Shown: positions 1 through 64,000 of the stretch, in pieces | How the letters are laid out: each line of letters starts with the position of its first letter | Numbering within the stretch: position 1 is the first letter of the stretch | Assembly: GCA_963847445.1 (NCBI GenBank) | Contig: CAWJZV010000026.1 | Span: forward strand, 1-64,000 | Source of the DNA: an uncultured delta proteobacterium | GTDB lineage: Bacteria > Desulfobacterota > Binatia > UBA9968 | Reading direction: 5' to 3' | Length of the DNA stretch: 64,000 bases | Program-made: the position numbers and the translations under genes | The notes under the pieces: model-generated | Seen by the model: only the letters and a program-made list of their open reading frames with translations | What the model was told of the DNA's origin: nothing | Database searches by the model: none

Positions 1-3
1 CAA

Positions 4-34
4 GCAGGCCCAGGGTCTACGACCCCAGGCCTGC
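4..34. repeat. GC-rich hairpin (REP-like or terminator) downstream of the amidohydrolase
   Basis: GCAGGCC..GGGTC-TAC-GACCC..GGCCTGC inverted repeat. Confidence 0.45.
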
Positions 35-70
35 CGATTTCACCTAGATCGGAACCCTGACAGCGCTTGC

Positions 71-1205
71 TCACGCCCCCAAACCAAACGCCTTGGTCGG
101 ATTGTCCCACAATATCTTAGTGCGTGAGGCGCGCGAGATCTTGTCGTTGCTGCTGATCGCGCCGACGGTCTTGTCGGGGAACTTATCGATGGCGTCGCTG
201 TGCGGGTAGTCGGTGGCGATCATCAGGTAATCGTCGCCGACATGCTCGACAGAACACCGGCGCCAATTCCTCGCCGGCTTCGCAGCTGACCCAGCAATTG
301 CGCTTGAAGTAGTAGCTCGGCTTTTCTTTGGTGATCTTGGCCGAGCCGTGGGACTCATGTTCCCAGTGTTCGTCCATGCGCTCGAGCCAGAACGGCACCC
401 AGCCGCAGCCCGATTCGAGATGGGCGACTTTGAGTTTGGGAAACTTTTCCAGCACGCCGTCGGCGCAGAAGTTCAAACAGGACAGCATCTGTTCGAGCGG
501 ATGGCAGGCAACATGGCGGCCAAACTCGCTGTAACGATCGTTGCCGGCTTGCGGCAGAATCGTCCGCGCGCCTTCGTGGACACAGATCGTCACGCCCAAT
601 TCGGAGCAGACATCGTAGATCGGATAATAGTCCGGGCTGGAAAACGTCCGGCCGCAGAATTTGTTCGGGCGCCAGAAGATGCCGACCAGCCCCAACTTTT
701 CGCGCGCGTACCTAACCTCGGCGGCAGCGAGCTTCGGGTCTTGCAGCGGGATCAGCATGACACCGTAGAGCCGCCTGCGGTCATAATCGCAGTAATCGGC
801 CAGCCAGGTGTTATAGGCCCGGCAAATCGCCGCGCTCAGTTCCGGATCGATGTCGTCGCGCCACATGATGTACAGACCGATGGTCGGAAACAGCACCGAG
901 ACATCGATGCCTTCGCGTTCCATGTCGCGGACATTGGAAGCGGGATCGAATTTGTTGGCGTAGGCATCGGCGAAACATTCGCGCCAGCGCTTGGACGATG
1001 AAAAGATATAGCCGTAGTCTTCCATGATCCGGCCCGGACGGATCGCCGAGTCGGAAACCGGCTTGCCGTCAACTTCGCGCACGGTCTGGTTCGGACCGGC
1101 CAAGCGCACCCGGCTCTTAAATTTTTCCGGCAGGTATCTTTGATACAAGTCGGTCGGCTCTAAGATATGCCGGTCGGCGTCGATGACTTTGAATCCATCT
1201 TTCAT
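71..1205 (-). CDS. Amidohydrolase family protein (Amidohydro_2), one frameshift near 250
   Basis: Start MKDGFKVIDADRHILEP after a GGAGAG RBS; motifs CVHEG, HLESGCGW; C-terminal 'IATDYPHSD...ILWDNPTKAFGL' lies in ORF 71..358. Confidence 0.9.
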
Positions 1206-1320
1206 TGCAGCTCTCCTCCGCTCCTGGATGATTGTGATCCTTAACCAGGTTCTCTCATGTAAATAGATCAAACCGGCGCTTGCGGCAAGACCTACAATAG
1301 CCGTTGGGCCTGCCTCGCCG

Positions 1321-2791
1321 TCAAGAAATTCGCGACCGCCCTGAACGCTTGACACGGAAATCTCCCAGCCACCGCCCAGACGCTTTGTAGAGCGCGACCA
1401 GATTGGACGCCAGATTCGCTTCGCTCTGCGCGAGATCGTTTCCGAGGCGAAAACGCTGCGTTGGGCATCGAGGACGTTGAGAAAAGCCACCAGCCCCTGC
1501 GTGTACAGATCTTCGGCCATGCGCATGGCGCGGCGATTGGCGCTCACCGCTCCGAGCAACGAGCGATAGCGGGTTTGCTCTTTGCCATAGTTGACCAACG
1601 CACTTTCGACATCGTCGAGTGCCGGTCAAGCACCGATTTTTCGTAGAGCCGCAACGCCTGTTCCTGCTGGGCGTTGCGAATCTCGATATTGGCGCGAATC
1701 TTTCCCGCATCGAACACCGGCCAGGTAATCGTCGGGCCGATGGACCAGAAGCGGCTTCTGCCGGTGAACCAATCGCTGGCGCTGATGCTTTGCAAACCGA
1801 AGGCGCCGGTCAGGGAAAATTTCGGATAGAGATCGGCGGTGGCCGCGCCGACCTGCGCCGTGGCGGCGGCCAATTGGCGCTCGGCACGGCGTATGTCGGG
1901 ACGGCGCCGCAACAGTTCCACCGGCAGCCCGACTTGCGCTTGAGGCGGCAACGCGGGAATCATGCCGGCTCTGCCAATTCACTCCTCAGCAACGCCCGGC
2001 TGAGCGCCCAGCAGCACGTCGAGGCGATAGACCGTCTGTTTCAGTGCGCTTTCCAGGGTAGGAATTTGCGCCTCGGTGGTCTGCGCCAGCCCTTCCGCTT
2101 GGGCGACGTCGAGATCGCTCGCTAGTCCGGCATCGAATCGTACCTTGGTAAAGCGCAACAGTTTCTCGCTGCGCCTTCAAGTTCTCTTGCGCGACCGCCA
2201 GCCGGCGCTGCAAAGCGCGCACGTCGATATAGTTTTTCGCCACGTCGCCGAGCAATGTCACGAGCACGCCGCGCCGATCTTCCACCGCCGCATCGACTGT
2301 CGCCTGGGCCGCTTCGACGCGCCGGCGCGCGCCGCCGAAAATATCGATCTCCCAGCCCGAGTCAAAGCCGGTCCGATACAGATTTTGTTCCAGACTGCCG
2401 CCCCCTTGGGGCGCCAACTGCCCCGCACGCAAAGGCATTTTCACTCGTGCGGATGCTGCTGTAGGATGCCGCGACATCCAGCGTCGGCCACAATTCGGCG
2501 CCGGCGACTCCGAGTTGCGCCGCGCGCTTCGCGAATGCGAGCTTGCGCCACCGCCAGATCCAAATTCGCTTGGACCGCGCGGTCGACGAGCGAATCGAGT
2601 ATGGGATCGTTAAATTCGGTCCACCAGCGCGACAAATCGACTGAACGGGAATCGATGCCGGTATTCCAGGCTTCGAGCCAAGCGGGTGCAACCGCGACAC
2701 TCGGCGGCCGATAGTCGGGACCGACCGTGCAGCTCGCGGAGACGAGGAAAAGGGCTAGAACCGAGCTTCGGGCGATTGAGAAATTCACCAT
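1321..2791 (-). CDS. Efflux outer-membrane factor lipoprotein (NodT/OprM family), several frameshifts; 3' end approximate
   Basis: Lipobox '[12 protein letters not shown]', '[12 protein letters not shown]', '[19 protein letters not shown]', 'LYK..GGGW' spread over ORFs 2441..3106, 1986..2477, 1544..1963, 183..1598. Confidence 0.9.
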
Positions 2792-2805
2792 ATGCCGGAG
2801 CACCG

Positions 2806-5800
2806 TTAAGGAGTCGGCGACGCGACCGTGCGGGCGCGGCGGAAAAAACGACATGCGGTCCAAGACCCGCTCCTGAAACTCCTCGAGATAGAGATAGATG
2901 ACCGGCGTAATGAACAGCGTGATGAATTGCGACACGATCAAACCGCCGACGATGACCAGACCGAGCGGCCGGCGCGAGGCGCCATCGGCGCCGAAGCCCA
3001 GCGCGATCGGCATCGCGCCGAACACGGCCGCCAGAGTGGTCATGAGAATCGGCCGGAAGCGGTCCATGCTGGCGTCGTGGATCGCCTTCTCCGCGGGCTT
3101 CGCCATGCTCGACGCGTTGCAGCGCGAAATCGACGATCATGATGCCGTTCTTTTTGACGATGCCCATGAGCATGAACATGCCGATAAATGCATAAAGCGA
3201 CGCTTGCTCGCCGAAGACCAACAGCGTCGCCAAGCCGCCCACCAACGCCGTCGGCAGGGTCGACAGCACGGTCAGCGGATGGAGATAACTCTCGTAGAGA
3301 ATCGCCAGGATCACGTACATGACGAATACCGCCAACACCATCAGCAAAGTCAGATCGCGCACGGTGTCGCGAAAGGTCAGCGCCTCACCCTGCAAGCTGG
3401 CGCGCAACGTCGGCGGCACGACTTCCGCCGCAGCTTTGGTGATAAAATCGGTCGCGTCGCCGATGGCCACGCCCGGCTTCAGGTTGAAGGAAATCGTCAT
3501 GCTGGTGAACTGATTGAGATGATTGACCGCCTGCGGTCCGAGCGACGACTTCCAGCTTACCAAGGCGTCCATCGGCACAAGCCGTTTGCCGTCATCGGAA
3601 CGAATGTAGAGCAGCGCCAAATTCTCCGCCGTCGAACGCGCCGAGTCTGCCACTTCGAGGATCACCTGATACTGATCGGCCGGTTTCTTGATCAGGTAGA
3701 CATAGTTCTGCGCATACGCGTTGCGCAATAATGCCGAGAATACGCGCTTCGGAAACGCCGTACGCCTTGGCTTGCTCACGGCGCAGATTCGATATCGAGA
3801 TTGGGCGTGTTGTTGTAAAGGTCCGACGATACGGTGAGGAAGCCCGGAAACTCTTGCAGCTTGGCCATAAGCTTTGCGCCGGCATCGTAGACCTGATTGG
3901 GATTTACGCCGGAAATGGAAAACGCATATTGCCCTTGATTCTGATTGGTCGCACCGGTGCTGATCTCAAGCACCGGAAATGGCCGCAAAAACGCGATGAC
4001 GCCCGGAATCGAGCCCAGGCTGCCCATCAGGTTGGCGACTTCCTGCTGAATCGGTCCCCGCGTTCCGGCGCGGTTTGAGAAATGTGAAAATAATGCCCTG
4101 ATTGGACGCGATGAATTGGCCCAGGCCGGCGACTTCGATGGTGGCCATGATATTGGGGTTGCGCAACAGCGCGGCATCAACCTGGTCTTGGATCGCACGC
4201 ATCTGTTCGGGGGACGAACCTTCGCGAGCGATAAACACGCCGGTCACCACACCGCTATCGCCGGGCGGCAAGAATGCCTTCGGCACGACGATGAAAAAGT
4301 ACACGGTGCCGACGAGGCAAACCAGCCAAATCAGCGCCGAGAACCAGCGATGAACGAGAAACCAGGAGAGCCCGCGCCCGTAGCGGTCGAGCACCCGTTT
4401 TTCCATGCCGCCAACTTTGCGCTCCATCCAGGTGCGCTTCGAACCCTCGCCGCGAGCTTTGAGCAGGCGCGCGCACATGAGCGGCGTCAGCGTCAGCGAC
4501 ACCAAACCGGAGGCGATAATCGAGACCACGATGGTAATTGCGAATTCGCGGAAGATTCGGCCGACCAGCCCGGACATGAAAACCAGCGGAATAAACACCG
4601 CGGCCAGCGAAATCGTCATCGATAGAATCGTAAAGCTGATTTCCTTGGCGCTCTTGATGGTCGCTTCCAGCGCCGCTTCGCCGCGCTCCATGCGGCGCAC
4701 GGTGTTTTCTAAAAACACGATGGCGTCGTCGACCAAAAAACCGATCGCCAAGGTCAGCGCCATCAACGAAAGATTGTCCAGGCTGTAGCCGAGCAGCTCC
4801 ATCGCGATGAATGTCAGCAGCAGCGAAATCGGCAATGCGACCGCGGGGATCAGCGTGTCGGTGGCGCGTCCAAGGAAAAGAAAGATCACCAAGACGACGA
4901 GCACGAAAGCGATCAGAAGCGTTTCTTTGACGTCGTTGACAGAGTTAACGATGCTGCGGGAGCGGTCGTAAAGCGGCGTGATCAGCACCGATCCGGGCAG
5001 CTCGGCGCTGATTTGCGGCAACAGCGCGCGAATGCTGTTTGCCACCTCGACGGCGTTGGCGCCGGCCTGGCGGAAAACCGCCATCACGACGGTCGCCCCC
5101 GGCACCGGATAGCCGCGCGCCCAAAAGCGCATGCTCAGCCGCTCGTCCTGGACCGAGTCGCGCACCTGGGCGACATCGCGCAAATAAACCGGCGCGTCAT
5201 TCTTGCCGCCGACGATCAACTGGCTATAGCCCTGGGCGCTGTCGAGCTGCCCTTGCGGCCGCAACAAAGTCGTGCCGTCCGCGCTATCGAACTGTCCCGC
5301 GCCCGTGTAGCTCGTGCCGCTCTTAACCGCCGTGGTCAGATCATCGATGGAAATCCCGCGCGCCCACATCGCCGAGGGATCCGCCTTGATGCGAATTGCC
5401 GATTTGGTGCCGAAAACCGAGACCCGGGAAACTCCCGGCAAGATGCTGATGCGCTGGCCGATCTGCGTGCTGCCATAATCATACAGTTGACCGCGCGTCA
5501 CGGAGTCGCTGGTCAGCGCGATGTACATGATCGGCTGATCATTGGGGTTGGTTTTTGAAAATGTCGGCGGCGACGGCAGATCCACCGGCAGACTGCCGGT
5601 GGCCTGGGAAATCGCCGTCTGCACATCGGTCGCCGCCGCATCGATGCTTTTGCTCAGGGCGAATTGAAGCGTCAGATTGGTGTGGCCCTGGGTGCTTTTG
5701 GAAGTGACCAGTTCCAGGCCATTGATCTGCATGAACTGGCGTTCCAGCGGCGTGGCAATATTGTTGGCGACCGTGTCAGGGCTGGCGCCGGGATAGTCGG

Positions 5801-5945
5801 CTTGGACTTGAATGACGGGATAATCGACCGCCGGCAGATCGTTCACCGGCAAGCGCAGGTAACTGAGCACGCCGAATAGAATCACTGACAACGTCAAGAC
5901 CATTGTCAGCACCGGTCGGCGAATAAAGGGCTCGGAGAAGTTCAC
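2806..5945 (-). CDS. RND efflux permease (MdtB/MdtC-like, AcrB/AcrD/AcrF family), frameshifted
   Basis: [12 protein letters not shown] start, '[13 protein letters not shown]', '[14 protein letters not shown]', 'RFRPILMTT' across four ORFs. Confidence 0.92.
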
Positions 5946-7081
5946 GACTTCGCTCCGGCTTTGGCCGCCTCTGGAGCCTGCTTTTTTTCCGCGGGCTGCG
6001 CGGCGATGCTAACCTTCCCTCCCGGTGTGACACCCAGTTGGCCTTTGACGACAACCCTCTCGCCGGCTTTGACGCCCTCTGTGACGACTACCAATTCACC
6101 CTGACGTTGGCCGAGCTGCACCGGCCGAAGTTCAGCCGACGAGTCATTCTTGACCACATAGACGAACGAACCCTTGGCGGATAACTGCGGGGCCTCGGCC
6201 GGCACCAAAACCGCATCCGCGCGGGTGTCGAGGACTAAACGAATTTTAGCGAATCGGCCGGGCCAAAAACGGCGATCCGAGTTAGGCAGGGTGGCGCGCA
6301 GTTTTACCGTGCCGGTGCCCTCTTGGACAGCGTTATCGAGAAAAGTGAGCTTGCCCTCGCGAGGATCACCATTCTCATCCGGCAAGCGGACTTCCACGCG
6401 CAAACTGCGCTTGGCCATGTTGCGCTGCACCGCCGTCAGATCATTTTCCGTCACGGTAAAATCAGCGTAAACCGGATCCAAGCGCTGAATCACCAGCAGC
6501 GAACCGCTGTTGGCCGCGACCACGTTGCCGATATCGACGGCCCGCTGTCCAGCCCGGCCATTGATCGGCGAACGAATCGTGCAGTACTCGAGATTGAGCC
6601 GGCCATTTTCCACTGCCGCGCGGTTTTGTTTGACCAGCGCGTCGGCGCTCTCCACCGCGCTTTTCTTGGTATCGTAGTCTTGGCGCGACACGGCGCGCGG
6701 ATCACTGACATTCTCGACCCGGGCGAAGTTTATTTTCGCCAGGCTGAGCGCCGCTTCCGCTTGCGCTAGATTGGCCTCGGCTTGATTCAATTGGGCCTGA
6801 TACGGCCGGGGGTCGACGGTGAACAGCAGTTGACCGACCCTGACGTCGGCGCCGTCAACGAAATGGATTTGCGTGATCCGCCCTGAAACTTGCGGCTGGA
6901 TGGAAACAACTTCGCGGGCAGAGATCTTACCGACAGCATCGATGTAGACCGGCACATCTTGGCTGACCGCCTGAACCACCGCCACCGGCGCAGGGGGCCG
7001 CTCGAAAGCGGTCTCACTTTTCTTGCCGCAGGCCAAAAACAAGCCGGCGCCGAGTAGTGCAAATGCCCAGGAGCTTTGCAT
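5942..7081 (-). CDS. RND efflux periplasmic adaptor (MdtA-like)
   Basis: Lipoprotein signal 'FLACGKK', 'IQPQVSGRIT', 'IRSPINGRAG', 'GTVKLRATLPN'; ATGA overlap with the permease. Confidence 0.92.
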   Translation of the reverse strand: MQSSWAFALLGAGLFLACGKKSETAFERPPAPVAVVQAVSQDVPVYIDAVGKISAREVVSIQPQVSGRITQIHFVDGADVRVGQLLFTVDPRPYQAQLNQAEANLAQAEAALSLAKINFARVENVSDPRAVSRQDYDTKKSAVESADALVKQNRAAVENGRLNLEYCTIRSPINGRAGQRAVDIGNVVAANSGSLLVIQRLDPVYADFTVTENDLTAVQRNMAKRSLRVEVRLPDENGDPREGKLTFLDNAVQEGTGTVKLRATLPNSDRRFWPGRFAKIRLVLDTRADAVLVPAEAPQLSAKGSFVYVVKNDSSAELRPVQLGQRQGELVVVTEGVKAGERVVVKGQLGVTPGGKVSIAAQPAEKKQAPEAAKAGAKS

Positions 7082-7121
7082 CCTCCGGCGCCGGCAGATT
7101 CTGCTCAAGCCGCTTCTCTGG

Positions 7122-7553
7122 CTACGCCACCAGGCGCTGCTCGTCTCCAACCACGAGTTGCGCTTTCTTTTGCGCCGCGTTCTTGTCCATCTTACCTTCC
7201 CACTGGCGCAGGCCCCGGCGGATGTACTGGGGCTCCAGGCTGAGCAAGTTGCAGACCGACACGAAGGAGCAGAACCAGGTGTCGTCATCGCTAAAAATCC
7301 ACTCGTTGGCCTCGTCGAAAATCGTCCGGCGCTTGCCGCTGGTGGCAAAAAGATTTTCTTGAAACGAACGGATGCCATCTTCCAAGATCGCCAGCAGGAG
7401 CGTGCGCTCCGCCTCCAGCGGGATCTTACGGCGAAAATTGGCCGCATAGTCTTCGCCGATCAGCGTATCGGGCTGAAACAGCGAGCCAATGCGCTCGTCT
7501 AAACCGGCGGTCTTCTTGCCGCCTTCATTATTGCTAGGTGCCTTGAACTCCAT
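7122..7553 (-). CDS. Conserved hypothetical protein ('LFQPDTL...LLAILEDGI...SFVSVCNLL.L.P.YIRRGL' family)
   Basis: ORF 7122..7664 with probable start MEFKAPS at 7553 after AAGGGGG; same strand and spacing as the operon. Confidence 0.75.
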   Translation of the reverse strand: MEFKAPSNNEGGKKTAGLDERIGSLFQPDTLIGEDYAANFRRKIPLEAERTLLLAILEDGIRSFQENLFATSGKRRTIFDEANEWIFSDDDTWFCSFVSVCNLLSLEPQYIRRGLRQWEGKMDKNAAQKKAQLVVGDEQRLVA

Positions 7554-7611
7554 AACCCATCCCCCTTTGAAATAAATAAACTGGATCTTTAAACCGGCCC
7601 CAATAACCCCA

Positions 7612-8302
7612 TTAGCTCGCCAATAATTGTAGCGCTTTCGGACTGTAATAACGGCGCGCCGCATCCTCTTTGAGGCCGATCCCCAAGAGCGCGAACCAGG
7701 TCGCTTGGGACACCAGCTCCTCGCGTGAAACCTTATAATTGATCGCCGGCACTTTGGGCCGCAGGTGCAGCATCAAGGAGAAAGCCACATGTTGGACGAA
7801 CCAAACGCAAATATCTTTGCGAAATCGGCACGTCGTGCAATTCGCCCGATTTCGCCGACGCCTGCAAGCAAGCCTCGAACTTCTTCAGCCAAGCCGCGGC
7901 GAGCTTCTTGTGCATCAATCGCACCAACTCGCCGTCATCGAGCAAACTGCGCATCAGCAGAGAATTGAGCGCCGCCCGATGGGTATCGCCCGGCCGTCCG
8001 AGCACATAGTGGGAGATCATGAAATGAACCATCACCACCAAAGTCGACGTCGACGCCTCGAACTCAAGTATGCGGCTCGCTTCGGCAAACGTCGGCCCCT
8101 TCGCACAGGCATCGAGCATCGCGTGATAGAGCGACTCTTTGCTGGGAAAGTGCTTATAGAGCAACGCTTCGGAAACCCCCGCCGCGTGGGCCAGCTCTTT
8201 GATGGTCGTGCCGTCGAAGCCCTTTTCCGCGAAGATGTCTTGCACCGCCTCGACGATCGCCTCGCGGCGCGCCTCAGCCGTCAGCCTGGGAGCATTGCTC
8301 AT
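7612..8302 (-). CDS. TetR/AcrR family transcriptional regulator; frameshift near 7820, rebuilt C-terminus ...RRYYSPKALQLLAS*
   Basis: HTH 'FAEKGFDGTTIKELAHAAGVSEALLYKHFPSKESLY'; alternative frame continues to TAA at 7612-7614. Confidence 0.9.
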
Positions 8303-8338
8303 AACGGTTAGTTAGCATTTACTCACTTAGCTTGTCAA
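8303..8338 (-). promoter_or_regulatory. Sigma70-like promoter with overlapping TetR-type imperfect palindrome; probably leaderless tetR mRNA
   Basis: TTGACA (8338-8333), imperfect palindrome AGTGAGTAAATGCTAACT (8327-8310), ATG follows with no SD. Confidence 0.65.
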
Positions 8339-8562
8339 GGGAAATTTTCGAACTTTTAACCGGCCCGAAACAAGCCCTCCTAACTAGCTAATATTAACTA
8401 ATATAATCCGATTCAAGTTGAGCCCCTGACAGCGAGACTGGGATGGCACTCACAACGGCATGAATTAGCGCTTAATTGCTGACCAAATGGAGCATCGCTC
8501 TACTTCGTCGTCTTTGCATCACCAGGTGAGCGCGAACGCCAGCCGTCGCTCAGCACGCGCCG

Positions 8563-11114
8563 CTAGCCGCGCAAGGAATCGCGCCATCGCTCCTGACATG
8601 CCACCGCGACGCGCAAGCGTTCGAGATGCTGCTCGATCTGCTTGCCCCCCTGCTTGACCGGATGGGCATGAAAAAAACTAACCACATCCTTTTCAAGCTC
8701 GGCGCCGACCAAGCCGACGACGCCTTCGCACATGCGCGGAATAGCATTGTCCGGATACTGGCGATTCATTTCAATCCAGTGCTTTTTCATGAACGACCAC
8801 GCGCGCTCGCGGCCATGCTTATTGAGCAGCATGCCGCGCATTAGAGTAGGGCGAGTTCTGCGTGCGCACCGCGCCGTTGATCGTCAACTCCAGAGTCCGA
8901 TCGATTAACCCGGCGTCGGCAAAGTTTGCCAGGGCGAAAAGATAGCGAGTCTCATCCTGCGGCGTTTGGGCGTTTTCAAATCGTGCGAAGAAATTCTCGT
9001 ACTCAGCCGTGACCGCCGGTATGGGAAAGAATCGCCACCAACGCCGGGATCACATTCCGATCCACCGATTCGCGGTTTTTTTCGTAATCGGCGAACAACA
9101 CTCGGCACGATCTTGGGTCGCCGCGTCGTCGGCGACCGTGCCGAGGGCACCGATCAGATCGCCGCGCAATTGGCTTTCCAACTCGCCCTCGCCGGGCCGC
9201 ACCGACCAACCGAGCCGCGCCAGCGCCGGTGACAGAACGACCAGAAGCCGTCTCGCCAACTTTTTACATTGAACGTCGTCGAGGATCCGCTGCAATTGGT
9301 GGAACGATGCGATCATGGTCGTCCACACGTTGACATCGGTCTCGCCGGTCATCAGGTCGATCAGTTCAAGATAGTCGGTCAGTGAAACGATCCCCGCCAG
9401 AGTCGCGGCCCAGGCGTCGTTGACCAAACCGAAACGCTCCACCGCAGTCAACTGCGTCATCATTCCCTGGCGCAGCGCGGCCAGCAATTCTTGGCTGTAA
9501 CGGACCCGGTAAAAGCCATGGGCGCCGGCGTTCACCACGACCCAATCGGCTGGCGCGTCGAGTTCGACGTTGTTGCTCTTTTTCCGTCAGCAATAGAGTC
9601 TTGTTAACCACTCCTGCCGGCGTCCCGCGCGCAGAAAGATCGGCACATGCCATCTGCGCTCGCTGTCGCTGCCGTCCTGCAGATAACGAAAGATTTGTTG
9701 CGAGATGACGGATGGTTCGGCCGGATCTCTCGACGCTGATCAGCGGATAGCCCGGTTGGAAGATCCAGCTGTCCATCAAGGCGCGCACCGGCTGTTTCGT
9801 CGACTCCTCCAAAGCATCCCAAAGATCGGTGGTCTCGGCATTGCCGTAGGCGTGTTTCTGCAAATAAAGCCGGATGCCGTCGCGAAACTTTGCCGCGCCC
9901 AGATACTGCTCCAGCATGCGCAACACCGAAGCGCCCTTTTCGTAGGTGAGCACGTCGAACATGCCGGCCGCCTCTTCGGGTCTCTCGACCGGAAACTCGA
10001 TGGGCCGGGTGCTCTTGAGACCATCGACTTGCATGGCCGCGGCGCGCGACACCGCGAAACTATCCCAACGGCGCCACTCCGGCTTCCAGGCGTCCACCGC
10101 GAGCATTTCCATGAAGGTCGCGAACGCTTCGTTCAGCCACAGCCCATTCCACCACTGCATCGTCACCAGATCGCCAAACCACATATGGGCATTTTCATGG
10201 GACACGACGTCGGCGACGCGCTCGAGCTCGGCACGGGTGGCTTTTTCGGGATCGACCAACAGCGCGGTTTCGCGAAAGGTGATGGCGCCCAAGATTCTCC
10301 ATGGCGCCCGAGGCGAAATCGGGGATGGCGATGAGATCCAATTTATCGCCCAGGATAAGGAATGCCGTAGTACTGGCTAAAATGTTCCAACGATGCCTTG
10401 CCGATGGCGACCGCGAAGTCGGCCAGCTTCTTTTTGCCCGGCACAGCCAAGACCCGCAGCGCTACGCCATCCGCCATCACCGGCTCCGTGGCTTCGAATT
10501 CGCCGACGATGAACGCCACCAGATAGGTCGACATCTTCATTGAGTCGGCGAAGCGCCACTGCCTTTTTACCCGTCCCCGGCAACACCGTCTCGTCGATGA
10601 CTCGGGCGTTGGAGATCGCCGTGAGTTTCTCGTCGATCACCAACGTCACTTGATAAACCGCCTTGAACGCCGGCTCATCCCAACAGGGAAACGCTCGGCG
10701 CGCGTCCGTCGACTCGAACTGCGTCGACGCCAGCGGCTTGTCCTGACCGTCAGCGTCTTTGTACAGGCTGCGGTAAAAGCCGTGCAGCTTGTCATTGAGA
10801 ATCCCGGTGAATTGAATCTGCAACTGATAGTTTCCCGGCGCCACAATGTCGGGAAAACTCAACACCGCCTGTTCGTTGGCTTCGTCCGATTGCACGCTGC
10901 CATGCAGCACCGCGCCGTTGGCGTGCCGCATCGAGACCGACTGGATCGATAGCTCCGCCGCGTTGAGGACGACCTCGCGCACCGCCTGGCGCACCTCTAC
11001 GGCGATCTTGACCTCGCCGGCGAAGGTCCACAGCGACAAATCCGGAGTTAGCTTGATCTCATAACGCTCGGGGATAACCGATGTGGGTAAACGGTGCGAT
11101 CTTGGTTCAGCCAT
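8563..11114 (-). CDS. M1 family zinc aminopeptidase (PepN/puromycin-sensitive type), several frameshifts
   Basis: 'TQFESTDARRAFPCWDEP', GAMEN, HENAHMWFG...WLNEAFA (HExxH-x18-E), 'YEKGASVLRML', ERAP1-like C-terminal domain. Confidence 0.92.
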
Positions 11115-11210
11115 TTTTACGCCTCATTTTGGAATTCGAATTAATTCAAGTAACCGCCGCATCGTAGTTCGGTAATTTTTCGAACTCAATGCTCCAACCT
11201 CTGAAAAGAA

Positions 11211-12516
11211 TCAAGACAAGGATGACCTCAGCGGTGCTGCGGACAGTTGCCGGAGCTTTTCACTCCAGGGCTTGATCAGCAGCGCGGTCAACAGCACCGA
11301 CACCAACAGGGTGGCGACGATCGCCCAAAGAATCGCGCCGTAACTCTGCGTCTGGTCGTACAAATAGCCGGCGATCACCGGCCCAAGAGCGCTACCCCAC
11401 ATGTAGATGAAAGTCATGTTGCCGCGGATAGTGGCGAAGTACTTGCGGCCAAAGAAGTCGCCGCTGGTCGCCCAGGTGACGGGAAACGCCGCGTCCAGGG
11501 TCGAGAAAAAGATCGTAAAAAGCCACAGCGACAACAGCGAGTCGCCAGTGCGCAAGATAATAATACCGGCGATCGGCAAAAGCATCCACAGCGACAGCAG
11601 CTTGGGCTTGTTCATCCGGTCGGCGATCCAGCCGAGAACGAAGTGCGTGATCAGGTTGAGCCCGGCGAAGATGCTCAAGAGCAGCGCCGCATGTTCCTGG
11701 GTGATGCCCTTCCACACCATCAGCGGAATGAAATGCACCATCATGGTGCTTTGCGTCCCGACCCGCGCGAGCATCGAGAAAGCCAGGCACCAAAAAGCCA
11801 AAGTCTTGAGCGCATCGATGGCGCTGACATCGGCCACACTGCGCGGCGCCAAATTTGCTCCCGCCGTCCGCGTATCGGAAACATCGTCACCGTCGGGTTG
11901 CAGGCCGACGCTCTCGGGCGACCGCTTCACTTGCAGGCTTAACGGAATGCAGATGAGCAAGAAGGCGCAGCCGGCAATAAAAGTTCCCGAGCGCCAGCCC
12001 CATCTGTGCACCACTGTGGCGAGCACCGGCGTAATCAGCATGCCGCCCACCGTGACCGCCGAACCGACTACGGTCATCGCCCGCGCGCGCTTGCGCAAGA
12101 ACCAGTTATTCGCCACCACCATCGGCGTTTGGATAAAGCCGGCCGAATACGCCAGCGAAATCAGCCCCAAGTAGACAATCAAGAAAGCCTACGTAGCTAT
12201 TCACCCAAGAGAGCGAGATATAACCGATCCCGGCCAATAACGCCGCGGCCACCATCAACGGCCGCGGTCCGAAGCGGTCGACGACATAGCCGATGATCGG
12301 CGCTTCGATGGCGCCTTCGGCGCGCGCCAGGGAAAACGCCAGAGAAGTCTGCGCGCGGGTGAGACCCAAGTCTTGACTCACCGGCAGAAAGAAAACCGTG
12401 AAGCCGTAACCATGCAGCCCGCCACCGAGCACGCGCATGGCCGAGACCACGCCGACCATGCGCCAGCCATAATAAACAGTTGCTAGCTTGCCGCGCCAGC
12501 CGGTTAATAAATTCAT
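11211..12516 (-). CDS. MFS transporter (OFA/monocarboxylate-like), one frameshift near 12185
   Basis: 'YYGWRMVG', 'GYVVDRFGPRPL', 'NNWFLRKRARA', 'DFFGRKYFATIRG'; multiple hydrophobic helices. Confidence 0.9.
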
Positions 12517-12520
12517 TTGA

Positions 12521-12730
12521 ATCTAAACATTCCCCGCAGCTTGCTGCGGGCACCATCAAATGGGGAATCCAAAGGGGGCGAGCATCCCCTTTGGTCGCGT
12601 GCGGGGTTAATCCCCCGTACGCGAAATGCCTTGTTTATTGATTTGTGATGGAACGAAGCCGCAACTTAGCAGGAAATTAACGACCCCGCCACGAATCCGG
12701 CCATGGCCAACGATTCACGGCGATTTAGAT
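12521..12730. mobile_element. Putative non-autonomous hairpin element (MITE/PATE-like) with three consecutive stem-loops
   Basis: Terminal ATCTAAA/TTTAGAT; hairpins CCCGCAGC-TT-GCTGCGGG, CCAAAGGGG..CCCCTTTGG, TCGCGTGCGGGG..CCCCGTACGCGA. Confidence 0.5.
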
Positions 12731-12748
12731 CCAACCATGCACGGCATG

Positions 12749-12779
12749 GAGAAGATTTCTCGCCACGCTCGAAATGACA
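12749..12779. repeat. Half copy of the GTCATCCCGAGC/GCTCGAAATGAC palindromic repeat
   Basis: GAGAAGATTTCTCGCCACGCTCGAAATGACA matches the right half of the element at 16885-16944. Confidence 0.6.
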
Positions 12780-12799
12780 ATCGGGAATTGCGAACGCCG

Positions 12800-15339
12800 T
12801 TAAGCTTCCGCGCGCAGCGCTTCCAGCACCGGGCGGCGAATCACGCCGCAGACAGCCCAGCGCACCGGCGACCACCGTGGCAAAGGTGACGGCGAGAATA
12901 ATTGCCAGCACCGGCAACGGCGCGATGGCGATCGCAGTGCCAAAAAAATAATAACTCAATCCCCAACTCGCGAGGATGCCGAGAAGGGCCCCGGCGATGC
13001 TGGCGATGGCGCCGGTGAACACATACTCCGCGACAATCGAGCTAAAGATTTGCCCGCGCGCCGCGCCGAGGGTGCGCAACAGGATGCTCTCGCGCACCCG
13101 ATGGCTGCGGCTGCCCAACACCGCGCTGGCCAACACGGCAAAACCGGTGAGCAGCGTAAACCAGGCGACGAAGCGCATGGCGCCGGCGACCCGGTCGAGG
13201 ACCGTGTTCAATGTGCTGAGAATCAGACTCAGATCGATCGCCGAGACATTGGGGAAGCGCTCCAGCACCGCGCGCTGCAACTGCGCTGAAGCTTGGCTCG
13301 ACGGCGCGCGTCCGACCACCGCGAAAAACTGCGGCGCTTGTTCCAAGACGCCTTCGGGAAAAACCACGAAGAAATTGGGCTGTACACGCTGCCAGTCGAC
13401 TTCGCGCAGATTGGCGATTAGCGTATTGACGGGCACGCCCTGGATTTCAAATTGCAGCGAGTCGCCGACATCGACGCCCAGCGTATCGGCGATACCTTTT
13501 TCGACTGAGACTGGAATCGGTTGCTGTTGTTCATCGGTCTTGGCGACCCAGGTGCCTTTGACCAGCTTTTCCGTGCCGCTCAGAGCGCCGCGGTAAGTCG
13601 AGCGGTACTCGCGGCGCAGCGCCCAGCCGGGAATTTTAGATTTGTCATCGGCGCGGATTTCTTCGGCACGGCGGTCTTTGACCGCCGCCAGTCGCATGGT
13701 GACGATCGGCACTTCGGCATGGCGCGGGATCTCGAAACGGGACAACAATTCGCCGATGTCTTTGCGCTGCTCATTCTGAACATCGAAGAGCACTAAATTG
13801 GGCTCATTTTGGCCGATGCGCCGGTCGACCTGGCGCAGCAGCGTATCCTGCGCGCCATGCAGCGTGACTAAGAGGAATGTCCCAAGGCCGATCGCCAGCA
13901 TCACCGTGGTGGTCTGGTTGCTCGGCCGATGCAGATTAGCCAACCCTTGGCGCCAGGAAAACGTCAGAAAGCGCGGCGCCACCTGGCGCATGGCGAGCGC
14001 GCCCATGCGCGCCAACAGCGCGAGCAAGACGAACACCAAGAGCACTCCGCCGGCAAATACTGCCCCATGCCGCCAGCTACCGAGCGTCGCGCTCGCGAAC
14101 GCCAGCACCAGCAGAGCGATCAAGAGTACGATGCATATGACCAGCGGGTCCTTGGCGCGCGGTTCTTCGTCGTAGGAAGAGCGCAACGCCATCAGCGGCG
14201 AAATGCGCCGCAACGAGATCAACGGCAACAGAGCAAACAAGAACGACGTGGTCATGCCGATGCCGACACCGGCAACGATCCCGATTGGCGAGATCTCGAT
14301 GGTCGGCGCCACCGGGAGAAAATCTTTCAGCACCGCCGGCAAATAGGACTGCGCCCAAACACCCAAACCCACTCCCGCCGCCGAGCAAACCACGGTCAGG
14401 AAAAACAGTTGCAATAAATAAACCGAAACGGTTTCCCGCGGCTGGGCGCCGATACAACGCAACAGCGCCGCGGCTTGAGCTTTTTCCTTGGCATATACAT
14501 AGGTGACGCTGGCGACGCCGACGCCGGCGAGCAGCACGGCGACAAACACCGCCAAGCGCAGAAAGCGCGACAGATTCTCCATATTTGCGGCGATCGAAGC
14601 GGTGCGTTTGCTCACCGTATCGGCTTCCAACTGCAAGCGCTGCAACTGCGGCGTGATCTCTTTGACGATGCGCTCGACCTGCGTCCCGGCGGCGAACTTG
14701 AAGAACACCCGGTAGCGCACCACGCTGCCCTTTTGGATCAGCTGAGTGCGCTCAAGGTACGCCATGGGGATATAGATTCGTGGACTGATGAGGGAAAAGG
14801 CGAAAGATTCACCGGGAATTTTGCGCAAGCTGCCGGCGATGCGGAACTCTTGATTGCCAAGCTTGACGTAATCGCCGACCTTGGCGTTGAACTGCAACAG
14901 CACGTTTTCATCGACCAAGGCGTTGGCGCTCAAATGAAACGACTTCGAGCGATAACGGCGGAACAGTCTCCAACGCGCCGTAATAAGGGAACTGGCCGCT
15001 GATCGCCCGCACCTGCACCAGACGCGAATCGCCGTTGGCCGAAAAGGTCACCATCGAGGTAAAACCGACCTGCCGCGACTGATCGCCACCGAGGGAATGA
15101 ATCAGTTGTAAATCGTCCTTGGAAAACGGTTCGCGGCTGTCGAGGGCGAGATCGGCGCCCAAAAGGCTCTTAGACTGAGACTGAATGCTGGCGAGCAGGT
15201 TTTCTCGGAAGGAGAACGCCAACACGACCAAGGCCACCGCCAACACCACGCTGGACATCGACAGCAACAAGCGGAATAAGCCGCGCCGGCTGTCGCGATA
15301 GGCCATGCGCCAGACCCAGAGTTTCCAGAAGGTGATCAT
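12800..15339 (-). CDS. ybbP: ABC transporter permease, FtsX/MacB-like YbbP family, frameshifted
   Basis: 'RMAYRDSRR', 'SLLGADL', 'FPYYGALET', 'PNFFVVF', 'RESILLRTLGA'; rebuilt end LEALRAEA*; ybbA/tesA context. Confidence 0.85.
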
Positions 15340-16057
15340 CGAACCGGCTTCAAGCGCCGCGGCAGCAGCAGACTTGCTAATATCGGAGGCCAGGCGCCCG
15401 GCTTTTAGTGTGATGACCCGGTCGGCCTGCTCGGTGAGCTCGCGATCATGGGTGACGAGAATGAGCGTCGTCCGATTCATGGAGTTCAAGTTGAAAATCA
15501 GTTTGACGATACTCTCGGCGGTCTCGGCGTCGAGATTGCCCGTCGGTTCGTCGGCAAACAAAATCTTCGGCTGATTCATGAACGCCCGGGCGATCGCCAC
15601 TCGCTGCTGTTCGCCGCCCGAAAGCTGCATGGGATAATGATACATGCGGTGACGCAGGCCGACGCGGCCGAGCAGCTCCAGCGCGCCCGCCCGCACCATG
15701 CGCTCGCCGCTGATCTCCGCCGGCACCATGACGTTCTCCAGCGCGGTCAGCGAAGGCAGCAACTGAAAGTTTTGAAAGATGAAACCAACGGACTGATTGC
15801 GGATGCGCGCCAACTGCTCTTCGCTGGCCTGGTGCAGCGCCACGCCGTCGAACTCCACCCCGCCCTGTGCTCGGCCGCTCCAGGCCGGCGCAGATCGCGA
15901 TCAAAGTCGTCTTGCCGCTACCCGAAGGGCCGACCACGGCGCAGCTGCTGCCGCGCGCGATGGCAAAAGACACATCGCTCAGGACGTGAACCTGGTCGTC
16001 GCCGCTCTTAAATTCCTTGCTTAAATGCTCTACTGTTAGAATATTATCGGTGCTCAT
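15336..16057 (-). CDS. ybbA: ABC transporter ATP-binding protein (YbbA/LolD-like), frameshifted
   Basis: Walker A GPSGSGKTT, LSGGEQQRVAIARA, FADEPTGNLD, VTHD. Confidence 0.88.
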
Positions 16058-16143
16058 GCCGGTTGCAGTTGGATGGAAATGAACGAATCGAATCGCTCCA
16101 CGTCAAATCCATTGTAAATAACTCTAGCAAATTTAGAACTATT

Positions 16144-16807
16144 ATGAAGGCGACACAACTCACCATGCGAAGATCGAAGCTGCGGCGCGTCGGATTGTTA
16201 CTCTGCTGCTGGTTATGGCTCACCGCTGCAACACCCCAGCCAAAAAATATCTTGTTTCTTGGCGACAGCATTACCGCCGGCTACGGGCTGGAACCGTCGC
16301 AATCCTACCCGGCCCTGATCCAAGACAAGATCGACGCCAAAAAGTGGCCATTCCGAACCGTCAACGCCGGCCAAAGCGGCGACACCAGCGCCGGTGGCGT
16401 TAACCGCATGGACTGGCTCCTGCGCTCCCAGGTCGACGTGCTTGGTTCTAGAACTCGGCGGCAACGACGGTCTGCGCGGGCTGCCGCCGGAAACCACGCG
16501 CCAGAACCTCCAAGCGATCATCGAACGGACGCAAAAAAAATACCCCCAAGCCAAAATCATCCTCGCCGGCATGAAAGTGCCGCCCAACATGGGCGCGGAC
16601 TACGCCAAAAAATTCGCAATCATCTACCCCGAGCTAGCGAAAAAGAACAATGCCCTGCTCATCCCCTTTATCCTTGAAAACGTCGGCGGCGTGCGCGAAT
16701 TGAATCTGCCCGACGGCATTCACCCCACGGCCAAAGGCCAAGAAATCGTCGCCGCTAATGTCTGGAAAGTTCTGGAGCCGGTGCTGCAAAGTTTGATCAG
16801 CAAATGA
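16144..16807 (+). CDS. tesA: Arylesterase / acyl-CoA thioesterase I (GDSL/SGNH), frameshift near 16440
   Basis: GDSITAGYG, NAGQSGDTS, ELGGNDGLRG, DGIHP; divergent from ybbA as in the conserved tesA-ybbAP arrangement. Confidence 0.9.
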
Positions 16808-16844
16808 TTCGGACGTTGAAAACAGCCGGACTTGAGGATTCGTA

Positions 16845-16978
16845 CCGCTAAGGCGCAAAGACGCCAAGTGGCAGGCCAGAGGCCTGTCATCCCGAGCGAA
16901 TGCGCGGGATCTCTGAGAGATTTCTCTCTCCGTTCGAAATGACATCGCTGGTCGCTTGCGCCCTTGGCATCTGTGCGG
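16845..16978. repeat. Nested palindromic repeats: outer CGCnAAGGCGCAAAG/CTTGCG..TGCGG arms around an inner GTCATCCCGAGC...TCGAAATGAC element
   Basis: Outer arms 16845-16868 and 16955-16978; inner element 16885-16944. Confidence 0.7.
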
Positions 16979-17145
16979 AAGACATGCCGAGTTTCTCGGC
17001 GCGCAACCGCTTGAGTATTCCGTGGTGAAAAGCGATTTGACTTTTTTGGCTCTATTCCGTCTTGACACCATCGCCCCACCTAGACGATAGTCCGCACTGT
17101 TCTGATTAAATCACGCGCCACGTAAAGGCGCACCAAGGAGATTCC

Positions 17146-17436
17146 ATGGCAGTTCGACTCATCGTCACGATCACCGCGGCAGCCGGCAAAGGCAGCGAAC
17201 TTGGCAAGCTTTATAAAGCGCGCTGCGAAGACATCGTCAAAGAACCCGGCTGCGAACAGTTCGAAGTCTTCCAAAGCGTGGTCAACCCCGACCACCTGGT
17301 CATCCTCGAACGCTGGACCGACCAGGCCGCCCTCGACGTCCACTCCAAAGTAAATGCCACGCGCGCGCCGCTGCCGGCAGAGCTGCGCGTCGGCACTACG
17401 GAACGCGAGGATTACACGTATAATCGAACACGGTAG
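17146..17436 (+). CDS. Antibiotic biosynthesis monooxygenase (ABM) / putative quinol monooxygenase
   Basis: 'EPGCEQFEVFQS', 'LERWTDQAALDVH'; AAGGAG RBS; upstream TTGACA. Confidence 0.85.
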   Translation: MAVRLIVTITAAAGKGSELGKLYKARCEDIVKEPGCEQFEVFQSVVNPDHLVILERWTDQAALDVHSKVNATRAPLPAELRVGTTEREDYTYNRTR

Positions 17437-17443
17437 TGAAGAA

Positions 17444-17775
17444 TTATCGGCTTTGGCGGCGCTGAATATTATTCTCGGTATCGAAGCACACCGGCTCCCG
17501 GTAGCCGCGTGAGACCGTGACGATGTTCGGGTTCGCCTCCTTGATCGCGCGAAACAGCGGCTCGGTGGCGCGCCACAGGCCGTTTTTTTCGGCGTCATGG
17601 TGCGAGGAAATGTACACATCGGGTTGATACGCGCGCATATGCTCGACGGCACGCTGCGCTGTGAGCGTATGAAGAAAAGCGGCCGAGACCGCAACCAGCG
17701 CGACATCTACCCGTCCAATCCGTGCCCTCGCGGCTTTTTCGTAATCGGTTACTACGCCGCCGCTATCTCGTCTAC
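17444..17775 (-). pseudogene. 5'-truncated C-terminal fragment, probably of an MBL-fold metallo-hydrolase
   Basis: 'RDSGG..TDYEK..IGRVDVALVAV...YQPDVYISSHHD' resembles MBL-fold C-termini; no N-terminal HxHxDH and no good start. Confidence 0.5.
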
Positions 17776-17903
17776 CAAAGTGGCATAGATCCTTCAGCAC
17801 ATTTTTCGCATTCGTTCGTTCTGAATATCGATCATTAGCCTTGACATGACCTTCACAGCCGAACTACGCTCCGCCGTGCCACAAACGAAAGGAGATTTAA
17901 CTC

Positions 17904-18761
17904 ATGGCTGAATCGTTGGAAAGCTTCAAAAGCTATATCGGTAAGAGCGAAACCGCCGCCGATGTCGTGACGGCATCGACGATGGTGAAGTTCGCGGCAA
18001 CCCTAGGACTAGAGAATCCGCCGCTCGAGAAAGGTTCGGCGATCCCGCCGGGATGGTATGGCGGGTTATTCCCGGCGTCGCACCGGCCCGACAAGATGCG
18101 CACCGACGGACAGGCATCGGGCGGCGGCTTCATGCCGGCGATACCGCTGCCGCGCCGCCGCATCGGCGGCACTCGCGTGGCGTTTCATGAACCCTTACGA
18201 ATCGGTGATGACGTCACGCGCAAGACCGAGATCGCCGATCTTCAGGTCGACGACGGAGCCAGCGGCGCTCAAGTAACGGTCATCGAACGTAACAGTCTGT
18301 CGACCGCGCGCGGCTTATGCGTCGTCGAGGAGCGCGACATGGTCATGTTGAGCGAAGCAAGGGCGGACGCGGCGCCCAAGACTTCGCCCGCCATTCCCAG
18401 CGAAGCGAAATGGAATCAGACTGTCGAACCCAATGCGCCGTTGCTATTCCGCTTCTCGGCGATCCGGTTCAATAGCCATCGCATCCACTACGACCGCGAC
18501 TACGTGACCAAGGTAGAAAAGCTGCCGGGCCTGGTGGTGCAAAGCTCGCTGATCTCGCAGCTGCTGATGGAAATGTGCCGCCGCGAGTTACCGGCCAAGC
18601 GCATGACCAACTTCGACTTCCAAAACCTGCGCTCGGTCTATGATATCGACGGCAAAGTCACACTGTGCGGCAAACCCGGCAATGATGGCCGCGAAGCCAC
18701 ACTGTGGGCGCTGGATGGAAAAGGCAATCTGGCGATGCTAGTGGCGGCGAAGTTCGCCTAG
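17904..18761 (+). CDS. Double-hotdog (FAS1/MaoC-like, HTD2 or mesaconyl-C4-CoA hydratase-like) dehydratase
   Basis: 'MRTDG', 'PLPRRR', 'LLFRFSAIRFNSHRIHYDRDY', 'PGLVVQ'; AAAGGAG RBS. Confidence 0.85.
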   Translation: MAESLESFKSYIGKSETAADVVTASTMVKFAATLGLENPPLEKGSAIPPGWYGGLFPASHRPDKMRTDGQASGGGFMPAIPLPRRRIGGTRVAFHEPLRIGDDVTRKTEIADLQVDDGASGAQVTVIERNSLSTARGLCVVEERDMVMLSEARADAAPKTSPAIPSEAKWNQTVEPNAPLLFRFSAIRFNSHRIHYDRDYVTKVEKLPGLVVQSSLISQLLMEMCRRELPAKRMTNFDFQNLRSVYDIDGKVTLCGKPGNDGREATLWALDGKGNLAMLVAAKFA

Positions 18762-18769
18762 GAATCATC

Positions 18770-19051
18770 TCACCACGAAGAACACGAAGCGCACGAAGTT
18801 CGAAACATTAATTTCCGAAACCTTCGTGTCCTCGTGCCTCCTGCGAAAATACACGTGCAGCGATGATCTGCGCATTCGATAACGACTCTCTGTTCCGTCA
18901 TACCGGCGCAGGCCGGTATCCAATCCCCTCCCGCCCCTGGATGCCGGCCTGCGCCGGCATGACGAGTCTAAGGAATCGAACCCCGGGAGGGGGCTTCCGG
19001 TATTTTCATTATCTGTGGGCGTGCGTAAGATCATGAATCACTTCGTGGTGA
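18770..19051. repeat. Three-layer nested inverted-repeat element
   Basis: Outer TCACCACGAAG/CTTCGTGGTGA; middle GAAAATAC/GTATTTTC; inner 27-bp IR at 18896-18922 and 18938-18964 (25/27 match). Confidence 0.8.
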
Positions 19052-19066
19052 ACTGAGTTTAATAAT

Positions 19067-19906
19067 CTAATTTACACCCATCGGATGGCGCACCAAGAAG
19101 TCCTGCAGCACTTTCAGCGCGCCATCGCCATCCCAAAACGTCATATGCCTGACGCCGGGCACTAACGCCAACTCAGCGCCCGGAATTAACGGCGCCAGTC
19201 GCCGCGCCGTCGCTGCCGGCGTGCTGCCACGCCGCTCGACGCCGTCGTCCGCGCCGCAAAGAACCAAGGTCGGCACATTGACCTTCGGCGCTTCAGCCAG
19301 GGTATCCCAAGTCAGCCGCGCCAGCTCGTGCATGCGATACTGCTCCACGGTGCTCTGTCCCGACCACAAGGCGCGTGCCAGCTCTGCCGCCTGTTCACGA
19401 TGGCTGCGATAGAATTCCGGATTGTAGGCCATATGATCGTTATCGATATGTTCGAGGATATATTTTTCAAAACCGATCTTGTTGATCTCGTCCAGTGCTT
19501 CCGGCCCCACTTCGCGCATCGTGCCGTCGAGGCGGCGCACTCCGGGTCCAGTGGTAGAAATCGTTAGACTCGCGACCAAGTCCGGCCGCGCGATCGCCAT
19601 CGCCTGAACGATCTGGCCGCCAATGGCGAAGCCTACCAAATGGCAACGTGCGACACCGAGCTGTTGCAGCAACTCGATGCCATCCACGGCGAACTGTTTG
19701 ACCGTGTAGCCGTCCTTCGGCCTTTCGCTTCTGCCTGTGCCGCGGCCATCGTAGATAATCGTGCGAAAGTGTTTGGACAAGGCCGGCACAACCCCGACGT
19801 TCCAAGTCGCACAGGGCCACCAGTTGGGCGGCACCAAGAGAATCGGTTCGCCGCTGCCCTGGGTTTCATAATAAATCTCGACACCGTTAACTTGCATTGT
19901 CGGCAT
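19067..19906 (-). CDS. Alpha/beta-hydrolase-fold protein, paralogue 1, Ala at nucleophile elbow (GFAIG)
   Basis: MPTMQVNGVEIYYETQGSGEP, 'YDGRGTGRS', 'PTLVLCGADD', 'VRHMTFWDG'. Confidence 0.9.
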   Translation of the reverse strand: MPTMQVNGVEIYYETQGSGEPILLVPPNWWPCATWNVGVVPALSKHFRTIIYDGRGTGRSERPKDGYTVKQFAVDGIELLQQLGVARCHLVGFAIGGQIVQAMAIARPDLVASLTISTTGPGVRRLDGTMREVGPEALDEINKIGFEKYILEHIDNDHMAYNPEFYRSHREQAAELARALWSGQSTVEQYRMHELARLTWDTLAEAPKVNVPTLVLCGADDGVERRGSTPAATARRLAPLIPGAELALVPGVRHMTFWDGDGALKVLQDFLVRHPMGVN

Positions 19907-19939
19907 GCAGCTCCGCAGACTTCTTGTCTGGCGAACACT

Positions 19940-19974
19940 TTGGAACGGCTTGAACGATTGGAACGGTTGGAACC
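19940..19974. repeat. 9-bp tandem repeat (TTGGAACGG-like)
   Basis: ttggaacgg cttgaacga ttggaacgg ttggaacc. Confidence 0.7.
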
Positions 19975-19983
19975 GACTCAAAA

Positions 19984-21012
19984 TCATCCCGCCGTCAGGC
20001 CGAAGGTCTGTTGAAACAGTTTGATCGACTCCGCCATCCCTTCGTTTTCCAAATCCTGGACGATTTTTTTGAAGCCTTTGTTCAGCCGCGGCGGATCGGC
20101 GTCGACATCGCTGCGCGACGGAATGCGGCTCAGCTCGCGCAGCTTCAGCTGCGCCGGTTTGGAAAAAAGAAAATCGATGAACAGCTTGGCCGCCGCCGGA
20201 TGGGGCGGGCGCGCGGCGATGCTTACCGTGTTGATGATCACCACCACCGGCTCCAAAGGCACCCAATCGATCGGCGCGCCTTGATTGACGAAGCTCTGCG
20301 CATGGGGACCATAGCCGATGGTCAGCGGCGCTTCGCCCGCCGCCACCAGCGAGATGCGGCCGCGCGCGCCGCGCTGAAAGATCTGATCCTGCGCCGCCAG
20401 GCGGCGGAAATAGGCCAGCCCTTTGTCCTTGCCCCAGGCTTTGAGCAGACCGTCGAACCATTCGAAATTGTCGGTGTCGTTGATGATCTGCCGTCCCTTC
20501 CACATCGGCTTGAGCAGGTCGTCGTAGGTTTTCGGCACGTCATCCGGCTTGACGTTGCGCTTGTTGTAGGCGAGCACGAAGGTATTTTGAAACGTCGAGC
20601 CCCAGTAACCCGCTTTGTCACGTAAATCCGCCGGCAGATGTTTGAACTCCGGCGATTCGTAACGGCCAAGAATTTCACGCTTCTTGAGCAAGGTGAGGCC
20701 GCCTCGGCTCGCCGTTCCTTGCAACACGTCGGCGGCGTAAGTGCGCGCCGCGTATTCGCTGACCACCCGGTTGACCAGCGCCCCCGCCCCCGAGCGCAGC
20801 AGATCGACTTTGATGAACGGATACTGCCTCTCGAACAGATCGATGAGCTGCTTGCTCTCCGGAATCGACACGGTCGTGTACCAGACCACGCGCCCTTCTT
20901 TTTTCGCTTGGGCGACCAGATCGGGATTGGCAACCTGGGCAAAGGCAAGCGGCCCGTTTAGCAACAATGCCAATAATGCAATGATCGCGAGTAAGTGAAA
21001 TTTCATCTTCAT
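19984..21012 (-). CDS. ABC transporter substrate-binding protein (Fe3+/thiamine/polyamine-type)
   Basis: Signal peptide, 'AKKEGRVVWYT', 'PKTYDDLLKPMWKG', 'PPHPAAAKLFIDFLFS'. Confidence 0.88.
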   Translation of the reverse strand: MKMKFHLLAIIALLALLLNGPLAFAQVANPDLVAQAKKEGRVVWYTTVSIPESKQLIDLFERQYPFIKVDLLRSGAGALVNRVVSEYAARTYAADVLQGTASRGGLTLLKKREILGRYESPEFKHLPADLRDKAGYWGSTFQNTFVLAYNKRNVKPDDVPKTYDDLLKPMWKGRQIINDTDNFEWFDGLLKAWGKDKGLAYFRRLAAQDQIFQRGARGRISLVAAGEAPLTIGYGPHAQSFVNQGAPIDWVPLEPVVVIINTVSIAARPPHPAAAKLFIDFLFSKPAQLKLRELSRIPSRSDVDADPPRLNKGFKKIVQDLENEGMAESIKLFQQTFGLTAG

Positions 21013-21016
21013 CGTC

Positions 21017-21987
21017 TCACCCAGTCCGGGACATTTTTACTTCAACAATCTCTGTCGCCGCGCTAACTACCGTCTCCAGCGACGGCAAGAACGGCCGCTC
21101 GTCCCAATAGGGCAAATACTGATCGGCGCCGACCAGCAAGCGCGGCGCTATCGCCAATTTGCCCGCCGGCAAGCGATCGAGAGCGCAGCGCACATAGGGC
21201 GCGTAGCCGGCCCATTCGGGTTCGTCCTGGACGATCAACACGCGGCCGGTTTTGCTCGCGGACTTGAGCACCGTGTCGGTATCCAGCGGCTTGATAAATC
21301 CCAAACTGACCACTTCGACCGCGTCGCCTGTCCCTGCTTCGCCAACTCATCGGCGGCGTCTTCAGCCAGCGCCGCTGCGCGGCCGGCGCCGACGATCGTC
21401 AAGCGCTCGCCGGCGCGAGTAATCGTCGCGCTGGCGCCGGGGTTAGTCTCGGCAAGCTCACCGGCGCGCAGATGAATCGAGCGGTCTTCGAAAAACAAGG
21501 TCGGCGTCGGCCGCGTCAGCGCGTCGCGAAAACTCCAGTAGGCCTCGCTCGGCGAGCCCGGCATGGCGATATTCAGATCCGGCACGTTGTAGAACCACGA
21601 CACGCCGACCTCGTTGCCTTCCGGACCATGACCGCGAAACCGCGCGATCGGCAAACGAATGATGATCGGACAATTCAACCGGCCATTGGTGAGATAGTGC
21701 AGCTTCGCCGCGCTCTGGACGATCGCCATGTGGCAAACCGAAGCGATATCGGCGTAGGCGATCATGACGACGACCTTCATCCCTTTCATCGCCGCGCCCA
21801 CCGCCATGCCGACCATGGCGCTCTCGCTGATCGAACAATCGCGCACGCGATCGAGTCCGTAGGTATCGGCTAACGGTTTCAAAGCATGGGCCGCGAGATT
21901 TTGTCCTATGACAATCAAGCGCGGTTCGTCGCGCATCGAATCTTGCAACGCTTTGCCGACCGCGTCGCGGTAATTTATTGTGGACAT
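21017..21987 (-). CDS. 2-oxoacid/acetoin dehydrogenase E1-beta-like ThDP enzyme subunit, divergent; frameshift near 21320
   Basis: 'RVRDCSISESAMVGMAVGAAMKG', 'WFYNVPDL', 'IKPLD..TVLKSASKTGRVLIV'. Confidence 0.88.
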
Positions 21988-22061
21988 GCTTCGCTCTCTG
22001 CTTTGAATCCGTAAGGAGTAAGGTTAGGGTCAGGAGTTTCCGGATTCGGACGCCTCACCCT

Positions 22062-23010
22062 TTACCCTTCACCCCTAACGGAATTGAAAGCCGCTTCAAC
22101 CCGCTGCTCTTCATCCCGCTGGAGCCGTTCAAGATCATCGCTGCGTCGCCATCCCGTTCCTGATCAGCCAATCGCCCAAACGTTTCAAGGGATCATGCTT
22201 GGCCGCCTCGGCTAAATCGTTTTCGATGCCCGAGCGCACTTCGCCGAAGTGCGAGCTATACAGGCCGACGCGAAAGGTCAGGCAATCGAGAAACACCGGT
22301 TGTCCACTCAGCGCCGTCGCCCGCGCCCAGCGCGCCGCTTGATAAACATCCATGGCATCGTTGCCGTCGACTTGGCGCGACGCCAGACCGAACGGCTCGG
22401 CGTAAGGAATCAGCGAGCGCTGCCGGCGCACCTTGGGCCAGGGCGTCGCCATCTCCCAGCCGTTGTTCTCGCAGACCAGAATCAGCGGCAGATGCCACGC
22501 GCCGGCGATATGCATGGTCTCGTGCAGGTCGCCGGAACCCAAGGTCCCGTCGCCGAAGAACGCCACGCTGACGTTGCTGGCGCCATCGGTTTGATTGGCC
22601 AGCGCCACCCCCGCCGCCATGGCCAGATGGCCGCCGATCATCGTCGATCCCGGCATCACACCGCGCTCTGGCCATGACGCATGATGCGGCGCATCGCGCG
22701 AATCGCCGACGGCCGAAGGCGTGTGCAAAAACTCGCGAAGCTGTTCTTCGATGCCGATACCCATGCCGATCATCGCGCCGCGAGTGCGAAACGACGGCAG
22801 CACATCGTCGCCCTTCTCCAACGCCAGGCAAGTGCCGATGGCGATCGCTTCCTGCCCCTTACTGGGAAAGGTTTGCGCCGAGTGCTTCTTCTCATGCTCC
22901 CAGCGCACCAGCGCTTCTTCGAAGACCCGCGTGGTCAGCATTTTTAGATAGAGTCGCCACTCGATACGATTGGCGTGCTCGGTGTTTGCCGTAACAGATA
23001 AATCAGTCAT
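22062..23010 (-). CDS. E1-alpha-like ThDP-dependent enzyme subunit, divergent; frameshift near 22140
   Basis: 'GQEAIAIG', ThDP motif 'FFGDG...CENNGW', 'VDGND', 'HDPL'; rebuilt end ...AAFNSVRGEG*. Confidence 0.88.
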
Positions 23011-23035
23011 CTTGAATCTCCTCATTCGAGTTGCT

Positions 23036-23100
23036 TCCTCCTCTCCCTCTGGAAGAGGACAGAGGTGAGGGGCCAAGGGCGACCGCCGGTCGCCCCTACA
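23036..23100. repeat. Two adjacent palindromic repeats: CCCTCTCCC/GAGGG type and GTAG-REP
   Basis: TCCTCCTCTCCCTCTGGAAGAGGACAGAGGTGAGGGG followed by AGGGCGACCGCCGGTCGCCCCTACA. Confidence 0.75.
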
Positions 23101-23125
23101 ATAATTCCGAAATACATCGAGTACC

Positions 23126-24221
23126 TCACGCCGGAAAGACGATGCACGACTCCGCGGCCACTGAAAAACTCACCGTCGTACCGACGCTGGGGATCCTCGC
23201 TGGATGGGCGCGCAGACGCAACCGCGCTGCACCGCTGCGCAAAATCACATCCGCTGAGTTGCCGAGAAAAGTCACCCGCTCGACCCGGGCCGAACCGTGA
23301 TTAGGCAAGCCGTCAATTCCATTGGCATCCAACAGCTCGATACTTTCCGGGCGGAAAAACAGCTCCGCCGCCATGCCCGGCTGCCATTCAACACTGCGCC
23401 GCGCGGCGAATCTGCCGACCGGGGTATCCAATAACATTTCATCCCAAGCGCCATTTCCCGGCAGCTCGACTTGGCCGGCGATAAAATTCGCCGTGCCGAG
23501 AAAATCGGCGGTGATTCGATGTGCCGGTCGAAGATACAGCTCCGTAGGCGCGCCCACTTCCAGGAGCATGCCTTCATGCATCAGACCGATGCGATCCGAC
23601 AACGCCAGCGCTTCTTCCTGATCGTGGGTCACGTACACGGTGGTGATGCCGAAGGACTCTTGCAGCGACTTCAACTCGAAGCGCATCTGCTCGCGCAGCT
23701 TGGCGTCGAGGTTGCTGAGCGGCTCGTCGAGCAGCAGCACCTGCGGTTGCGCCACCAACGCGCGCGCCAGTGCCACGCGCTGCTGTTGCCCGCCGCTCAG
23801 GTTTGGCGCCAGCCGATCCGCCAGAGTCCCGAGACTCAATCGGTCAAGAATCCGCCCGACGCGCTCGCCGATCTCAGTCGCGGTTCGCTGTCTTTGGCCA
23901 GCGGGTAGGCGACATTTTGAAATACCGTCATATGCGGCCAGATCGCGTAGGATTGAAACACCATGCCGATGTTGCGCCGCTCCGGTGGAATAAATGTGCC
24001 GGCGGCGGCGCGAAAACCGCCTGATCGTCGATTAAAATCTCTCCGGCCAACGGCTGTTCCAGTCCGGCGATGCAGCGCAGCGTCGTCGTCTTGCCGCAGC
24101 CGCTCGGACCGAGCAGCGTAAACAACTCGCCCTTGCCAACTTCGAAGGATACGCCGCGCAACGCGCGGACTTCGCCCCTCGCGCCGGCAAACGACTTTTG
24201 CAGATCTATTACGCTAATCAC
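23126..24221 (-). CDS. ABC transporter ATP-binding protein (FbpC/PotA-like with TOBE domain), frameshifted
   Basis: [45 protein letters not shown]. Confidence 0.92.
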
Positions 24222-24376
24222 GAATCGATCCTGTTCGCAGATAATGTGATCGTGTGCCGTGCGACGTGATCTTGCTCGCCGTATCGAACAGATCCACGAA
24301 CGCGGCCAGGACCACGCTTCGCCACTGAGATCGTTTCGGGCACTGTGAAATCAAAATACCGGGCAACTTTCTAGAG

Positions 24377-26153
24377 TCAGGGCTGCGCCGCAAGTCGCGC
24401 AAACAGCTGGCCGCCGAGCAGCAAGATGGCGGAAAGCAAAATCAAGATCACCCCCAAGACTGCGGCATCCGTGGTGCGGCCGTTTTGCCACATGCTCCAA
24501 ATCATCGTCGAGACGACCACCGTCTCCGGATTGTACAGCATCAGAGCCATCGATAACTCCTGCATCGCGTGCACCGCCACCCAGAAAAACACATTGATCA
24601 TAGCCGGCGCCAAGAGCGGCAGCGGTGATCCTGCGCAGCGTGCGCGTCCACGGCGCCCGGCTCATTTGCGACGCCTCTTCCAACTCGCCATGCACCTGCA
24701 TCAGCGCCGAGGTCATCGTGCGTGAGCTGTACGCAAGGTAGCGGGTCGTCATCGCCAGTGCGATGATCCATAGCGTGCCGTAAATCGGAATGGGAAAGCG
24801 CACGTAGACGAAGATAAATGCCAGGCCGATGACGATGCTCGGCACGCACTGCGGCAAAAACGATACCGTGGCGAGATAATGCGACAGTCCGTCCGCCGCG
24901 CGGCTGCGCCGGACGACAAACCAGCTGATCATTACGGCGAGCAAGATCGTCGCCGCGGACGTCACCAGCGCGAGCACCAGAGTATTCCAGAGCGCGCGCA
25001 TGACTGTGCTTTCCTGCCAAATTTTGACGTAGCCATCGAAAGAGACTCGCGCCAGCGAATCCGCCGACGGCACCGCGTAGAAACGGCTGGATGCTGGTCC
25101 AGATCAGCATCAAAAAGGGCAGCACCACGGCGAGCGCCACGTAGAGTAGGCAGAAGCGCGCTGGCCGGCGCCGTCCAGGCGCCGAGATTGACTTGCCGCG
25201 GCCGGTATCCCTTGCCGGTGATCGTCGCGAATCTTTCCTGGTGCGCGGTCAAACGCTGATACGCCCACATGAGCAACAGCGCCACAAACAACACCAGCGC
25301 TCCCAAGGCCGAAGCCAGTCCGTAATCCGGCAAGCCGACTTCCGAGTGGGTCGCCCAGTAGATCGCCGTGCTGAGCACGCGAATGCGCGCGGTGAAACCG
25401 AGCAACCCGGGAATATCGAAGGATTCGATGACGACGATGATGTAATAGATCAACATGGCGAGCAGCGCCGGCCGCATGATCGGTAGGGTGATGCGCATGG
25501 TCGTTTGCGCGACGCCGCGCCCTGCCATGGCGCTCTGTTCTTCCAGCGACGGGTCCATCGCGCGAAACGAAGCCGCGATCATCAGATAAGCCGACGGCAC
25601 CAACCGCAAGCCTTGAACAAAGCACATGCCGTAGAGCGTATAAATATCGAACGGGCCGAAGTCCCCCGACAAACCGAAAACGCTGCGCAAGACCACATTG
25701 ATGATGCCGATCCTTGGATCGAGCAGCTGAATCCAGGCGATCGCCGAGAGCAGCGAAGGAATCGTCATCGGCACGAGAATGAGCGCGGCGATCCACCGGC
25801 GCGCCGGGATCGCGGTCCGTTCCAAAAGCCAAGCCATTAGGACCGCCAGCGGCAAGCCGACTGCCAGCGACCCGGCGGTGAATAAAAACGTATTCAGAAA
25901 GATCGGCAAAGTCGAAGGACTGGTGAGAACTGTGGTGTAATTCGCCAGCGTCATGACCCGTCGCCTCGAAGGGCAACTTATCTTCCGTGCTTTTGACGCT
26001 GGCGTAGAGCAGCATCACGAGCGGAACGAGCACAAGATAAGAAACCACGGCAATGGTGCAGCCAAAGGCAACGGAACGAACCGATAATTTCCGCGTCCAT
26101 GACCGAGCCCCGGTCTGCGCGCTGGGACCGAATGTGGTTGGCGTTACACTCAT
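24377..26153 (-). CDS. ABC transporter permease, two fused domains (FbpB-like), frameshifted
   Basis: Two EAA loops 'MDPSLEEQSAMAG' and 'VHGELEEASQMS'; 'RFATITGKGYRP'. Confidence 0.9.
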
Positions 26154-26243
26154 ATCAAGTTGAGATCGGTTCGGGCAGCTCGATCAATTCATTATCGGGG
26201 CGTCTCATGCAGTGCCGAGGTACCCCGAGTCTCCGGTCCTTAT

Positions 26244-27305
26244 TCATCGCAGTGCGCCGAGCATTTTTCCCAATTCGCGCTGGATCTCGAGAATCCCCGC
26301 GAAGTTATTTTCGGTTTCCAAGATGATCGCAGGCTGAGTGGTTTTGATTCTCGCGGCGACATTGCCGATCGCGTTCTTGCCTACCTCGATCGCCTGGCCG
26401 GTGTTGGTATATCTGACCGTTTGCCCCTCGGTGCTTCCCAGCCAACCGGCAAAAAAGCGCGCAGCATTGGGGTGCGGCGCGGTCTTGAGCACTCCCACTG
26501 CAGAATTGAGCACCGGTAGCGGCGAGACGGCAACCCAATCGACGGCAGCGCCTTGTTTTTTCAAGCGCTCGATGGTGTAGGCATAGGTACCGACGGCGAT
26601 GGAAACCTGGCCCCCGGCCAAGGCATTGGCCACGGTAGTGCCGCCTTGAACGATCAGGGGCTGTTGCTGCGAAAGTATTCTCTTAATCAATTCAGTCGCT
26701 TTGCCCTTGCCCCATTGCGTGCCGAGCATGGCAAAAGGAACTAATCTCGCCTCCATGATTATTTTTCTGCCTTTCCACTTCGGGTCGGCGAGGTCTTCCC
26801 AATTCTTCGGCGCCTCCTGCGCGCTCACCAGCTTGGTGTTATAAGCGATCGGCAACGTTAGATTATAAGCGCCGACGAACCGTTGGTTGGCATAAACCGC
26901 GTCGAGGCCGAAATCCTTTTCCCACCCAGGGTAGCTGGCCAACATGTCGCGATCGATCAATGGCCGCAACGCGCGCAGCGAACCGGACTGAATGATATCT
27001 ACGGCCGCCGGTTTGCCGGCCTGACTCTCAGCGATGATTCTTTGCACCAGGGGTTCAGGGATACTCTCGAAGTGCTCGATTTTGATGCCCGGATACTGCT
27101 TGTTCATGGCCTCGTGCGCGCGCTGATAGATAATTGCGTCCGTCGGTCCCCAAATCACGACCGTGCCTTCTTTCTTAGCGGCATTGTATAGCTGCATCAC
27201 CGCGTCGTTGCCGCCTTTGCTTTTATCTTGGGCGTAGCCGGTGTTGCCAATAACCAACAGTCATGCAATAGCAATGGCACTCACAGTGAATAGTCGAAGT
27301 TCCAT
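26244..27305 (-). CDS. ABC transporter substrate-binding protein (Fe3+-type), frameshift in signal peptide
   Basis: 'AAKKEGTVVIW', 'APKNWEDLADPKWKG', 'APHPNAARFFAGWL'. Confidence 0.88.
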
Positions 27306-27374
27306 AGGTCGAATTCAATCTCCTGAGCGCGCTGAATTCAAACAAGCATCAATAGCGTTAAACGGCTCCGACGT

Positions 27375-28217
27375 TCAAAGTTTCTCGATGGGATGGCGCA
27401 GCAAAAATTCCTGCAACGCGATCAGCGCCCCATCGCCGTCCCAAAAGGTCATATGCTTGACGTTGGGCACCAACGCCAACTCGCAGCCGGGAACCAACTC
27501 GCCGAGCTTGCGCGCCGTGCCCACCGGCGTGCTGCCGCCGCGATTCACATCGTCGCCGGCGCCGCACAGGATCAACGTCGGCACCTTGACCCTGGGCGCG
27601 TTGCCCAAGGTATCCCAGGTGCGCCGCGCGTCGAAGTGATAGCGATGTTGTTCGGGACTGGTTTGGCGTTTCCACAGCGCATCGGACAAACGCCTTGACC
27701 ACATCTTGATGCTCGGCGAAAAACTTGCCGTCGAACGCCATATGGGTGTTCTCGATATGGCCACGGATAAACTGCTCGAAGCCATGCTCGCGAATCTCTT
27801 CTTCGTCGGTGTTGCGTACCACCCGGGAGCCCGCCATCGGTCGCTTTCGCCCCGGCACCGGCGGCGGCGATGGTCAGCGTTGCGACCAGGTCCGGGCGCT
27901 GGATCGCCAATGCCTGGGCGATCTGGCCGCCCAGAGCGAATCCTGCGGCGTGGCAACGCGCTATTTTTAGATGCTCCAACAGCCCGGCGCAGTCCTTGGC
28001 AAACTGTTCGATGGTGTAGCCATGATCCGGCTTGCTCGAATGGCCGGTGCCACGGCAGTCGAAGATGATCGTGCGAAACTTCTTGGATAGAAACGGCACC
28101 ACGCCGACGTTCCAAGTATCGCAAGGCCACCATGACGGCGGACAGAGCAGCACCGCATCGCCGGCGCCTTGGCTTTCGTAAGTAAATCGTTACATCGCCT
28201 AAATCCGCCGTCGGCAT
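27375..28217 (-). CDS. Alpha/beta-hydrolase-fold protein, paralogue 2 (GFALG), frameshifted
   Basis: 'PPSWWPCDTWNVGVVP', 'FDCRGTGHS', 'PTLILCGAGDD', 'VKHMTFWDG'. Confidence 0.88.
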   Translation of the reverse strand: MPTADLGDVTIYLRKPRRRRCGAALSAVMVALRYLERRRGAVSIQEVSHDHLRLPWHRPFEQAGSWLHHRTVCQGLRRAVGASKNSALPRRRIRSGRPDRPGIGDPAPGPGRNADHRRRRCRGESDRWRAPGWYATPTKKRFASMASSSLSVAISRTPIWRSTASFSPSIKMWSRRLSDALWKRQTSPEQHRYHFDARRTWDTLGNAPRVKVPTLILCGAGDDVNRGGSTPVGTARKLGELVPGCELALVPNVKHMTFWDGDGALIALQEFLLRHPIEKL

Positions 28218-28284
28218 TTTATACCTCATACCGATTCGTTGGGGTCGGGCCATGACCTACCGCTACAACAAACCTAAAAAGAGT

Positions 28285-28576
28285 ACAATTACAATTTCAG
28301 TCCCTTTTGAGTCCGGCGTGGTCGGAAGAAGGTGCTTGAGCTTCGGAAAAAGTGAGGCGGCGACGAGCACGAAAGAGGTCGATGGCGATGTATGTGAGCC
28401 GGGTATTAAGAGGGGACCAGCACGGAGAGTTTGGTGAGGCATTGGGCTTTTAGAGACGAGCACCTCGATGAGGTAAGCGGGTTTACGGATGAAACGGCGG
28501 GTAGACGCGGACAAACGATTAGCGCGCCACATGTGGCACATCAATCGGTTGTTACTAAAAAGTCATAAGCTATAAG
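28285..28576 (+). pseudogene. Decayed C-terminal HTH (DnaA-C-like) fragment, probably from a REP-associated tyrosine transposase (RAYT)
   Basis: Interrupted translation 'RSMAMYVSRVLRGDQHGEFGEALGF..GLRMKRRVDADKRLARHMWHINRLLLKSHKL*'; purine-rich, unlike neighbours; recognised by eye only. Confidence 0.5.
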
Positions 28577-28581
28577 CGCAA

Positions 28582-28610
28582 TTGACTACCCGCAGGTTCG
28601 TAGGTATAAA
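28582..28610 (+). promoter_or_regulatory. Near-consensus sigma70 promoter with no downstream CDS
   Basis: TTGACT-17 bp-TATAAA; second TATAAT followed by GGCGCCAC at 28687-28700. Confidence 0.6.
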
Positions 28611-28872
28611 TCCCGTCAGTGGAAAAGGGTGTTTAAATTTCCATCCATCCAACGGTAGGGCTGCGCCAAAGACTGACGTCGCGTTTTATAATGGCGCCAC
28701 GGTTCAACACCCTGTTGAGGCGACGGAATCGCGAGGGTTTGTCCGGTGAGTAATTTCAGTGAAGAGTCGACCGCCGTTCCGCCGCTCCTCCTCCGAATTT
28801 CCTCCGAGTTTGCGTTTGCACCGCAATACCTCAGAGTTTGCGAAGCTTGCGGAAATTTTCGAATTTTCGGGA

Positions 28873-28926
28873 CCGGTGTCTGTAAGTAGTCGCGCTCAAT
28901 AAGACAACAGTTCCGGTGTCCGTAAG
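28873..28926. repeat. 14-bp direct repeat CCGGTGTCYGTAAG, 40-bp period
   Basis: Copies at 28873-28886 and 28913-28926. Confidence 0.6.
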
Positions 28927-28955
28927 AAATCGTTCGGAATCAGATAAATTCATTT

Positions 28956-29103
28956 CACCACGAAGAACACAAAGAGCGCGAAGTCTGGAGAAAGAATTTT
29001 CCGAAACCTTCGTGCATTCGTTTTCATCTCACCACGAAGGACAATGCGAAGCGCACGAAGTTCGGAGAAATACTTTTCCGAACCCTGCGTGTCCTTCGTG
29101 GTA
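28956..29103. repeat. Two tandem copies of the CACCACGAAG...CTTCGTGGT palindromic element
   Basis: TCACCACGAAGAACACAAAG...TTTCCGAAACCTTCGTG then TCACCACGAAGG...TCCTTCGTGGT. Confidence 0.8.
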
Positions 29104-29172
29104 AAAACTCTTTCCCATTTGGTTGCGGCTGTGCCGCGCTAGGTTCTTTGCGGCCAATCTTCCGAATCCGCC

Positions 29173-29199
29173 TGTAGGGGCGACCGGCCGGTCGCCCCT
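29173..29199 (+). repeat. GTAG-type REP palindrome
   Basis: TGTAGGGGCGACCGGCCGGTCGCCCCT. Confidence 0.85.
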
Positions 29200-29248
29200 C
29201 CCTGTTTGTAGCGCGACATCGACTTCAATCTCAAACGAAATGTTATCG

Positions 29249-30087
29249 CTATGCCCCGATCGGATGACGCAACAAGAACTCTTCCAGCGCAGTCAGCCCG
29301 CCGCTGCCGTCCCAAAACGTCATATGCTTGGTGTCGGGAATCAAGAACAGCTCAGCCCCAGGCGTCAGCTCGGCGACACGCTGCGCCGTGCCCACCGGCG
29401 TGCTGCCGCGCCGGGCGACATCATCGTCGGCGCCGCAAAGAATCAGCGTCGGCACTGTGACTTCACCGGCCTTCCCCAGGGTATCCCAAGTAAGCCGCGC
29501 ATCTTCGTGACGGCGAAACATTTCCACCGTGCTCTGCCCCGACCATACCGCGTCGGCCAATGCAGCGACCACTTCGCCATGTTCGCGGTAGAATTGCGGA
29601 TTGAAAGCCATGCTGTCGTTCTCGATGTAGTTGCGAATGTAGCGCTCGAAACCGATGGCGCGAATTTCTCGTTCCGTATCCGGCGATAAACTTCGTTGTC
29701 CACCGGCAAGGGTCTTCACTCCCGGCACCCGAAGCAGCGATCGTTAAGGTAGCAACTACATCGGGCCGCTCGATCGCCAGCGCCTGCATGATCTGCCCGC
29801 CCAGAGCGAAGCCGACGGCATGGCAGCGCGATATGCCGAGATGCGCCAGCAAGCCGAGGCAATCCTGCGCGAACTGCGTCACCGTGTAACCGTCGCGTCG
29901 GCTGGCTACTTCGTCCAGTGCCGCGACAGTCGAACGTGATGGTCTTGAAACGCTTCGATAGAAACGGCACGACGCCGACGTTCCAAGTGGCCGACGGCCA
30001 CCAGGAGGCCGGCGCGAGCAGCACCGGCTCGCCGCCGCCCTGCGTTTCGTAATAGAGTTCCAGCTCAGCCAATTTTGCGATAGCCAT
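29249..30087 (-). CDS. Alpha/beta-hydrolase-fold protein, paralogue 3 (GFALG), frameshifted
   Basis: 'PASWWPSATWNVGVVP', 'FDCRGTGRS', 'PTLILCGADDD', 'TKHMTFWDG'. Confidence 0.88.
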
Positions 30088-30111
30088 ACTCCCGTCCCAT
30101 CGACGTGCTAA

Positions 30112-30185
30112 GGTTTAGTAGCCTGATAGTTCGCTGTCAACCGATTATGCGCCGCTTGACAGTCCCTCCTCGCCTCTGCCACTGT
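30112..30185. promoter_or_regulatory. Back-to-back divergent sigma70-like promoters (TGTCAA-N15-TTGACA)
   Basis: Minus strand TTGACA(30140-30135)-17 bp-TAAACC; plus strand TTGACA(30156-30161) with weak -10. Confidence 0.55.
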
Positions 30186-30217
30186 TCGCTTACAAAATCT
30201 TTAGCAGGGGAACGCTT

Positions 30218-30883
30218 ATGTCCAACCCATTTGTCGAATCTGTCCTCAAGGAAATCATCCACCCAGGCGTGGAGCAGTTGATGAGCACGCGCTTCTTCAC
30301 CGAACTGCGCGCCGGCAAGCTTTCCAAAAAGCGCATTCAGGGTTTCGCCGTGCAGCATTATCTGTCCAACCATGTGATCAACAAAGGCTTGGCCTTCTCG
30401 ATGGTGCGCAACGCCAACAACCAGGCGATGTACGAGCAGTTCATCGAGCTGTTCACCGAAGAGCAGTCCCATCCCGGTCTCATGAGACGTTTCGGTCTGG
30501 CCATGGGGCTTACCGACGCCGACTTCGACGACGGCATCATGATCTTCGAATGCGTCGCCCACACCGGCGCGATCGTCCGCGGCATGCTCGTCGGCGCGCC
30601 GGCGGAAACCCGGGTCGGCGCTCTGGTCAACGAAACCATGGTGCAGCGCTACTCCGACGAATTCGACGCGGCGTTGGAAAAACATTACGGCCTCGACAGC
30701 CGGGCGCGCACGTTCTTCGCCGTCCACGGCAAAGTCGACATCGAACATACCGCCATGGCGGCCGACACCGTGGCAAAGTTCGCCATCACCGACCGCGACA
30801 AGGAAATGGTCCGGGCCGCGGCGAAAAATATGGTGCGCTTCAAGATCAACAAGTTCGACGGCATTTACGACACCTTCGCATAA
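30218..30883 (+). CDS. Heme-oxygenase-like diiron enzyme (TenA/PqqC/CADD superfamily)
   Basis: 'ELRAGKLSK', 'EEQSHPGL', 'VNET', 'FFAVHGKVDIEH': E..H / E / H..D..H ligand pattern. Confidence 0.82.
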   Translation: MSNPFVESVLKEIIHPGVEQLMSTRFFTELRAGKLSKKRIQGFAVQHYLSNHVINKGLAFSMVRNANNQAMYEQFIELFTEEQSHPGLMRRFGLAMGLTDADFDDGIMIFECVAHTGAIVRGMLVGAPAETRVGALVNETMVQRYSDEFDAALEKHYGLDSRARTFFAVHGKVDIEHTAMAADTVAKFAITDRDKEMVRAAAKNMVRFKINKFDGIYDTFA

Positions 30884-30943
30884 ATAGGTTTCGAGTTTCG
30901 GGTCCAGAGTTTCGAGTTTCCGTCCCAACCCATACGGATAGGA

Positions 30944-31945
30944 GTGCGACCCATGAACTTGACGAAAGAAAGTTTCGCCGCGCTGTGCGCGCTATTATGC
31001 TTCGGCCTAAGCGTGAACGATGCTCTTCACGCCGCCGAGAAATCCGCCAAGCTCACGAGCTTCCGCATCGCCTATGTCTCGCGCAGCACCCTCGACATGC
31101 CGTTTATCATCGCCCGCGACCGCGGCTTCTTCCGCGAAGAGGGGTTGGAACCGGAGTTTATTTTCATGAAGGCGATTCAAACCGTCCAGGCGATGCTCGC
31201 CGGCGGCGTCGACTTCGGCACCGCCACCGGCACCGCGATCAGCGCGGCGGTCAATGGCGCCGATGTCCGGGTCGTCTTCGCGCTATCGGATAAGCCGTCC
31301 TTCGATCTGATTGCCGCGCCCGCCATCACCAGCGTGGCTCAACTGCGCGGCAAAAAAATCGGCATCTCGGCGCCCGGATCGCTGACGGAAATCATCGCGC
31401 GGCAGATTTTCATCGCCAACAAAATCCCGCTGGATCAAGTCACCATGCTACCGCTCGGCACCAGCGACATCACCTGGGTTGCTTTGAAAGCCGGCACCAT
31501 CGACGCCACCATGCTGCAAATACCGCAGAATTTTATCGCCGTCGACGAAGGCTACCGCAAGATCGCTGCCGGCGCCGATGTCTATCGCGCCGTCCAGGGC
31601 GGCCTGACGACGACCAAGTCAGTGATCAATGACAAACCGGAACTGGTGACCAAAGTCATCCGCGCCACGCAAAAAGCCCTCCGGCTGTTCCGCGCCGATA
31701 AAAAGTACGCCACCGACTTTATCCGCGGCCCGTTCCTTGATATGGGCAAAGACCGCGATAAGTACGCCGAGCGCGTCTACGAGGCCGCGCTGGGATACTT
31801 GTCGACCACCGGCACCGTCGACGACAAACTCCAGCGCGAAATGATCGCCACCGCCGCCCAGCGCACCAAGCTCGCCCAACCGCCGCCACCGGAGCGGGTG
31901 TTCGATTTCAGCTTTGCGCAAAAGGTCGGGGAAACGATCAAGTAG
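30944..31945 (+). CDS. ABC substrate-binding protein (SsuA/NMT1-THI5-like)
   Basis: 'IARDRGFFREEGLE', 'QLRGKKIGIS', 'ALKAGTIDA'. Confidence 0.88.
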   Translation: MRPMNLTKESFAALCALLCFGLSVNDALHAAEKSAKLTSFRIAYVSRSTLDMPFIIARDRGFFREEGLEPEFIFMKAIQTVQAMLAGGVDFGTATGTAISAAVNGADVRVVFALSDKPSFDLIAAPAITSVAQLRGKKIGISAPGSLTEIIARQIFIANKIPLDQVTMLPLGTSDITWVALKAGTIDATMLQIPQNFIAVDEGYRKIAAGADVYRAVQGGLTTTKSVINDKPELVTKVIRATQKALRLFRADKKYATDFIRGPFLDMGKDRDKYAERVYEAALGYLSTTGTVDDKLQREMIATAAQRTKLAQPPPPERVFDFSFAQKVGETIK

Positions 31946-31954
31946 CTATCTGAC

Positions 31955-32023
31955 GTTGAACCTTGAACGTTTGAACCTTGAACGAACAAACTCGTTCAAC
32001 GGTTCAAGGTTCAAAAGTTCAAG
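31955..32023. repeat. 7/8-bp tandem repeat TTGAACC with inverted GGTTCAA arm
   Basis: gttgaaccttgaacgtttgaaccttgaacg...gttcaacggttcaaggttcaaaagttcaagg. Confidence 0.8.
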
Positions 32024-32041
32024 GTAACTCCAGGAGGTTAA

Positions 32042-33193
32042 ATGAAATACAGCACCGAGAGAATATTGACCACCCACGCCGGCGCCTTGCCGCTGCCGGC
32101 GGATTTAAAAGAATTGCACAACGCCCGCACGGCGGGGACGCCTGTCGATGAGCAGGTTTATAGCAAACGGGTCAGCGGCGCGGTCGCCGACATCGTCAAG
32201 AAACAAATCGCCTGCGGCCTCGATATCATCAACGACGGCGAACAGGGCAAGTCCAACTTCTCACGCTATGCCCGCGATCGATTGGGCGGCTTCATCGAGC
32301 GCGAAGTTAAAGCCAGCGACCATACCTCGACGATTTACGCCAGGGATTTGACCGAGTTCAGCGATTACTTTAGCGCGCGCGCCTACCATCGCGGCGACAA
32401 CGTCAAGAGGGTGTTCTGTAACGCGCCGCTGAAATACACCGGCCATGAGTCGTTGAAAGCCGAAATCGCCGACTTCAAAGCCGGCCTGCAAGGTCAGAAA
32501 TACGCAGAAGCCTTTCTTCCCGCCGTTGCCCCCGGCACCATCGAGCACTGGATGAAGAACGATTACTACCCTAACGACGAGGCCTATCTTGTCGCCATCG
32601 CCGATGCCATGCACGAAGAATACAAAGCCATCGCCGACGCCGGCTTCTTGCTGCAAATCGACGATCCCGATTTACCCGACGGTTGGCAGTTCATGTCGCA
32701 GATGACCGTGCCGGAATATCGCAAGTACGCCGAGCTGCGCGTCGACGCGCTCAACCACGGACTGCGCGACATTCCGCCCGACCGCGTGCGCTTTCACACC
32801 TGCTGGGGCAGCTACCACGGCCCGCACAAGTACGACATCCCGCTGCGCGACATCATCGACATCATCTTGAAGGTGAACGCCAATACCATCTCGATCGAAG
32901 CCGCCAACCCGCGCCACGAACATGAATGGCGCGTCTGGGAAGAAGTCAAACTCCCCGCCGGCAAAGTGCTGGTCCCCGGCGTCGTCGGCCACGCCACCGA
33001 TATCGTCGAGCACCCGCAAGCGATCGCCGATCGCTTGGTCCGCTACGCCAAGATCGTCGGCAGAGAAAACGTCATGGCCGGCACCGACTGCGGCTTCGGC
33101 CCGCGAGTCGGCAGCCCGCAAATCTGCTGGGCGAAGTTCGAAGCCATGGCGGAAGGCGCAAGGCTGGCGACCAAGGAGTTGTGGGGCAAGTAA
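32042..33193 (+). CDS. Cobalamin-independent methionine synthase II family (MetE C-terminal / epoxyalkane:CoM transferase-like) Zn enzyme
   Basis: 'ILTTHAGALP', 'NDGEQGK', Zn ligands 'FHTCWGS', 'SIEAAN', 'GTDCGFG'. Confidence 0.92.
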   Translation: MKYSTERILTTHAGALPLPADLKELHNARTAGTPVDEQVYSKRVSGAVADIVKKQIACGLDIINDGEQGKSNFSRYARDRLGGFIEREVKASDHTSTIYARDLTEFSDYFSARAYHRGDNVKRVFCNAPLKYTGHESLKAEIADFKAGLQGQKYAEAFLPAVAPGTIEHWMKNDYYPNDEAYLVAIADAMHEEYKAIADAGFLLQIDDPDLPDGWQFMSQMTVPEYRKYAELRVDALNHGLRDIPPDRVRFHTCWGSYHGPHKYDIPLRDIIDIILKVNANTISIEAANPRHEHEWRVWEEVKLPAGKVLVPGVVGHATDIVEHPQAIADRLVRYAKIVGRENVMAGTDCGFGPRVGSPQICWAKFEAMAEGARLATKELWGK

Positions 33194-33204
33194 ATGCCGC
33201 CAGG

Positions 33205-33230
33205 TGTAGGGGCGACCGGCCGGTCGCCCT
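33205..33230 (+). repeat. GTAG-type REP palindrome
   Basis: TGTAGGGGCGACCGGCCGGTCGCCCT. Confidence 0.85.
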
Positions 33231-33339
33231 CTGCATCATTCACACCGAACCTGTCAGTTTCTCAACTCATCCACGAATATCATTGACGCTATTCACCGTG
33301 TTCGCATTACAGTGACCGCCAATTTGCCGAGGAGGATTC

Positions 33340-34367
33340 ATGCGTCGAGGTTTAATTTGTCAGCTTGATCGCCATCGCGCTTTCTAATCGTCACCGCTGG
33401 CACCCAGGCCCAGCAACTACCCAAGTCGGTCGCCATCGGCTCCAACCCGCCGGGCTCGCTGTTTTACGCCTTGGCGAGCGGCTTGGCGAAAGTCGTCAGT
33501 GACGCGGCGGCGATTCAGGCGCAAGTCCAGCCGTTCGCCGGCACCAGCACGTTCGTGCCGCTGTTCGACACCGGCGAGCTCGACTTCGGCGTGGTCAACG
33601 CCGTCGACATGGGCATGGTCTACCGCGGCGCGAACTTCAAAGTCGGCGGCAGAAATCCGTTTCCCCATGTCGCCAGCTCCCGGCTGCTCATGCGCGGCTC
33701 GCCGCTGCGCAGCAGCTTTATCGTCAGGAAAGATTCGCCGATCAAGACCTTGGCTGACGTCAAAGGCAAGCGCGTCACCGGCGAGTACCCGGCGCAGTTG
33801 GCGGTTTGGTACAACATGTTCGGCGCGCTCTCGAACGCCGGGCTCTCTTGGAACGATGTCAAAGTCGTGCCCGTGCCGGCGGTCAACGAAGGCGTCGACG
33901 CGCTCGTTCAAGGTCGCGCCGATGTCACCACCCACGCCATGGGCTCGGCGAAACTAAAGGAAGCTGACGCCGCGGTGGGAATCCGCTTTTTATCCCTCGA
34001 TTGTTCCAAGCTCGGCGAAGAGCGGATCAAGAAAGCGATCCCGGGATATTATTTATCGACCGTCAAAGGCGGCTCGTCGTCTGGAATCCTCGAAGACGTC
34101 TGCGCCTACACCTACGATATTTATCTCGTCGGTCATGCCAAACTGCCCGACGCCGTCGTGCGCAGCGTGCTGCAAGCGATCTGGGTCAATATCGACAAGC
34201 TGCCGCAATTCCACCCAGGCTTCGTCGAGTGGACCAAAGCCCGCGCCGTCGATGCCGAGGTGACGATTCCCTATCATCCGGCCGCGGTGCGCTATTTCAA
34301 AGACGCCGGAGCCTGGCCGGCAAAGATGGACGAGGCTCAGAAAAAACTTTTGGCGTGGAAACCGTAG
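33340..34367 (+). CDS. TAXI family TRAP solute receptor 1 (frameshift in signal peptide)
   Basis: 'IGSNPPGSLFY', 'VRKDSPIKTLADVKGKRV', 'IPYHPAAVRYFKD'. Confidence 0.9.
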
Positions 34368-34434
34368 CGAAGACTGGCTGGAGTATCGGAGTAATGGAGT
34401 TTGGCAGTAGCGGGATCAGAACGGAGAGAAGTCT

Positions 34435-35479
34435 ATGAATTATCTACACAAAGGCGTCGCGCTATTCTTTTGGTCAATTTATTACTCGCCATGAGTTCAC
34501 CCGTCCAATCGCACAAAAGCTTCCGCGCTTCCGTCGACCATCGGCACCAATCCCGCCGGCACCGTTTTCTACGCCGTCGGCGCCGGTTTGGCGAAAGTGA
34601 TCAGCGGCGCCGGGCCGATGCAGTCGGTGGTGCAGCCTTACACCGGCACGAGCACATTCTTGCCGCTGCTCGACAGCGGCGAGCTCGACTTCGCCATCAT
34701 CAACGCGGTCGAATCCAACCTCGCCTACCAAGGACCGGCCAAACTCAAGATCGGCGGTAAGAATCCATTGCCCCATGTGCCCAACGCCCGGTTGATCATG
34801 CGCGGCTCGCCGTTGTTTATCGGCCTCGTGGTCAAGAAAGACTGGCGTGAAAAGCGTCCAGGAGATCAAGGGCAAGCGCGTTACCGGCGAGTACCCGGCC
34901 AACATTGCGATCTGGTATCACGGCTACGCCGCGCTGGCGAGCGCGGGACTGACCTGGGACGATGTCAAAGTCGTGCCCGTCCCGGCCGTCAACGACGGCG
35001 TCGACGCCGTCGCTCAGGGCCGCGCCGATGTGAGCATACCACGCGATCGGCGCCGCTAAGGTAAAAGAAGCCGACGCCGCCGTCGGGGTGCGTCATCTAT
35101 CCGCTCGATTGCACGCCCGAGGGCGACGCGCGCGTCAGAAAAGCCGGTCCCGGGTTACTCGACACACGACGCTCAAGTCTGGATTCTCCACCGGCATCGT
35201 CGGCGACACCTGTGTGCTTACTTTCGACATTTACATGCTCGGCCACAAAGGGTTGTCCGAACGAGGTGGTCCAAGCCTGCGCTCAAAGCGATCTGGGACA
35301 ACATCGACAAGCTGCCGCCGCTCCATGCCCAGTTTCAGGACTGGACCCGCGAGCGCGCCGCATCCGCCGATGTGACCGTGCCCTATCATCCCGCCGCCGT
35401 GCAGTTTTATAAGGAAAAGAATTTGTGGAACGCCAAGATGGACGAGTCGCAGAAAAGATTGCTGGCGGTGAATCCATAG
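34435..35479 (+). CDS. TAXI family TRAP solute receptor 2, several frameshifts
   Basis: 'IGTNPAGTVFY', 'KGKRVTGEYPA', 'VPYHPAAVQFYKE'; clear paralogue of its neighbours. Confidence 0.87.
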
Positions 35480-35549
35480 GAGCGTAAAGAAGAAAGAATG
35501 AATTGGAGTGATGGAGTGCTGGAGTACAGGTTCGGACAGGAGAGATGTT

Positions 35550-36587
35550 ATGAACCGACACTGGAAGATCATCGCGATTGCTTTCTCTGAGTCTTGACTT
35601 GTGCACTGCAAGGCGATACACGTACACGCGCAGAAAGTTCCGGCGTCGACGACCATTGGATCGAATCCCGCCGGTTCGCTTTTCTACTCCGTCGCCAGCG
35701 GTTTGGCGAAAGTGATCAGCGGCGCAGGACCGATGCAGGCCATCGTTCAGCCTTATACCGGCAGCAGCACGTTCTTGCCGCTGCTCGACATTGGCGAGAT
35801 CGACTTTGGTATCGTCAACGCCGTCGACATGGGCATGGCCTACCAAGGCCAGCGCTTAAAGATCGGCGGCAAGAATCCCCTGCCGCACTCGGCCAACACG
35901 CGCCTGATCATGCGCGGCTCGCCGCTCCTAACCAGTCTGGTGGCGAAAAAAGACGGTCCGGTAAAAACCATCGCCGATGTCAAAGGCAAACGCGTCACCG
36001 GAGAATATCCCGCCCATCTCGCCGTCTGGTTCAGCGTCTTCGGCTCTCTCGCCACCGGCGGCCTGACTTGGGAGGATGTCAAAGTCGTGCCCGTTCCCGC
36101 AGTCAACGAAGGCATCGACGCGTTGGTGCAGGGCCGCGCCGAGGTCAGCAACCACACCGTCGCCTCGGCGAAGATCAAAGAAGCCGACGCCGCGATCGGC
36201 GTGCGCTTCGTCTCCCTCGACTGTTCGCCGCCAGGCGAGGCACGGCTCAAGAAAGCCGTGCCCGGATATTATTTAACCACGCTCAAAGCCGGCCACTCCA
36301 ACGGCATCATCGTCGACACCTGCGTCCAGGCCTACGACATGTACCTGGTCGGTCACAAAGGCTTGTCGAACGAACATGTCAGCGCGGCGCTCAAAGGCAT
36401 CTGGGACAACGTCGACAAGCTCGCGCCGCTCCATCCATCGTTGCAGGAATGGAGCCGCGAGCGCGCCATCGACCCCGACGCGACCATGGCCTACCATCCC
36501 GCCGCGGTGCAGTTCTACAAAGATCGCAAAGTCTGGCCCGCCAAGATGGACGAGCTGCAGAAAAAAATGTTGGCGATGAATCCGTAA
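35550..36587 (+). CDS. TAXI family TRAP solute receptor 3 (frameshift in signal peptide)
   Basis: 'IGSNPAGSLFY', 'KGKRVTGEYPA', 'AYHPAAVQFYKD'. Confidence 0.9.
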
Positions 36588-36756
36588 CTCGTCGTTGGGA
36601 GTTCGTAGTCTAGAGTTTAGCGTTTGCTCACGACTGAAACATTTGCAACGACAGGAACTAAGCGCAGCGCTGGAACAACTGGAACAATCCGAACTTTTTG
36701 AACGTCTTGAACGGAGCAGAGCGATTGAACGCTTTGAACGAAGTTTATCTTAAAAA

Positions 36757-38700
36757 ATGAGCGACGACCTCGCCCCGACAACTAGATTCCGCATTTTGAC
36801 CGGCGCCACGGCGCTGTTCGCGCGCATCTTGCTCTGCGCGTTGACGCTGTTGGGCGCGTTCTGGGCGCTCGACGTTCACGAGATGATGGAGTGGACGTTT
36901 TTTAAGGAACAGTATCTCGGCCTGTTCTTCGCCCTGGCGATGACGAGCATCTTCATCACCGTCAAGGCGCGCGTCGGCGCCGCCGACGCGGTCATTCCTT
37001 GGTTCGACTGGATTCTGGCACTCGCGAGTTTGATCGTCGGCGGTTTCGTCACCGTCATGTATCCGAGCATCGCCTACCGCTTGGCCATGCTCTCGCCGGA
37101 GCGTTGGCTGCTCGGCGGCGCGGCGATCTTGTTAATCCTCGAAGCCACCCGCCGCTTGGTCGGCTGGGCGTTGGTCTGGATCACCGTGCCGATCATTCTT
37201 TACGCCAATCTCGCCTATTTATTTCCCGGCATCTTAAACGCCAAAGGCTCTTCCTGGCAGCGCATCGCCGCTTATCTATACCTCGACTCCAGCGGCATCT
37301 TCGGCTTGCCCCTCGACGTTGCTGCCGGCATCGTCGTCGCGTTTATCTTTTTCGGCCAAGCGCTTTACGCCGTCGGCGGCGATACCTTTCTCACTGACAT
37401 CGCGCTCGTGCTCATGGGCCGCTACCGCGGCGGTACGGCGAAGGTCGCGGTGGTGTCGTCGACGTTATTCGGTACGGTTTCCGGCAGTGCGGTGGCTAAC
37501 GTCGTCGTCGACGGCGCCATCACCATCCCGATGATGAAAAAGAGCGGCTATCCCCCGCACACCGCCGCCGCCATCGAAGCGGTGGCATCCAACGGCGGCC
37601 AGATTATGCCGCCGGTGATGGGCGTGGCGGCCTTTTTGATGGCGGAGTTTTTAAATATTTCCTACGGCGAAGTCGCCCTCGCTGCGGCGATCCCGGCTTG
37701 TCTTTACTATGTCGCGCTGTTCACCCAGATCGATCTCGAAGCCGCCAAGCTCGGCCTCAAGGGCATGCCGGAAAACGAGATTCCCAAATTCCGCAAGGTG
37801 ATCAAACGCGGCTGGGTGTTTCTCGTGCCGCTGGGCGTGTTGGTTTACACCTTGATGTTCGCCTTCTGGGAAGCCGGCAAAGCCGGCATGGCCGCGGTCG
37901 TCACGACCTTCCTCGTCGGCGCGCTGCAAAAAGACACGCGGCCGACGTTCAAGAGCATCCTGACCAGCGTCGAAGAAACCGGCCGCATTCTCCTCGACAT
38001 CGTCGTCGTCACCGCGCTCGCCGGTCTGGTCATCGGCGCCTTCCAGCTCTCCGGCCTGACCTTCAAGTTCGCCCTCCTGCTGGTCAACATGGCCGGCGGC
38101 AGCACCATCGCGCTGTTAATTCTCACGGCGATCGCGTCGATCATCCTCGGCATGTCGCTGCCGACCACCGTCGTCTACATCATGCTCGCGGTCCTCGTCG
38201 GCCCGGCGCTGGTGCAAGTCGGCATCCCGCCGTTAGCCGCGCATCTGTTCTTTTTCTACTTCGGCATGCTGTCCTTGATCACGCCGCCCGACTGCATCGC
38301 CACCTACGCCGCCGCATCTATCGCTAGAGCCGATTTCTGGAAATCCGGTTGGACCGGCATGCGCTTGGGCATCGTCGCCTACATCGTGCCGTTTATCTTC
38401 GTGTTTCACCCGGCGCTGCTGTTCAAAGGCAGCTTCGTCGATATCGGCAGCGCCATCGTCACCGCCGTCATCGGCGTTATTTTCCTCGCCATCGGCGTAG
38501 CCGGCTTCCTCTTCCGCCCCCTCGGCTGGACCAAACGCATCATCATGATCATCGCCGGCGTCGCGCTCATCCCCTCCGCCTCCGCACCCATCTGGCTCGC
38601 CTCCAACCTCTGCGGCTTTATCGTAGCGCTGATTGTCGTGGCGCTGGAGTGGAAGTTTAGAGTGCCGAAAATCGCCCTCAGCCAACCGGGTGTGGGCTGA
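36757..38700 (+). CDS. TRAP transporter fused 4TM/12TM permease (TAXI-type)
   Basis: 'GTVSGSAVANV', 'EAVASNGGQIMPPVMG', 'GMSLPT', 'AHLFFFYFG.LS.ITPP'. Confidence 0.93.
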   Translation: MSDDLAPTTRFRILTGATALFARILLCALTLLGAFWALDVHEMMEWTFFKEQYLGLFFALAMTSIFITVKARVGAADAVIPWFDWILALASLIVGGFVTVMYPSIAYRLAMLSPERWLLGGAAILLILEATRRLVGWALVWITVPIILYANLAYLFPGILNAKGSSWQRIAAYLYLDSSGIFGLPLDVAAGIVVAFIFFGQALYAVGGDTFLTDIALVLMGRYRGGTAKVAVVSSTLFGTVSGSAVANVVVDGAITIPMMKKSGYPPHTAAAIEAVASNGGQIMPPVMGVAAFLMAEFLNISYGEVALAAAIPACLYYVALFTQIDLEAAKLGLKGMPENEIPKFRKVIKRGWVFLVPLGVLVYTLMFAFWEAGKAGMAAVVTTFLVGALQKDTRPTFKSILTSVEETGRILLDIVVVTALAGLVIGAFQLSGLTFKFALLLVNMAGGSTIALLILTAIASIILGMSLPTTVVYIMLAVLVGPALVQVGIPPLAAHLFFFYFGMLSLITPPDCIATYAAASIARADFWKSGWTGMRLGIVAYIVPFIFVFHPALLFKGSFVDIGSAIVTAVIGVIFLAIGVAGFLFRPLGWTKRIIMIIAGVALIPSASAPIWLASNLCGFIVALIVVALEWKFRVPKIALSQPGVG

Positions 38701-38786
38701 ATTCGCGCCATTCGCATTGAAGGAGCGCTTAAGCGCAGCTGCAAAGCTTCTTTCACCACGGCGGAATTTTTTCAATCGGAGGTAAT

Positions 38787-38984
38787 ATGCAATCCCATAG
38801 GGTCAAAATCGCCACAGCTCTCGCGATCGTCACGAGTATCGGCGCGGGCGGCGTGTCCGCGCAACAGCCATCGGCAAAAAAAAACTTCGACGCTGAGATC
38901 CAAGCAGCACTGGAGTCGGCCAAAACCCGGCTGGGTTCGAGCACTTGGGCGCCTGGTGCGGACTGCGTTCCTGATCGGCTGTGA
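38787..38984 (+). pseudogene. 3'-truncated N-terminal remnant of a secreted protein, possibly an MBL-fold hydrolase
   Basis: GGAGG RBS, signal peptide, then 'IQAALESAKT(A)AGFEHLG(A)LVRT' over frameshifts; no continuation. Confidence 0.45.
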
Positions 38985-39284
38985 TGCCGCTTCGGCGCGA
39001 ATCACCTTGTGGAGACTGTCGTCAGGGAGTTCGAAGAACAAGCAAGCGCAAAATTTCTTATTAGGTTTTGCGTTACGATTGGCTGAGAATTGCCGTGCTC
39101 AACCGCTGGCGAATATCTGGATACCGCCTCGCCGTTTCACTCCGTTGTTTACGAAGACCGTTCACCCGCCGTTGCACGCCAGCAATTTCACGGACACGCC
39201 GGGGGCGTCGCTGACGGAATCGTTACGAGAAATCCTAAATACTAGAGGCTGGCTGAGTCGAGATGCCGATGACGCCAATCCCAT

Positions 39285-39878
39285 TCACTTCAGCCCATAC
39301 CCCGCCGCGACTTTATCCATGTAGCCGTTCTCATCGAGTTTGCGGATGATCCGGCTGTCGATCAGATCCTCGACTTTGACATTGGCCGTTTTAGGGTTTT
39401 GCGTCGCCATGAGCCGGCGAATGTTGCGCAACCCTTCGAGCGACGGAAACGGTTTGCGCTCGATGCTCGTCATGAGATCCTGATAACCGTCCTCGCCGAC
39501 TTTGGCATCGTCGAGCTCCAGCCGGCGCATGATCGTGCGCACGACGACATTCTTGTTCATCGGCGCCAGCGTGTACGCCAGGCTGTCAACCAATACCATG
39601 AGAATCCGTTCGGCGAGCTCACGGCGCTTCTGGACAAATTCCGGGGTCACGACGACGGCTTGATTGACCATCGGAATATTCGCGGGGGTCAGATCGACGA
39701 TGACCGAGAATCCTTTGCTGATCAGCCGGCGCGCCAAGCCGCCGTCGAGCACCGCGGCGTCGATCCTGCCGGCTTCCAACGACTGGCCGATCAGCACCGA
39801 GTCGCCGATCATGAGAATATTGATGTTGTCGCGCTTGACGTCGAGGCCGACATGTTCGAGGCCAAGGATCGTGTGCTA
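39285..39878 (-). pseudogene. 5'-truncated SsuA/NMT1-like substrate-binding protein (C-terminal part only)
   Basis: 'HTILGLEHVGLDVKRDNINIL..LEAGRIDAAVL..KPFPSLEGLRN..LIDSRIIRKLDENG'; upstream replaced by a half REP. Confidence 0.8.
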
Positions 39879-39880
39879 CA

Positions 39881-40015
39881 GGTGGTTGCCCCCTACAATC
39901 GGAATCGGAATTACTCTCGCAAAGGCGCAAAGACGCTAAGCTCGGACAAAGAAGAACTGCGGCCCTTTTCACATTCCCTCTATGCTAACTTTGCGCCTTC
40001 GCGCCTTTGCGAGAG
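39881..40015. repeat. Half GTAG-REP plus CTCTCGCAAAGGCGCAAAG/CTTTGCGCCTTCGCGCCTTTGCGAGAG palindromic element
   Basis: GGTGGTTGCCCCCTACA at 39881-39897; IR arms at about 39914-39940 and 39989-40015. Confidence 0.8.
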
Positions 40016-41232
40016 ATCATCCAATTTCTTCTTCCTGTAACCTTCGCCATTTTTTCGGCTAATGTTCCGAATCGATCCAAATGAAAAAACTTGATCGCAT
40101 TGTCGGCGACCATTTTACGCTTCTCGTCCGCCGGCACGCCGGTCATCTGCGCGTCCAAGACTTTCAAAGAATTGGGCCAGCGCGTGACCACATGGGGAAA
40201 GTCGGTCGACCACATGATCCGGTCGACGCCGATCTCGTGGCGCAGCTTCATGCCGATGCGGTCTTCGAAGAAACCCCACTGGGCGTTCTCTTTCAGATAC
40301 TCGCTCGGCAAGCGCTTCAAGCGCGGCAAACCCATTTGCCGCTCGGCCCAAAATCGATTGGTTTCGTACTCATGGTCGATCTGCTCGCTGAAGTACGGCA
40401 GCCAGCCGACGTTGTTCTCGGCCCAGTAAATGCGCAACTTGGGAAAGCGGTCGAAAATACCGCCGACGATGAACTGACTGATTTCCACTGAGCCGGAATG
40501 ATGCGGCGCCTGGCGCGCGAAGCGCTGGACGAAATCCGTCGGCGGCCGGCGCTCGCCCTCGGGCTCTTGCGGATACTTGAACAGCGGCGTCTCGCGCGAA
40601 CCGACTTTGGTCGGGAAGCTCGTGTGAATCACCAGCGGCATTTCGAAATCCAGCGCCGCCGCCCAAAAGCGGTCGTCCTCCGGCGTGGGAAATCCTTTGC
40701 CGCTGGGGAAAGTGCTGAGCCATGCGCCCTTGAGGCCCATGCGCTTGCAGCGTGCCATTTCGGCGATGTCTTCGGCCACGCCGCTGTTGGGCAGCACCGC
40801 CATGCCGATCAACCGGTCACGGTCGACGGCGCAGTATTCCTCGGCGAAGAAGTCATTGAAGCCCTGCACTACGCCGATGCGCGCCGCCTTGTCGCGGATC
40901 GCCGAATTGCGCACGTCGAGGGCGAACAACACTTCGGCGTCGATGCCGTCTTGATCCTGCTCGCGCAAGCGCTGCTCGGCCGGGCCGCAGCCCGGCGTGT
41001 TGTCGTAGTCCAACTGCGTCGGATCGAATATTCCGGCGCGCGCCCGCCGTACAGACTCGTGCCACCGTAGATCAAGCGCCTTGCCTTCCAGCGCCAAGGC
41101 GTCTTTGCCGTTGGCCAATTTGATCCGCCGCGGCGCCCGGTCGCGGTATTTCTCCGCCACCCGGTGCGTCCAATGCTCCGGCGGCGACTCATAATGACTG
41201 TCCGCAGAAATGAAACGGTAATGCCTGGCCAT
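39985..41232 (-). CDS. Amidohydrolase family protein (Amidohydro_2); two compensating frameshifts near 41030-41080
   Basis: 'ISADSHYESP', 'EQDQDGIDAEVLF', 'IFDRFPKL', 'MWSTDFPH'. Confidence 0.9.
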   Translation of the reverse strand: MARHYRFISADSHYESPPEHWTHRVAEKYRDRAPRRIKLANGKDALALEGKALDLRWHESVRRARAGIFDPTQLDYDNTPGCGPAEQRLREQDQDGIDAEVLFALDVRNSAIRDKAARIGVVQGFNDFFAEEYCAVDRDRLIGMAVLPNSGVAEDIAEMARCKRMGLKGAWLSTFPSGKGFPTPEDDRFWAAALDFEMPLVIHTSFPTKVGSRETPLFKYPQEPEGERRPPTDFVQRFARQAPHHSGSVEISQFIVGGIFDRFPKLRIYWAENNVGWLPYFSEQIDHEYETNRFWAERQMGLPRLKRLPSEYLKENAQWGFFEDRIGMKLRHEIGVDRIMWSTDFPHVVTRWPNSLKVLDAQMTGVPADEKRKMVADNAIKFFHLDRFGTLAEKMAKVTGRRNWMISRKGAKAQS

Positions 41233-41478
41233 GAATCTTACCTCAACTATCTTTAAAATTGTTTGGCGGTGAGCTTCTTAGAAAAATCGCGCACCCCCGG
41301 CCAAATCACGAGCCATTGCTTCACCAACGGCTGGATTTTCGCAGCAGAAAGCATCTCAGCATCCTCGCCGCCGGCCATGAGACCTCGCAGACACGAACTC
41401 CAAGACTGCCACTGTTTTAGCGTAATTGTTTATCAAGAAATCTCTGCGCTTGCCTGCCCAACGAACGTTCGGCGGATT

Positions 41479-41747
41479 CTACTTCAGAACCTCCTTCAAT
41501 TTGTTGGCGATCGCCGGCGGCAGTTTGAACAAGCGCTCGACGATCTTTTGCAGCTCCTCGCCAAATGACACCCGAGCATTCGTCCCCAAGTGTCGAAGGC
41601 CCCGCCCGCCGATGCACCGACGAGGATCCGCACGGTTTTGCCTTTATAGAAATCATGGGTGGTCGCGGTGGCAGTCTCAACTGCCCATCCCATACTGCTT
41701 GCCAACACCGCTGCGCGCCACAATCTCATGCCAAAAGACTTTTGCAT
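41479..41747 (-). pseudogene. Bug/TctC tripartite tricarboxylate receptor with a large internal deletion
   Basis: N-terminal 'DFYKGKTVRILVGASAGGAFDTWGRMLGCHL' joined out of frame to C-terminal 'GEELQKIVERLFKLPPAIANKLKEVLK*'. Confidence 0.85.
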
Positions 41748-41849
41748 CCCTCCAGCCAGCCAGAAAATTCCTTAACACAGTCGTCGCGGATTACACTAGG
41801 GCGGATCTCTCTTTTTACTATCTCGTGCATATAGTGTATTCTTAACCTG

Positions 41850-42473
41850 GTGATTAGTCCTGAAAGACAGATCGTTGAAAAGGGTTTCGAACAAGACCGC
41901 CAGGATTATTGGGCGATGCGCGATGAATTGCTCATCAAGTATCCCGGCAAATGGGTCGCGGTGCATAAAGGGCGCGTCGTCTCCGTGGCCGATGAACCGT
42001 TATCCATCATGGAACAGGCGCTCGCCGAAGACGGCTATGCCTATGCGAACAAAGTCGGCGATGAGGATAAGATTGTGATTCGCCAGCGGCGTGTGTCATT
42101 TCCCTATGACGCGACCTATTCTCCGACTCCGCTGCCGCGCGTAGCGGCGGTGATCTACAATTTTCAGCGGACCAAAAGTAAAGCGGTCGTGGATGCTATC
42201 CCGGATACTGGTGCCGATGTTACTTGCTTGCCGATGGACGATTGCCAGGATCTCGAACTTTTTCTTTTTCCTTACTACCGGGGAATGTCCCATCCTTTTG
42301 GCGGCGCGGTGCGCTCGGTAACATTTTACGCGGCAAGGATCGAACTCGACGGTCGTTTTTATAATGCTGTAGTGGAGCCCGTAGCCGAATCCGAACGGCT
42401 AATCGGGCGCGAGGTTTTGAACCGGATCAAGGTTACATTCGACGGGCCGTCTCAAACCACGACCTTCGATTGA
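41850..42473 (+). CDS. DUF5678-like domain fused to a retropepsin-like (clan AA) aspartyl protease
   Basis: N-terminal 'DELLIKYPGKWVAVHKGRVV'; C-terminal 'AIPDTGADVTCL' and 'LIGREVLN..VTFDGP'. Confidence 0.8.
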   Translation: MISPERQIVEKGFEQDRQDYWAMRDELLIKYPGKWVAVHKGRVVSVADEPLSIMEQALAEDGYAYANKVGDEDKIVIRQRRVSFPYDATYSPTPLPRVAAVIYNFQRTKSKAVVDAIPDTGADVTCLPMDDCQDLELFLFPYYRGMSHPFGGAVRSVTFYAARIELDGRFYNAVVEPVAESERLIGREVLNRIKVTFDGPSQTTTFD

Positions 42474-42667
42474 GAGAGCGAGGCGACGGTGTCCCATACG
42501 GACCGACGCGATGGAGCCTCAACATCGGTCATTCCGCGAAACCGAATCGGCACACCAATTTATGCTTCGATCTAAGATTAAGAAATGCTCAATGGCGCGG
42601 AGCGCAGTAATCTCGCCTACGGTTACATCCGCAAGCCGAGAGCATAATTGAATTACCTACTGCAAAC

Positions 42668-42724
42668 CGAAGTTTAGGGAAAAGTTATCCGAAACCTTCG
42701 TGCTCTTCGTGCCTTCGTGGTGAA
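42668..42724. repeat. Right half of the CACCACGAAG element
   Basis: TCCGAAACCTTCGTGCTCTTCGTGCCTTCGTGGTGAA. Confidence 0.75.
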
Positions 42725-42756
42725 GAAATCTTTGCTACCCTAACGAGAACGCCACC

Positions 42757-43440
42757 ATGCCAGGACAATTAAACATTCTCAGCGCCGGCGCGGTTTCGCC
42801 CGGTCTGGTGCGGGTCGTCGACGCTTTCCGCAGTGAAACCGGCCACGATGTTGCAATTACATTCGCGACCGCGCCGGAACTGCGCAAGCGGTTGGCGAGC
42901 GGCGAATCGGCAGATATCGTGATCGCGCCGCCGGAGTTGCTCGACGAACTGACCAAGTCAGGGAGAGCCGCTGCCGAGCGCGTCATGGTGGGCCGCATCG
43001 GCGTCGGCGTCATGGTGCGCCGCGATGCACCGGTGCCGCGGATCGCCACTGTCGAGGAACTCAAACAATCGCTGTTGAACAGCGAATCGATCGTTTTCAA
43101 CCAAGCGTCCACGGGACTCTACATCGACAACTTGTTCAAGCGCCTTGGCATTGCCGCGCAAACCGAGGCCAAGATCGCACGTTACGCCGATTTTGCCGCC
43201 GTGCGCGATCATGTCAGCAAGGGCCAGAGCAACGCAATCGGCTTCGGCGCGACCACGGTGATCGTCGAGAGCGCTGACAAAGGCGTAAAATTCGTCGGGC
43301 CGCTGCCTGCGGAAATCCAAAATTACACTGCCTACGCCGCGGTTCGAACCCCAGACTCCGGCAACGACGCGGCGGCATTCACGGACTACCTGGCGACGCC
43401 CGCAGCGAAGTCGATACTGAGATCGGCTGGGATCGAATGA
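42757..43440 (+). CDS. ModA-like substrate-binding protein; no signal peptide evident
   Basis: 'ILSAGAV', 'SGESADIVI', 'VGPLPAEIQNYTAY'. Confidence 0.82.
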   Translation: MPGQLNILSAGAVSPGLVRVVDAFRSETGHDVAITFATAPELRKRLASGESADIVIAPPELLDELTKSGRAAAERVMVGRIGVGVMVRRDAPVPRIATVEELKQSLLNSESIVFNQASTGLYIDNLFKRLGIAAQTEAKIARYADFAAVRDHVSKGQSNAIGFGATTVIVESADKGVKFVGPLPAEIQNYTAYAAVRTPDSGNDAAAFTDYLATPAAKSILRSAGIE

Positions 43441-43476
43441 GCGGCAAGCCGTAAAAGAACTATGAGGGGGGATTTC

Positions 43477-44520
43477 ATGAAAACAATTCTAATCCTCGGT
43501 TCGATTCTGCATTTTCTCGCGCTGCCGCCGATCGCCGCGCCGGCAGACTCACAGGACTTCTATCGAGGCAAGTCGGTCAGAATCATCGTCGGCAACTCGG
43601 TCGGCGGCGGCTATGGACGACTGGGCGCGCTTTATCGCGCTCTATTTGGGCAAACATATTCCGGGCACTCCGACTGTCGTCGTGCAAAACATGCCGGGCG
43701 CCGGCACGATCATCGCGGCCAATCATGTTTACAACATCGCCAAGCCTGACGGCTTGACTCTCGGTCTGGTCAATCCGGCCATCTATATCGATCAGCTCCT
43801 ACGCGCGACGGAAGTAAAGTTCGACTGGCCGAAGTTTTCCTTTATCGGCTCACCGGAAAAGTATCGATCAGGTCTTATTCATTCGGGCGGACGGCCCCTA
43901 CAAAACATTGGAAGATATTCGCAAGGCGGCCGAGCCGCCCAGGTGCGCGACTCAAGCGCGAACCACTCTTAGTTATTTTTTTCCAAAACTAATTGAGGAA
44001 GGGCTCGGGCTCAAGGTTAATATTGTCGCGGGCTACGGTGGCGGTGGTGAAATGAATCTGGCGATCGAGAAAGGCGAAGCCCATTGCCGCTCCGGAACCG
44101 TATCGGCTTATGTCGGCCGTGAACCGACCCGCACTTGGATCAAGTCCGGATTCGTCCGGGCTTTGGTTCAAAGCGGCGCGACTCGCTACCCAAAGTTACC
44201 CGAGACCCCAACCATCTATGAGTTATTGGAATCCTACAAAGCATCCGATACCACCAAGCGTGTAACGAAAGTGATGCTCTCCTCCGGCTGATCTCGGTCG
44301 GCCATTCTTCGCTCCGCCAGGGACACCCGCGGAACGAGTCAACGTTTTGCGTTCCTCATTCGCCAAAGCGATGACCGATCCCGACCTGCTCGCCGATGCC
44401 AAGAAACGCAACTGGGACATCGATCTTACGACCGGCGATGAACTCGAAAAACTCGCCAAAGAAATTATGGTCCAGCCCCCGGAGGTCATCGAGCGGGTGA
44501 AGAAGCTGTTGGGGAACTAG
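43477..44520 (+). CDS. Bug/TctC family tripartite tricarboxylate transporter receptor, frameshifted
   Basis: 'DFYRGKSVRIIVG', 'VQNMPGAG', 'KPDGLT', 'APPGTPAERVNVLR'. Confidence 0.87.
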
Positions 44521-44531
44521 CACCAAGGATA

Positions 44532-44987
44532 ATGACAAATTCCGAACTCTCCTTGCGCTTGGCGCGAGCCAGCGACGCCGCGGCCATCGCCAACCTGTCG
44601 CGCGAACTGATCGAGTACGGCCTGCGCTGGCGCTGGACCGAGCAACGGGTCGCCGCGAGCATTAGCGCCGACAACACCAACGTGCTCGTCGCTCGCCTCG
44701 ACAATCGTCTGATCGGTTTTGGCATCATGAGCTACGGCGTTCACGTCGCTCATTTAAATCTCTTTGCCGTGGCGCCGGAGTATCAACGGACGGGAGTCGG
44801 CCGCCAACTGCTGCAGTGGCTGGAAAAATGCGCTGCCGTAGCGGGGATAGTCACGATCGCTCTTGAAGTTCGTGCCGCGAACACCGGCGCACAACGGTTC
44901 TACGAAAGCATGGGTTACCGCACTCTCGTCCAACTGCCCGGCTACTATCAGGGCGTCGAAGCCGCCCTGCGCATGGGCCGGCGCTAA
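44532..44987 (+). CDS. GNAT N-acetyltransferase (RimI-like)
   Basis: 'LFAVAPEYQRTGVGRQLL', 'LEVRAANTGAQRFYESMGY', 'PGYY'. Confidence 0.88.
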   Translation: MTNSELSLRLARASDAAAIANLSRELIEYGLRWRWTEQRVAASISADNTNVLVARLDNRLIGFGIMSYGVHVAHLNLFAVAPEYQRTGVGRQLLQWLEKCAAVAGIVTIALEVRAANTGAQRFYESMGYRTLVQLPGYYQGVEAALRMGRR

Positions 44988-45107
44988 CGGCTAAGAGAAC
45001 CTAGCGTCAACAGCTCGTTTGCCAATTGCAAGCTTTGCGTTTCCCACTGTTATCGAGACATCGTCCCTTTCCGGCTTTACTCGTGCCTCTCGCCTCAAGC
45101 CTCGCGC

Positions 45108-46124
45108 CTACTTCTTTCCCCAAATCTGCTCAAAAAAGCCGCTCTTCTCCATCTCGTCGAGGTAGCGCGTGTCCATCATCTCTTGCGGCTTGACCGACTT
45201 CGCGCGCGGCTCGGTGGGAGCGATTTCGTCGAGCGTCGACTGAAAACCTTCGGGCTTCATCGCCAGTCGCGGCTCCAACGCTTTGATCTCGACGTTATAG
45301 CTCGCCTCCAGCAGCTTGCGGTCGTCCACCCGCAGATATTTTTCCATGACCTTGTAGGTGAATTCTTTATCCGCGTGCATGATCTTCGCCGCTTCGGCCA
45401 TGGCGCGCATGAAGCGGCCGATCACCGGACCGCGTTTGGCGACGATCGAACGGCGCGTGACAAACGTCGTCGCCGCGTAGGCGATCTTCAAGTCGGGACC
45501 GTAGACCACGTAGTGATAGCCCATGCTTGAGCGCCTGGGCATCGGTGGGAACCGTCAACACCGCCGCATCGATGCCTTGCGCCACCAACGCCGCCAGGGT
45601 CTCCGGCGCGCCGCCGGCCTGAATGAAACTGACTTCGCGCGAATCGATGTTGTAATGGCGCAGCGCCTGCACCGCAAAATAATGCGGGTTGCTGCCGATG
45701 CGCGACACGCCGATGCGTTTGCCCTTCAATTGCTCCGGACGTCTTGATGTCGGGCTTGGCGATGATGCTGTGGGTCAGCAGGCTCTTGATGCCGCCGACA
45801 AAAACCGGATCCTTGTTGCCCTGCACCCAAGGGCCGGGTAATGCTCGCCGCGCCGATCACCGCCACCTCGCTATCGCCGGAAAGAATCGCCGCCACCGAT
45901 GGCGCCCCCGGCGTGACAAACACCATCGGCACTTCCAGGTCGTATTTCTTTAAGAGCCCAGCCTCCTGGGCGATCCAAGGATAGGCCTGCGACATCACCC
46001 GCGCCGTGTAGATCATGTTGACCCGGTCTGCCGCATACACAGCCCCGGCGGCCAGACATCGACACGACAAGTATTACCAGACCCATGCCGCGAACCAGTC
46101 GCGCTAACCATGGCAATTCATCAT
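45108..46124 (-). CDS. ABC substrate-binding protein (SsuA/NMT1-like), frameshifted
   Basis: 'WIAQEAGLLKKYDL', 'KGKRIGVSRIGS', 'MDTRYLDEMEKSGFF'. Confidence 0.85.
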
Positions 46125-46308
46125 CGGCCCTCCTTGCTTGACTGGACAACAATTTGCTGCTGTCGTTCTTACAACAGATGGCCGGTAGAAACCAAATCAA
46201 TTTTTCGCGAATTGCTCACGCCTCAAGCCTCGCGCCCTTTTGATACTTTGACAAACCCAGCGCAACTGTAGCAACATCATCCTCAGCCAGACCAAGGAGG
46301 CTAAATCC

Positions 46309-47423
46309 ATGAGCACCCATACCGTTTCCACGCCGACCCATGAACGTTGCGTCACATCCTACGCCGCGCGCACGCAGTACAAGCCCGGCGTTGTCCATCC
46401 ACCGCATATCAAAGTCAAAGACGCCATCGACATCCATTGCCACGCCCATGAAGGCCAGCAAGATCCCTACGACCTGGCGCGGCGCGCGTCCTTGGCGGAG
46501 ATGAAAGGTTTGCTGTTCAAAAGCATTCCCGGCGACGATCCGGTGCAAGGCGACGCAAGCCGTCCAGGACGACGTCAATCGTTGGGCGGAAAAACAAGAA
46601 GGCGTCAAACCGATCAGCTGCTGGTCGGCCTACGTCTGCGGCCGGCAAATGGCGCCGGTGACGGCAAAGATCGTCAGCGAGATGATCGACCGCGGCGTCA
46701 GCGCCATCTGGCTGCCGGTGTTCACCCATGCGATCACCATGAGCACCGTCGGCACCTACGGCCGCTTCGTCCGCGGCCGCGAAAACGCCGGCTGGGTCGG
46801 CCCCATCGGTTGGGACGAAGCGATGAAAATCGGCCACTACGATCTCGACGCCGAACGGCAAACTGAAACCGGAGATCCGCGACATCGTCCATCTCTGCGC
46901 CGACCGCAACGTCGCGCTGTTCTTCGGCCACGCCACCCACGCCGAGATCTACAAACTCGCCGAGGAAGTAGAGAAAGCCGGCTTGAAACGCGCCGTCATC
47001 GACCACCCCTTCAGCCCGTTCTTGAACGTCTCGCCGGACATGATGAAAGAAATCCGCGGCAGCGGCGTACTGTTCAACTTCACCTGGGACGAACTCTCGC
47101 CGCTCTTGGGCGTCGACCCGCAGATCATGTACAACACCATTCGCGAAGTCGGCGTCGAACATTTCACGCTTTCCAGCGATGCCGGCGAACCTTTGTTCCC
47201 CGACTCCGTCGAAGCCATGCGCCTGGTGCGCGGCTACATGGAAGCGTTTGGTTTGAATCAGGACGAGCTTTATACCGTGTGCACGAAGAATCCGGCGAAG
47301 GTGGTGGGGCTGGCAGTTGCACTGATCGACAGACTGAAGCGGTCGAGAAGATTCAATGATCAGAGAGTGATCAAGAGTTGGTGCCGTGAAGAAAACATTG
47401 AACCTTTGAACCTGGCACCTTGA
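46309..47423 (+). CDS. DUF6282-like metal-dependent TIM-barrel hydrolase, frameshifted; true 3' end may be near 47325
   Basis: 'AIDIHCHAH', 'FFGHATH', 'VIDHPF', 'LSSDAGE', 'KNPAKVVGL'; AAGGAGG RBS. Confidence 0.78.
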
Positions 47424-47436
47424 ACGTCAGCGAGTC

Positions 47437-48452
47437 TTATTTCAACCCCAACTTATCAAACGTCCCGTCCTTCTCCATCTCGTCGAGAAAACGGCGATCG
47501 ATCAACTGCTCGGCTTTCACTTGTTTTGCCCGCGGGTCGGTGCGGGCGATCTCGTCCAGGTTGGCTTGAATGGCGCTGGCCTTGATATCCAGCCGCGGCT
47601 CCAGGACTTTCAACTCGGCCGTGTAGGCCGCGTCGAAGACTTTGCGGTCGGTCAGGCCAATTTTCCTGCTGATCACTCTAAACGCCAGTTCGCGGTCGCT
47701 GATCATGATCTTCAGCGATTCGGCCATCACATGCATGAATTGACTGACAGCTTTCGGTCGCTTGGCGATTACCGAACGTAAAGTGACAAACCCCGTCGCC
47801 ACGTACGCCGGCTTTATCTCGCGGCCGTCGATGACGTAGTTGAAACCCTGAAACGCGGCGCGGGTGTCCTGCGGCGTCGTCAGCGACGCGGCGTCCACCG
47901 CGCCCGTGCTCAAAGCGAGAAAGGTTTCCGGCGCGCCGCCGGTTTGGATCAAGTTGGCATCCTTGAGCGGATCGAGGCCCTTCTGGCGCATGCCATACAT
48001 GCGTGAAGTAATGCGAGTTGCCGCCGATGCGGCCAACACCGATCCGTTTCCCTTTTAAGTCTTCCGGCCGCTTGATCTCGGGCTTACCCATAAGACTATG
48101 GGTCAATACGTTCTTCACCGAGCCGATAAAAACGAAATCTGTATTGCCGCTGATATAGGCGCGAATCGGCCCCTCGCCGCCAACGATGGCGACGTTACCG
48201 CTGCCGCCGCTCATGGCGGCGGTAACGATTCCAGAAGAAGCGATGTAGACCAGCTGAAAGTCGAGATCGTACTTCGGATAGAGCCGCGCCTCCTCGGCGA
48301 ACCAAGGCAGCGCCATCGCCACGCTCGGCGCCGACTGCAGACCGACGAGCCGTTCGGCGGCGAAAGCTGGCGAACCGGACGCAGAGCAGACCTTGGCCAA
48401 GCACAAGCGATAGCACCAGGGCTTTGGCGAGTCGATAACTAGGAGTAAGCAT
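47437..48452 (-). CDS. ABC substrate-binding protein (SsuA/NMT1-like), frameshifted; paralogue of 45108..46124
   Basis: 'EDLKGKRIGVGRIGGNSHYF', 'QTGGAPET', 'ELKVLEPRL', 'LIDRRFLDEMEK'. Confidence 0.85.
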
Positions 48453-48518
48453 ACCACCCTCCAGACAAACCGGGATCTGCTTGCGTACTTACTACGGGGT
48501 CGTCATAATGCACAAGCA

Positions 48519-49674
48519 TCAGCCTGGTTTACCATCGAGCCTCGGTTGCAAGAGTATCGGCACATAGACAACGATGAAGATCGCATAGCCAACGAGCCAT
48601 AGCCCTCCGCTCAAAATCACCAACTGGGAAAACCAATGCGGATGTAAAATCGGCAGCAAACCACGAGTCACGGCAGCAAGATTTACCGCGGCGAACGCAC
48701 TTGCCATCCCAGGTCCGACCTTTAGGGGCCTGCCCGTATGCCCTAAAGAAACCCGCGCCATCATGCCCATGGTCAACACGCCAATGGCGCCCAGCGAAAA
48801 CGCGTGAAGAGTAAACTGCGGTGGGATAACTGCCAACCCCGACCCAGCCTTCAAGATGAATCCCACGACAATCCAGCTATAACCGAGATGAAGCACCCAA
48901 AGTAACGGGACACGCCAAAGCCGGTGCGTATACCAACCGCCGAGCCGAATCCCGTTGGCGATCGCTGCGACTCCGGCAAACACGCCGGCGATGCGCGGAT
49001 CGATGAAAAGAAATTCGGCAAGCGTAAAGGCTATCACGCTGATTATCGTGAACCACTCAATTACGCTCCAGCGTTTGATCCGAACTCCCTGAAGCGCACC
49101 CTCGGTGAAGAAAGGAATGACCCGCCCGCCCATGATCACGATCAACAAAACGACTAAATCGAGGCCGAGGAGGACTGCTTGATGCGCAAGATGCGGTGCG
49201 AAGCCGAGGAGCGCCAAATGCACGAGAAGATTTGCCAACCAGAAAACCGCAATTAGCGGGAGAAAAAGCAAGTTTCGCCGATCTCCGCGCCGCACCAGTG
49301 GCACGCCGATTCCAACAGCAAGGGCCGGCAAAAAGCTAAGATCGACCAGAGCGATCATTTCAGCGGACAAGGCTGAAGGAAAAAATGGCAGGATGCGGGC
49401 GAGACACCAGATAAGCGTCAGAGCAACTAGAGCTCCACCCTTGAGCCGTAGCCATCTCGGTCCAATTGCGCACGGCGGTAAGCAGAAAGCCGGCAATCAC
49501 TGCAGCGGTATAGCCGAAGATCATTTCGTGGCTATGCCAACCGATCTGACCGTAATATGAATTCAGGGGAAGCCAGCCAACAAACGTCGGCACCCATAGC
49601 GCGATCGAAAGTATCGCAAACAGACCGCTGAGCAGAAAAAACGGTCGAAAGCCAAGGGCAAATAGAACTGGCAT
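48519..49674 (-). CDS. nnrS: NnrS family membrane protein, frameshift near 49450
   Basis: 'LFALGFRPFFL', 'WHSHEMIFGY..AVIAGFLLTAVRNWT', 'GGRVIPFFT', 'PLLWVLHLGY', 'MMARVSLGHTGRPL'. Confidence 0.92.
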
Positions 49675-49770
49675 AGAACGAACGCAATCCTAGACGCCTT
49701 TAGAATTCGCCCTTTCGCGACCGCCGCGCACGCCGTTGGAAACAACCGCCAACGATCCCATCATATAAAC

Positions 49771-50758
49771 CTATTTCTTGTAAAGCTGCTTGATAAATCC
49801 CGACGACTCCATCTCCTGGACAAAACTCGCATCGACGAAAGCTCTTCGGATCGGCGGCCGCGGCCTTGGGATTTTTCGGCGCCATGTCGTCGAGCAATGT
49901 CTTGATGCCGGCGGGATCGGCGTACGGAACATCGAGGAGAACCGACGTGTAGTTTTTGTAGGTTCGTTCCAATCCTTCCGGGTCGGTGAGCCGGGTGTAC
50001 TTGCCGATGATCGCCTTGGTGCCTTCCTTGTCGGCTTTGACCAAATGCAGGGCCTCGGTCATCGCCCGAGCGAAGCGGCTCACCATCGGCCGCCGCGATT
50101 TGATGGTCGTCTCGCGGGTAACGACGCCGTTGCCATGCAGTGGAATTTTTAAAGTCGCCATGTTGACCAGATCGCGGAAGCCCAAGCGCTCGGCCTCTTT
50201 GATAAACGGCTCGTTCATGATCGTGAACTGAGTCAATCCTTTTGAAATCGAGGCGAGCCGTTCGGGATTGCCGCCGGCGGGAACGATCTTTACGTCCCTA
50301 TCCGGATCGATGCCCAAACGTCTGAGCGACAGCTTCAGGCCCATGTCGGAGATGCTGCCGGCGCGATTGACCGAACCGGTTTTGCCGCGCAGCTGCTCGA
50401 CCGTCGTGATGTTGGCGGCGCTGATGATGTGATCGATGAAGGTCGGGATGATCGATAGAATCATGACGAAATCGGCGCCGCCTAGGCGCGGATTGACGAC
50501 ATTGGGCGCGGAAGTAATGACGATGTCGAGATCGCCCGCCACCAGCGCCTGCATCGCCGGCGGCCCGGCGCCGAAGAAGATCGGCTCTGCGACTAATCCC
50601 TGCTTGGCGAACAAGCCGCGCTCCTGCGCCACCCACAACGGCGTATGCGACGCCGTCATCGCCGCCCAGCCGACGCGCACGCGCTCCTGGGCCGCGCTGA
50701 GCTGAAAGTTTAGAAGCAAAACTATGAGTGTCAGTAACGTTCTAAGATAGGTCAGCAC
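49771..50758 (-). CDS. ABC substrate-binding protein (SsuA/NMT1-like), C-terminal frameshift
   Basis: 'PLWVAQERGLFAKQGL', 'QALVAGDLD', 'NPKAAAADPKSF'; rebuilt end LYKK*. Confidence 0.87.
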
Positions 50759-50811
50759 GAAGCACCTCGTGAGTTAGAAATTATTCCGTCGAAACGTAGA
50801 GAGAATCGGAC

Positions 50812-50951
50812 GGGCAACCACACAGGGTTGCTCCTACAATTGCCATTCCATTTTGCGCCCTTTGCGTGGCTCAGTTCCTTCGCATTCGCTCAGGACAGCT
50901 TTGCGGCCAATCACCCGATTCCGCACTGGGCCGGTCGCGACCGGCCCCTAC
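50812..50951. repeat. Cluster of two GTAG-REP variants and a CTTTGCG arm interrupted by a CTTCG..TCGCTCAGGACA element
   Basis: GGGCAACCACACAGGGTTGCTCCTACA; TTTGCGCCCTTTGCG[..CCTTCGCATTCGCTCAGGACAG]CTTTGCG; GGGCCGGTCGCGACCGGCCCCTAC. Confidence 0.72.
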
Positions 50952-51009
50952 TTTCTGATCTATATGCCCTTTGTGGGTTAAATTTCTTTTCCCCTTTGGC
51001 AAAGATTAC

Positions 51010-52023
51010 TTACTGGAACCGAGCTTCTGAAAGAATCCCGCCTTCTCCAACGCCTCGACAAACGAGTTGTCGTAGAAATCGTTGCGGGTTAGCTTTTGCC
51101 GCCGCCGGATATTCTGTCTCGTCGAGATAGCCGAACCAAGTCGAGAGCTGCTCCGGACGCAGCGCCAGATGGGTCACGAAATAAGGCGCGTAGAAATCAT
51201 AGGTGTCGTCGATCGCCTTGGCGTCTTCGGTCTGGGTGAACTTGGCGATGGCCCGCTTGGCCGCTGCCGGATCGTTCTTGGTCCGCGCCACGCCTTCGGC
51301 GATGCCTTTCAGGAACGCCGAGATGGTGTTGGGGTTTTGTTTGATGAACTTGTTCGGTGAAGCCATACGCCAGGGGCAGAGCCGGGAATGTTCGCCTTGG
51401 CGATGTCGACCAGCATGGTCAAGCCGGCGTCTTTGGCCTTCAACGTCGTCGGCGCCGATAGCGCACCAGCCTGCCGCCTTGCCGCTGACAATCGCCGTCA
51501 ACACCGCCGGCACGCTCTGCATGTAGATCAACTTGTAGTCGCTGTTGAAACTCAACCCCTGGCGCTTGAGCGCTTCGCGGGTAGCGATCTCCAGCACCGA
51601 ACGAGGCGTCGTGCCGGCGAGGGTTTTCCCCTTCAACTGCTGGACGTTGGTGATTTCCTTGGCTGTCCAGAGCTGAAAGACCAGTTGCGACATGGAGCTG
51701 CCAACCAGTTTGATCTTCGCTCCCTGCAACGAAGCGTTGACGAGATCGCCCGCCGCCACCGACATATCGGCGGATCCTGAGACGACGGACTGCACCGAGA
51801 GCTGCGGGTTGAGCTGTTGCAGTTTGACGTTGAGACCGTATTTCTTGAACAGTCCGGCGTCGCTGGCGACGAACAGCGGCGTAAAGACACCGCTCGGCTG
51901 CGGGTAGGCGACGACGATTTCTGGCTTTTCTAAGGCGCCGACTGCATCGCTGGCGGAATAAGCCGGACTGGCCGTTAGAAACGCAACGATATGCAGAAGC
52001 ATCGAGCGCCGCCAAAGCTTCAT
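51010..52023 (-). CDS. ABC substrate-binding protein (SsuA/NMT1-like), frameshifted
   Basis: 'PLFVASDAGLFKKYGL', 'QLKGKTLA', 'FLKGIAEG'. Confidence 0.85.
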   Translation of the reverse strand: MKLWRRSMLLHIVAFLTASPAYSASDAVGALEKPEIVVAYPQPSGVFTPLFVASDAGLFKKYGLNVKLQQLNPQLSVQSVVSGSADMSVAAGDLVNASLQGAKIKLVGSSMSQLVFQLWTAKEITNVQQLKGKTLAGTTPRSVLEIATREALKRQGLSFNSDYKLIYMQSVPAVLTAIVSGKAAGWCAIGADDVEGQRRRLDHAGRHRQGEHSRLCPWRMASPNKFIKQNPNTISAFLKGIAEGVARTKNDPAAAKRAIAKFTQTEDAKAIDDTYDFYAPYFVTHLALRPEQLSTWFGYLDETEYPAAAKANPQRFLRQLVCRGVGEGGILSEARFQ

Positions 52024-52099
52024 GATGACACCTCCACTTTGCAATGGATTTTCCCTACCCAGCACGCCACAACTCCACTACTCCATCACTCCAAATCTT

Positions 52100-52636
52100 C
52101 TACTTGGTAATCGCGTAGCAGTAAGAATCGCGAGGTTCCGGGCTCAGGTTCGGATGCACCGACCAGCGCTTGAGAATTCCTTCGCGCTGCATGCCGGCCT
52201 TTTCCATCACCCGCGCCGAAGCCTTGTTATCGATGTCGCACACCGCCCAGACGCGGAAGATTTCTTTCTGCTTGAGCGCCCAGTCGATCAGCGCTTTGAC
52301 GGCTTCAGTCATGTAACCGCGCCCCCAATAGGCGCGCGCCAAGACAAAACCCAACTCCCACTTTTCCGCGTTGACTCTGGCGATCATCATGCCGATGACC
52401 TGTTTGCTTTCTTGAGTCTCGATCGCCCAATGAAACGCTTTGCCGATGTCCCACGCCATCGCACACATGTGCATGTACTCGCGCGTCTCCTCAACATTGA
52501 GATGGGCGCGCCAGCTGACGTATTTAATCACTTCAGGATCTCTCGCGTACTGGCGAAAAATCGCCTCGGCATCCGACAGTTTGGCTTTTCTTAGTCGCAA
52601 GCGTTCGGTTTTCAGTATCTTGGGTGGGTATGTCAC
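52100..52636 (-). CDS. GNAT N-acetyltransferase (RimJ/RimL-like)
   Basis: 'LKTERLRLR', 'YWGRGYMTEAV', 'NKASARVMEKAGMQREG'. Confidence 0.9.
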   Translation of the reverse strand: MTYPPKILKTERLRLRKAKLSDAEAIFRQYARDPEVIKYVSWRAHLNVEETREYMHMCAMAWDIGKAFHWAIETQESKQVIGMMIARVNAEKWELGFVLARAYWGRGYMTEAVKALIDWALKQKEIFRVWAVCDIDNKASARVMEKAGMQREGILKRWSVHPNLSPEPRDSYCYAITK

Positions 52637-52775
52637 TCTTAGGAAGGTCCAGAACCGATGATTTTCAACTTTAGGGTCACATGGAAAAATATTCAAGAGC
52701 GCTGAAGGCATGAGGCGCGAGGCGGACAGGCGTGACTGGGATTTTCCAGACTCAGATTCTCGCCTCGCGTCCATT

Positions 52776-53852
52776 TCACTGCGGCGCGATGATCTGCTTC
52801 AATTTGGCAAGCAAGGCCGGCGGCGTCTTGAGCACGCCCAAGACGGTCTTTTCCAGCTCCTCGCCGGCGAGCGGTGCGATGTCGAGGTTGGCCCGTTCGG
52901 CGTCGGCCAGAAAGCCAGGATCGCTCATGGTTGCGGTGAAGGCTTTGCGAAAAATCTGCACCCGATCTTTCGGCGTGCCCGGCGCCATGACGAAGGGCCT
53001 GGCGATGGACGCGAGATCATGGGCGCCGACTTGCAAGAGCTGGCGCGCTTCGTCGTTCTTGGCGTAGCTCACGGCCAGAGGCACCTTGAGCAACTCCGGG
53101 TGGGGCTTCGCCAGGGCTTGGAGGATGATGACGAACTCACCGCTTTCGATTTGTTTCTTCCACAGCGAGCGAAAGCTTTCCCAGCCGGTGCACAGCCCGG
53201 TCAGCTCGCCGCGCTCAATCGCCAGACGCATGTCGCCGGTGCTTTTGTAACCCAACACCAACTGCGCCGGCGCACCGATGGTCGCGGCGAGCAGCCTCGT
53301 CGTGTCATGACCGCCGGTGCCGGGCGCCGTACCGCCCAAACGGGGCGGCGTCTTGGCCGCCAGCCATTTGTCCACGCTATCGATACCCCCGGCCTTGGGA
53401 AAGCCGCAAACGATCTCGACCTTGGCCACTGCGCCGACATACTCAAACCGCGCCGCGTCGAAGCTAATCTCTTTCTGCCCCATGGCTTGAAGCGGAAATA
53501 GCGAGCCGCTGAAGTGGCCGAGGGTCAAGCCGTCCGCTTTGGCGATCCGATACAGATGATTGGCGGATGCCAGACTGCCGGCCCCCGGCATGTTGTCGAC
53601 GACGAACGCCGGGTTGCCGGGGACATGCTTGCCCATGTAACGCGCCACCGCGCGGGCATAGAAATCATAGCCGCCGCCCGGCGCGTAGCCGACCACCAAG
53701 CGCACGGTCTTGCCGCGGTAGAATTCATGATTGCCGGCGCTGCCATTGCCGACCATGAACAGCCAGGTAATGAGAACGAAAAAACAGACCGCAACGCGAT
53801 GCTTCACAAGAGCCGACCTCCGACCGAAAAAGTAGTCGTGAATTTGTAACAC
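52776..53852 (-). CDS. Bug/TctC family tripartite tricarboxylate transporter receptor
   Basis: 'FYRGKTVRLVVGYAPGGGYD', 'NMPGAG', 'APGTPKDRVQIFRKAF'. Confidence 0.9.
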   Translation of the reverse strand: MLQIHDYFFGRRSALVKHRVAVCFFVLITWLFMVGNGSAGNHEFYRGKTVRLVVGYAPGGGYDFYARAVARYMGKHVPGNPAFVVDNMPGAGSLASANHLYRIAKADGLTLGHFSGSLFPLQAMGQKEISFDAARFEYVGAVAKVEIVCGFPKAGGIDSVDKWLAAKTPPRLGGTAPGTGGHDTTRLLAATIGAPAQLVLGYKSTGDMRLAIERGELTGLCTGWESFRSLWKKQIESGEFVIILQALAKPHPELLKVPLAVSYAKNDEARQLLQVGAHDLASIARPFVMAPGTPKDRVQIFRKAFTATMSDPGFLADAERANLDIAPLAGEELEKTVLGVLKTPPALLAKLKQIIAPQ

Positions 53853-53938
53853 AAACTAGTGTTTACTCAACGCCGCCCGCGCCTGCTGGAGTGGTAGCTC
53901 CAGCGGAATCATGCGCGAGGATTTCCGCGAAGAGATCT

Positions 53939-54924
53939 TTACCGCGCGCTCAACTCCTTCACCGCCTCGCGCAGATAACTTTGATCGACATACTTGGCCG
54001 CGCTCGGCACCGCGCCTTTGGACTGGGTTTGCTCCCAATAGATCTGCGTGACGTTTTGCAGGCCGTCGATGTTCAGATCGCCGTCGGGGTGCCACGTCTT
54101 GGTCGACGTGTAAAATTCCCAGCCGCGCCGGGCATGGTCGGGTTTGAGATTCATTTCCTTGGCGAGATAGTCCGCCGCGGGCTCTTTGTTCTGGTGAATC
54201 CAGCGCATGGTCTGCGCCATGGCGCGCATGACGCGCACCAGCACCGGCCGGTTTTTTTCCGCCCATGTCCGCTTGGTCGAAAGTGCCGCCAGCTGGTAAT
54301 TGGCAATCACGTCGACGAAACGACCGATTTCGTTAAAGCCCTGCTCTTCGGCAGCGTAATTCACCGGCAGCGACAATGCCGCGGCATCGATGGCACCGGC
54401 AACCAGCGCCGCGTAGGTCTGCGGCGTGCCGCCGATGACCAGCAGTTTGTAATCCCGCGGGTATTCGAGCCCTTTCACCTTGAGCACTTGGCGCAGCGCG
54501 AAGGTGACGCCAGAAGTGAGACTGATGGCGCCGAAATGTAGCGCCGCGCAGGTCGCTGTAGGTTTTGAATTTTCTTGGCGGCCATGATCGACTGCGTCAG
54601 GCCGTTGATGAGACCGCCGACGATCACCAGATCGAGCCCCTTCTCGATGGCCGCGATGGGCGCGTCAGACGCACTGCCGGCGATCTCCAAGGAACCGCCG
54701 GCCAGGGCTTGAATGCCGACGTCGGAAGCGCGAATCACCACCACCTCGACGTCAAGGTTCTGCTTGGCGAAAAAGCCCATGCGCGAGGCGATCCAAAGTG
54801 GACCGTAGCCAAGCGTCTTGGTCGCCGAGCTGATGCGCAGTTTAGTGCGCTCTTGGGCGCCGCAAACGTTAGCGAAAAGAAGGCAGGCGAGAACCGCGGT
54901 GATGGGATAACTTGGTAACGCCAT
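53939..54924 (-). CDS. ABC substrate-binding protein (SsuA/NMT1-like, 'GLEYPRDY' subfamily), frameshifted
   Basis: 'KTLGYGPLWIA..MGFF', 'GLEYPRDYKLL', 'WAEKNRP'. Confidence 0.85.
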
Positions 54925-55027
54925 CGAATTCTCCTATGAGACCACGAGCGCTGGAAATAATTGCTGAACCAGTATCGGTCCGAAACGATTCGAACTTTTT
55001 GAACGGCTTGAAAGTTTTGAACCGCCT

Positions 55028-56242
55028 TTAAGTCAATACGTCTTCCTGGCGCCACTGTTCGATGGTGGCTTTATCGTAGCCCAGCAGTTCGCCGAGGATT
55101 TGGTCGTTGTCCGAGCCCAAGCGAGCGGGCAATTTCAGTGGATCTTCGGGCACGCCTTTGAAGACAAAGCCGCTGCGCGGAATTTCAAATGGCCCAATCA
55201 GCGACTCGGGAAATGACGAGAAGTAATTGCGGTGGCGCAGCTGCGGATCTTTGAGCAAGTCTGCGCCGGTCTGCACGACGCTGGCCGGCACACCCGCCGC
55301 TTGGCACCTGGTCATGACTTCTTCCGCTGGACGCGCCTCGGTCCATTCTTTGACAATGGCATCGAGCTCCGCGCGGTTATTCAAGCGTAACTGGAGGGTA
55401 ATAAACCGCGCGTCGCTGACGAGTTCCGCCCGGCCGGTGACACGGCAGAAGCTCCGCCACTCGGCATCGTCGCGCACCGAGATCACACACCAACGATCCT
55501 CGCCCTGGCAACGGTAGACACCATGAGGGGCAGCCAATGCGTAATGATTGCCCTTGGGCTTAGGATCGTCGCCGTTCACCGAAGTTTCCAAGTACGTCGT
55601 GCCCAACACCGCCGCCGTGCCCTCGATCTGCGCCAGATCGATGGTCACGCCTTTGCCGCTGCGCCGGCTGTGCAAAAGTGCCGCGATCATCATCGTCGGC
55701 CCCAGGACAAAACCAAGATGATCGGGATAGACGCCCTGACTGCCGATCGGGCGATCCTGCTCGGGGTGATTCCAAAGATAGGTAATGCCGGAGAAAGCCG
55801 TCAGATTGAATCCCCAGGTGCCGTAGCTGCTCTTCGGCCCTTCGGTGCCGAAACCGGGCAGTTTCACAACCACAAGTTTAGGATTAGCTTTGCGCAACTC
55901 GTCATCGCCTAAACCCAGTTTATCCAATACCCTAGGGCGAAAATTCTCCAATATCGCATCCGCTTTGCCGGCGAGCTCGCGAATCAGCTTCGCGCCGGTG
56001 GGATTTTTTAGATTGATCGACAGCGAGCGGACGCCGAGATTGCACTCGATGAAGCGCGGCGCCTCGTCGATGTCTTTATGCTGGCCGTAATGGCGAAAGG
56101 TATCGAGGCCGCCCTTGCGCGACTCGATCTTGATCACCTCCGCGCCATAGTTGGCCAGCAACCTGCCGGCGTAGGGGCCGGCGTAGCCGGTGGTGAAAGC
56201 GAGGATGCGCACACCCTTCAATATTTCGTTAGTCGTGCTCAT
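55028..56242 (-). CDS. Class III CoA-transferase (CaiB/BaiF), subunit retaining the catalytic Asp
   Basis: 'AGPYAGRLLANYGAEVIKIES', 'ENFRP', 'YPDHLG', 'PHGVYRC'. Confidence 0.93.
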   Translation of the reverse strand: MSTTNEILKGVRILAFTTGYAGPYAGRLLANYGAEVIKIESRKGGLDTFRHYGQHKDIDEAPRFIECNLGVRSLSINLKNPTGAKLIRELAGKADAILENFRPRVLDKLGLGDDELRKANPKLVVVKLPGFGTEGPKSSYGTWGFNLTAFSGITYLWNHPEQDRPIGSQGVYPDHLGFVLGPTMMIAALLHSRRSGKGVTIDLAQIEGTAAVLGTTYLETSVNGDDPKPKGNHYALAAPHGVYRCQGEDRWCVISVRDDAEWRSFCRVTGRAELVSDARFITLQLRLNNRAELDAIVKEWTEARPAEEVMTRCQAAGVPASVVQTGADLLKDPQLRHRNYFSSFPESLIGPFEIPRSGFVFKGVPEDPLKLPARLGSDNDQILGELLGYDKATIEQWRQEDVLT

Positions 56243-56249
56243 ATTCAGC

Positions 56250-56340
56250 TCAGATTAAAAATTCCAAATTCCAGATTACATATTCCAGACTAAGGCGAGT
56301 TCTTGCCAATTTGGAATCTGGAATCTGTAATTTGGAATTA
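56250..56340. repeat. 7-bp tandem repeat ATTCCAR with inverted YTGGAAT arm
   Basis: attccaaattccagattacatattccag...ttggaatctggaatctgtaatttggaat. Confidence 0.8.
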
Positions 56341-56341
56341 T

Positions 56342-57550
56342 TCAGATAACCCCTTCCGCCGCCAATGCCGCTAGATCGCTCGCGCCCAAGCCCAACTCGC
56401 CGCGCAATATTTCATCGTTGTGCTGGCCGACGAGCGGCGCGGGAGCCGGCCCGCCGCGCTTACCGTCCACCGTGAAGAAATTACCCGGCGCGTCGAAGCT
56501 GCCAAGCACCGGATGCGTCACCTGGCTAAAAAAGCCGCGCGCCTGAATATGCGGGTCTTTCATGAAGTCCGAAGGGGAATTCACCGGCAGTCCGGGGATG
56601 CCGTGCTTCTGCATCAGTTCCGCCAGATCTTCTTTCGTGTAACGCATCGTGAACGATGTCACCTGCGCGTTGATGTAGTCAGCCTGCTGCCGCCGCAGGT
56701 TGCTGTTGATCCACTTGGGATCGTCCAGCGCCGGCTCGTGATGGTCCCAAACCTTGAGCAGCAGCGGCCAGTGGGTCTGCGTGACGAACAAGGCGATCCA
56801 GCCGTTCTGGCACTGGAACAAATTCGCCGGCGCGTTATGCTGGTGCTGGCTACCGGCGCGTTTCATCACCCGGCCGTCGGAAGAAAAGTTAAACGCCACA
56901 TGCTCGTGCAGCGCCATGCTCGCCTGCACCGAGCCGTCGATCCACGCGCCGATGCCGCGCATCTCGCGCTGCCACAGCGCCAACATCGTGCCATAGCAGG
57001 CCATCAAGCTGGCGTAATAATAAGCCTGCGTCTCCGGCGGATTGCACGGCGTCATCTTCGGATCGCCGCTGATGTAAAGCAACGCGCCCATGGCGTTGCC
57101 GACGATATCCGGCGCTTTGTAATGAGCGTACGGCCCGTCTTGGCCGAAACCGGTGAGCGACACCAGGATCAGCTTGCTGTGCCTTTCCAGCAGCTGCGCA
57201 TAGCCGAGACCGCGCGCCGCGAACTCGCCCGGCGCGAAAGTTTCGAGCACGATGTCAGACTTCGCCACCAGATCGAGAAATATCTTTCGCCCGCTGTCTT
57301 TGGCGATATCGAGCGTAATACTTTTTTTACCGCCGTTGAGATAGGCGAAGCGCAAGCTGCCCTCGCGGTGCGCATGGCCATTGGCGAAGGGCGGCTCCAA
57401 GCGCCCGGCATCACCGCCCGGCGGCTCGATCTTGATCACTTCCATGCCGAGATCGCGCAGCACCTTGCCGCAAAACGATCCCATGGAGGAACTCAAGTCG
57501 AGGACGCGGTAGCCGGAGAGGAGTGGGGTTGCGTTGGTGATTTCAATCAT
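56342..57550 (-). CDS. Class III CoA-transferase (CaiB/BaiF), second subunit
   Basis: 'GYRVLDL', 'DLGMEVIKIEPPGGD', 'LNGGKKSITLD', 'TGFGQDGPYA', 'APLVGQHN'. Confidence 0.92.
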   Translation of the reverse strand: MIEITNATPLLSGYRVLDLSSSMGSFCGKVLRDLGMEVIKIEPPGGDAGRLEPPFANGHAHREGSLRFAYLNGGKKSITLDIAKDSGRKIFLDLVAKSDIVLETFAPGEFAARGLGYAQLLERHSKLILVSLTGFGQDGPYAHYKAPDIVGNAMGALLYISGDPKMTPCNPPETQAYYYASLMACYGTMLALWQREMRGIGAWIDGSVQASMALHEHVAFNFSSDGRVMKRAGSQHQHNAPANLFQCQNGWIALFVTQTHWPLLLKVWDHHEPALDDPKWINSNLRRQQADYINAQVTSFTMRYTKEDLAELMQKHGIPGLPVNSPSDFMKDPHIQARGFFSQVTHPVLGSFDAPGNFFTVDGKRGGPAPAPLVGQHNDEILRGELGLGASDLAALAAEGVI

Positions 57551-57584
57551 GTGCAGGGTTCGATCGAAGTGTAGAATCCTCTGA

Positions 57585-57656
57585 TTTCGAGGATGGACGA
57601 TGGAGAATTGACGATAGAGAATCGCAAGACGCCATCCTCGATCCTCTATCCTCGAC
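57585..57656. repeat. 7-bp tandem repeat GAGGATN with inverted ATCCTCN arm
   Basis: cgaggatggacgatggagaattgacgatagagaat...atcctcgatcctctatcctcga. Confidence 0.75.
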
Positions 57657-57662
57657 CGTTCT

Positions 57663-58826
57663 TCATCCCTTATGATTGCGAATAATATGTTCCGCCAGAC
57701 GCCAGCGCAGCACCTCCGGCGTGCCTTCGGTGATGCGCAGGCTGCGCACCTGGCGGTACCACCATTCAAGCGGTAATTCGCGCATGAGACCTAAACCGCC
57801 ATGGACCTGAATCGAGCGGTCGACCACCCGGCTGGCCATCTCGGCGCACTGAATTTTCGTCATGTACGATAATTGACGAATATCCTCGCCGCGATCATGG
57901 CGCCAGGCGCATTCGTAAACCATCAAGCGGCAAGCGTGCAGCTCCATCGCCGAGTCGGCGATCATGAACTGAATCGCCTGGCGGTTGGCCAGCGGCTGGC
58001 CGAAGGTGGTGCGCACCTTGGAATATTCGATCATCATGTCGAGGGCACGCGACGCGATGCCCACCGGCCGCGCGCCATGGCCGCGCACGCGCCCCTCTTC
58101 GATCCACTTTTGCGCGATGGAAAAGCCCTGCCCTTCGCCGCCGATCATGTCGGCCGCCGCCACGCGGACATTTTCGAAATGAATTTGCCCCGGCGTGTCG
58201 CCCATCATGGTCGGCCAGAGCTTTTCCAGCGTCACGCCCGGCGCTTTCATGCTGACCATGAAACAGCTGACGCCGCCGCGCGCGCCCTTGACCGGATCGG
58301 TAACCGCGATCACCTGCGCGTAGTCGGCGGTCTTGGCGCCGGTGATGAATCTTTTAGTGCCGTTGATGACGTAATGATCGCCGTCTTTGACCGCGCGAGT
58401 TTTCATGCCTGCCGGATCGCTGCCGGCATCCGGTTCGGTCTGGGCGAAACAAATGCGCATCTTGCCGTCGATCACCGGCTGCAAGAAACGTTTCTTCTGC
58501 TCGTCGTTGCAGTGAAACAACACCGGCCGCACTTCGGGACCAAAGATCGGCGCGTAACGAAACGGGATGGCGATGGTGCGCGCGACTTCTTCCATGATCA
58601 CGCAGCGGCTCATCAAGTCGAGCCCCGCGCCGCCATACTCTTGCGGCACGTCGAGCAGCCAAAGGCCGATCGCCTTGGCTTTCTCCTGCAGCGGCTTGAT
58701 GAACTGCTCCGGCATATCTTCGCCTTCCGGCCGGCACTCCCGCTCCAGCGGGATCAGCTCGCGGTCGACGAATTTGCGCACCGTCTCTTTGAGAATTTGC
58801 AGTTCTTCGGGGAGATTGAAATCCAT
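57663..58826 (-). CDS. Acyl-CoA dehydrogenase
   Basis: 'PQEYGGAG', 'FAQTEPDAGSD', 'INGTKRFIT', 'RTTFGQPL', 'QVHGGLG', 'RITEGTPEV'. Confidence 0.94.
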   Translation of the reverse strand: MDFNLPEELQILKETVRKFVDRELIPLERECRPEGEDMPEQFIKPLQEKAKAIGLWLLDVPQEYGGAGLDLMSRCVIMEEVARTIAIPFRYAPIFGPEVRPVLFHCNDEQKKRFLQPVIDGKMRICFAQTEPDAGSDPAGMKTRAVKDGDHYVINGTKRFITGAKTADYAQVIAVTDPVKGARGGVSCFMVSMKAPGVTLEKLWPTMMGDTPGQIHFENVRVAAADMIGGEGQGFSIAQKWIEEGRVRGHGARPVGIASRALDMMIEYSKVRTTFGQPLANRQAIQFMIADSAMELHACRLMVYECAWRHDRGEDIRQLSYMTKIQCAEMASRVVDRSIQVHGGLGLMRELPLEWWYRQVRSLRITEGTPEVLRWRLAEHIIRNHKG

Positions 58827-58844
58827 TGACTGCTCCGGCCATTG

Positions 58845-58928
58845 CCCTCACCCTAACCCTCTCCCAGAGGGAGAGGGAAGAGTGAGGACGATCCGAATTG
58901 AACCTTGAACCTTGAACTTTTGAACTTT
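58845..58928. repeat. CCCTCACCCTAACCCTCTCCCAGAGGGAGAGGG palindrome followed by TTGAACC tandem repeat
   Basis: Elements at 58845-58877 and 58898-58928. Confidence 0.8.
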
Positions 58929-58940
58929 GTACCGCGAAGC

Positions 58941-59780
58941 CTATTTCGCGTTCCGGTCGTACTCGCCCAACCCCGGACGGTAGCTCTTCTTATCGAGGAA
59001 CTGTTCCATGCCGGTCTCGCGGCCCTTTTCCGGATCGGTTAGACGCAACGCCGTGCCCTTGGCGCACATGTATTCTTCCGCCTGGCCGTAGTCCATGGTG
59101 CGGCAATGTTTGTAGACTTCCTTGGCAGCGCGCAACACCGCGGGATTTTTCTTTTTCAGCTTGTCGGCGAGAGCCATGGTCTCGGCGCGCAGCTTTTCTT
59201 TTGGCACCGCATAGTTGATCAGCTTCATTTCAGCGGCTTTTTTGCCGTCGAACGGATCGCCGGTCATGATGCACCACATGGCGTCGCGGTAACACATGGC
59301 GTCGGCCAGCACCCGGCTGACCAAGCCTCCGGGGAAAATCCCCCAATTCACTTCACTCAAACCGAAGGTCGCGTCTTCCGCCGCGATGGCAAAGTCGCAA
59401 GCGATCAGCGGCGTAAACGCGCCGCCGAAGCAAAAGCCGTTGACCATGGCGATGGTCGGCTTGGGGAACCAGAACAGCCGGCGCCAGCGCCACTCCTGCG
59501 ACGCCCAGCTCGCCTTGCGCCGTTCCAATGCATTGTTATCCGTGCCGCGGAAATACTCGCGCAGGTCCTGCCCCGCGCACCAGCTCGGCCCGGCGCCGGT
59601 GAGAACCAACACCTGGGTCTCTTTGTCGACTTCCAATTCGGTCAAGGCTTCGAGCATATCGTAGTGAAGCTGGGGGTTCATCGCGTTACGCTTCTCTGGA
59701 CGATTGAGAATCACCCAAGTCGTCCCGTCCTCTTTTTCGACCCTGACGGTCTTATATTCTTTCCATAATGTTGCAGCCAC
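58941..59780 (-). CDS. p-Hydroxycinnamoyl-CoA hydratase/lyase (HCHL; Ech/FerB/CouA type)
   Basis: 'LNRPEKRNAMNP', 'WCAGQDLREYFR', 'GFCFGGAFTPL', 'FGLSEVNWGIFPGG', C-terminal 'FLDKKSYRPGL'; AAGGAGG RBS with GTG start. Confidence 0.92.
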   Translation of the reverse strand: MAATLWKEYKTVRVEKEDGTTWVILNRPEKRNAMNPQLHYDMLEALTELEVDKETQVLVLTGAGPSWCAGQDLREYFRGTDNNALERRKASWASQEWRWRRLFWFPKPTIAMVNGFCFGGAFTPLIACDFAIAAEDATFGLSEVNWGIFPGGLVSRVLADAMCYRDAMWCIMTGDPFDGKKAAEMKLINYAVPKEKLRAETMALADKLKKKNPAVLRAAKEVYKHCRTMDYGQAEEYMCAKGTALRLTDPEKGRETGMEQFLDKKSYRPGLGEYDRNAK

Positions 59781-59881
59781 GTTTCGTACCTCCTTAGTTT
59801 AATGTCAAATTTAATCAATTCTTATTCGACCCACTGGGAAACTGTCAAGCGGATTCAAACGAATGTTTCCCTCAGTAACGG

Positions 59882-60888
59882 TTATTTCGCGTACAGCGTT
59901 TTGACAAACCCGCTCTGCTCAATCTCGCGCAGCAAACTATCGTCGACGAAGGATTTTGGGTCGGCTGTCTTGGCTTTCGGATTGTCCTTCTCGATGAAGC
60001 CGAGTACGGTTTCGACGCCGCGTATCGACGGATACGGGATGTTCTCATAATATTTTGCAATCAGTAGATCCAGGGAGCGCTCGAGGTTTCGTTCCTGCTC
60101 AGGCCCGATTCGAAGTTTTTTCTTGACGATGTCCAAGCTCTCCTTCTTGTTCTGTTTCACGAACGCGATCCCTTCCACGTATCCTCTGAGAAATCTTAAG
60201 ACCTTATCGCGGTTATTCTTGATGTATTGCCGAGTCGTCGCCACCATCGTATGCAGATAGAAAATGTCGGTATCCGCCATATCGAGCAACACTCGATAGC
60301 CGCGATCCTCGGCGACGAACATCGACGGAATCGTCAGCACACCTCCGTCGACACCGCCTTTGTCGAGGCTCGCCAGCATATTCGGCGACGAGCCGAGTTG
60401 CAGGACCTGAATATCATTCACGGTCATCTTCCAGCGCTGCAGCATCATGAGCAGAACGGAATGAGAAACCGCGCCGATGCGCGTAACGCCGACTCTTTTT
60501 CCTTTGAGATCCGCCGGCGTTTTTATTTCCGGCTTTGTGACAAGTCTCTGCAGGCCTTTGTTGACGACGCTGGCGACCATCACTGTATCGCCGCCGCGCA
60601 ACGCCGCGGCAACCAAGACGTCGCCGGCCGAGTTCACCATTTGGATGTCATTGGCGAGCAACGCGCTGATCCCCGCAGTGCCGCCCTGACCGGTGACGAT
60701 CACTTCGGCTTCAATCCCATGTTTACGAAAAAGTCCTCTAGTCTCCGCCACCCAAACCGCAGCGTGCAGTCCGCTCACAGAGCTCAGCCCCATACTAATC
60801 TTGTCCTGGGCGAATCCGAGCCGTGATTGAAATAAACCAATGAGCAGCAGCAAACAAAAACTCGCAAATGAACGTTGTCTTGTGTCAT
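59882..60888 (-). CDS. ABC substrate-binding protein (SsuA/NMT1-like); start uncertain
   Basis: 'VWVAETRGLFRKHGI', 'DLKGKRVGVTRIG', 'PKSFVDDSLLREIEQSGF'. Confidence 0.87.
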
Positions 60889-60911
60889 CGCCAATTCTTC
60901 CTTTTTAATTT

Positions 60912-61901
60912 TTACTTTTTACTTTTGTCAATTTCCGCCCACGCCTGCTTCAAATAACTCTGGTCAATATACTTCGACGGCTGCGGCAGAGGCTCTTTCA
61001 AAACCCCCTGGTCGGCAGTGAGATTGATGATTGTGCGCACGCCCTCGACATTGAGACCCGCGTCGCGATCCCAGATGCGGTTCTTCCAGTTATAATCGGA
61101 AGCATAGCGGCAGTGCTCCATGCTGATCGACATCTCTTTCGTCAGATAGGCGCAGGCCGCGTCCCGGTTGTCCGCCATCCAGCGCATGGACGCCACCATC
61201 GCCTTCATAAACCTGACAACCAGCGGACGGTTTTTCTCGGCCCAGGATCGCTTGACGATGTAGACATTGAACTGAAAATTGGGCTGATCGTCGGCGAAGT
61301 AACCGATGATGTTAAACCCCTGCTGCTTGGCGACAAGATCCAGCGGCACGCCTACCGGCGCTGACGAGATCTGCCCCGCGGTCAGCGCCTGGAAACGATC
61401 GGGCGCGCTGCCGATGTTCAAAAGCTTGTAGTCGCGCGGATACTCCAGGCCGTGGACTTTCATAACCAGGCGTAGGGCAAACCCGGTGCCGGAGGTGAGC
61501 GTCTGCGAACCGATGGTGGTGCCGCGCAGATCGGCGTAGGTTTTGTATTGTTTGGCGCCGATCATACTCAGTCCGAGCCCATTGATCAGCCCGCCGATCA
61601 TCGTAATATCCGCGCCTCTCTCATAGGCGTTGATGAGCGTATCAACGGTCGCGCTGGCAACGTAAATCGAATCAGCCGTCAGCGCCTGAATCGTCAGCGG
61701 CGAGCCGCGCATGGTGACGATCGGTACGTCCAGACCTTCCTTTTCAAAAAACCCCATCTTCGCCGCCACCCACAGCGGCCCGTAGCTCAAGGTCTTCGAC
61801 GATTCGCCGATGGGGAAGCGAAACTTCTCCTGGGCTTCAATTCGGCCTACGCCTAAGAAGAGCAGTAAGATCAAGCAGTCTATCCAGAATCGCATCTTCA
61901 T
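60912..61901 (-). CDS. ABC substrate-binding protein ('GLEYPRDY' subfamily)
   Basis: 'RFPIGESSKTLSYGPLWVA', 'GLEYPRDYKLL', 'WAEKNRPLVV'. Confidence 0.88.
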   Translation of the reverse strand: MKMRFWIDCLILLLFLGVGRIEAQEKFRFPIGESSKTLSYGPLWVAAKMGFFEKEGLDVPIVTMRGSPLTIQALTADSIYVASATVDTLINAYERGADITMIGGLINGLGLSMIGAKQYKTYADLRGTTIGSQTLTSGTGFALRLVMKVHGLEYPRDYKLLNIGSAPDRFQALTAGQISSAPVGVPLDLVAKQQGFNIIGYFADDQPNFQFNVYIVKRSWAEKNRPLVVRFMKAMVASMRWMADNRDAACAYLTKEMSISMEHCRYASDYNWKNRIWDRDAGLNVEGVRTIINLTADQGVLKEPLPQPSKYIDQSYLKQAWAEIDKSKK

Positions 61902-61926
61902 CCGAAACCCCCTTACTCCGCACCAC

Positions 61927-62941
61927 TTACTTCTTCGCCAACTCCGCGAACGCCTGTTTGATATAGCTCTGATCGATATACTTCGCCGGCTGTCGCCAGC
62001 GGCTCTTTCTGGCCGGCGATCTCGGCGACGATCTTGATCATGGTGCGGACGCCGTCGAGATTCAGCTCGGCGTTGCGATCCCAGACATAATTCTTAACGC
62101 TATATTCCCAGGCAATGCGGCAGTTCTCGACTGTCATCGACATTTCCTTCGACAGATAGCCACAAGCCGCGTCGCGGTTGTCGAACAGCCAGCGATGGGT
62201 TTGCACTATCGCCTTCATGTAGCGCACCACCAGCGGGCGGTTTTTTTCGGCCCACGAACGCTTGACGGTGTACGGGTTCAAAAAATAATTGGGTACATCG
62301 TCGGCAAAATAGCCGAGCACGTTGAAACCCTGCTGCTTGGCCGAGGTATCGAGCGGCACGCTCAACGGGGTCGCGGCGATCTGACCGGACTGCAATGCGA
62401 TGTAACGATCGGTCACGCCGCCGACATTTAGAATTTGATAATCGCGCGGATACTCCAGGCCATGGGCGCGCAACACCAGACGCAAGGCAAAGCCGGTTCC
62501 GGTAGTAATCGTCTGCGAGCCGATGGTCTTGCCGCGCAGATCGTCAAAGGTCTTGTACGGCTTGGCGGCTACCAGGCTCATGCTCAGATTATTGAGCAGA
62601 CTGCCGACCATCGCCAAGTCGAGCCCTTTGTCGACGGCGCCAATCACGCCATCGGTGCCGACATTGGCGACATAGATCGACTCGGTGGCCAAAGCTTGAA
62701 TGGTGATCGGCGTGCCGCGCATGACGACGATCTGAACATCCAAACCCTCGCGCTCGAAGTAGCCGAGTTTTTGCCCGAGCCACAACGGCCCGTAGCTGAA
62801 GGTTTTCGACGACGCGCCGATGGGAAAGCGAACCTTCTCCTGCGCCACGAGAGGCACACCAGTTAGAATGATGACGATGAGCAGCGCTACCGCCGACGCG
62901 ATCCTCAATCCTCCATCCTCGATCCTCGACCGGATATCCAT
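61927..62941 (-). CDS. ABC substrate-binding protein ('GLEYPRDY' subfamily), tandem paralogue; C-terminal frameshift
   Basis: 'RFPIGASSKTFSYGPLW', 'GLEYPRDYQIL'; rebuilt end AELAKK*. Confidence 0.87.
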
Positions 62942-62972
62942 CACACAATACGCCAACACTCCATCTCTCCAA

Positions 62973-64000
62973 TCATCCTATCTGCTTGATGACGCACAAC
63001 GTATTCCGCCCGGTCCACATCGGCAGAAACACCGAGTGGCGGTGCTTGCCGCCGATGACGATCACCATGATGTCCTCGGCCTTGGTGGATAGATGAACCA
63101 CGCCGTCGGGCGTCATGTTGATCGATTCGCGCATTAACTCGTCGTCGGACTTATGGCCTTTGCGGCGCGCGGGAATCTCCGAGAATTTCAACGACGCATG
63201 CTCCCAGAGATAATCCTTGACCTGCTTCTTGGTGATGCCGTCGCGCGCCATGATCTCGGCGTCTTCGATGCCGAGGGCGATCAGCGGCGTGCCGCCGCCG
63301 AAACTGCCGACATCGAGATGGCTCACGCCATGGTGCATCCTGATCACTTCTGCCAACGAAGACAGCGCCTGCTCGCCGCGATTGCCGGCGGTGTGGATCG
63401 GCAGAAAGCCATTGATGCCAAAAACCGTCACGGCGCTATCGTCCGGCTTGAAACCGAATTCGACGTGATAGGGTTCCCAGGGACTTTTCTCCTGATTCTC
63501 GCCGAAGCACATCGTGTACTTACCCGGCCAGCCGAAGGTCGAACGGTCGGTGTCGCCGGGATAACCGCCGCCGACGGTGATCAAGATCAAGCGAATCGCC
63601 CGGCCGATGGTCGCGTTGGAGCGAAAGCCGGGACCGAACACGCCCGAGTCGCAGTTGACGTTTAGCGCCGTGCGAATCGGCCCGTTGAGTAAAAGCGCGG
63701 GGCCGACGTAACCGGTGGTCGCTTGCACGCCATAGAGATTGAAGCGCGGCTCGCAGATCGCTTCCACCGCGGCGATGATCACCGGCAAGTATTCCGGCAA
63801 GCAACCCGCCATGACCGCGTTGATGGCGATCTTCTCGATCGAACAGGGCGCCCACTTGGGCGGGATCGGGCCGATTACCTCCGCCGGATCCCGCGTCGTC
63901 GCCGCGAGCATCTTCTCGACCCGTTCCGCCGTCGGCGGCACGATGGGCAAGCCGTCGCTAAGCTTTTCCTTCAAGAACCAGTCGTTGACCGCTTCCCAGT
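62973..64000 (-). CDS. Conserved uncharacterised protein ('DGLPIVPPT...AVMAGC.PEY...NATIGRA' family); start lies beyond the window
   Basis: Long ORF with motifs DGLPIVPPT, EKIAINAVMAGCLPEY, QATT, NGPIR, GPGFRSNATIGRAIRL, FGENQE.SPW. Confidence 0.8.
   Translation of the reverse strand, partial: WEAVNDWFLKEKLSDGLPIVPPTAERVEKMLAATTRDPAEVIGPIPPKWAPCSIEKIAINAVMAGCLPEYLPVIIAAVEAICEPRFNLYGVQATTGYVGPALLLNGPIRTALNVNCDSGVFGPGFRSNATIGRAIRLILITVGGGYPGDTDRSTFGWPGKYTMCFGENQEKSPWEPYHVEFGFKPDDSAVTVFGINGFLPIHTAGNRGEQALSSLAEVIRMHHGVSHLDVGSFGGGTPLIALGIEDAEIMARDGITKKQVKDYLWEHASLKFSEIPARRKGHKSDDELMRESINMTPDGVVHLSTKAEDIMVIVIGGKHRHSVFLPMWTGRNTLCVIKQIG

Follow-up and report, generated by a model that had tools for sequence, protein, structure and literature searches.

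A conserved gene cluster of uncultured Binatia composed of unusual versions of familiar enzymes

Results

The window analysed here, a 64,000-nt stretch of a contig from the uncultured soil phylum Binatia, contains a cluster of unusual versions of familiar enzymes that is common to several genera of this phylum. Its genes diverge from a short intergenic region: leftward run hyd3, hyd2, SBP2, a fused permease, an ATPase, E1alpha, E1beta, SBP1 and hyd1, and rightward a Haem_oxygenas_2/CADD-like protein (diiron-type), an NMT1-like receptor and a MetE-like protein, a gene list that Pfam, together with NCBIfam on intact orthologues, recovered as originally described. The shared order, hyd1-SBP1-E1beta-E1alpha-ATPase-permease-SBP2-hyd2-hyd3 <> diiron-NMT1-MetE, recurs in full in the same-genus genomes G004, G007, G014 and G018 (73-89% DNA identity) and, at the protein level, in G112, G116, G118 and G083, which extends the whole order to other genera (G112, G116 and G118; at least three further genera, within one Binatia family). 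All 14 genes are open in G007. The cluster is genuine and not a chance neighbourhood, since its order recurs intact elsewhere, and this co-occurrence of homologues in other genomes, which the original prediction had called for, favours its reading. Among 72 hyd loci, 30 carry no other cluster gene at ≥60% identity; in genus g3, hyd instead adjoins a different ABC ATPase, an M24 peptidase, a luciferase-like oxygenase and an ornithine cyclodeaminase. The absence of a described pathway for this set also held up: none of 13 cluster proteins reaches an NCBIfam equivalog cut-off, all their matches falling far under the curated values, and only a TAXI receptor downstream exceeds its subfamily cut-off. 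Literature searches found no description of the gene set, and no RNA run contains the stretch.

The outermost leftward gene, hyd1 (19067..19909, minus strand), is intact and encodes an alpha/beta-fold protein (Pfam Abhydrolase_1, 73.5 bits) with the elbow motif GFAIGG. Its paralogues hyd2 (27375..28217, minus) and hyd3 (29249..30087, minus) read GFALGG and are each in three pieces, with insertions at 27828 and 28180 and at 29719 and 29898, respectively; the paralogues are 57-68% identical. As predicted, the nucleophile Ser is missing, with Ala at the elbow (GFA[IL]GG) in all three paralogues and in every aligned family member, and alignment to Est1 (6eb3) places the hyd1 Ala at the Ser position (hyd1 AF2 model, pLDDT 96.7). 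The catalytic His is invariant among 111 sequences and the acid is retained in at least 90%. The HG oxyanion motif is gone and an invariant RRGSTP loop is present; twelve members share 91 invariant residues, including WWP, RCH, GFA.G, RGSTP and HMTFWDG. At 50% clustering the family reduces to a single full-length representative (535 bits). Judged among 99 aligned full-length representatives, five neighbouring clusters (P0130, P0133, P0141, P0142 and P0160) are Ser-less with WWP or WWT, and a sixth (P0224) has GFALGG without the WWP motif; distant relatives carry GHSMGG.

Mid-operon lies an E1-type pair. The E1beta-like subunit (21017..21987, minus; Pfam Transket_pyr and partial Transketolase_C) occupies two frames owing to a 1-bp deletion near 21327, and tblastn recovers it in two pieces. 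The E1alpha-like ThDP subunit (22135..23010, minus; Pfam E1_dh, 167 bits) loses its last ~27 residues to a 1-bp insertion at 22144, with tblastn covering residues 7-280 of 307; its ThDP motif GDG..NN is kept in 120/120 E1 orthologues, and the active-site loops are conserved and non-canonical. Pairwise alignments to solved E1s bear out the predicted loss of the canonical His residues, alphaHis271 being replaced by Tyr and betaHis128 by Gly at what we take to be the E1 catalytic positions. Other His residues, 3-5 positions away from the replaced sites, are conserved, so that lipoyl chemistry may not be lost. No E2, E3 or lipoyl gene was found, again as predicted, with 0/61 scanned window ORFs matching Biotin_lipoyl, 2-oxoacid_dh or Pyr_redox and none of the genome's six lipoyl-domain matches falling on the cluster's contig. 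A lipoyl gene lies near only one of six E1 pairs in the genome; orphan pairs are thus common there, and the lack of a nearby E2 is not special. Of the 121 genomes of the order, 21 have an E1alpha orthologue, always as one match, and in 15 of these a Ser-less fold gene is no more than 5 kb away; the other six are at contig ends or on short contigs. Wherever assemblies permitted the test, the E1 pair adjoined a Ser-less fold gene, and ABC genes were also present at 14/18 E1-bearing loci.

The importer genes surround this pair. SBP1 (19984..21012, minus; intact; Pfam SBP_bac_6/1/8) is an FbpA/PhnS2-like periplasmic receptor, and the second receptor, SBP2 (26244..27310, minus; assigned by Pfam), has an in-frame stop in its translated signal peptide. 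An ABC ATPase with a TOBE_2 domain (23126..24230, minus) is split into three frames by insertions at 23877 and 23889 and a deletion at 24011. A fused double permease (24351..26153, minus; 2 x BPD_transp_1) spans at least four frames, with insertions at 24391, 24623, 25080 and 25957; its 594-aa orthologue in G007 is intact.

On the rightward arm, the CADD-like heme-oxygenase-fold protein (30218..30883, plus strand; intact; PF14518, 56.9 bits) aligns 6/6 putative metal ligands with CADD chains 9pj4 and 1rcw; the genome has five paralogues. It is followed by an intact NMT1/SsuA-like receptor (30944..31945, plus; PF09084; TIGR01728 at 84.9 bits against a 163.5 cut-off) and an intact single-barrel MetE-like Zn enzyme (32042..33193, plus; PF01717), one of 7-8 paralogues in the genome, whose alignment to 3rpd and 1u1h retains the Zn ligands (HxC, E and C). 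The arm, originally taken to end at 33193, continues through two or three TAXI-type TRAP receptors, the middle one broken (33381..36587, plus; Pfam NMT1_3 and tblastn), to a fused DctM-type TRAP permease (36757..38700, plus; PF06808, E 7.9e-92). The TAXI orthologue in G007 scores 120.8 bits with TIGR02122 (cut-off 84.35), and at locus L070 a fused TRAP permease likewise follows MetE and TAXI genes.

A sequence scan of the divergent intergenic region (30088..30217) identified TGTCAA-N15-TTGACA. The back-to-back TTGACA hexamers of the original prediction are therefore present, at 30135-30140 (minus) and 30156-30161 (plus), but they do not belong to a complete sigma-70-like site, and a promoter scan of 28000-30400 found no such site. 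Single TTGACA hexamers are no commoner in the window than expected (20 against 23.3), whereas back-to-back TGTCAA-N10-20-TTGACA is enriched genome-wide (10 found, ~1.6 expected). The paired element is shared by G004, G014 and G007; its rightward hexamer is conserved in G018, G112 and G118 as well.

Between hyd2 and hyd3 lies a non-coding insert of ~980 bp (28218..29198), absent from G004, with tandem REP-like hairpins (28949-29021 and 29023-29099), a further repeat to ~29170 and a GC-rich palindrome (29176-29199); one metagenome contig skips 28231-28734. Another copy of the REP-like ~75-nt hairpin repeat (18765..18836; blastn against the genome, fold z -3.0) lies beside a MaoC/FAS1_DH-like double hot-dog hydratase gene (17904..18761, plus; PF13452) that is convergent with hyd1, constantly accompanies the cluster and has a counterpart at ≥60% identity in 18/72 hyd loci.

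Discussion

The sequences establish the gene content, the conserved order, the residue changes and the lack of a lipoyl, E2 or E3 gene in the vicinity; all catalytic steps, the class of substrate and whatever coupling the two arms may have are inferred. With middling confidence, we read the cluster as a vertically inherited locus, confined to one Binatia family, that comprises two linked, separable uptake-plus-enzyme modules for small polar compounds, the imported compounds of both being probably anionic or zwitterionic. The leftward module would pair an FbpA/PhnS2-type ABC importer and its two receptors with a mid-operon E1alpha/beta-like ThDP enzyme; at its sides are one to three copies of the cytoplasmic alpha/beta-fold protein that has lost Ser and HG and kept His and Asp. 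The ThDP enzyme may cleave or decarboxylate what is imported, either as such or as a 2-oxo or alpha-hydroxyketone derivative, with no transfer to lipoate. On the resulting products the Ser-less proteins would then act by non-hydrolytic acid/base chemistry, candidates being decarboxylation, isomerisation and retro-aldol or retro-Claisen-type cleavage, and the itaconyl-CoA-hydratase-like neighbour may act further downstream. The rightward module would have two enzymes, a diiron-type oxygenase resembling CADD and a Zn alkyl-transferase of the single-barrel MetE-like type, and for uptake an NMT1-like receptor and a TAXI-TRAP importer. The O2-dependent diiron, lipoate-independent C-C cleavage and acid/base chemistries are candidate activities, read from residues only.

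The original prediction had instead joined both arms into one system. A single pathway across them is possible, yet we consider it unlikely that both arms serve to take up and break down one and the same substrate under co-regulation from a shared divergent promoter region. Divergent hyd3 <> diiron pairing, E1 and diiron genes both within ±10 kb at 7/72 hyd loci, and retention of the intergenic TGTCAA-N15-TTGACA in the four closest genomes all speak for such a unit. However, the diiron gene adjoins hyd in only 23 of the 43 genomes with a ≥65% diiron orthologue; the other 20 (two of them, G085 and G101, unpublished) either place it on a different contig or show no hyd match, and in several (G056, G035, G115 and G121) its contig is a long one. 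G090 (genus g13) has its E1/hyd arm and diiron gene on separate contigs, the two modules lie apart in several genera, and each arm has its own importer. A similar doubt attaches to the idea that the hyd proteins are pseudoenzymes that bind ligands or act as scaffolds, perhaps as sensors or chaperones serving the transporter or E1. The joint loss of nucleophile and HG oxyanion motif would fit, as would the presence of up to three conserved paralogues per locus, and KAI2/D14, CGI-58 and NDRG are known alpha/beta-fold receptors or pseudoenzymes; the invariant His and largely retained acid argue against it, as do the 91 invariant positions, whose charged RRGSTP loop is typical of an active site. 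Since the closest solved relatives of the receptors are annotated as iron-binding proteins (7f6s, E 5e-24 to SBP1; 2pt1; 4r72), the imported substrate may be something other than an organic compound. An FbpABC-type Fe3+ importer, with the locus serving cofactor supply and not organic catabolism, would also suit the layout of receptor, fused double permease and TOBE ATPase and the diiron-type enzyme encoded next door. We regard this as improbable: the top NCBIfam matches are the putative 2-aminoethylphosphonate set PhnS2/T2/U2, albeit all below cut-off, and related receptors of the same cluster bind sugar phosphates, PLP, thiamine or AEP, one such match being the PLP-binding protein 6wce. In addition, the Tyr-Tyr pair known from FbpA is not evident, the sequences reading GYGPH and GTYAY, and the transporter operon contains two ThDP-enzyme genes.

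The leftward arm, described originally as a run, is interrupted in this assembly by 1-bp indels and the SBP2 stop. Thirteen window-unique coding indels between 21327 and 29898, all of 1 bp and 11 of them insertions, break six leftward genes (E1beta, E1alpha at its tail, ATPase, permease, hyd2 and hyd3); with SBP2 as the seventh through its stop, about half of the cluster genes are broken. Consensus error in a long-read assembly is the likeliest source of these interruptions. Unique indels of G007 fall in intergenic DNA, and broken genes extend across the whole window (acrB-like, pepN-like, MFS and MacB-like). ORF cover is 0.64-0.83 on 47/48 contigs and 0.50 on C43, against 0.86-0.94 in intact relatives. 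Marker completeness is 60-94% in most few-contig relatives against 98-99% in most many-contig ones (exceptions: G014, G015, G093 and G056), most few-contig relatives carry their own frameshifts in other genes, and the extra base at 27830 in hyd2 is missing in contigs of three public runs. Against this, rpoB, rpoC and dnaE (~11.8 kb) contain no frameshift where the local rate of 1.5 per kb predicts ~17, and the indels are locally clustered (none in 19067-21012 or 30218-33193), so that real decay of one operon fits as well. A decaying leftward arm with true pseudogenes, which we hold to be the less likely account though not a negligible one, would account for the lack of such indels in hyd1, SBP1 and the three rightward genes (4.9 kb together) and for the contrast between these intact long essential genes and a second dnaE-like copy, on C30, that is broken into four; the operon also contains the polymorphic 1-kb insert with mobile-looking repeats. 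Bacterial decay is, however, deletion-biased and varied in indel length, contrary to the uniform, mostly inserted single bases here, and decay of accessory genes alone would not cause similar breakage on nearly all contigs or the lowered marker completeness. GATC lies within 10 nt of 4/12 single-base insertions (21049-28180), a weak hint of systematic base-calling error, to which indels near GATC are linked.

The two-module reading can be set beside several known systems. FbpABC, PhnS2T2U2 and ThiBPQ importers likewise combine a receptor, a fused 12-TM permease and a TOBE ATPase, whereas the cluster has two receptors and an E1alpha/beta pair inside the operon; the PhnS2/T2/U2 scores are all below cut-off (87.7 against 392.75 bits for SBP1 with TIGR03261; 314.5 against 457.7; 194.9 against 593.25). 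In the acetoin dehydrogenase system (AcoA/AcoB with AcoC, NF011457), a heterodimeric E1 is likewise encoded beside an alpha/beta-fold protein, the catalytic part of AcoC having the alpha/beta-hydrolase fold, and the hyd proteins match this part of the model (116-357 of 372; E 1e-11 to 8e-13). Unlike AcoC, they have neither lipoyl domain nor Ser nucleophile and score 42-48 bits against a 307-bit cut-off; E3 is absent at the cluster, and the cluster E1 scores far under the PDH and acetoin equivalog cut-offs. CADD and CT610 are heme-oxygenase-like diiron or Fe/Mn oxygenases; with the CADD/CT610 4-aminobenzoate synthase the diiron-type protein shares PF14518 above cut-off and the E..H, E and H..D..H ligand positions, but its match to the solved chains is weak (E 4e-6 to 6e-5) and it reaches 59.5 bits against the 200 of TIGR04305. 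The MetE-like protein has the ~380 aa size, PF01717 and HxC/E/C Zn ligands of single-barrel Zn alkyl-transferases, among which we count core-MetE, YxjG/YxjH and epoxyalkane:CoM transferase, but it reaches no equivalog cut-off. Among solved proteins, the hot-dog protein is closest to an itaconyl-CoA hydratase (8khg, at E 9e-39 across 251 residues), as in itaconate degradation by Ict-Ich-Ccl, although neither a CoA-transferase nor a citramalyl-CoA lyase gene is adjacent, the nearest family-III CoA-transferases lying 36 kb off (55028-57769).

For the Ser-less proteins, the closest comparison is PcaD/Est1 (6eb3), of the same fold and subfamily, with Est1 32-34% identical to hyd at a TM-score of 0.84. 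Relative to these enzymes, hyd has Ala for Ser in GxSxG, PPxWWP in place of HG and the additional invariant RRGSTP loop, and its top NCBIfam match, TIGR02427, scores 89-112 bits against a 255.85 cut-off. The hyd proteins are therefore neither PcaD/BioH equivalogs nor serine hydrolases, and we reject the source annotation as PcaD or BioH. In tomato methylketone synthase 1, an alpha/beta-fold decarboxylase, Ala likewise takes the place of the nucleophile; although a plant enzyme without detectable specific sequence kinship to hyd, it provides a precedent for non-hydrolytic decarboxylation by an Ala-His alpha/beta-fold enzyme.

Organization of the two divergent gene runs

Gene content was established by Pfam annotation of the window's ORFs together with NCBIfam annotation of intact orthologues from one relative. 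The original prediction had described its observations largely correctly: two divergent gene runs lie within 17.9–38.7 kb of the window. The leftward run (minus strand; module L) begins with hyd3 (29249–30087) and hyd2 (27375–28217), two of three alpha/beta-fold paralogues; continues through the receptor SBP2 (26244 to about 27310), a fused double permease (about 24351–26153), an ABC ATPase with a TOBE domain (23126 to about 24230), E1alpha (22135 to about 23010), E1beta (21017–21987) and a further receptor, SBP1 (19984–21012); and ends with the third paralogue, hyd1 (19067–19909), homologues of which carry the source name 'Candidatus Binatia bacterium'. Convergent with hyd1 is a gene for a double hot-dog hydratase (17904–18761), whose best solved relative is an itaconyl-CoA hydratase (8khg, E 9e-39). 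The rightward run (plus strand; module R) opens with a Haem_oxygenas_2/CADD-like protein of the heme-oxygenase fold, encoded by the diiron gene (30218–30883), followed by an NMT1/SsuA-like receptor (30944–31945), a single-barrel MetE-like protein (32042–33193), two to three TAXI receptors (to 36587) and a fused TRAP permease (36757–38700). The TAXI receptors and the permease lie past 33193, where the locus had been predicted to end.

Two TTGACA hexamers stand back to back, as predicted, with 15 nt between them; the four closest genomes keep both, and three more distant ones keep the rightward hexamer as well. A search of 28000–30400 for a full sigma-70-type site (−35 and −10 elements at 16–18-nt spacing) found none, with −35-like hexamers present alone. 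TTGACA is not enriched in the window. The paired form TGTCAA-N10–20-TTGACA turns up at 10 places in the genome, where about 1.6 would be expected, and two copies sit just upstream of paralogous E1alpha and alpha/beta-fold genes (C8:48240 and C14:53382 are among the sites). Judged from these motifs, the back-to-back hexamers could belong to divergent promoters or to an operator. An Rfam search of 17000–39000 at E ≤ 1 was negative, with no sign of a ThDP riboswitch or any other.

The intergenic DNA also harbors a palindromic hairpin of about 75 nt (CACGAAG...CTTCGTG), with tandem copies at 28949–29021, 29023–29099 and 29094–29170 and another at 18765–18836, between the hydratase gene and hyd1. 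Its fold z-score reaches −6.1, blastn matches to it number up to about 100 genome-wide, and contig depth in four metagenome runs rises from about 10 to 147–493 over 28982–29288. The element has no match in Rfam and appears to represent a REP- or MITE-like repeat family of these Binatia. In run X3, a close relative's contig passes directly from 28230 to 28735 and lacks the 504 bases between them (28231–28734), which indicates that the non-coding hyd2–hyd3 insert is partly polymorphic among strains.

Conservation of the cluster and of its arms

A DNA search of 30 relatives recovered the entire stretch, its order unchanged, in four genomes of the same genus, G004 (89% identity), G014, G007 and G018; some match was present in 31 of 31 genomes, a tally that includes the unpublished G005. 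At the protein level the order extends to other genera of the family (G112, G116, G118 and G083), and in G007 all 14 cluster genes are open. The cluster is not a chance neighbourhood, and the co-occurrence of these homologues elsewhere, on which the original prediction depended, is borne out within the genus and beyond it.

Orthologue counts resolve the two arms. E1alpha orthologues (at least 74% identity) occur in 21 of 121 genomes of the order, all in one family with one match per genome; 15 lie within 5 kb of a hyd gene, and the remaining six are at contig ends or on contigs shorter than 9 kb. The hyd genes are found in 91 of the 121 genomes (including the unpublished G085 and G088), and the diiron family is wider, with several paralogues each in 101 genomes (including the unpublished G005, G085 and G101). 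Of the 43 genomes with a diiron orthologue of at least 65% identity, 23 have it no more than 3.5 kb from a hyd gene; in the other 20 (two of them the unpublished G085 and G101) it lies elsewhere, in some on long contigs.

A motif-seeded scan of species-representative genomes yielded 72 hyd loci, nearly all from MAGs titled Binatia or 'delta proteobacterium'. Counted at 60% identity or more, ABC genes accompany hyd at 20 loci, E1, the diiron gene and the hydratase at 18 each, and the MetE-like gene at 12; E1 and the diiron gene occur together at seven, and 30 loci, mostly of genus g3, have none of these companions. On these counts, the left arm is a tight unit and the diiron–NMT1–MetE–TAXI–TRAP genes form a second one, joined to it often, not always. 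Accordingly, the predicted interpretation survives as a conserved, lineage-specific, uncharacterised cluster, while one system is not supported, the diiron gene being near hyd in only 23 of 43 genomes.

In genus g3, a single hyd gene stands at the head of a different set of genes, comprising an ABC ATPase, two unknowns, an M24 peptidase, a luciferase-like oxygenase and an ornithine cyclodeaminase. One g3 genome (G045) also encodes, 8 kb upstream of its single hyd gene, an MbnB/TglH/ChrH-type RiPP-modification gene (L016:422–1303), followed by an ABC exporter and an HlyD gene.

Interrupted genes in the leftward arm

Six of the nine leftward genes are not open end to end, and a seventh, SBP2, is interrupted within the signal peptide by an in-frame stop; in this assembly, half of one arm cannot be read. 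Alignment of the region with three same-genus genomes (G004, G014 and G007) revealed 13 coding indels unique to the window, all of 1 bp and 11 of them insertions, spread over 21327–29898; hyd1, SBP1 and the three rightward genes are free of them. Indels unique to G007 fall in intergenic DNA, and G004 has frameshifts of its own in the NMT1-like and MetE-like genes.

We consider assembly error the probable cause of these interruptions. Real, recent decay of module L is the less likely alternative, although two observations speak for it: the indels are clustered locally, and rpoB and rpoC (C34) and the main dnaE (C15) are open over ~11.8 kb together, counter to a simple error model. Against decay, breakage is not restricted to the cluster: AcrB-like (2441–5945), PepN-like (8563–11114, in four pieces), MFS (11211–12516) and MacB-like (12666–15858) genes of the window are also split. 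ORF cover, a crude measure of the share of DNA in well-scoring ORFs, is 0.77 for the window and 0.64–0.83 for 47 of the genome's 48 contigs (C43: 0.50), compared with 0.86–0.94 for G004, G007, G014, G056, G112, G116 and 16 loci of closed-looking genus-g3 genomes; the few-contig relatives G018, G083, G097 and G118 score 0.66–0.79. Marker completeness is 60–94% in most few-contig relatives versus 98–99% in most many-contig ones, with G014, G015, G093 and G056 as exceptions. The extra base at 27830 is absent, among the matches listed, from contigs of three public runs that share at most 0.33 of sampled words and thus represent close relatives rather than this strain; runs were compared as contigs, and no RNA run with the stretch was listed among the public runs searched. 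Under either explanation, the biology of the cluster must be read from intact relatives, and the heavy load of 1-bp indels means that residue-level, 'missing motif' or 'truncated gene' readings need checking against those relatives.

Among the essential long genes checked (rpoB, rpoC and dnaE), breakage is absent; a second DnaE-like gene (C30:221674–224394) spans at least four frames.

Alpha/beta-fold proteins without a nucleophile

The hyd1 protein scores above the Pfam gathering threshold for Abhydrolase_1/6 (73.5 against 25.8 bits). Alignment to Est1 (6eb3, E 9e-37) and to the family upheld the prediction that the three hyd proteins lack the Ser nucleophile: Ala occupies the nucleophile position of the G-x-Nu-x-G elbow in all three and in 12 of 12 family members aligned. 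The catalytic His and acid are kept at the Est1 triad positions, H252 being invariant and D219 present in at least 90% of 111 aligned sequences. In family alignments, an HG-type oxyanion-hole motif after strand beta3 is absent, with P-[PA]-x-W-W-P in its place. Across 12 members, including the three paralogues, 91 positions are invariant, among them P-x-W-W-P, an RCH motif preceding the elbow, GFA.G, HMTFWDG and, following the acid, an RRGSTP loop.

When library sequences are clustered at 50% identity, the family forms a single full-length cluster (535 bits). Alignment of 99 full-length representatives showed five neighbouring clusters that likewise lack the Ser and retain WWP or WWT; a sixth (P0224) has GFALGG and no WWP motif, and in more distant relatives the elbow is the usual GHSMGG. 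This distribution suggests that nucleophile loss is derived and was then strongly conserved. An AlphaFold model built from 111 sequences, used in preference to an AF2 model from 12 (pLDDT 53.7), adopts an ordinary alpha/beta fold (pLDDT 96.7; TM 0.84 to 6eb3). Foldseek against the PDB found ordinary esterases, lactonases and perhydrolases and no Ser-less structural twin, and the ESM Atlas returned nothing but 'alpha/beta hydrolase' clusters, mostly from Binatota. Source annotations of the fold proteins as 'PcaD' and 'BioH' miss the curated cut-offs; for PcaD (TIGR02427) the three paralogues score 101.5, 112.4 and 89.3 bits against 255.85. We infer that the hyd proteins act on an anionic substrate by acid/base chemistry that is not hydrolytic; the only precedent known to us is tomato methylketone synthase 1.

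The E1 pair and the rightward enzymes

The E1 pair has E1_dh, Transket_pyr and Transketolase_C domains and the ThDP motif GDG..NN, the latter in 120 of 120 orthologues. It falls short of E1 equivalog cut-offs (199.4 against 411.35 bits for TIGR03181; 148.4 against 321 for NF006667). Aligned pairwise with the enzymes of Geobacillus and Thermus, the pair has Tyr opposite the alpha-loop His and Gly opposite the beta HS-motif His, which we take to be the catalytic alphaH271 and betaH128 in Geobacillus numbering; a conserved His lies a few residues off, in the conserved family loops TFRxGLYSSHFGE and RGHGPEGNEVG. As predicted, a domain scan of the window's 61 ORFs found no lipoyl, E2 or E3 gene; none of the genome's six lipoyl matches is on this contig, and the intact G007 cluster has no room for such a gene. 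The genome has six E1alpha/beta pairs, with a lipoyl-domain gene (C7:248947) near the C7 pair (C7:250921–252645) only. Orphan E1 pairs thus seem to be a trait of this genome, so the cluster's pair is not unusual. Other pairs lie at C8:44487–48242, C45:124397–126110 and C4:86325–87740.

In module R, the heme-oxygenase-fold protein scores 56.9 bits on PF14518 (cut-off 28.9). Its EEQSH, NET and HGKVDIEH segments align to the CADD ligand positions in CADD/4-aminobenzoate synthase chains, with all six of what we presume to be the metal ligands kept. On the model of the CADD family itself (TIGR04305) it scores 59.5 bits, below the cut-off of 200. The MetE-like protein, one of 7–8 paralogues in the genome, aligns with 3rpd and 1u1h at the Zn site HxC...E...C (HTC, SIEAAN and DCG); its best NCBIfam equivalog score is 102.5 against 406 bits, and it is a single barrel of 383 aa, whereas the cobalamin-independent methionine synthase MetE comprises two barrels and about 750 aa.

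Importers and candidate substrates

The best curated matches of the receptors are to the putative 2-aminoethylphosphonate importer set, all below cut-off (PhnS2/T2/U2: 87.7 against 392.75, 314.5 against 457.7 and 194.9 against 593.25), and the closest solved structures are those of proteins annotated as iron-binding and of one that binds PLP. A phosphonate substrate was set aside, there being no PhnW/X/Y/A-type or C-P lyase gene within the conserved cluster. Thiamine salvage, evoked by the ThiB-like and THI5/NMT1-like receptors, a TenA-like fold and a ThDP enzyme, was rejected as a coincidence of names because the heme-oxygenase-fold protein has CADD-like metal ligands and no TenA profile, and the NMT1-like receptor has as many as 317 tblastn matches in the genome. 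For the itaconyl-CoA hydratase pathway, the CoA-transferase and citramalyl-CoA lyase are absent from the conserved cluster.

These matches amount to a very large expansion of NMT1/SsuA-like receptors. At least eight such genes lie in the window's last 17 kb (47437–63974), adjoining two family-III CoA-transferases, an acyl-CoA dehydrogenase and an enoyl-CoA hydratase.

Discussion

Collectively, our results partly support the predicted interpretation: the locus is an uncharacterised, lineage-specific and conserved cluster made up of divergent members of known superfamilies, best viewed as two linked modules; single-pathway chemistry is a hypothesis. Within it, an E1-type ThDP enzyme without a lipoyl partner sits inside a transporter operon, beside a clade of tightly conserved alpha/beta-fold proteins that cannot be serine hydrolases. 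The Binatia are widespread, uncultured bacteria of soil and sediment, and the cluster offers a concrete protein set with intact sequences available from relatives. Identifying its substrate would extend what an abundant phylum is known to break down and would probably give the alpha/beta-fold superfamily a new reaction type.

Curated NCBIfam models gave no pathway match for the cluster proteins. The accessible portions of the literature on Binatia/Binatota, on clusters of HDO, hydrolase and ThDP enzymes and on Ser-less alpha/beta-fold decarboxylases (including PMC8262859 and PMC11644291) do not describe this gene set, so that, to the extent of these sources, the claim that no described pathway has it holds. 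Binatia metabolism as published in the available part of PMC8262859 comprises methylotrophy, alkane degradation and pigments and does not cover this locus; its main text, to that same extent, is without 'pyruvate dehydrogenase', 'methionine synthase', 'TRAP' and 'substrate-binding'.

A joint reading of both arms is a long shot. Module L would encode an undescribed, lipoate-independent ThDP lyase or decarboxylase, and the nucleophile-free Binatia clade (Ala-His-Asp, a WWP oxyanion substitute and RRGSTP as an anion-binding loop) would replace the E2/E3 half of a 2-oxoacid/acetoin dehydrogenase, handling ThDP-derived fragments through acid/base steps. Module R would contribute its CADD-like oxygenase and MetE-like alkyl-transferase, and the whole might constitute one new catabolic route by which an abundant soil compound, brought in by two dedicated importers, is broken down.
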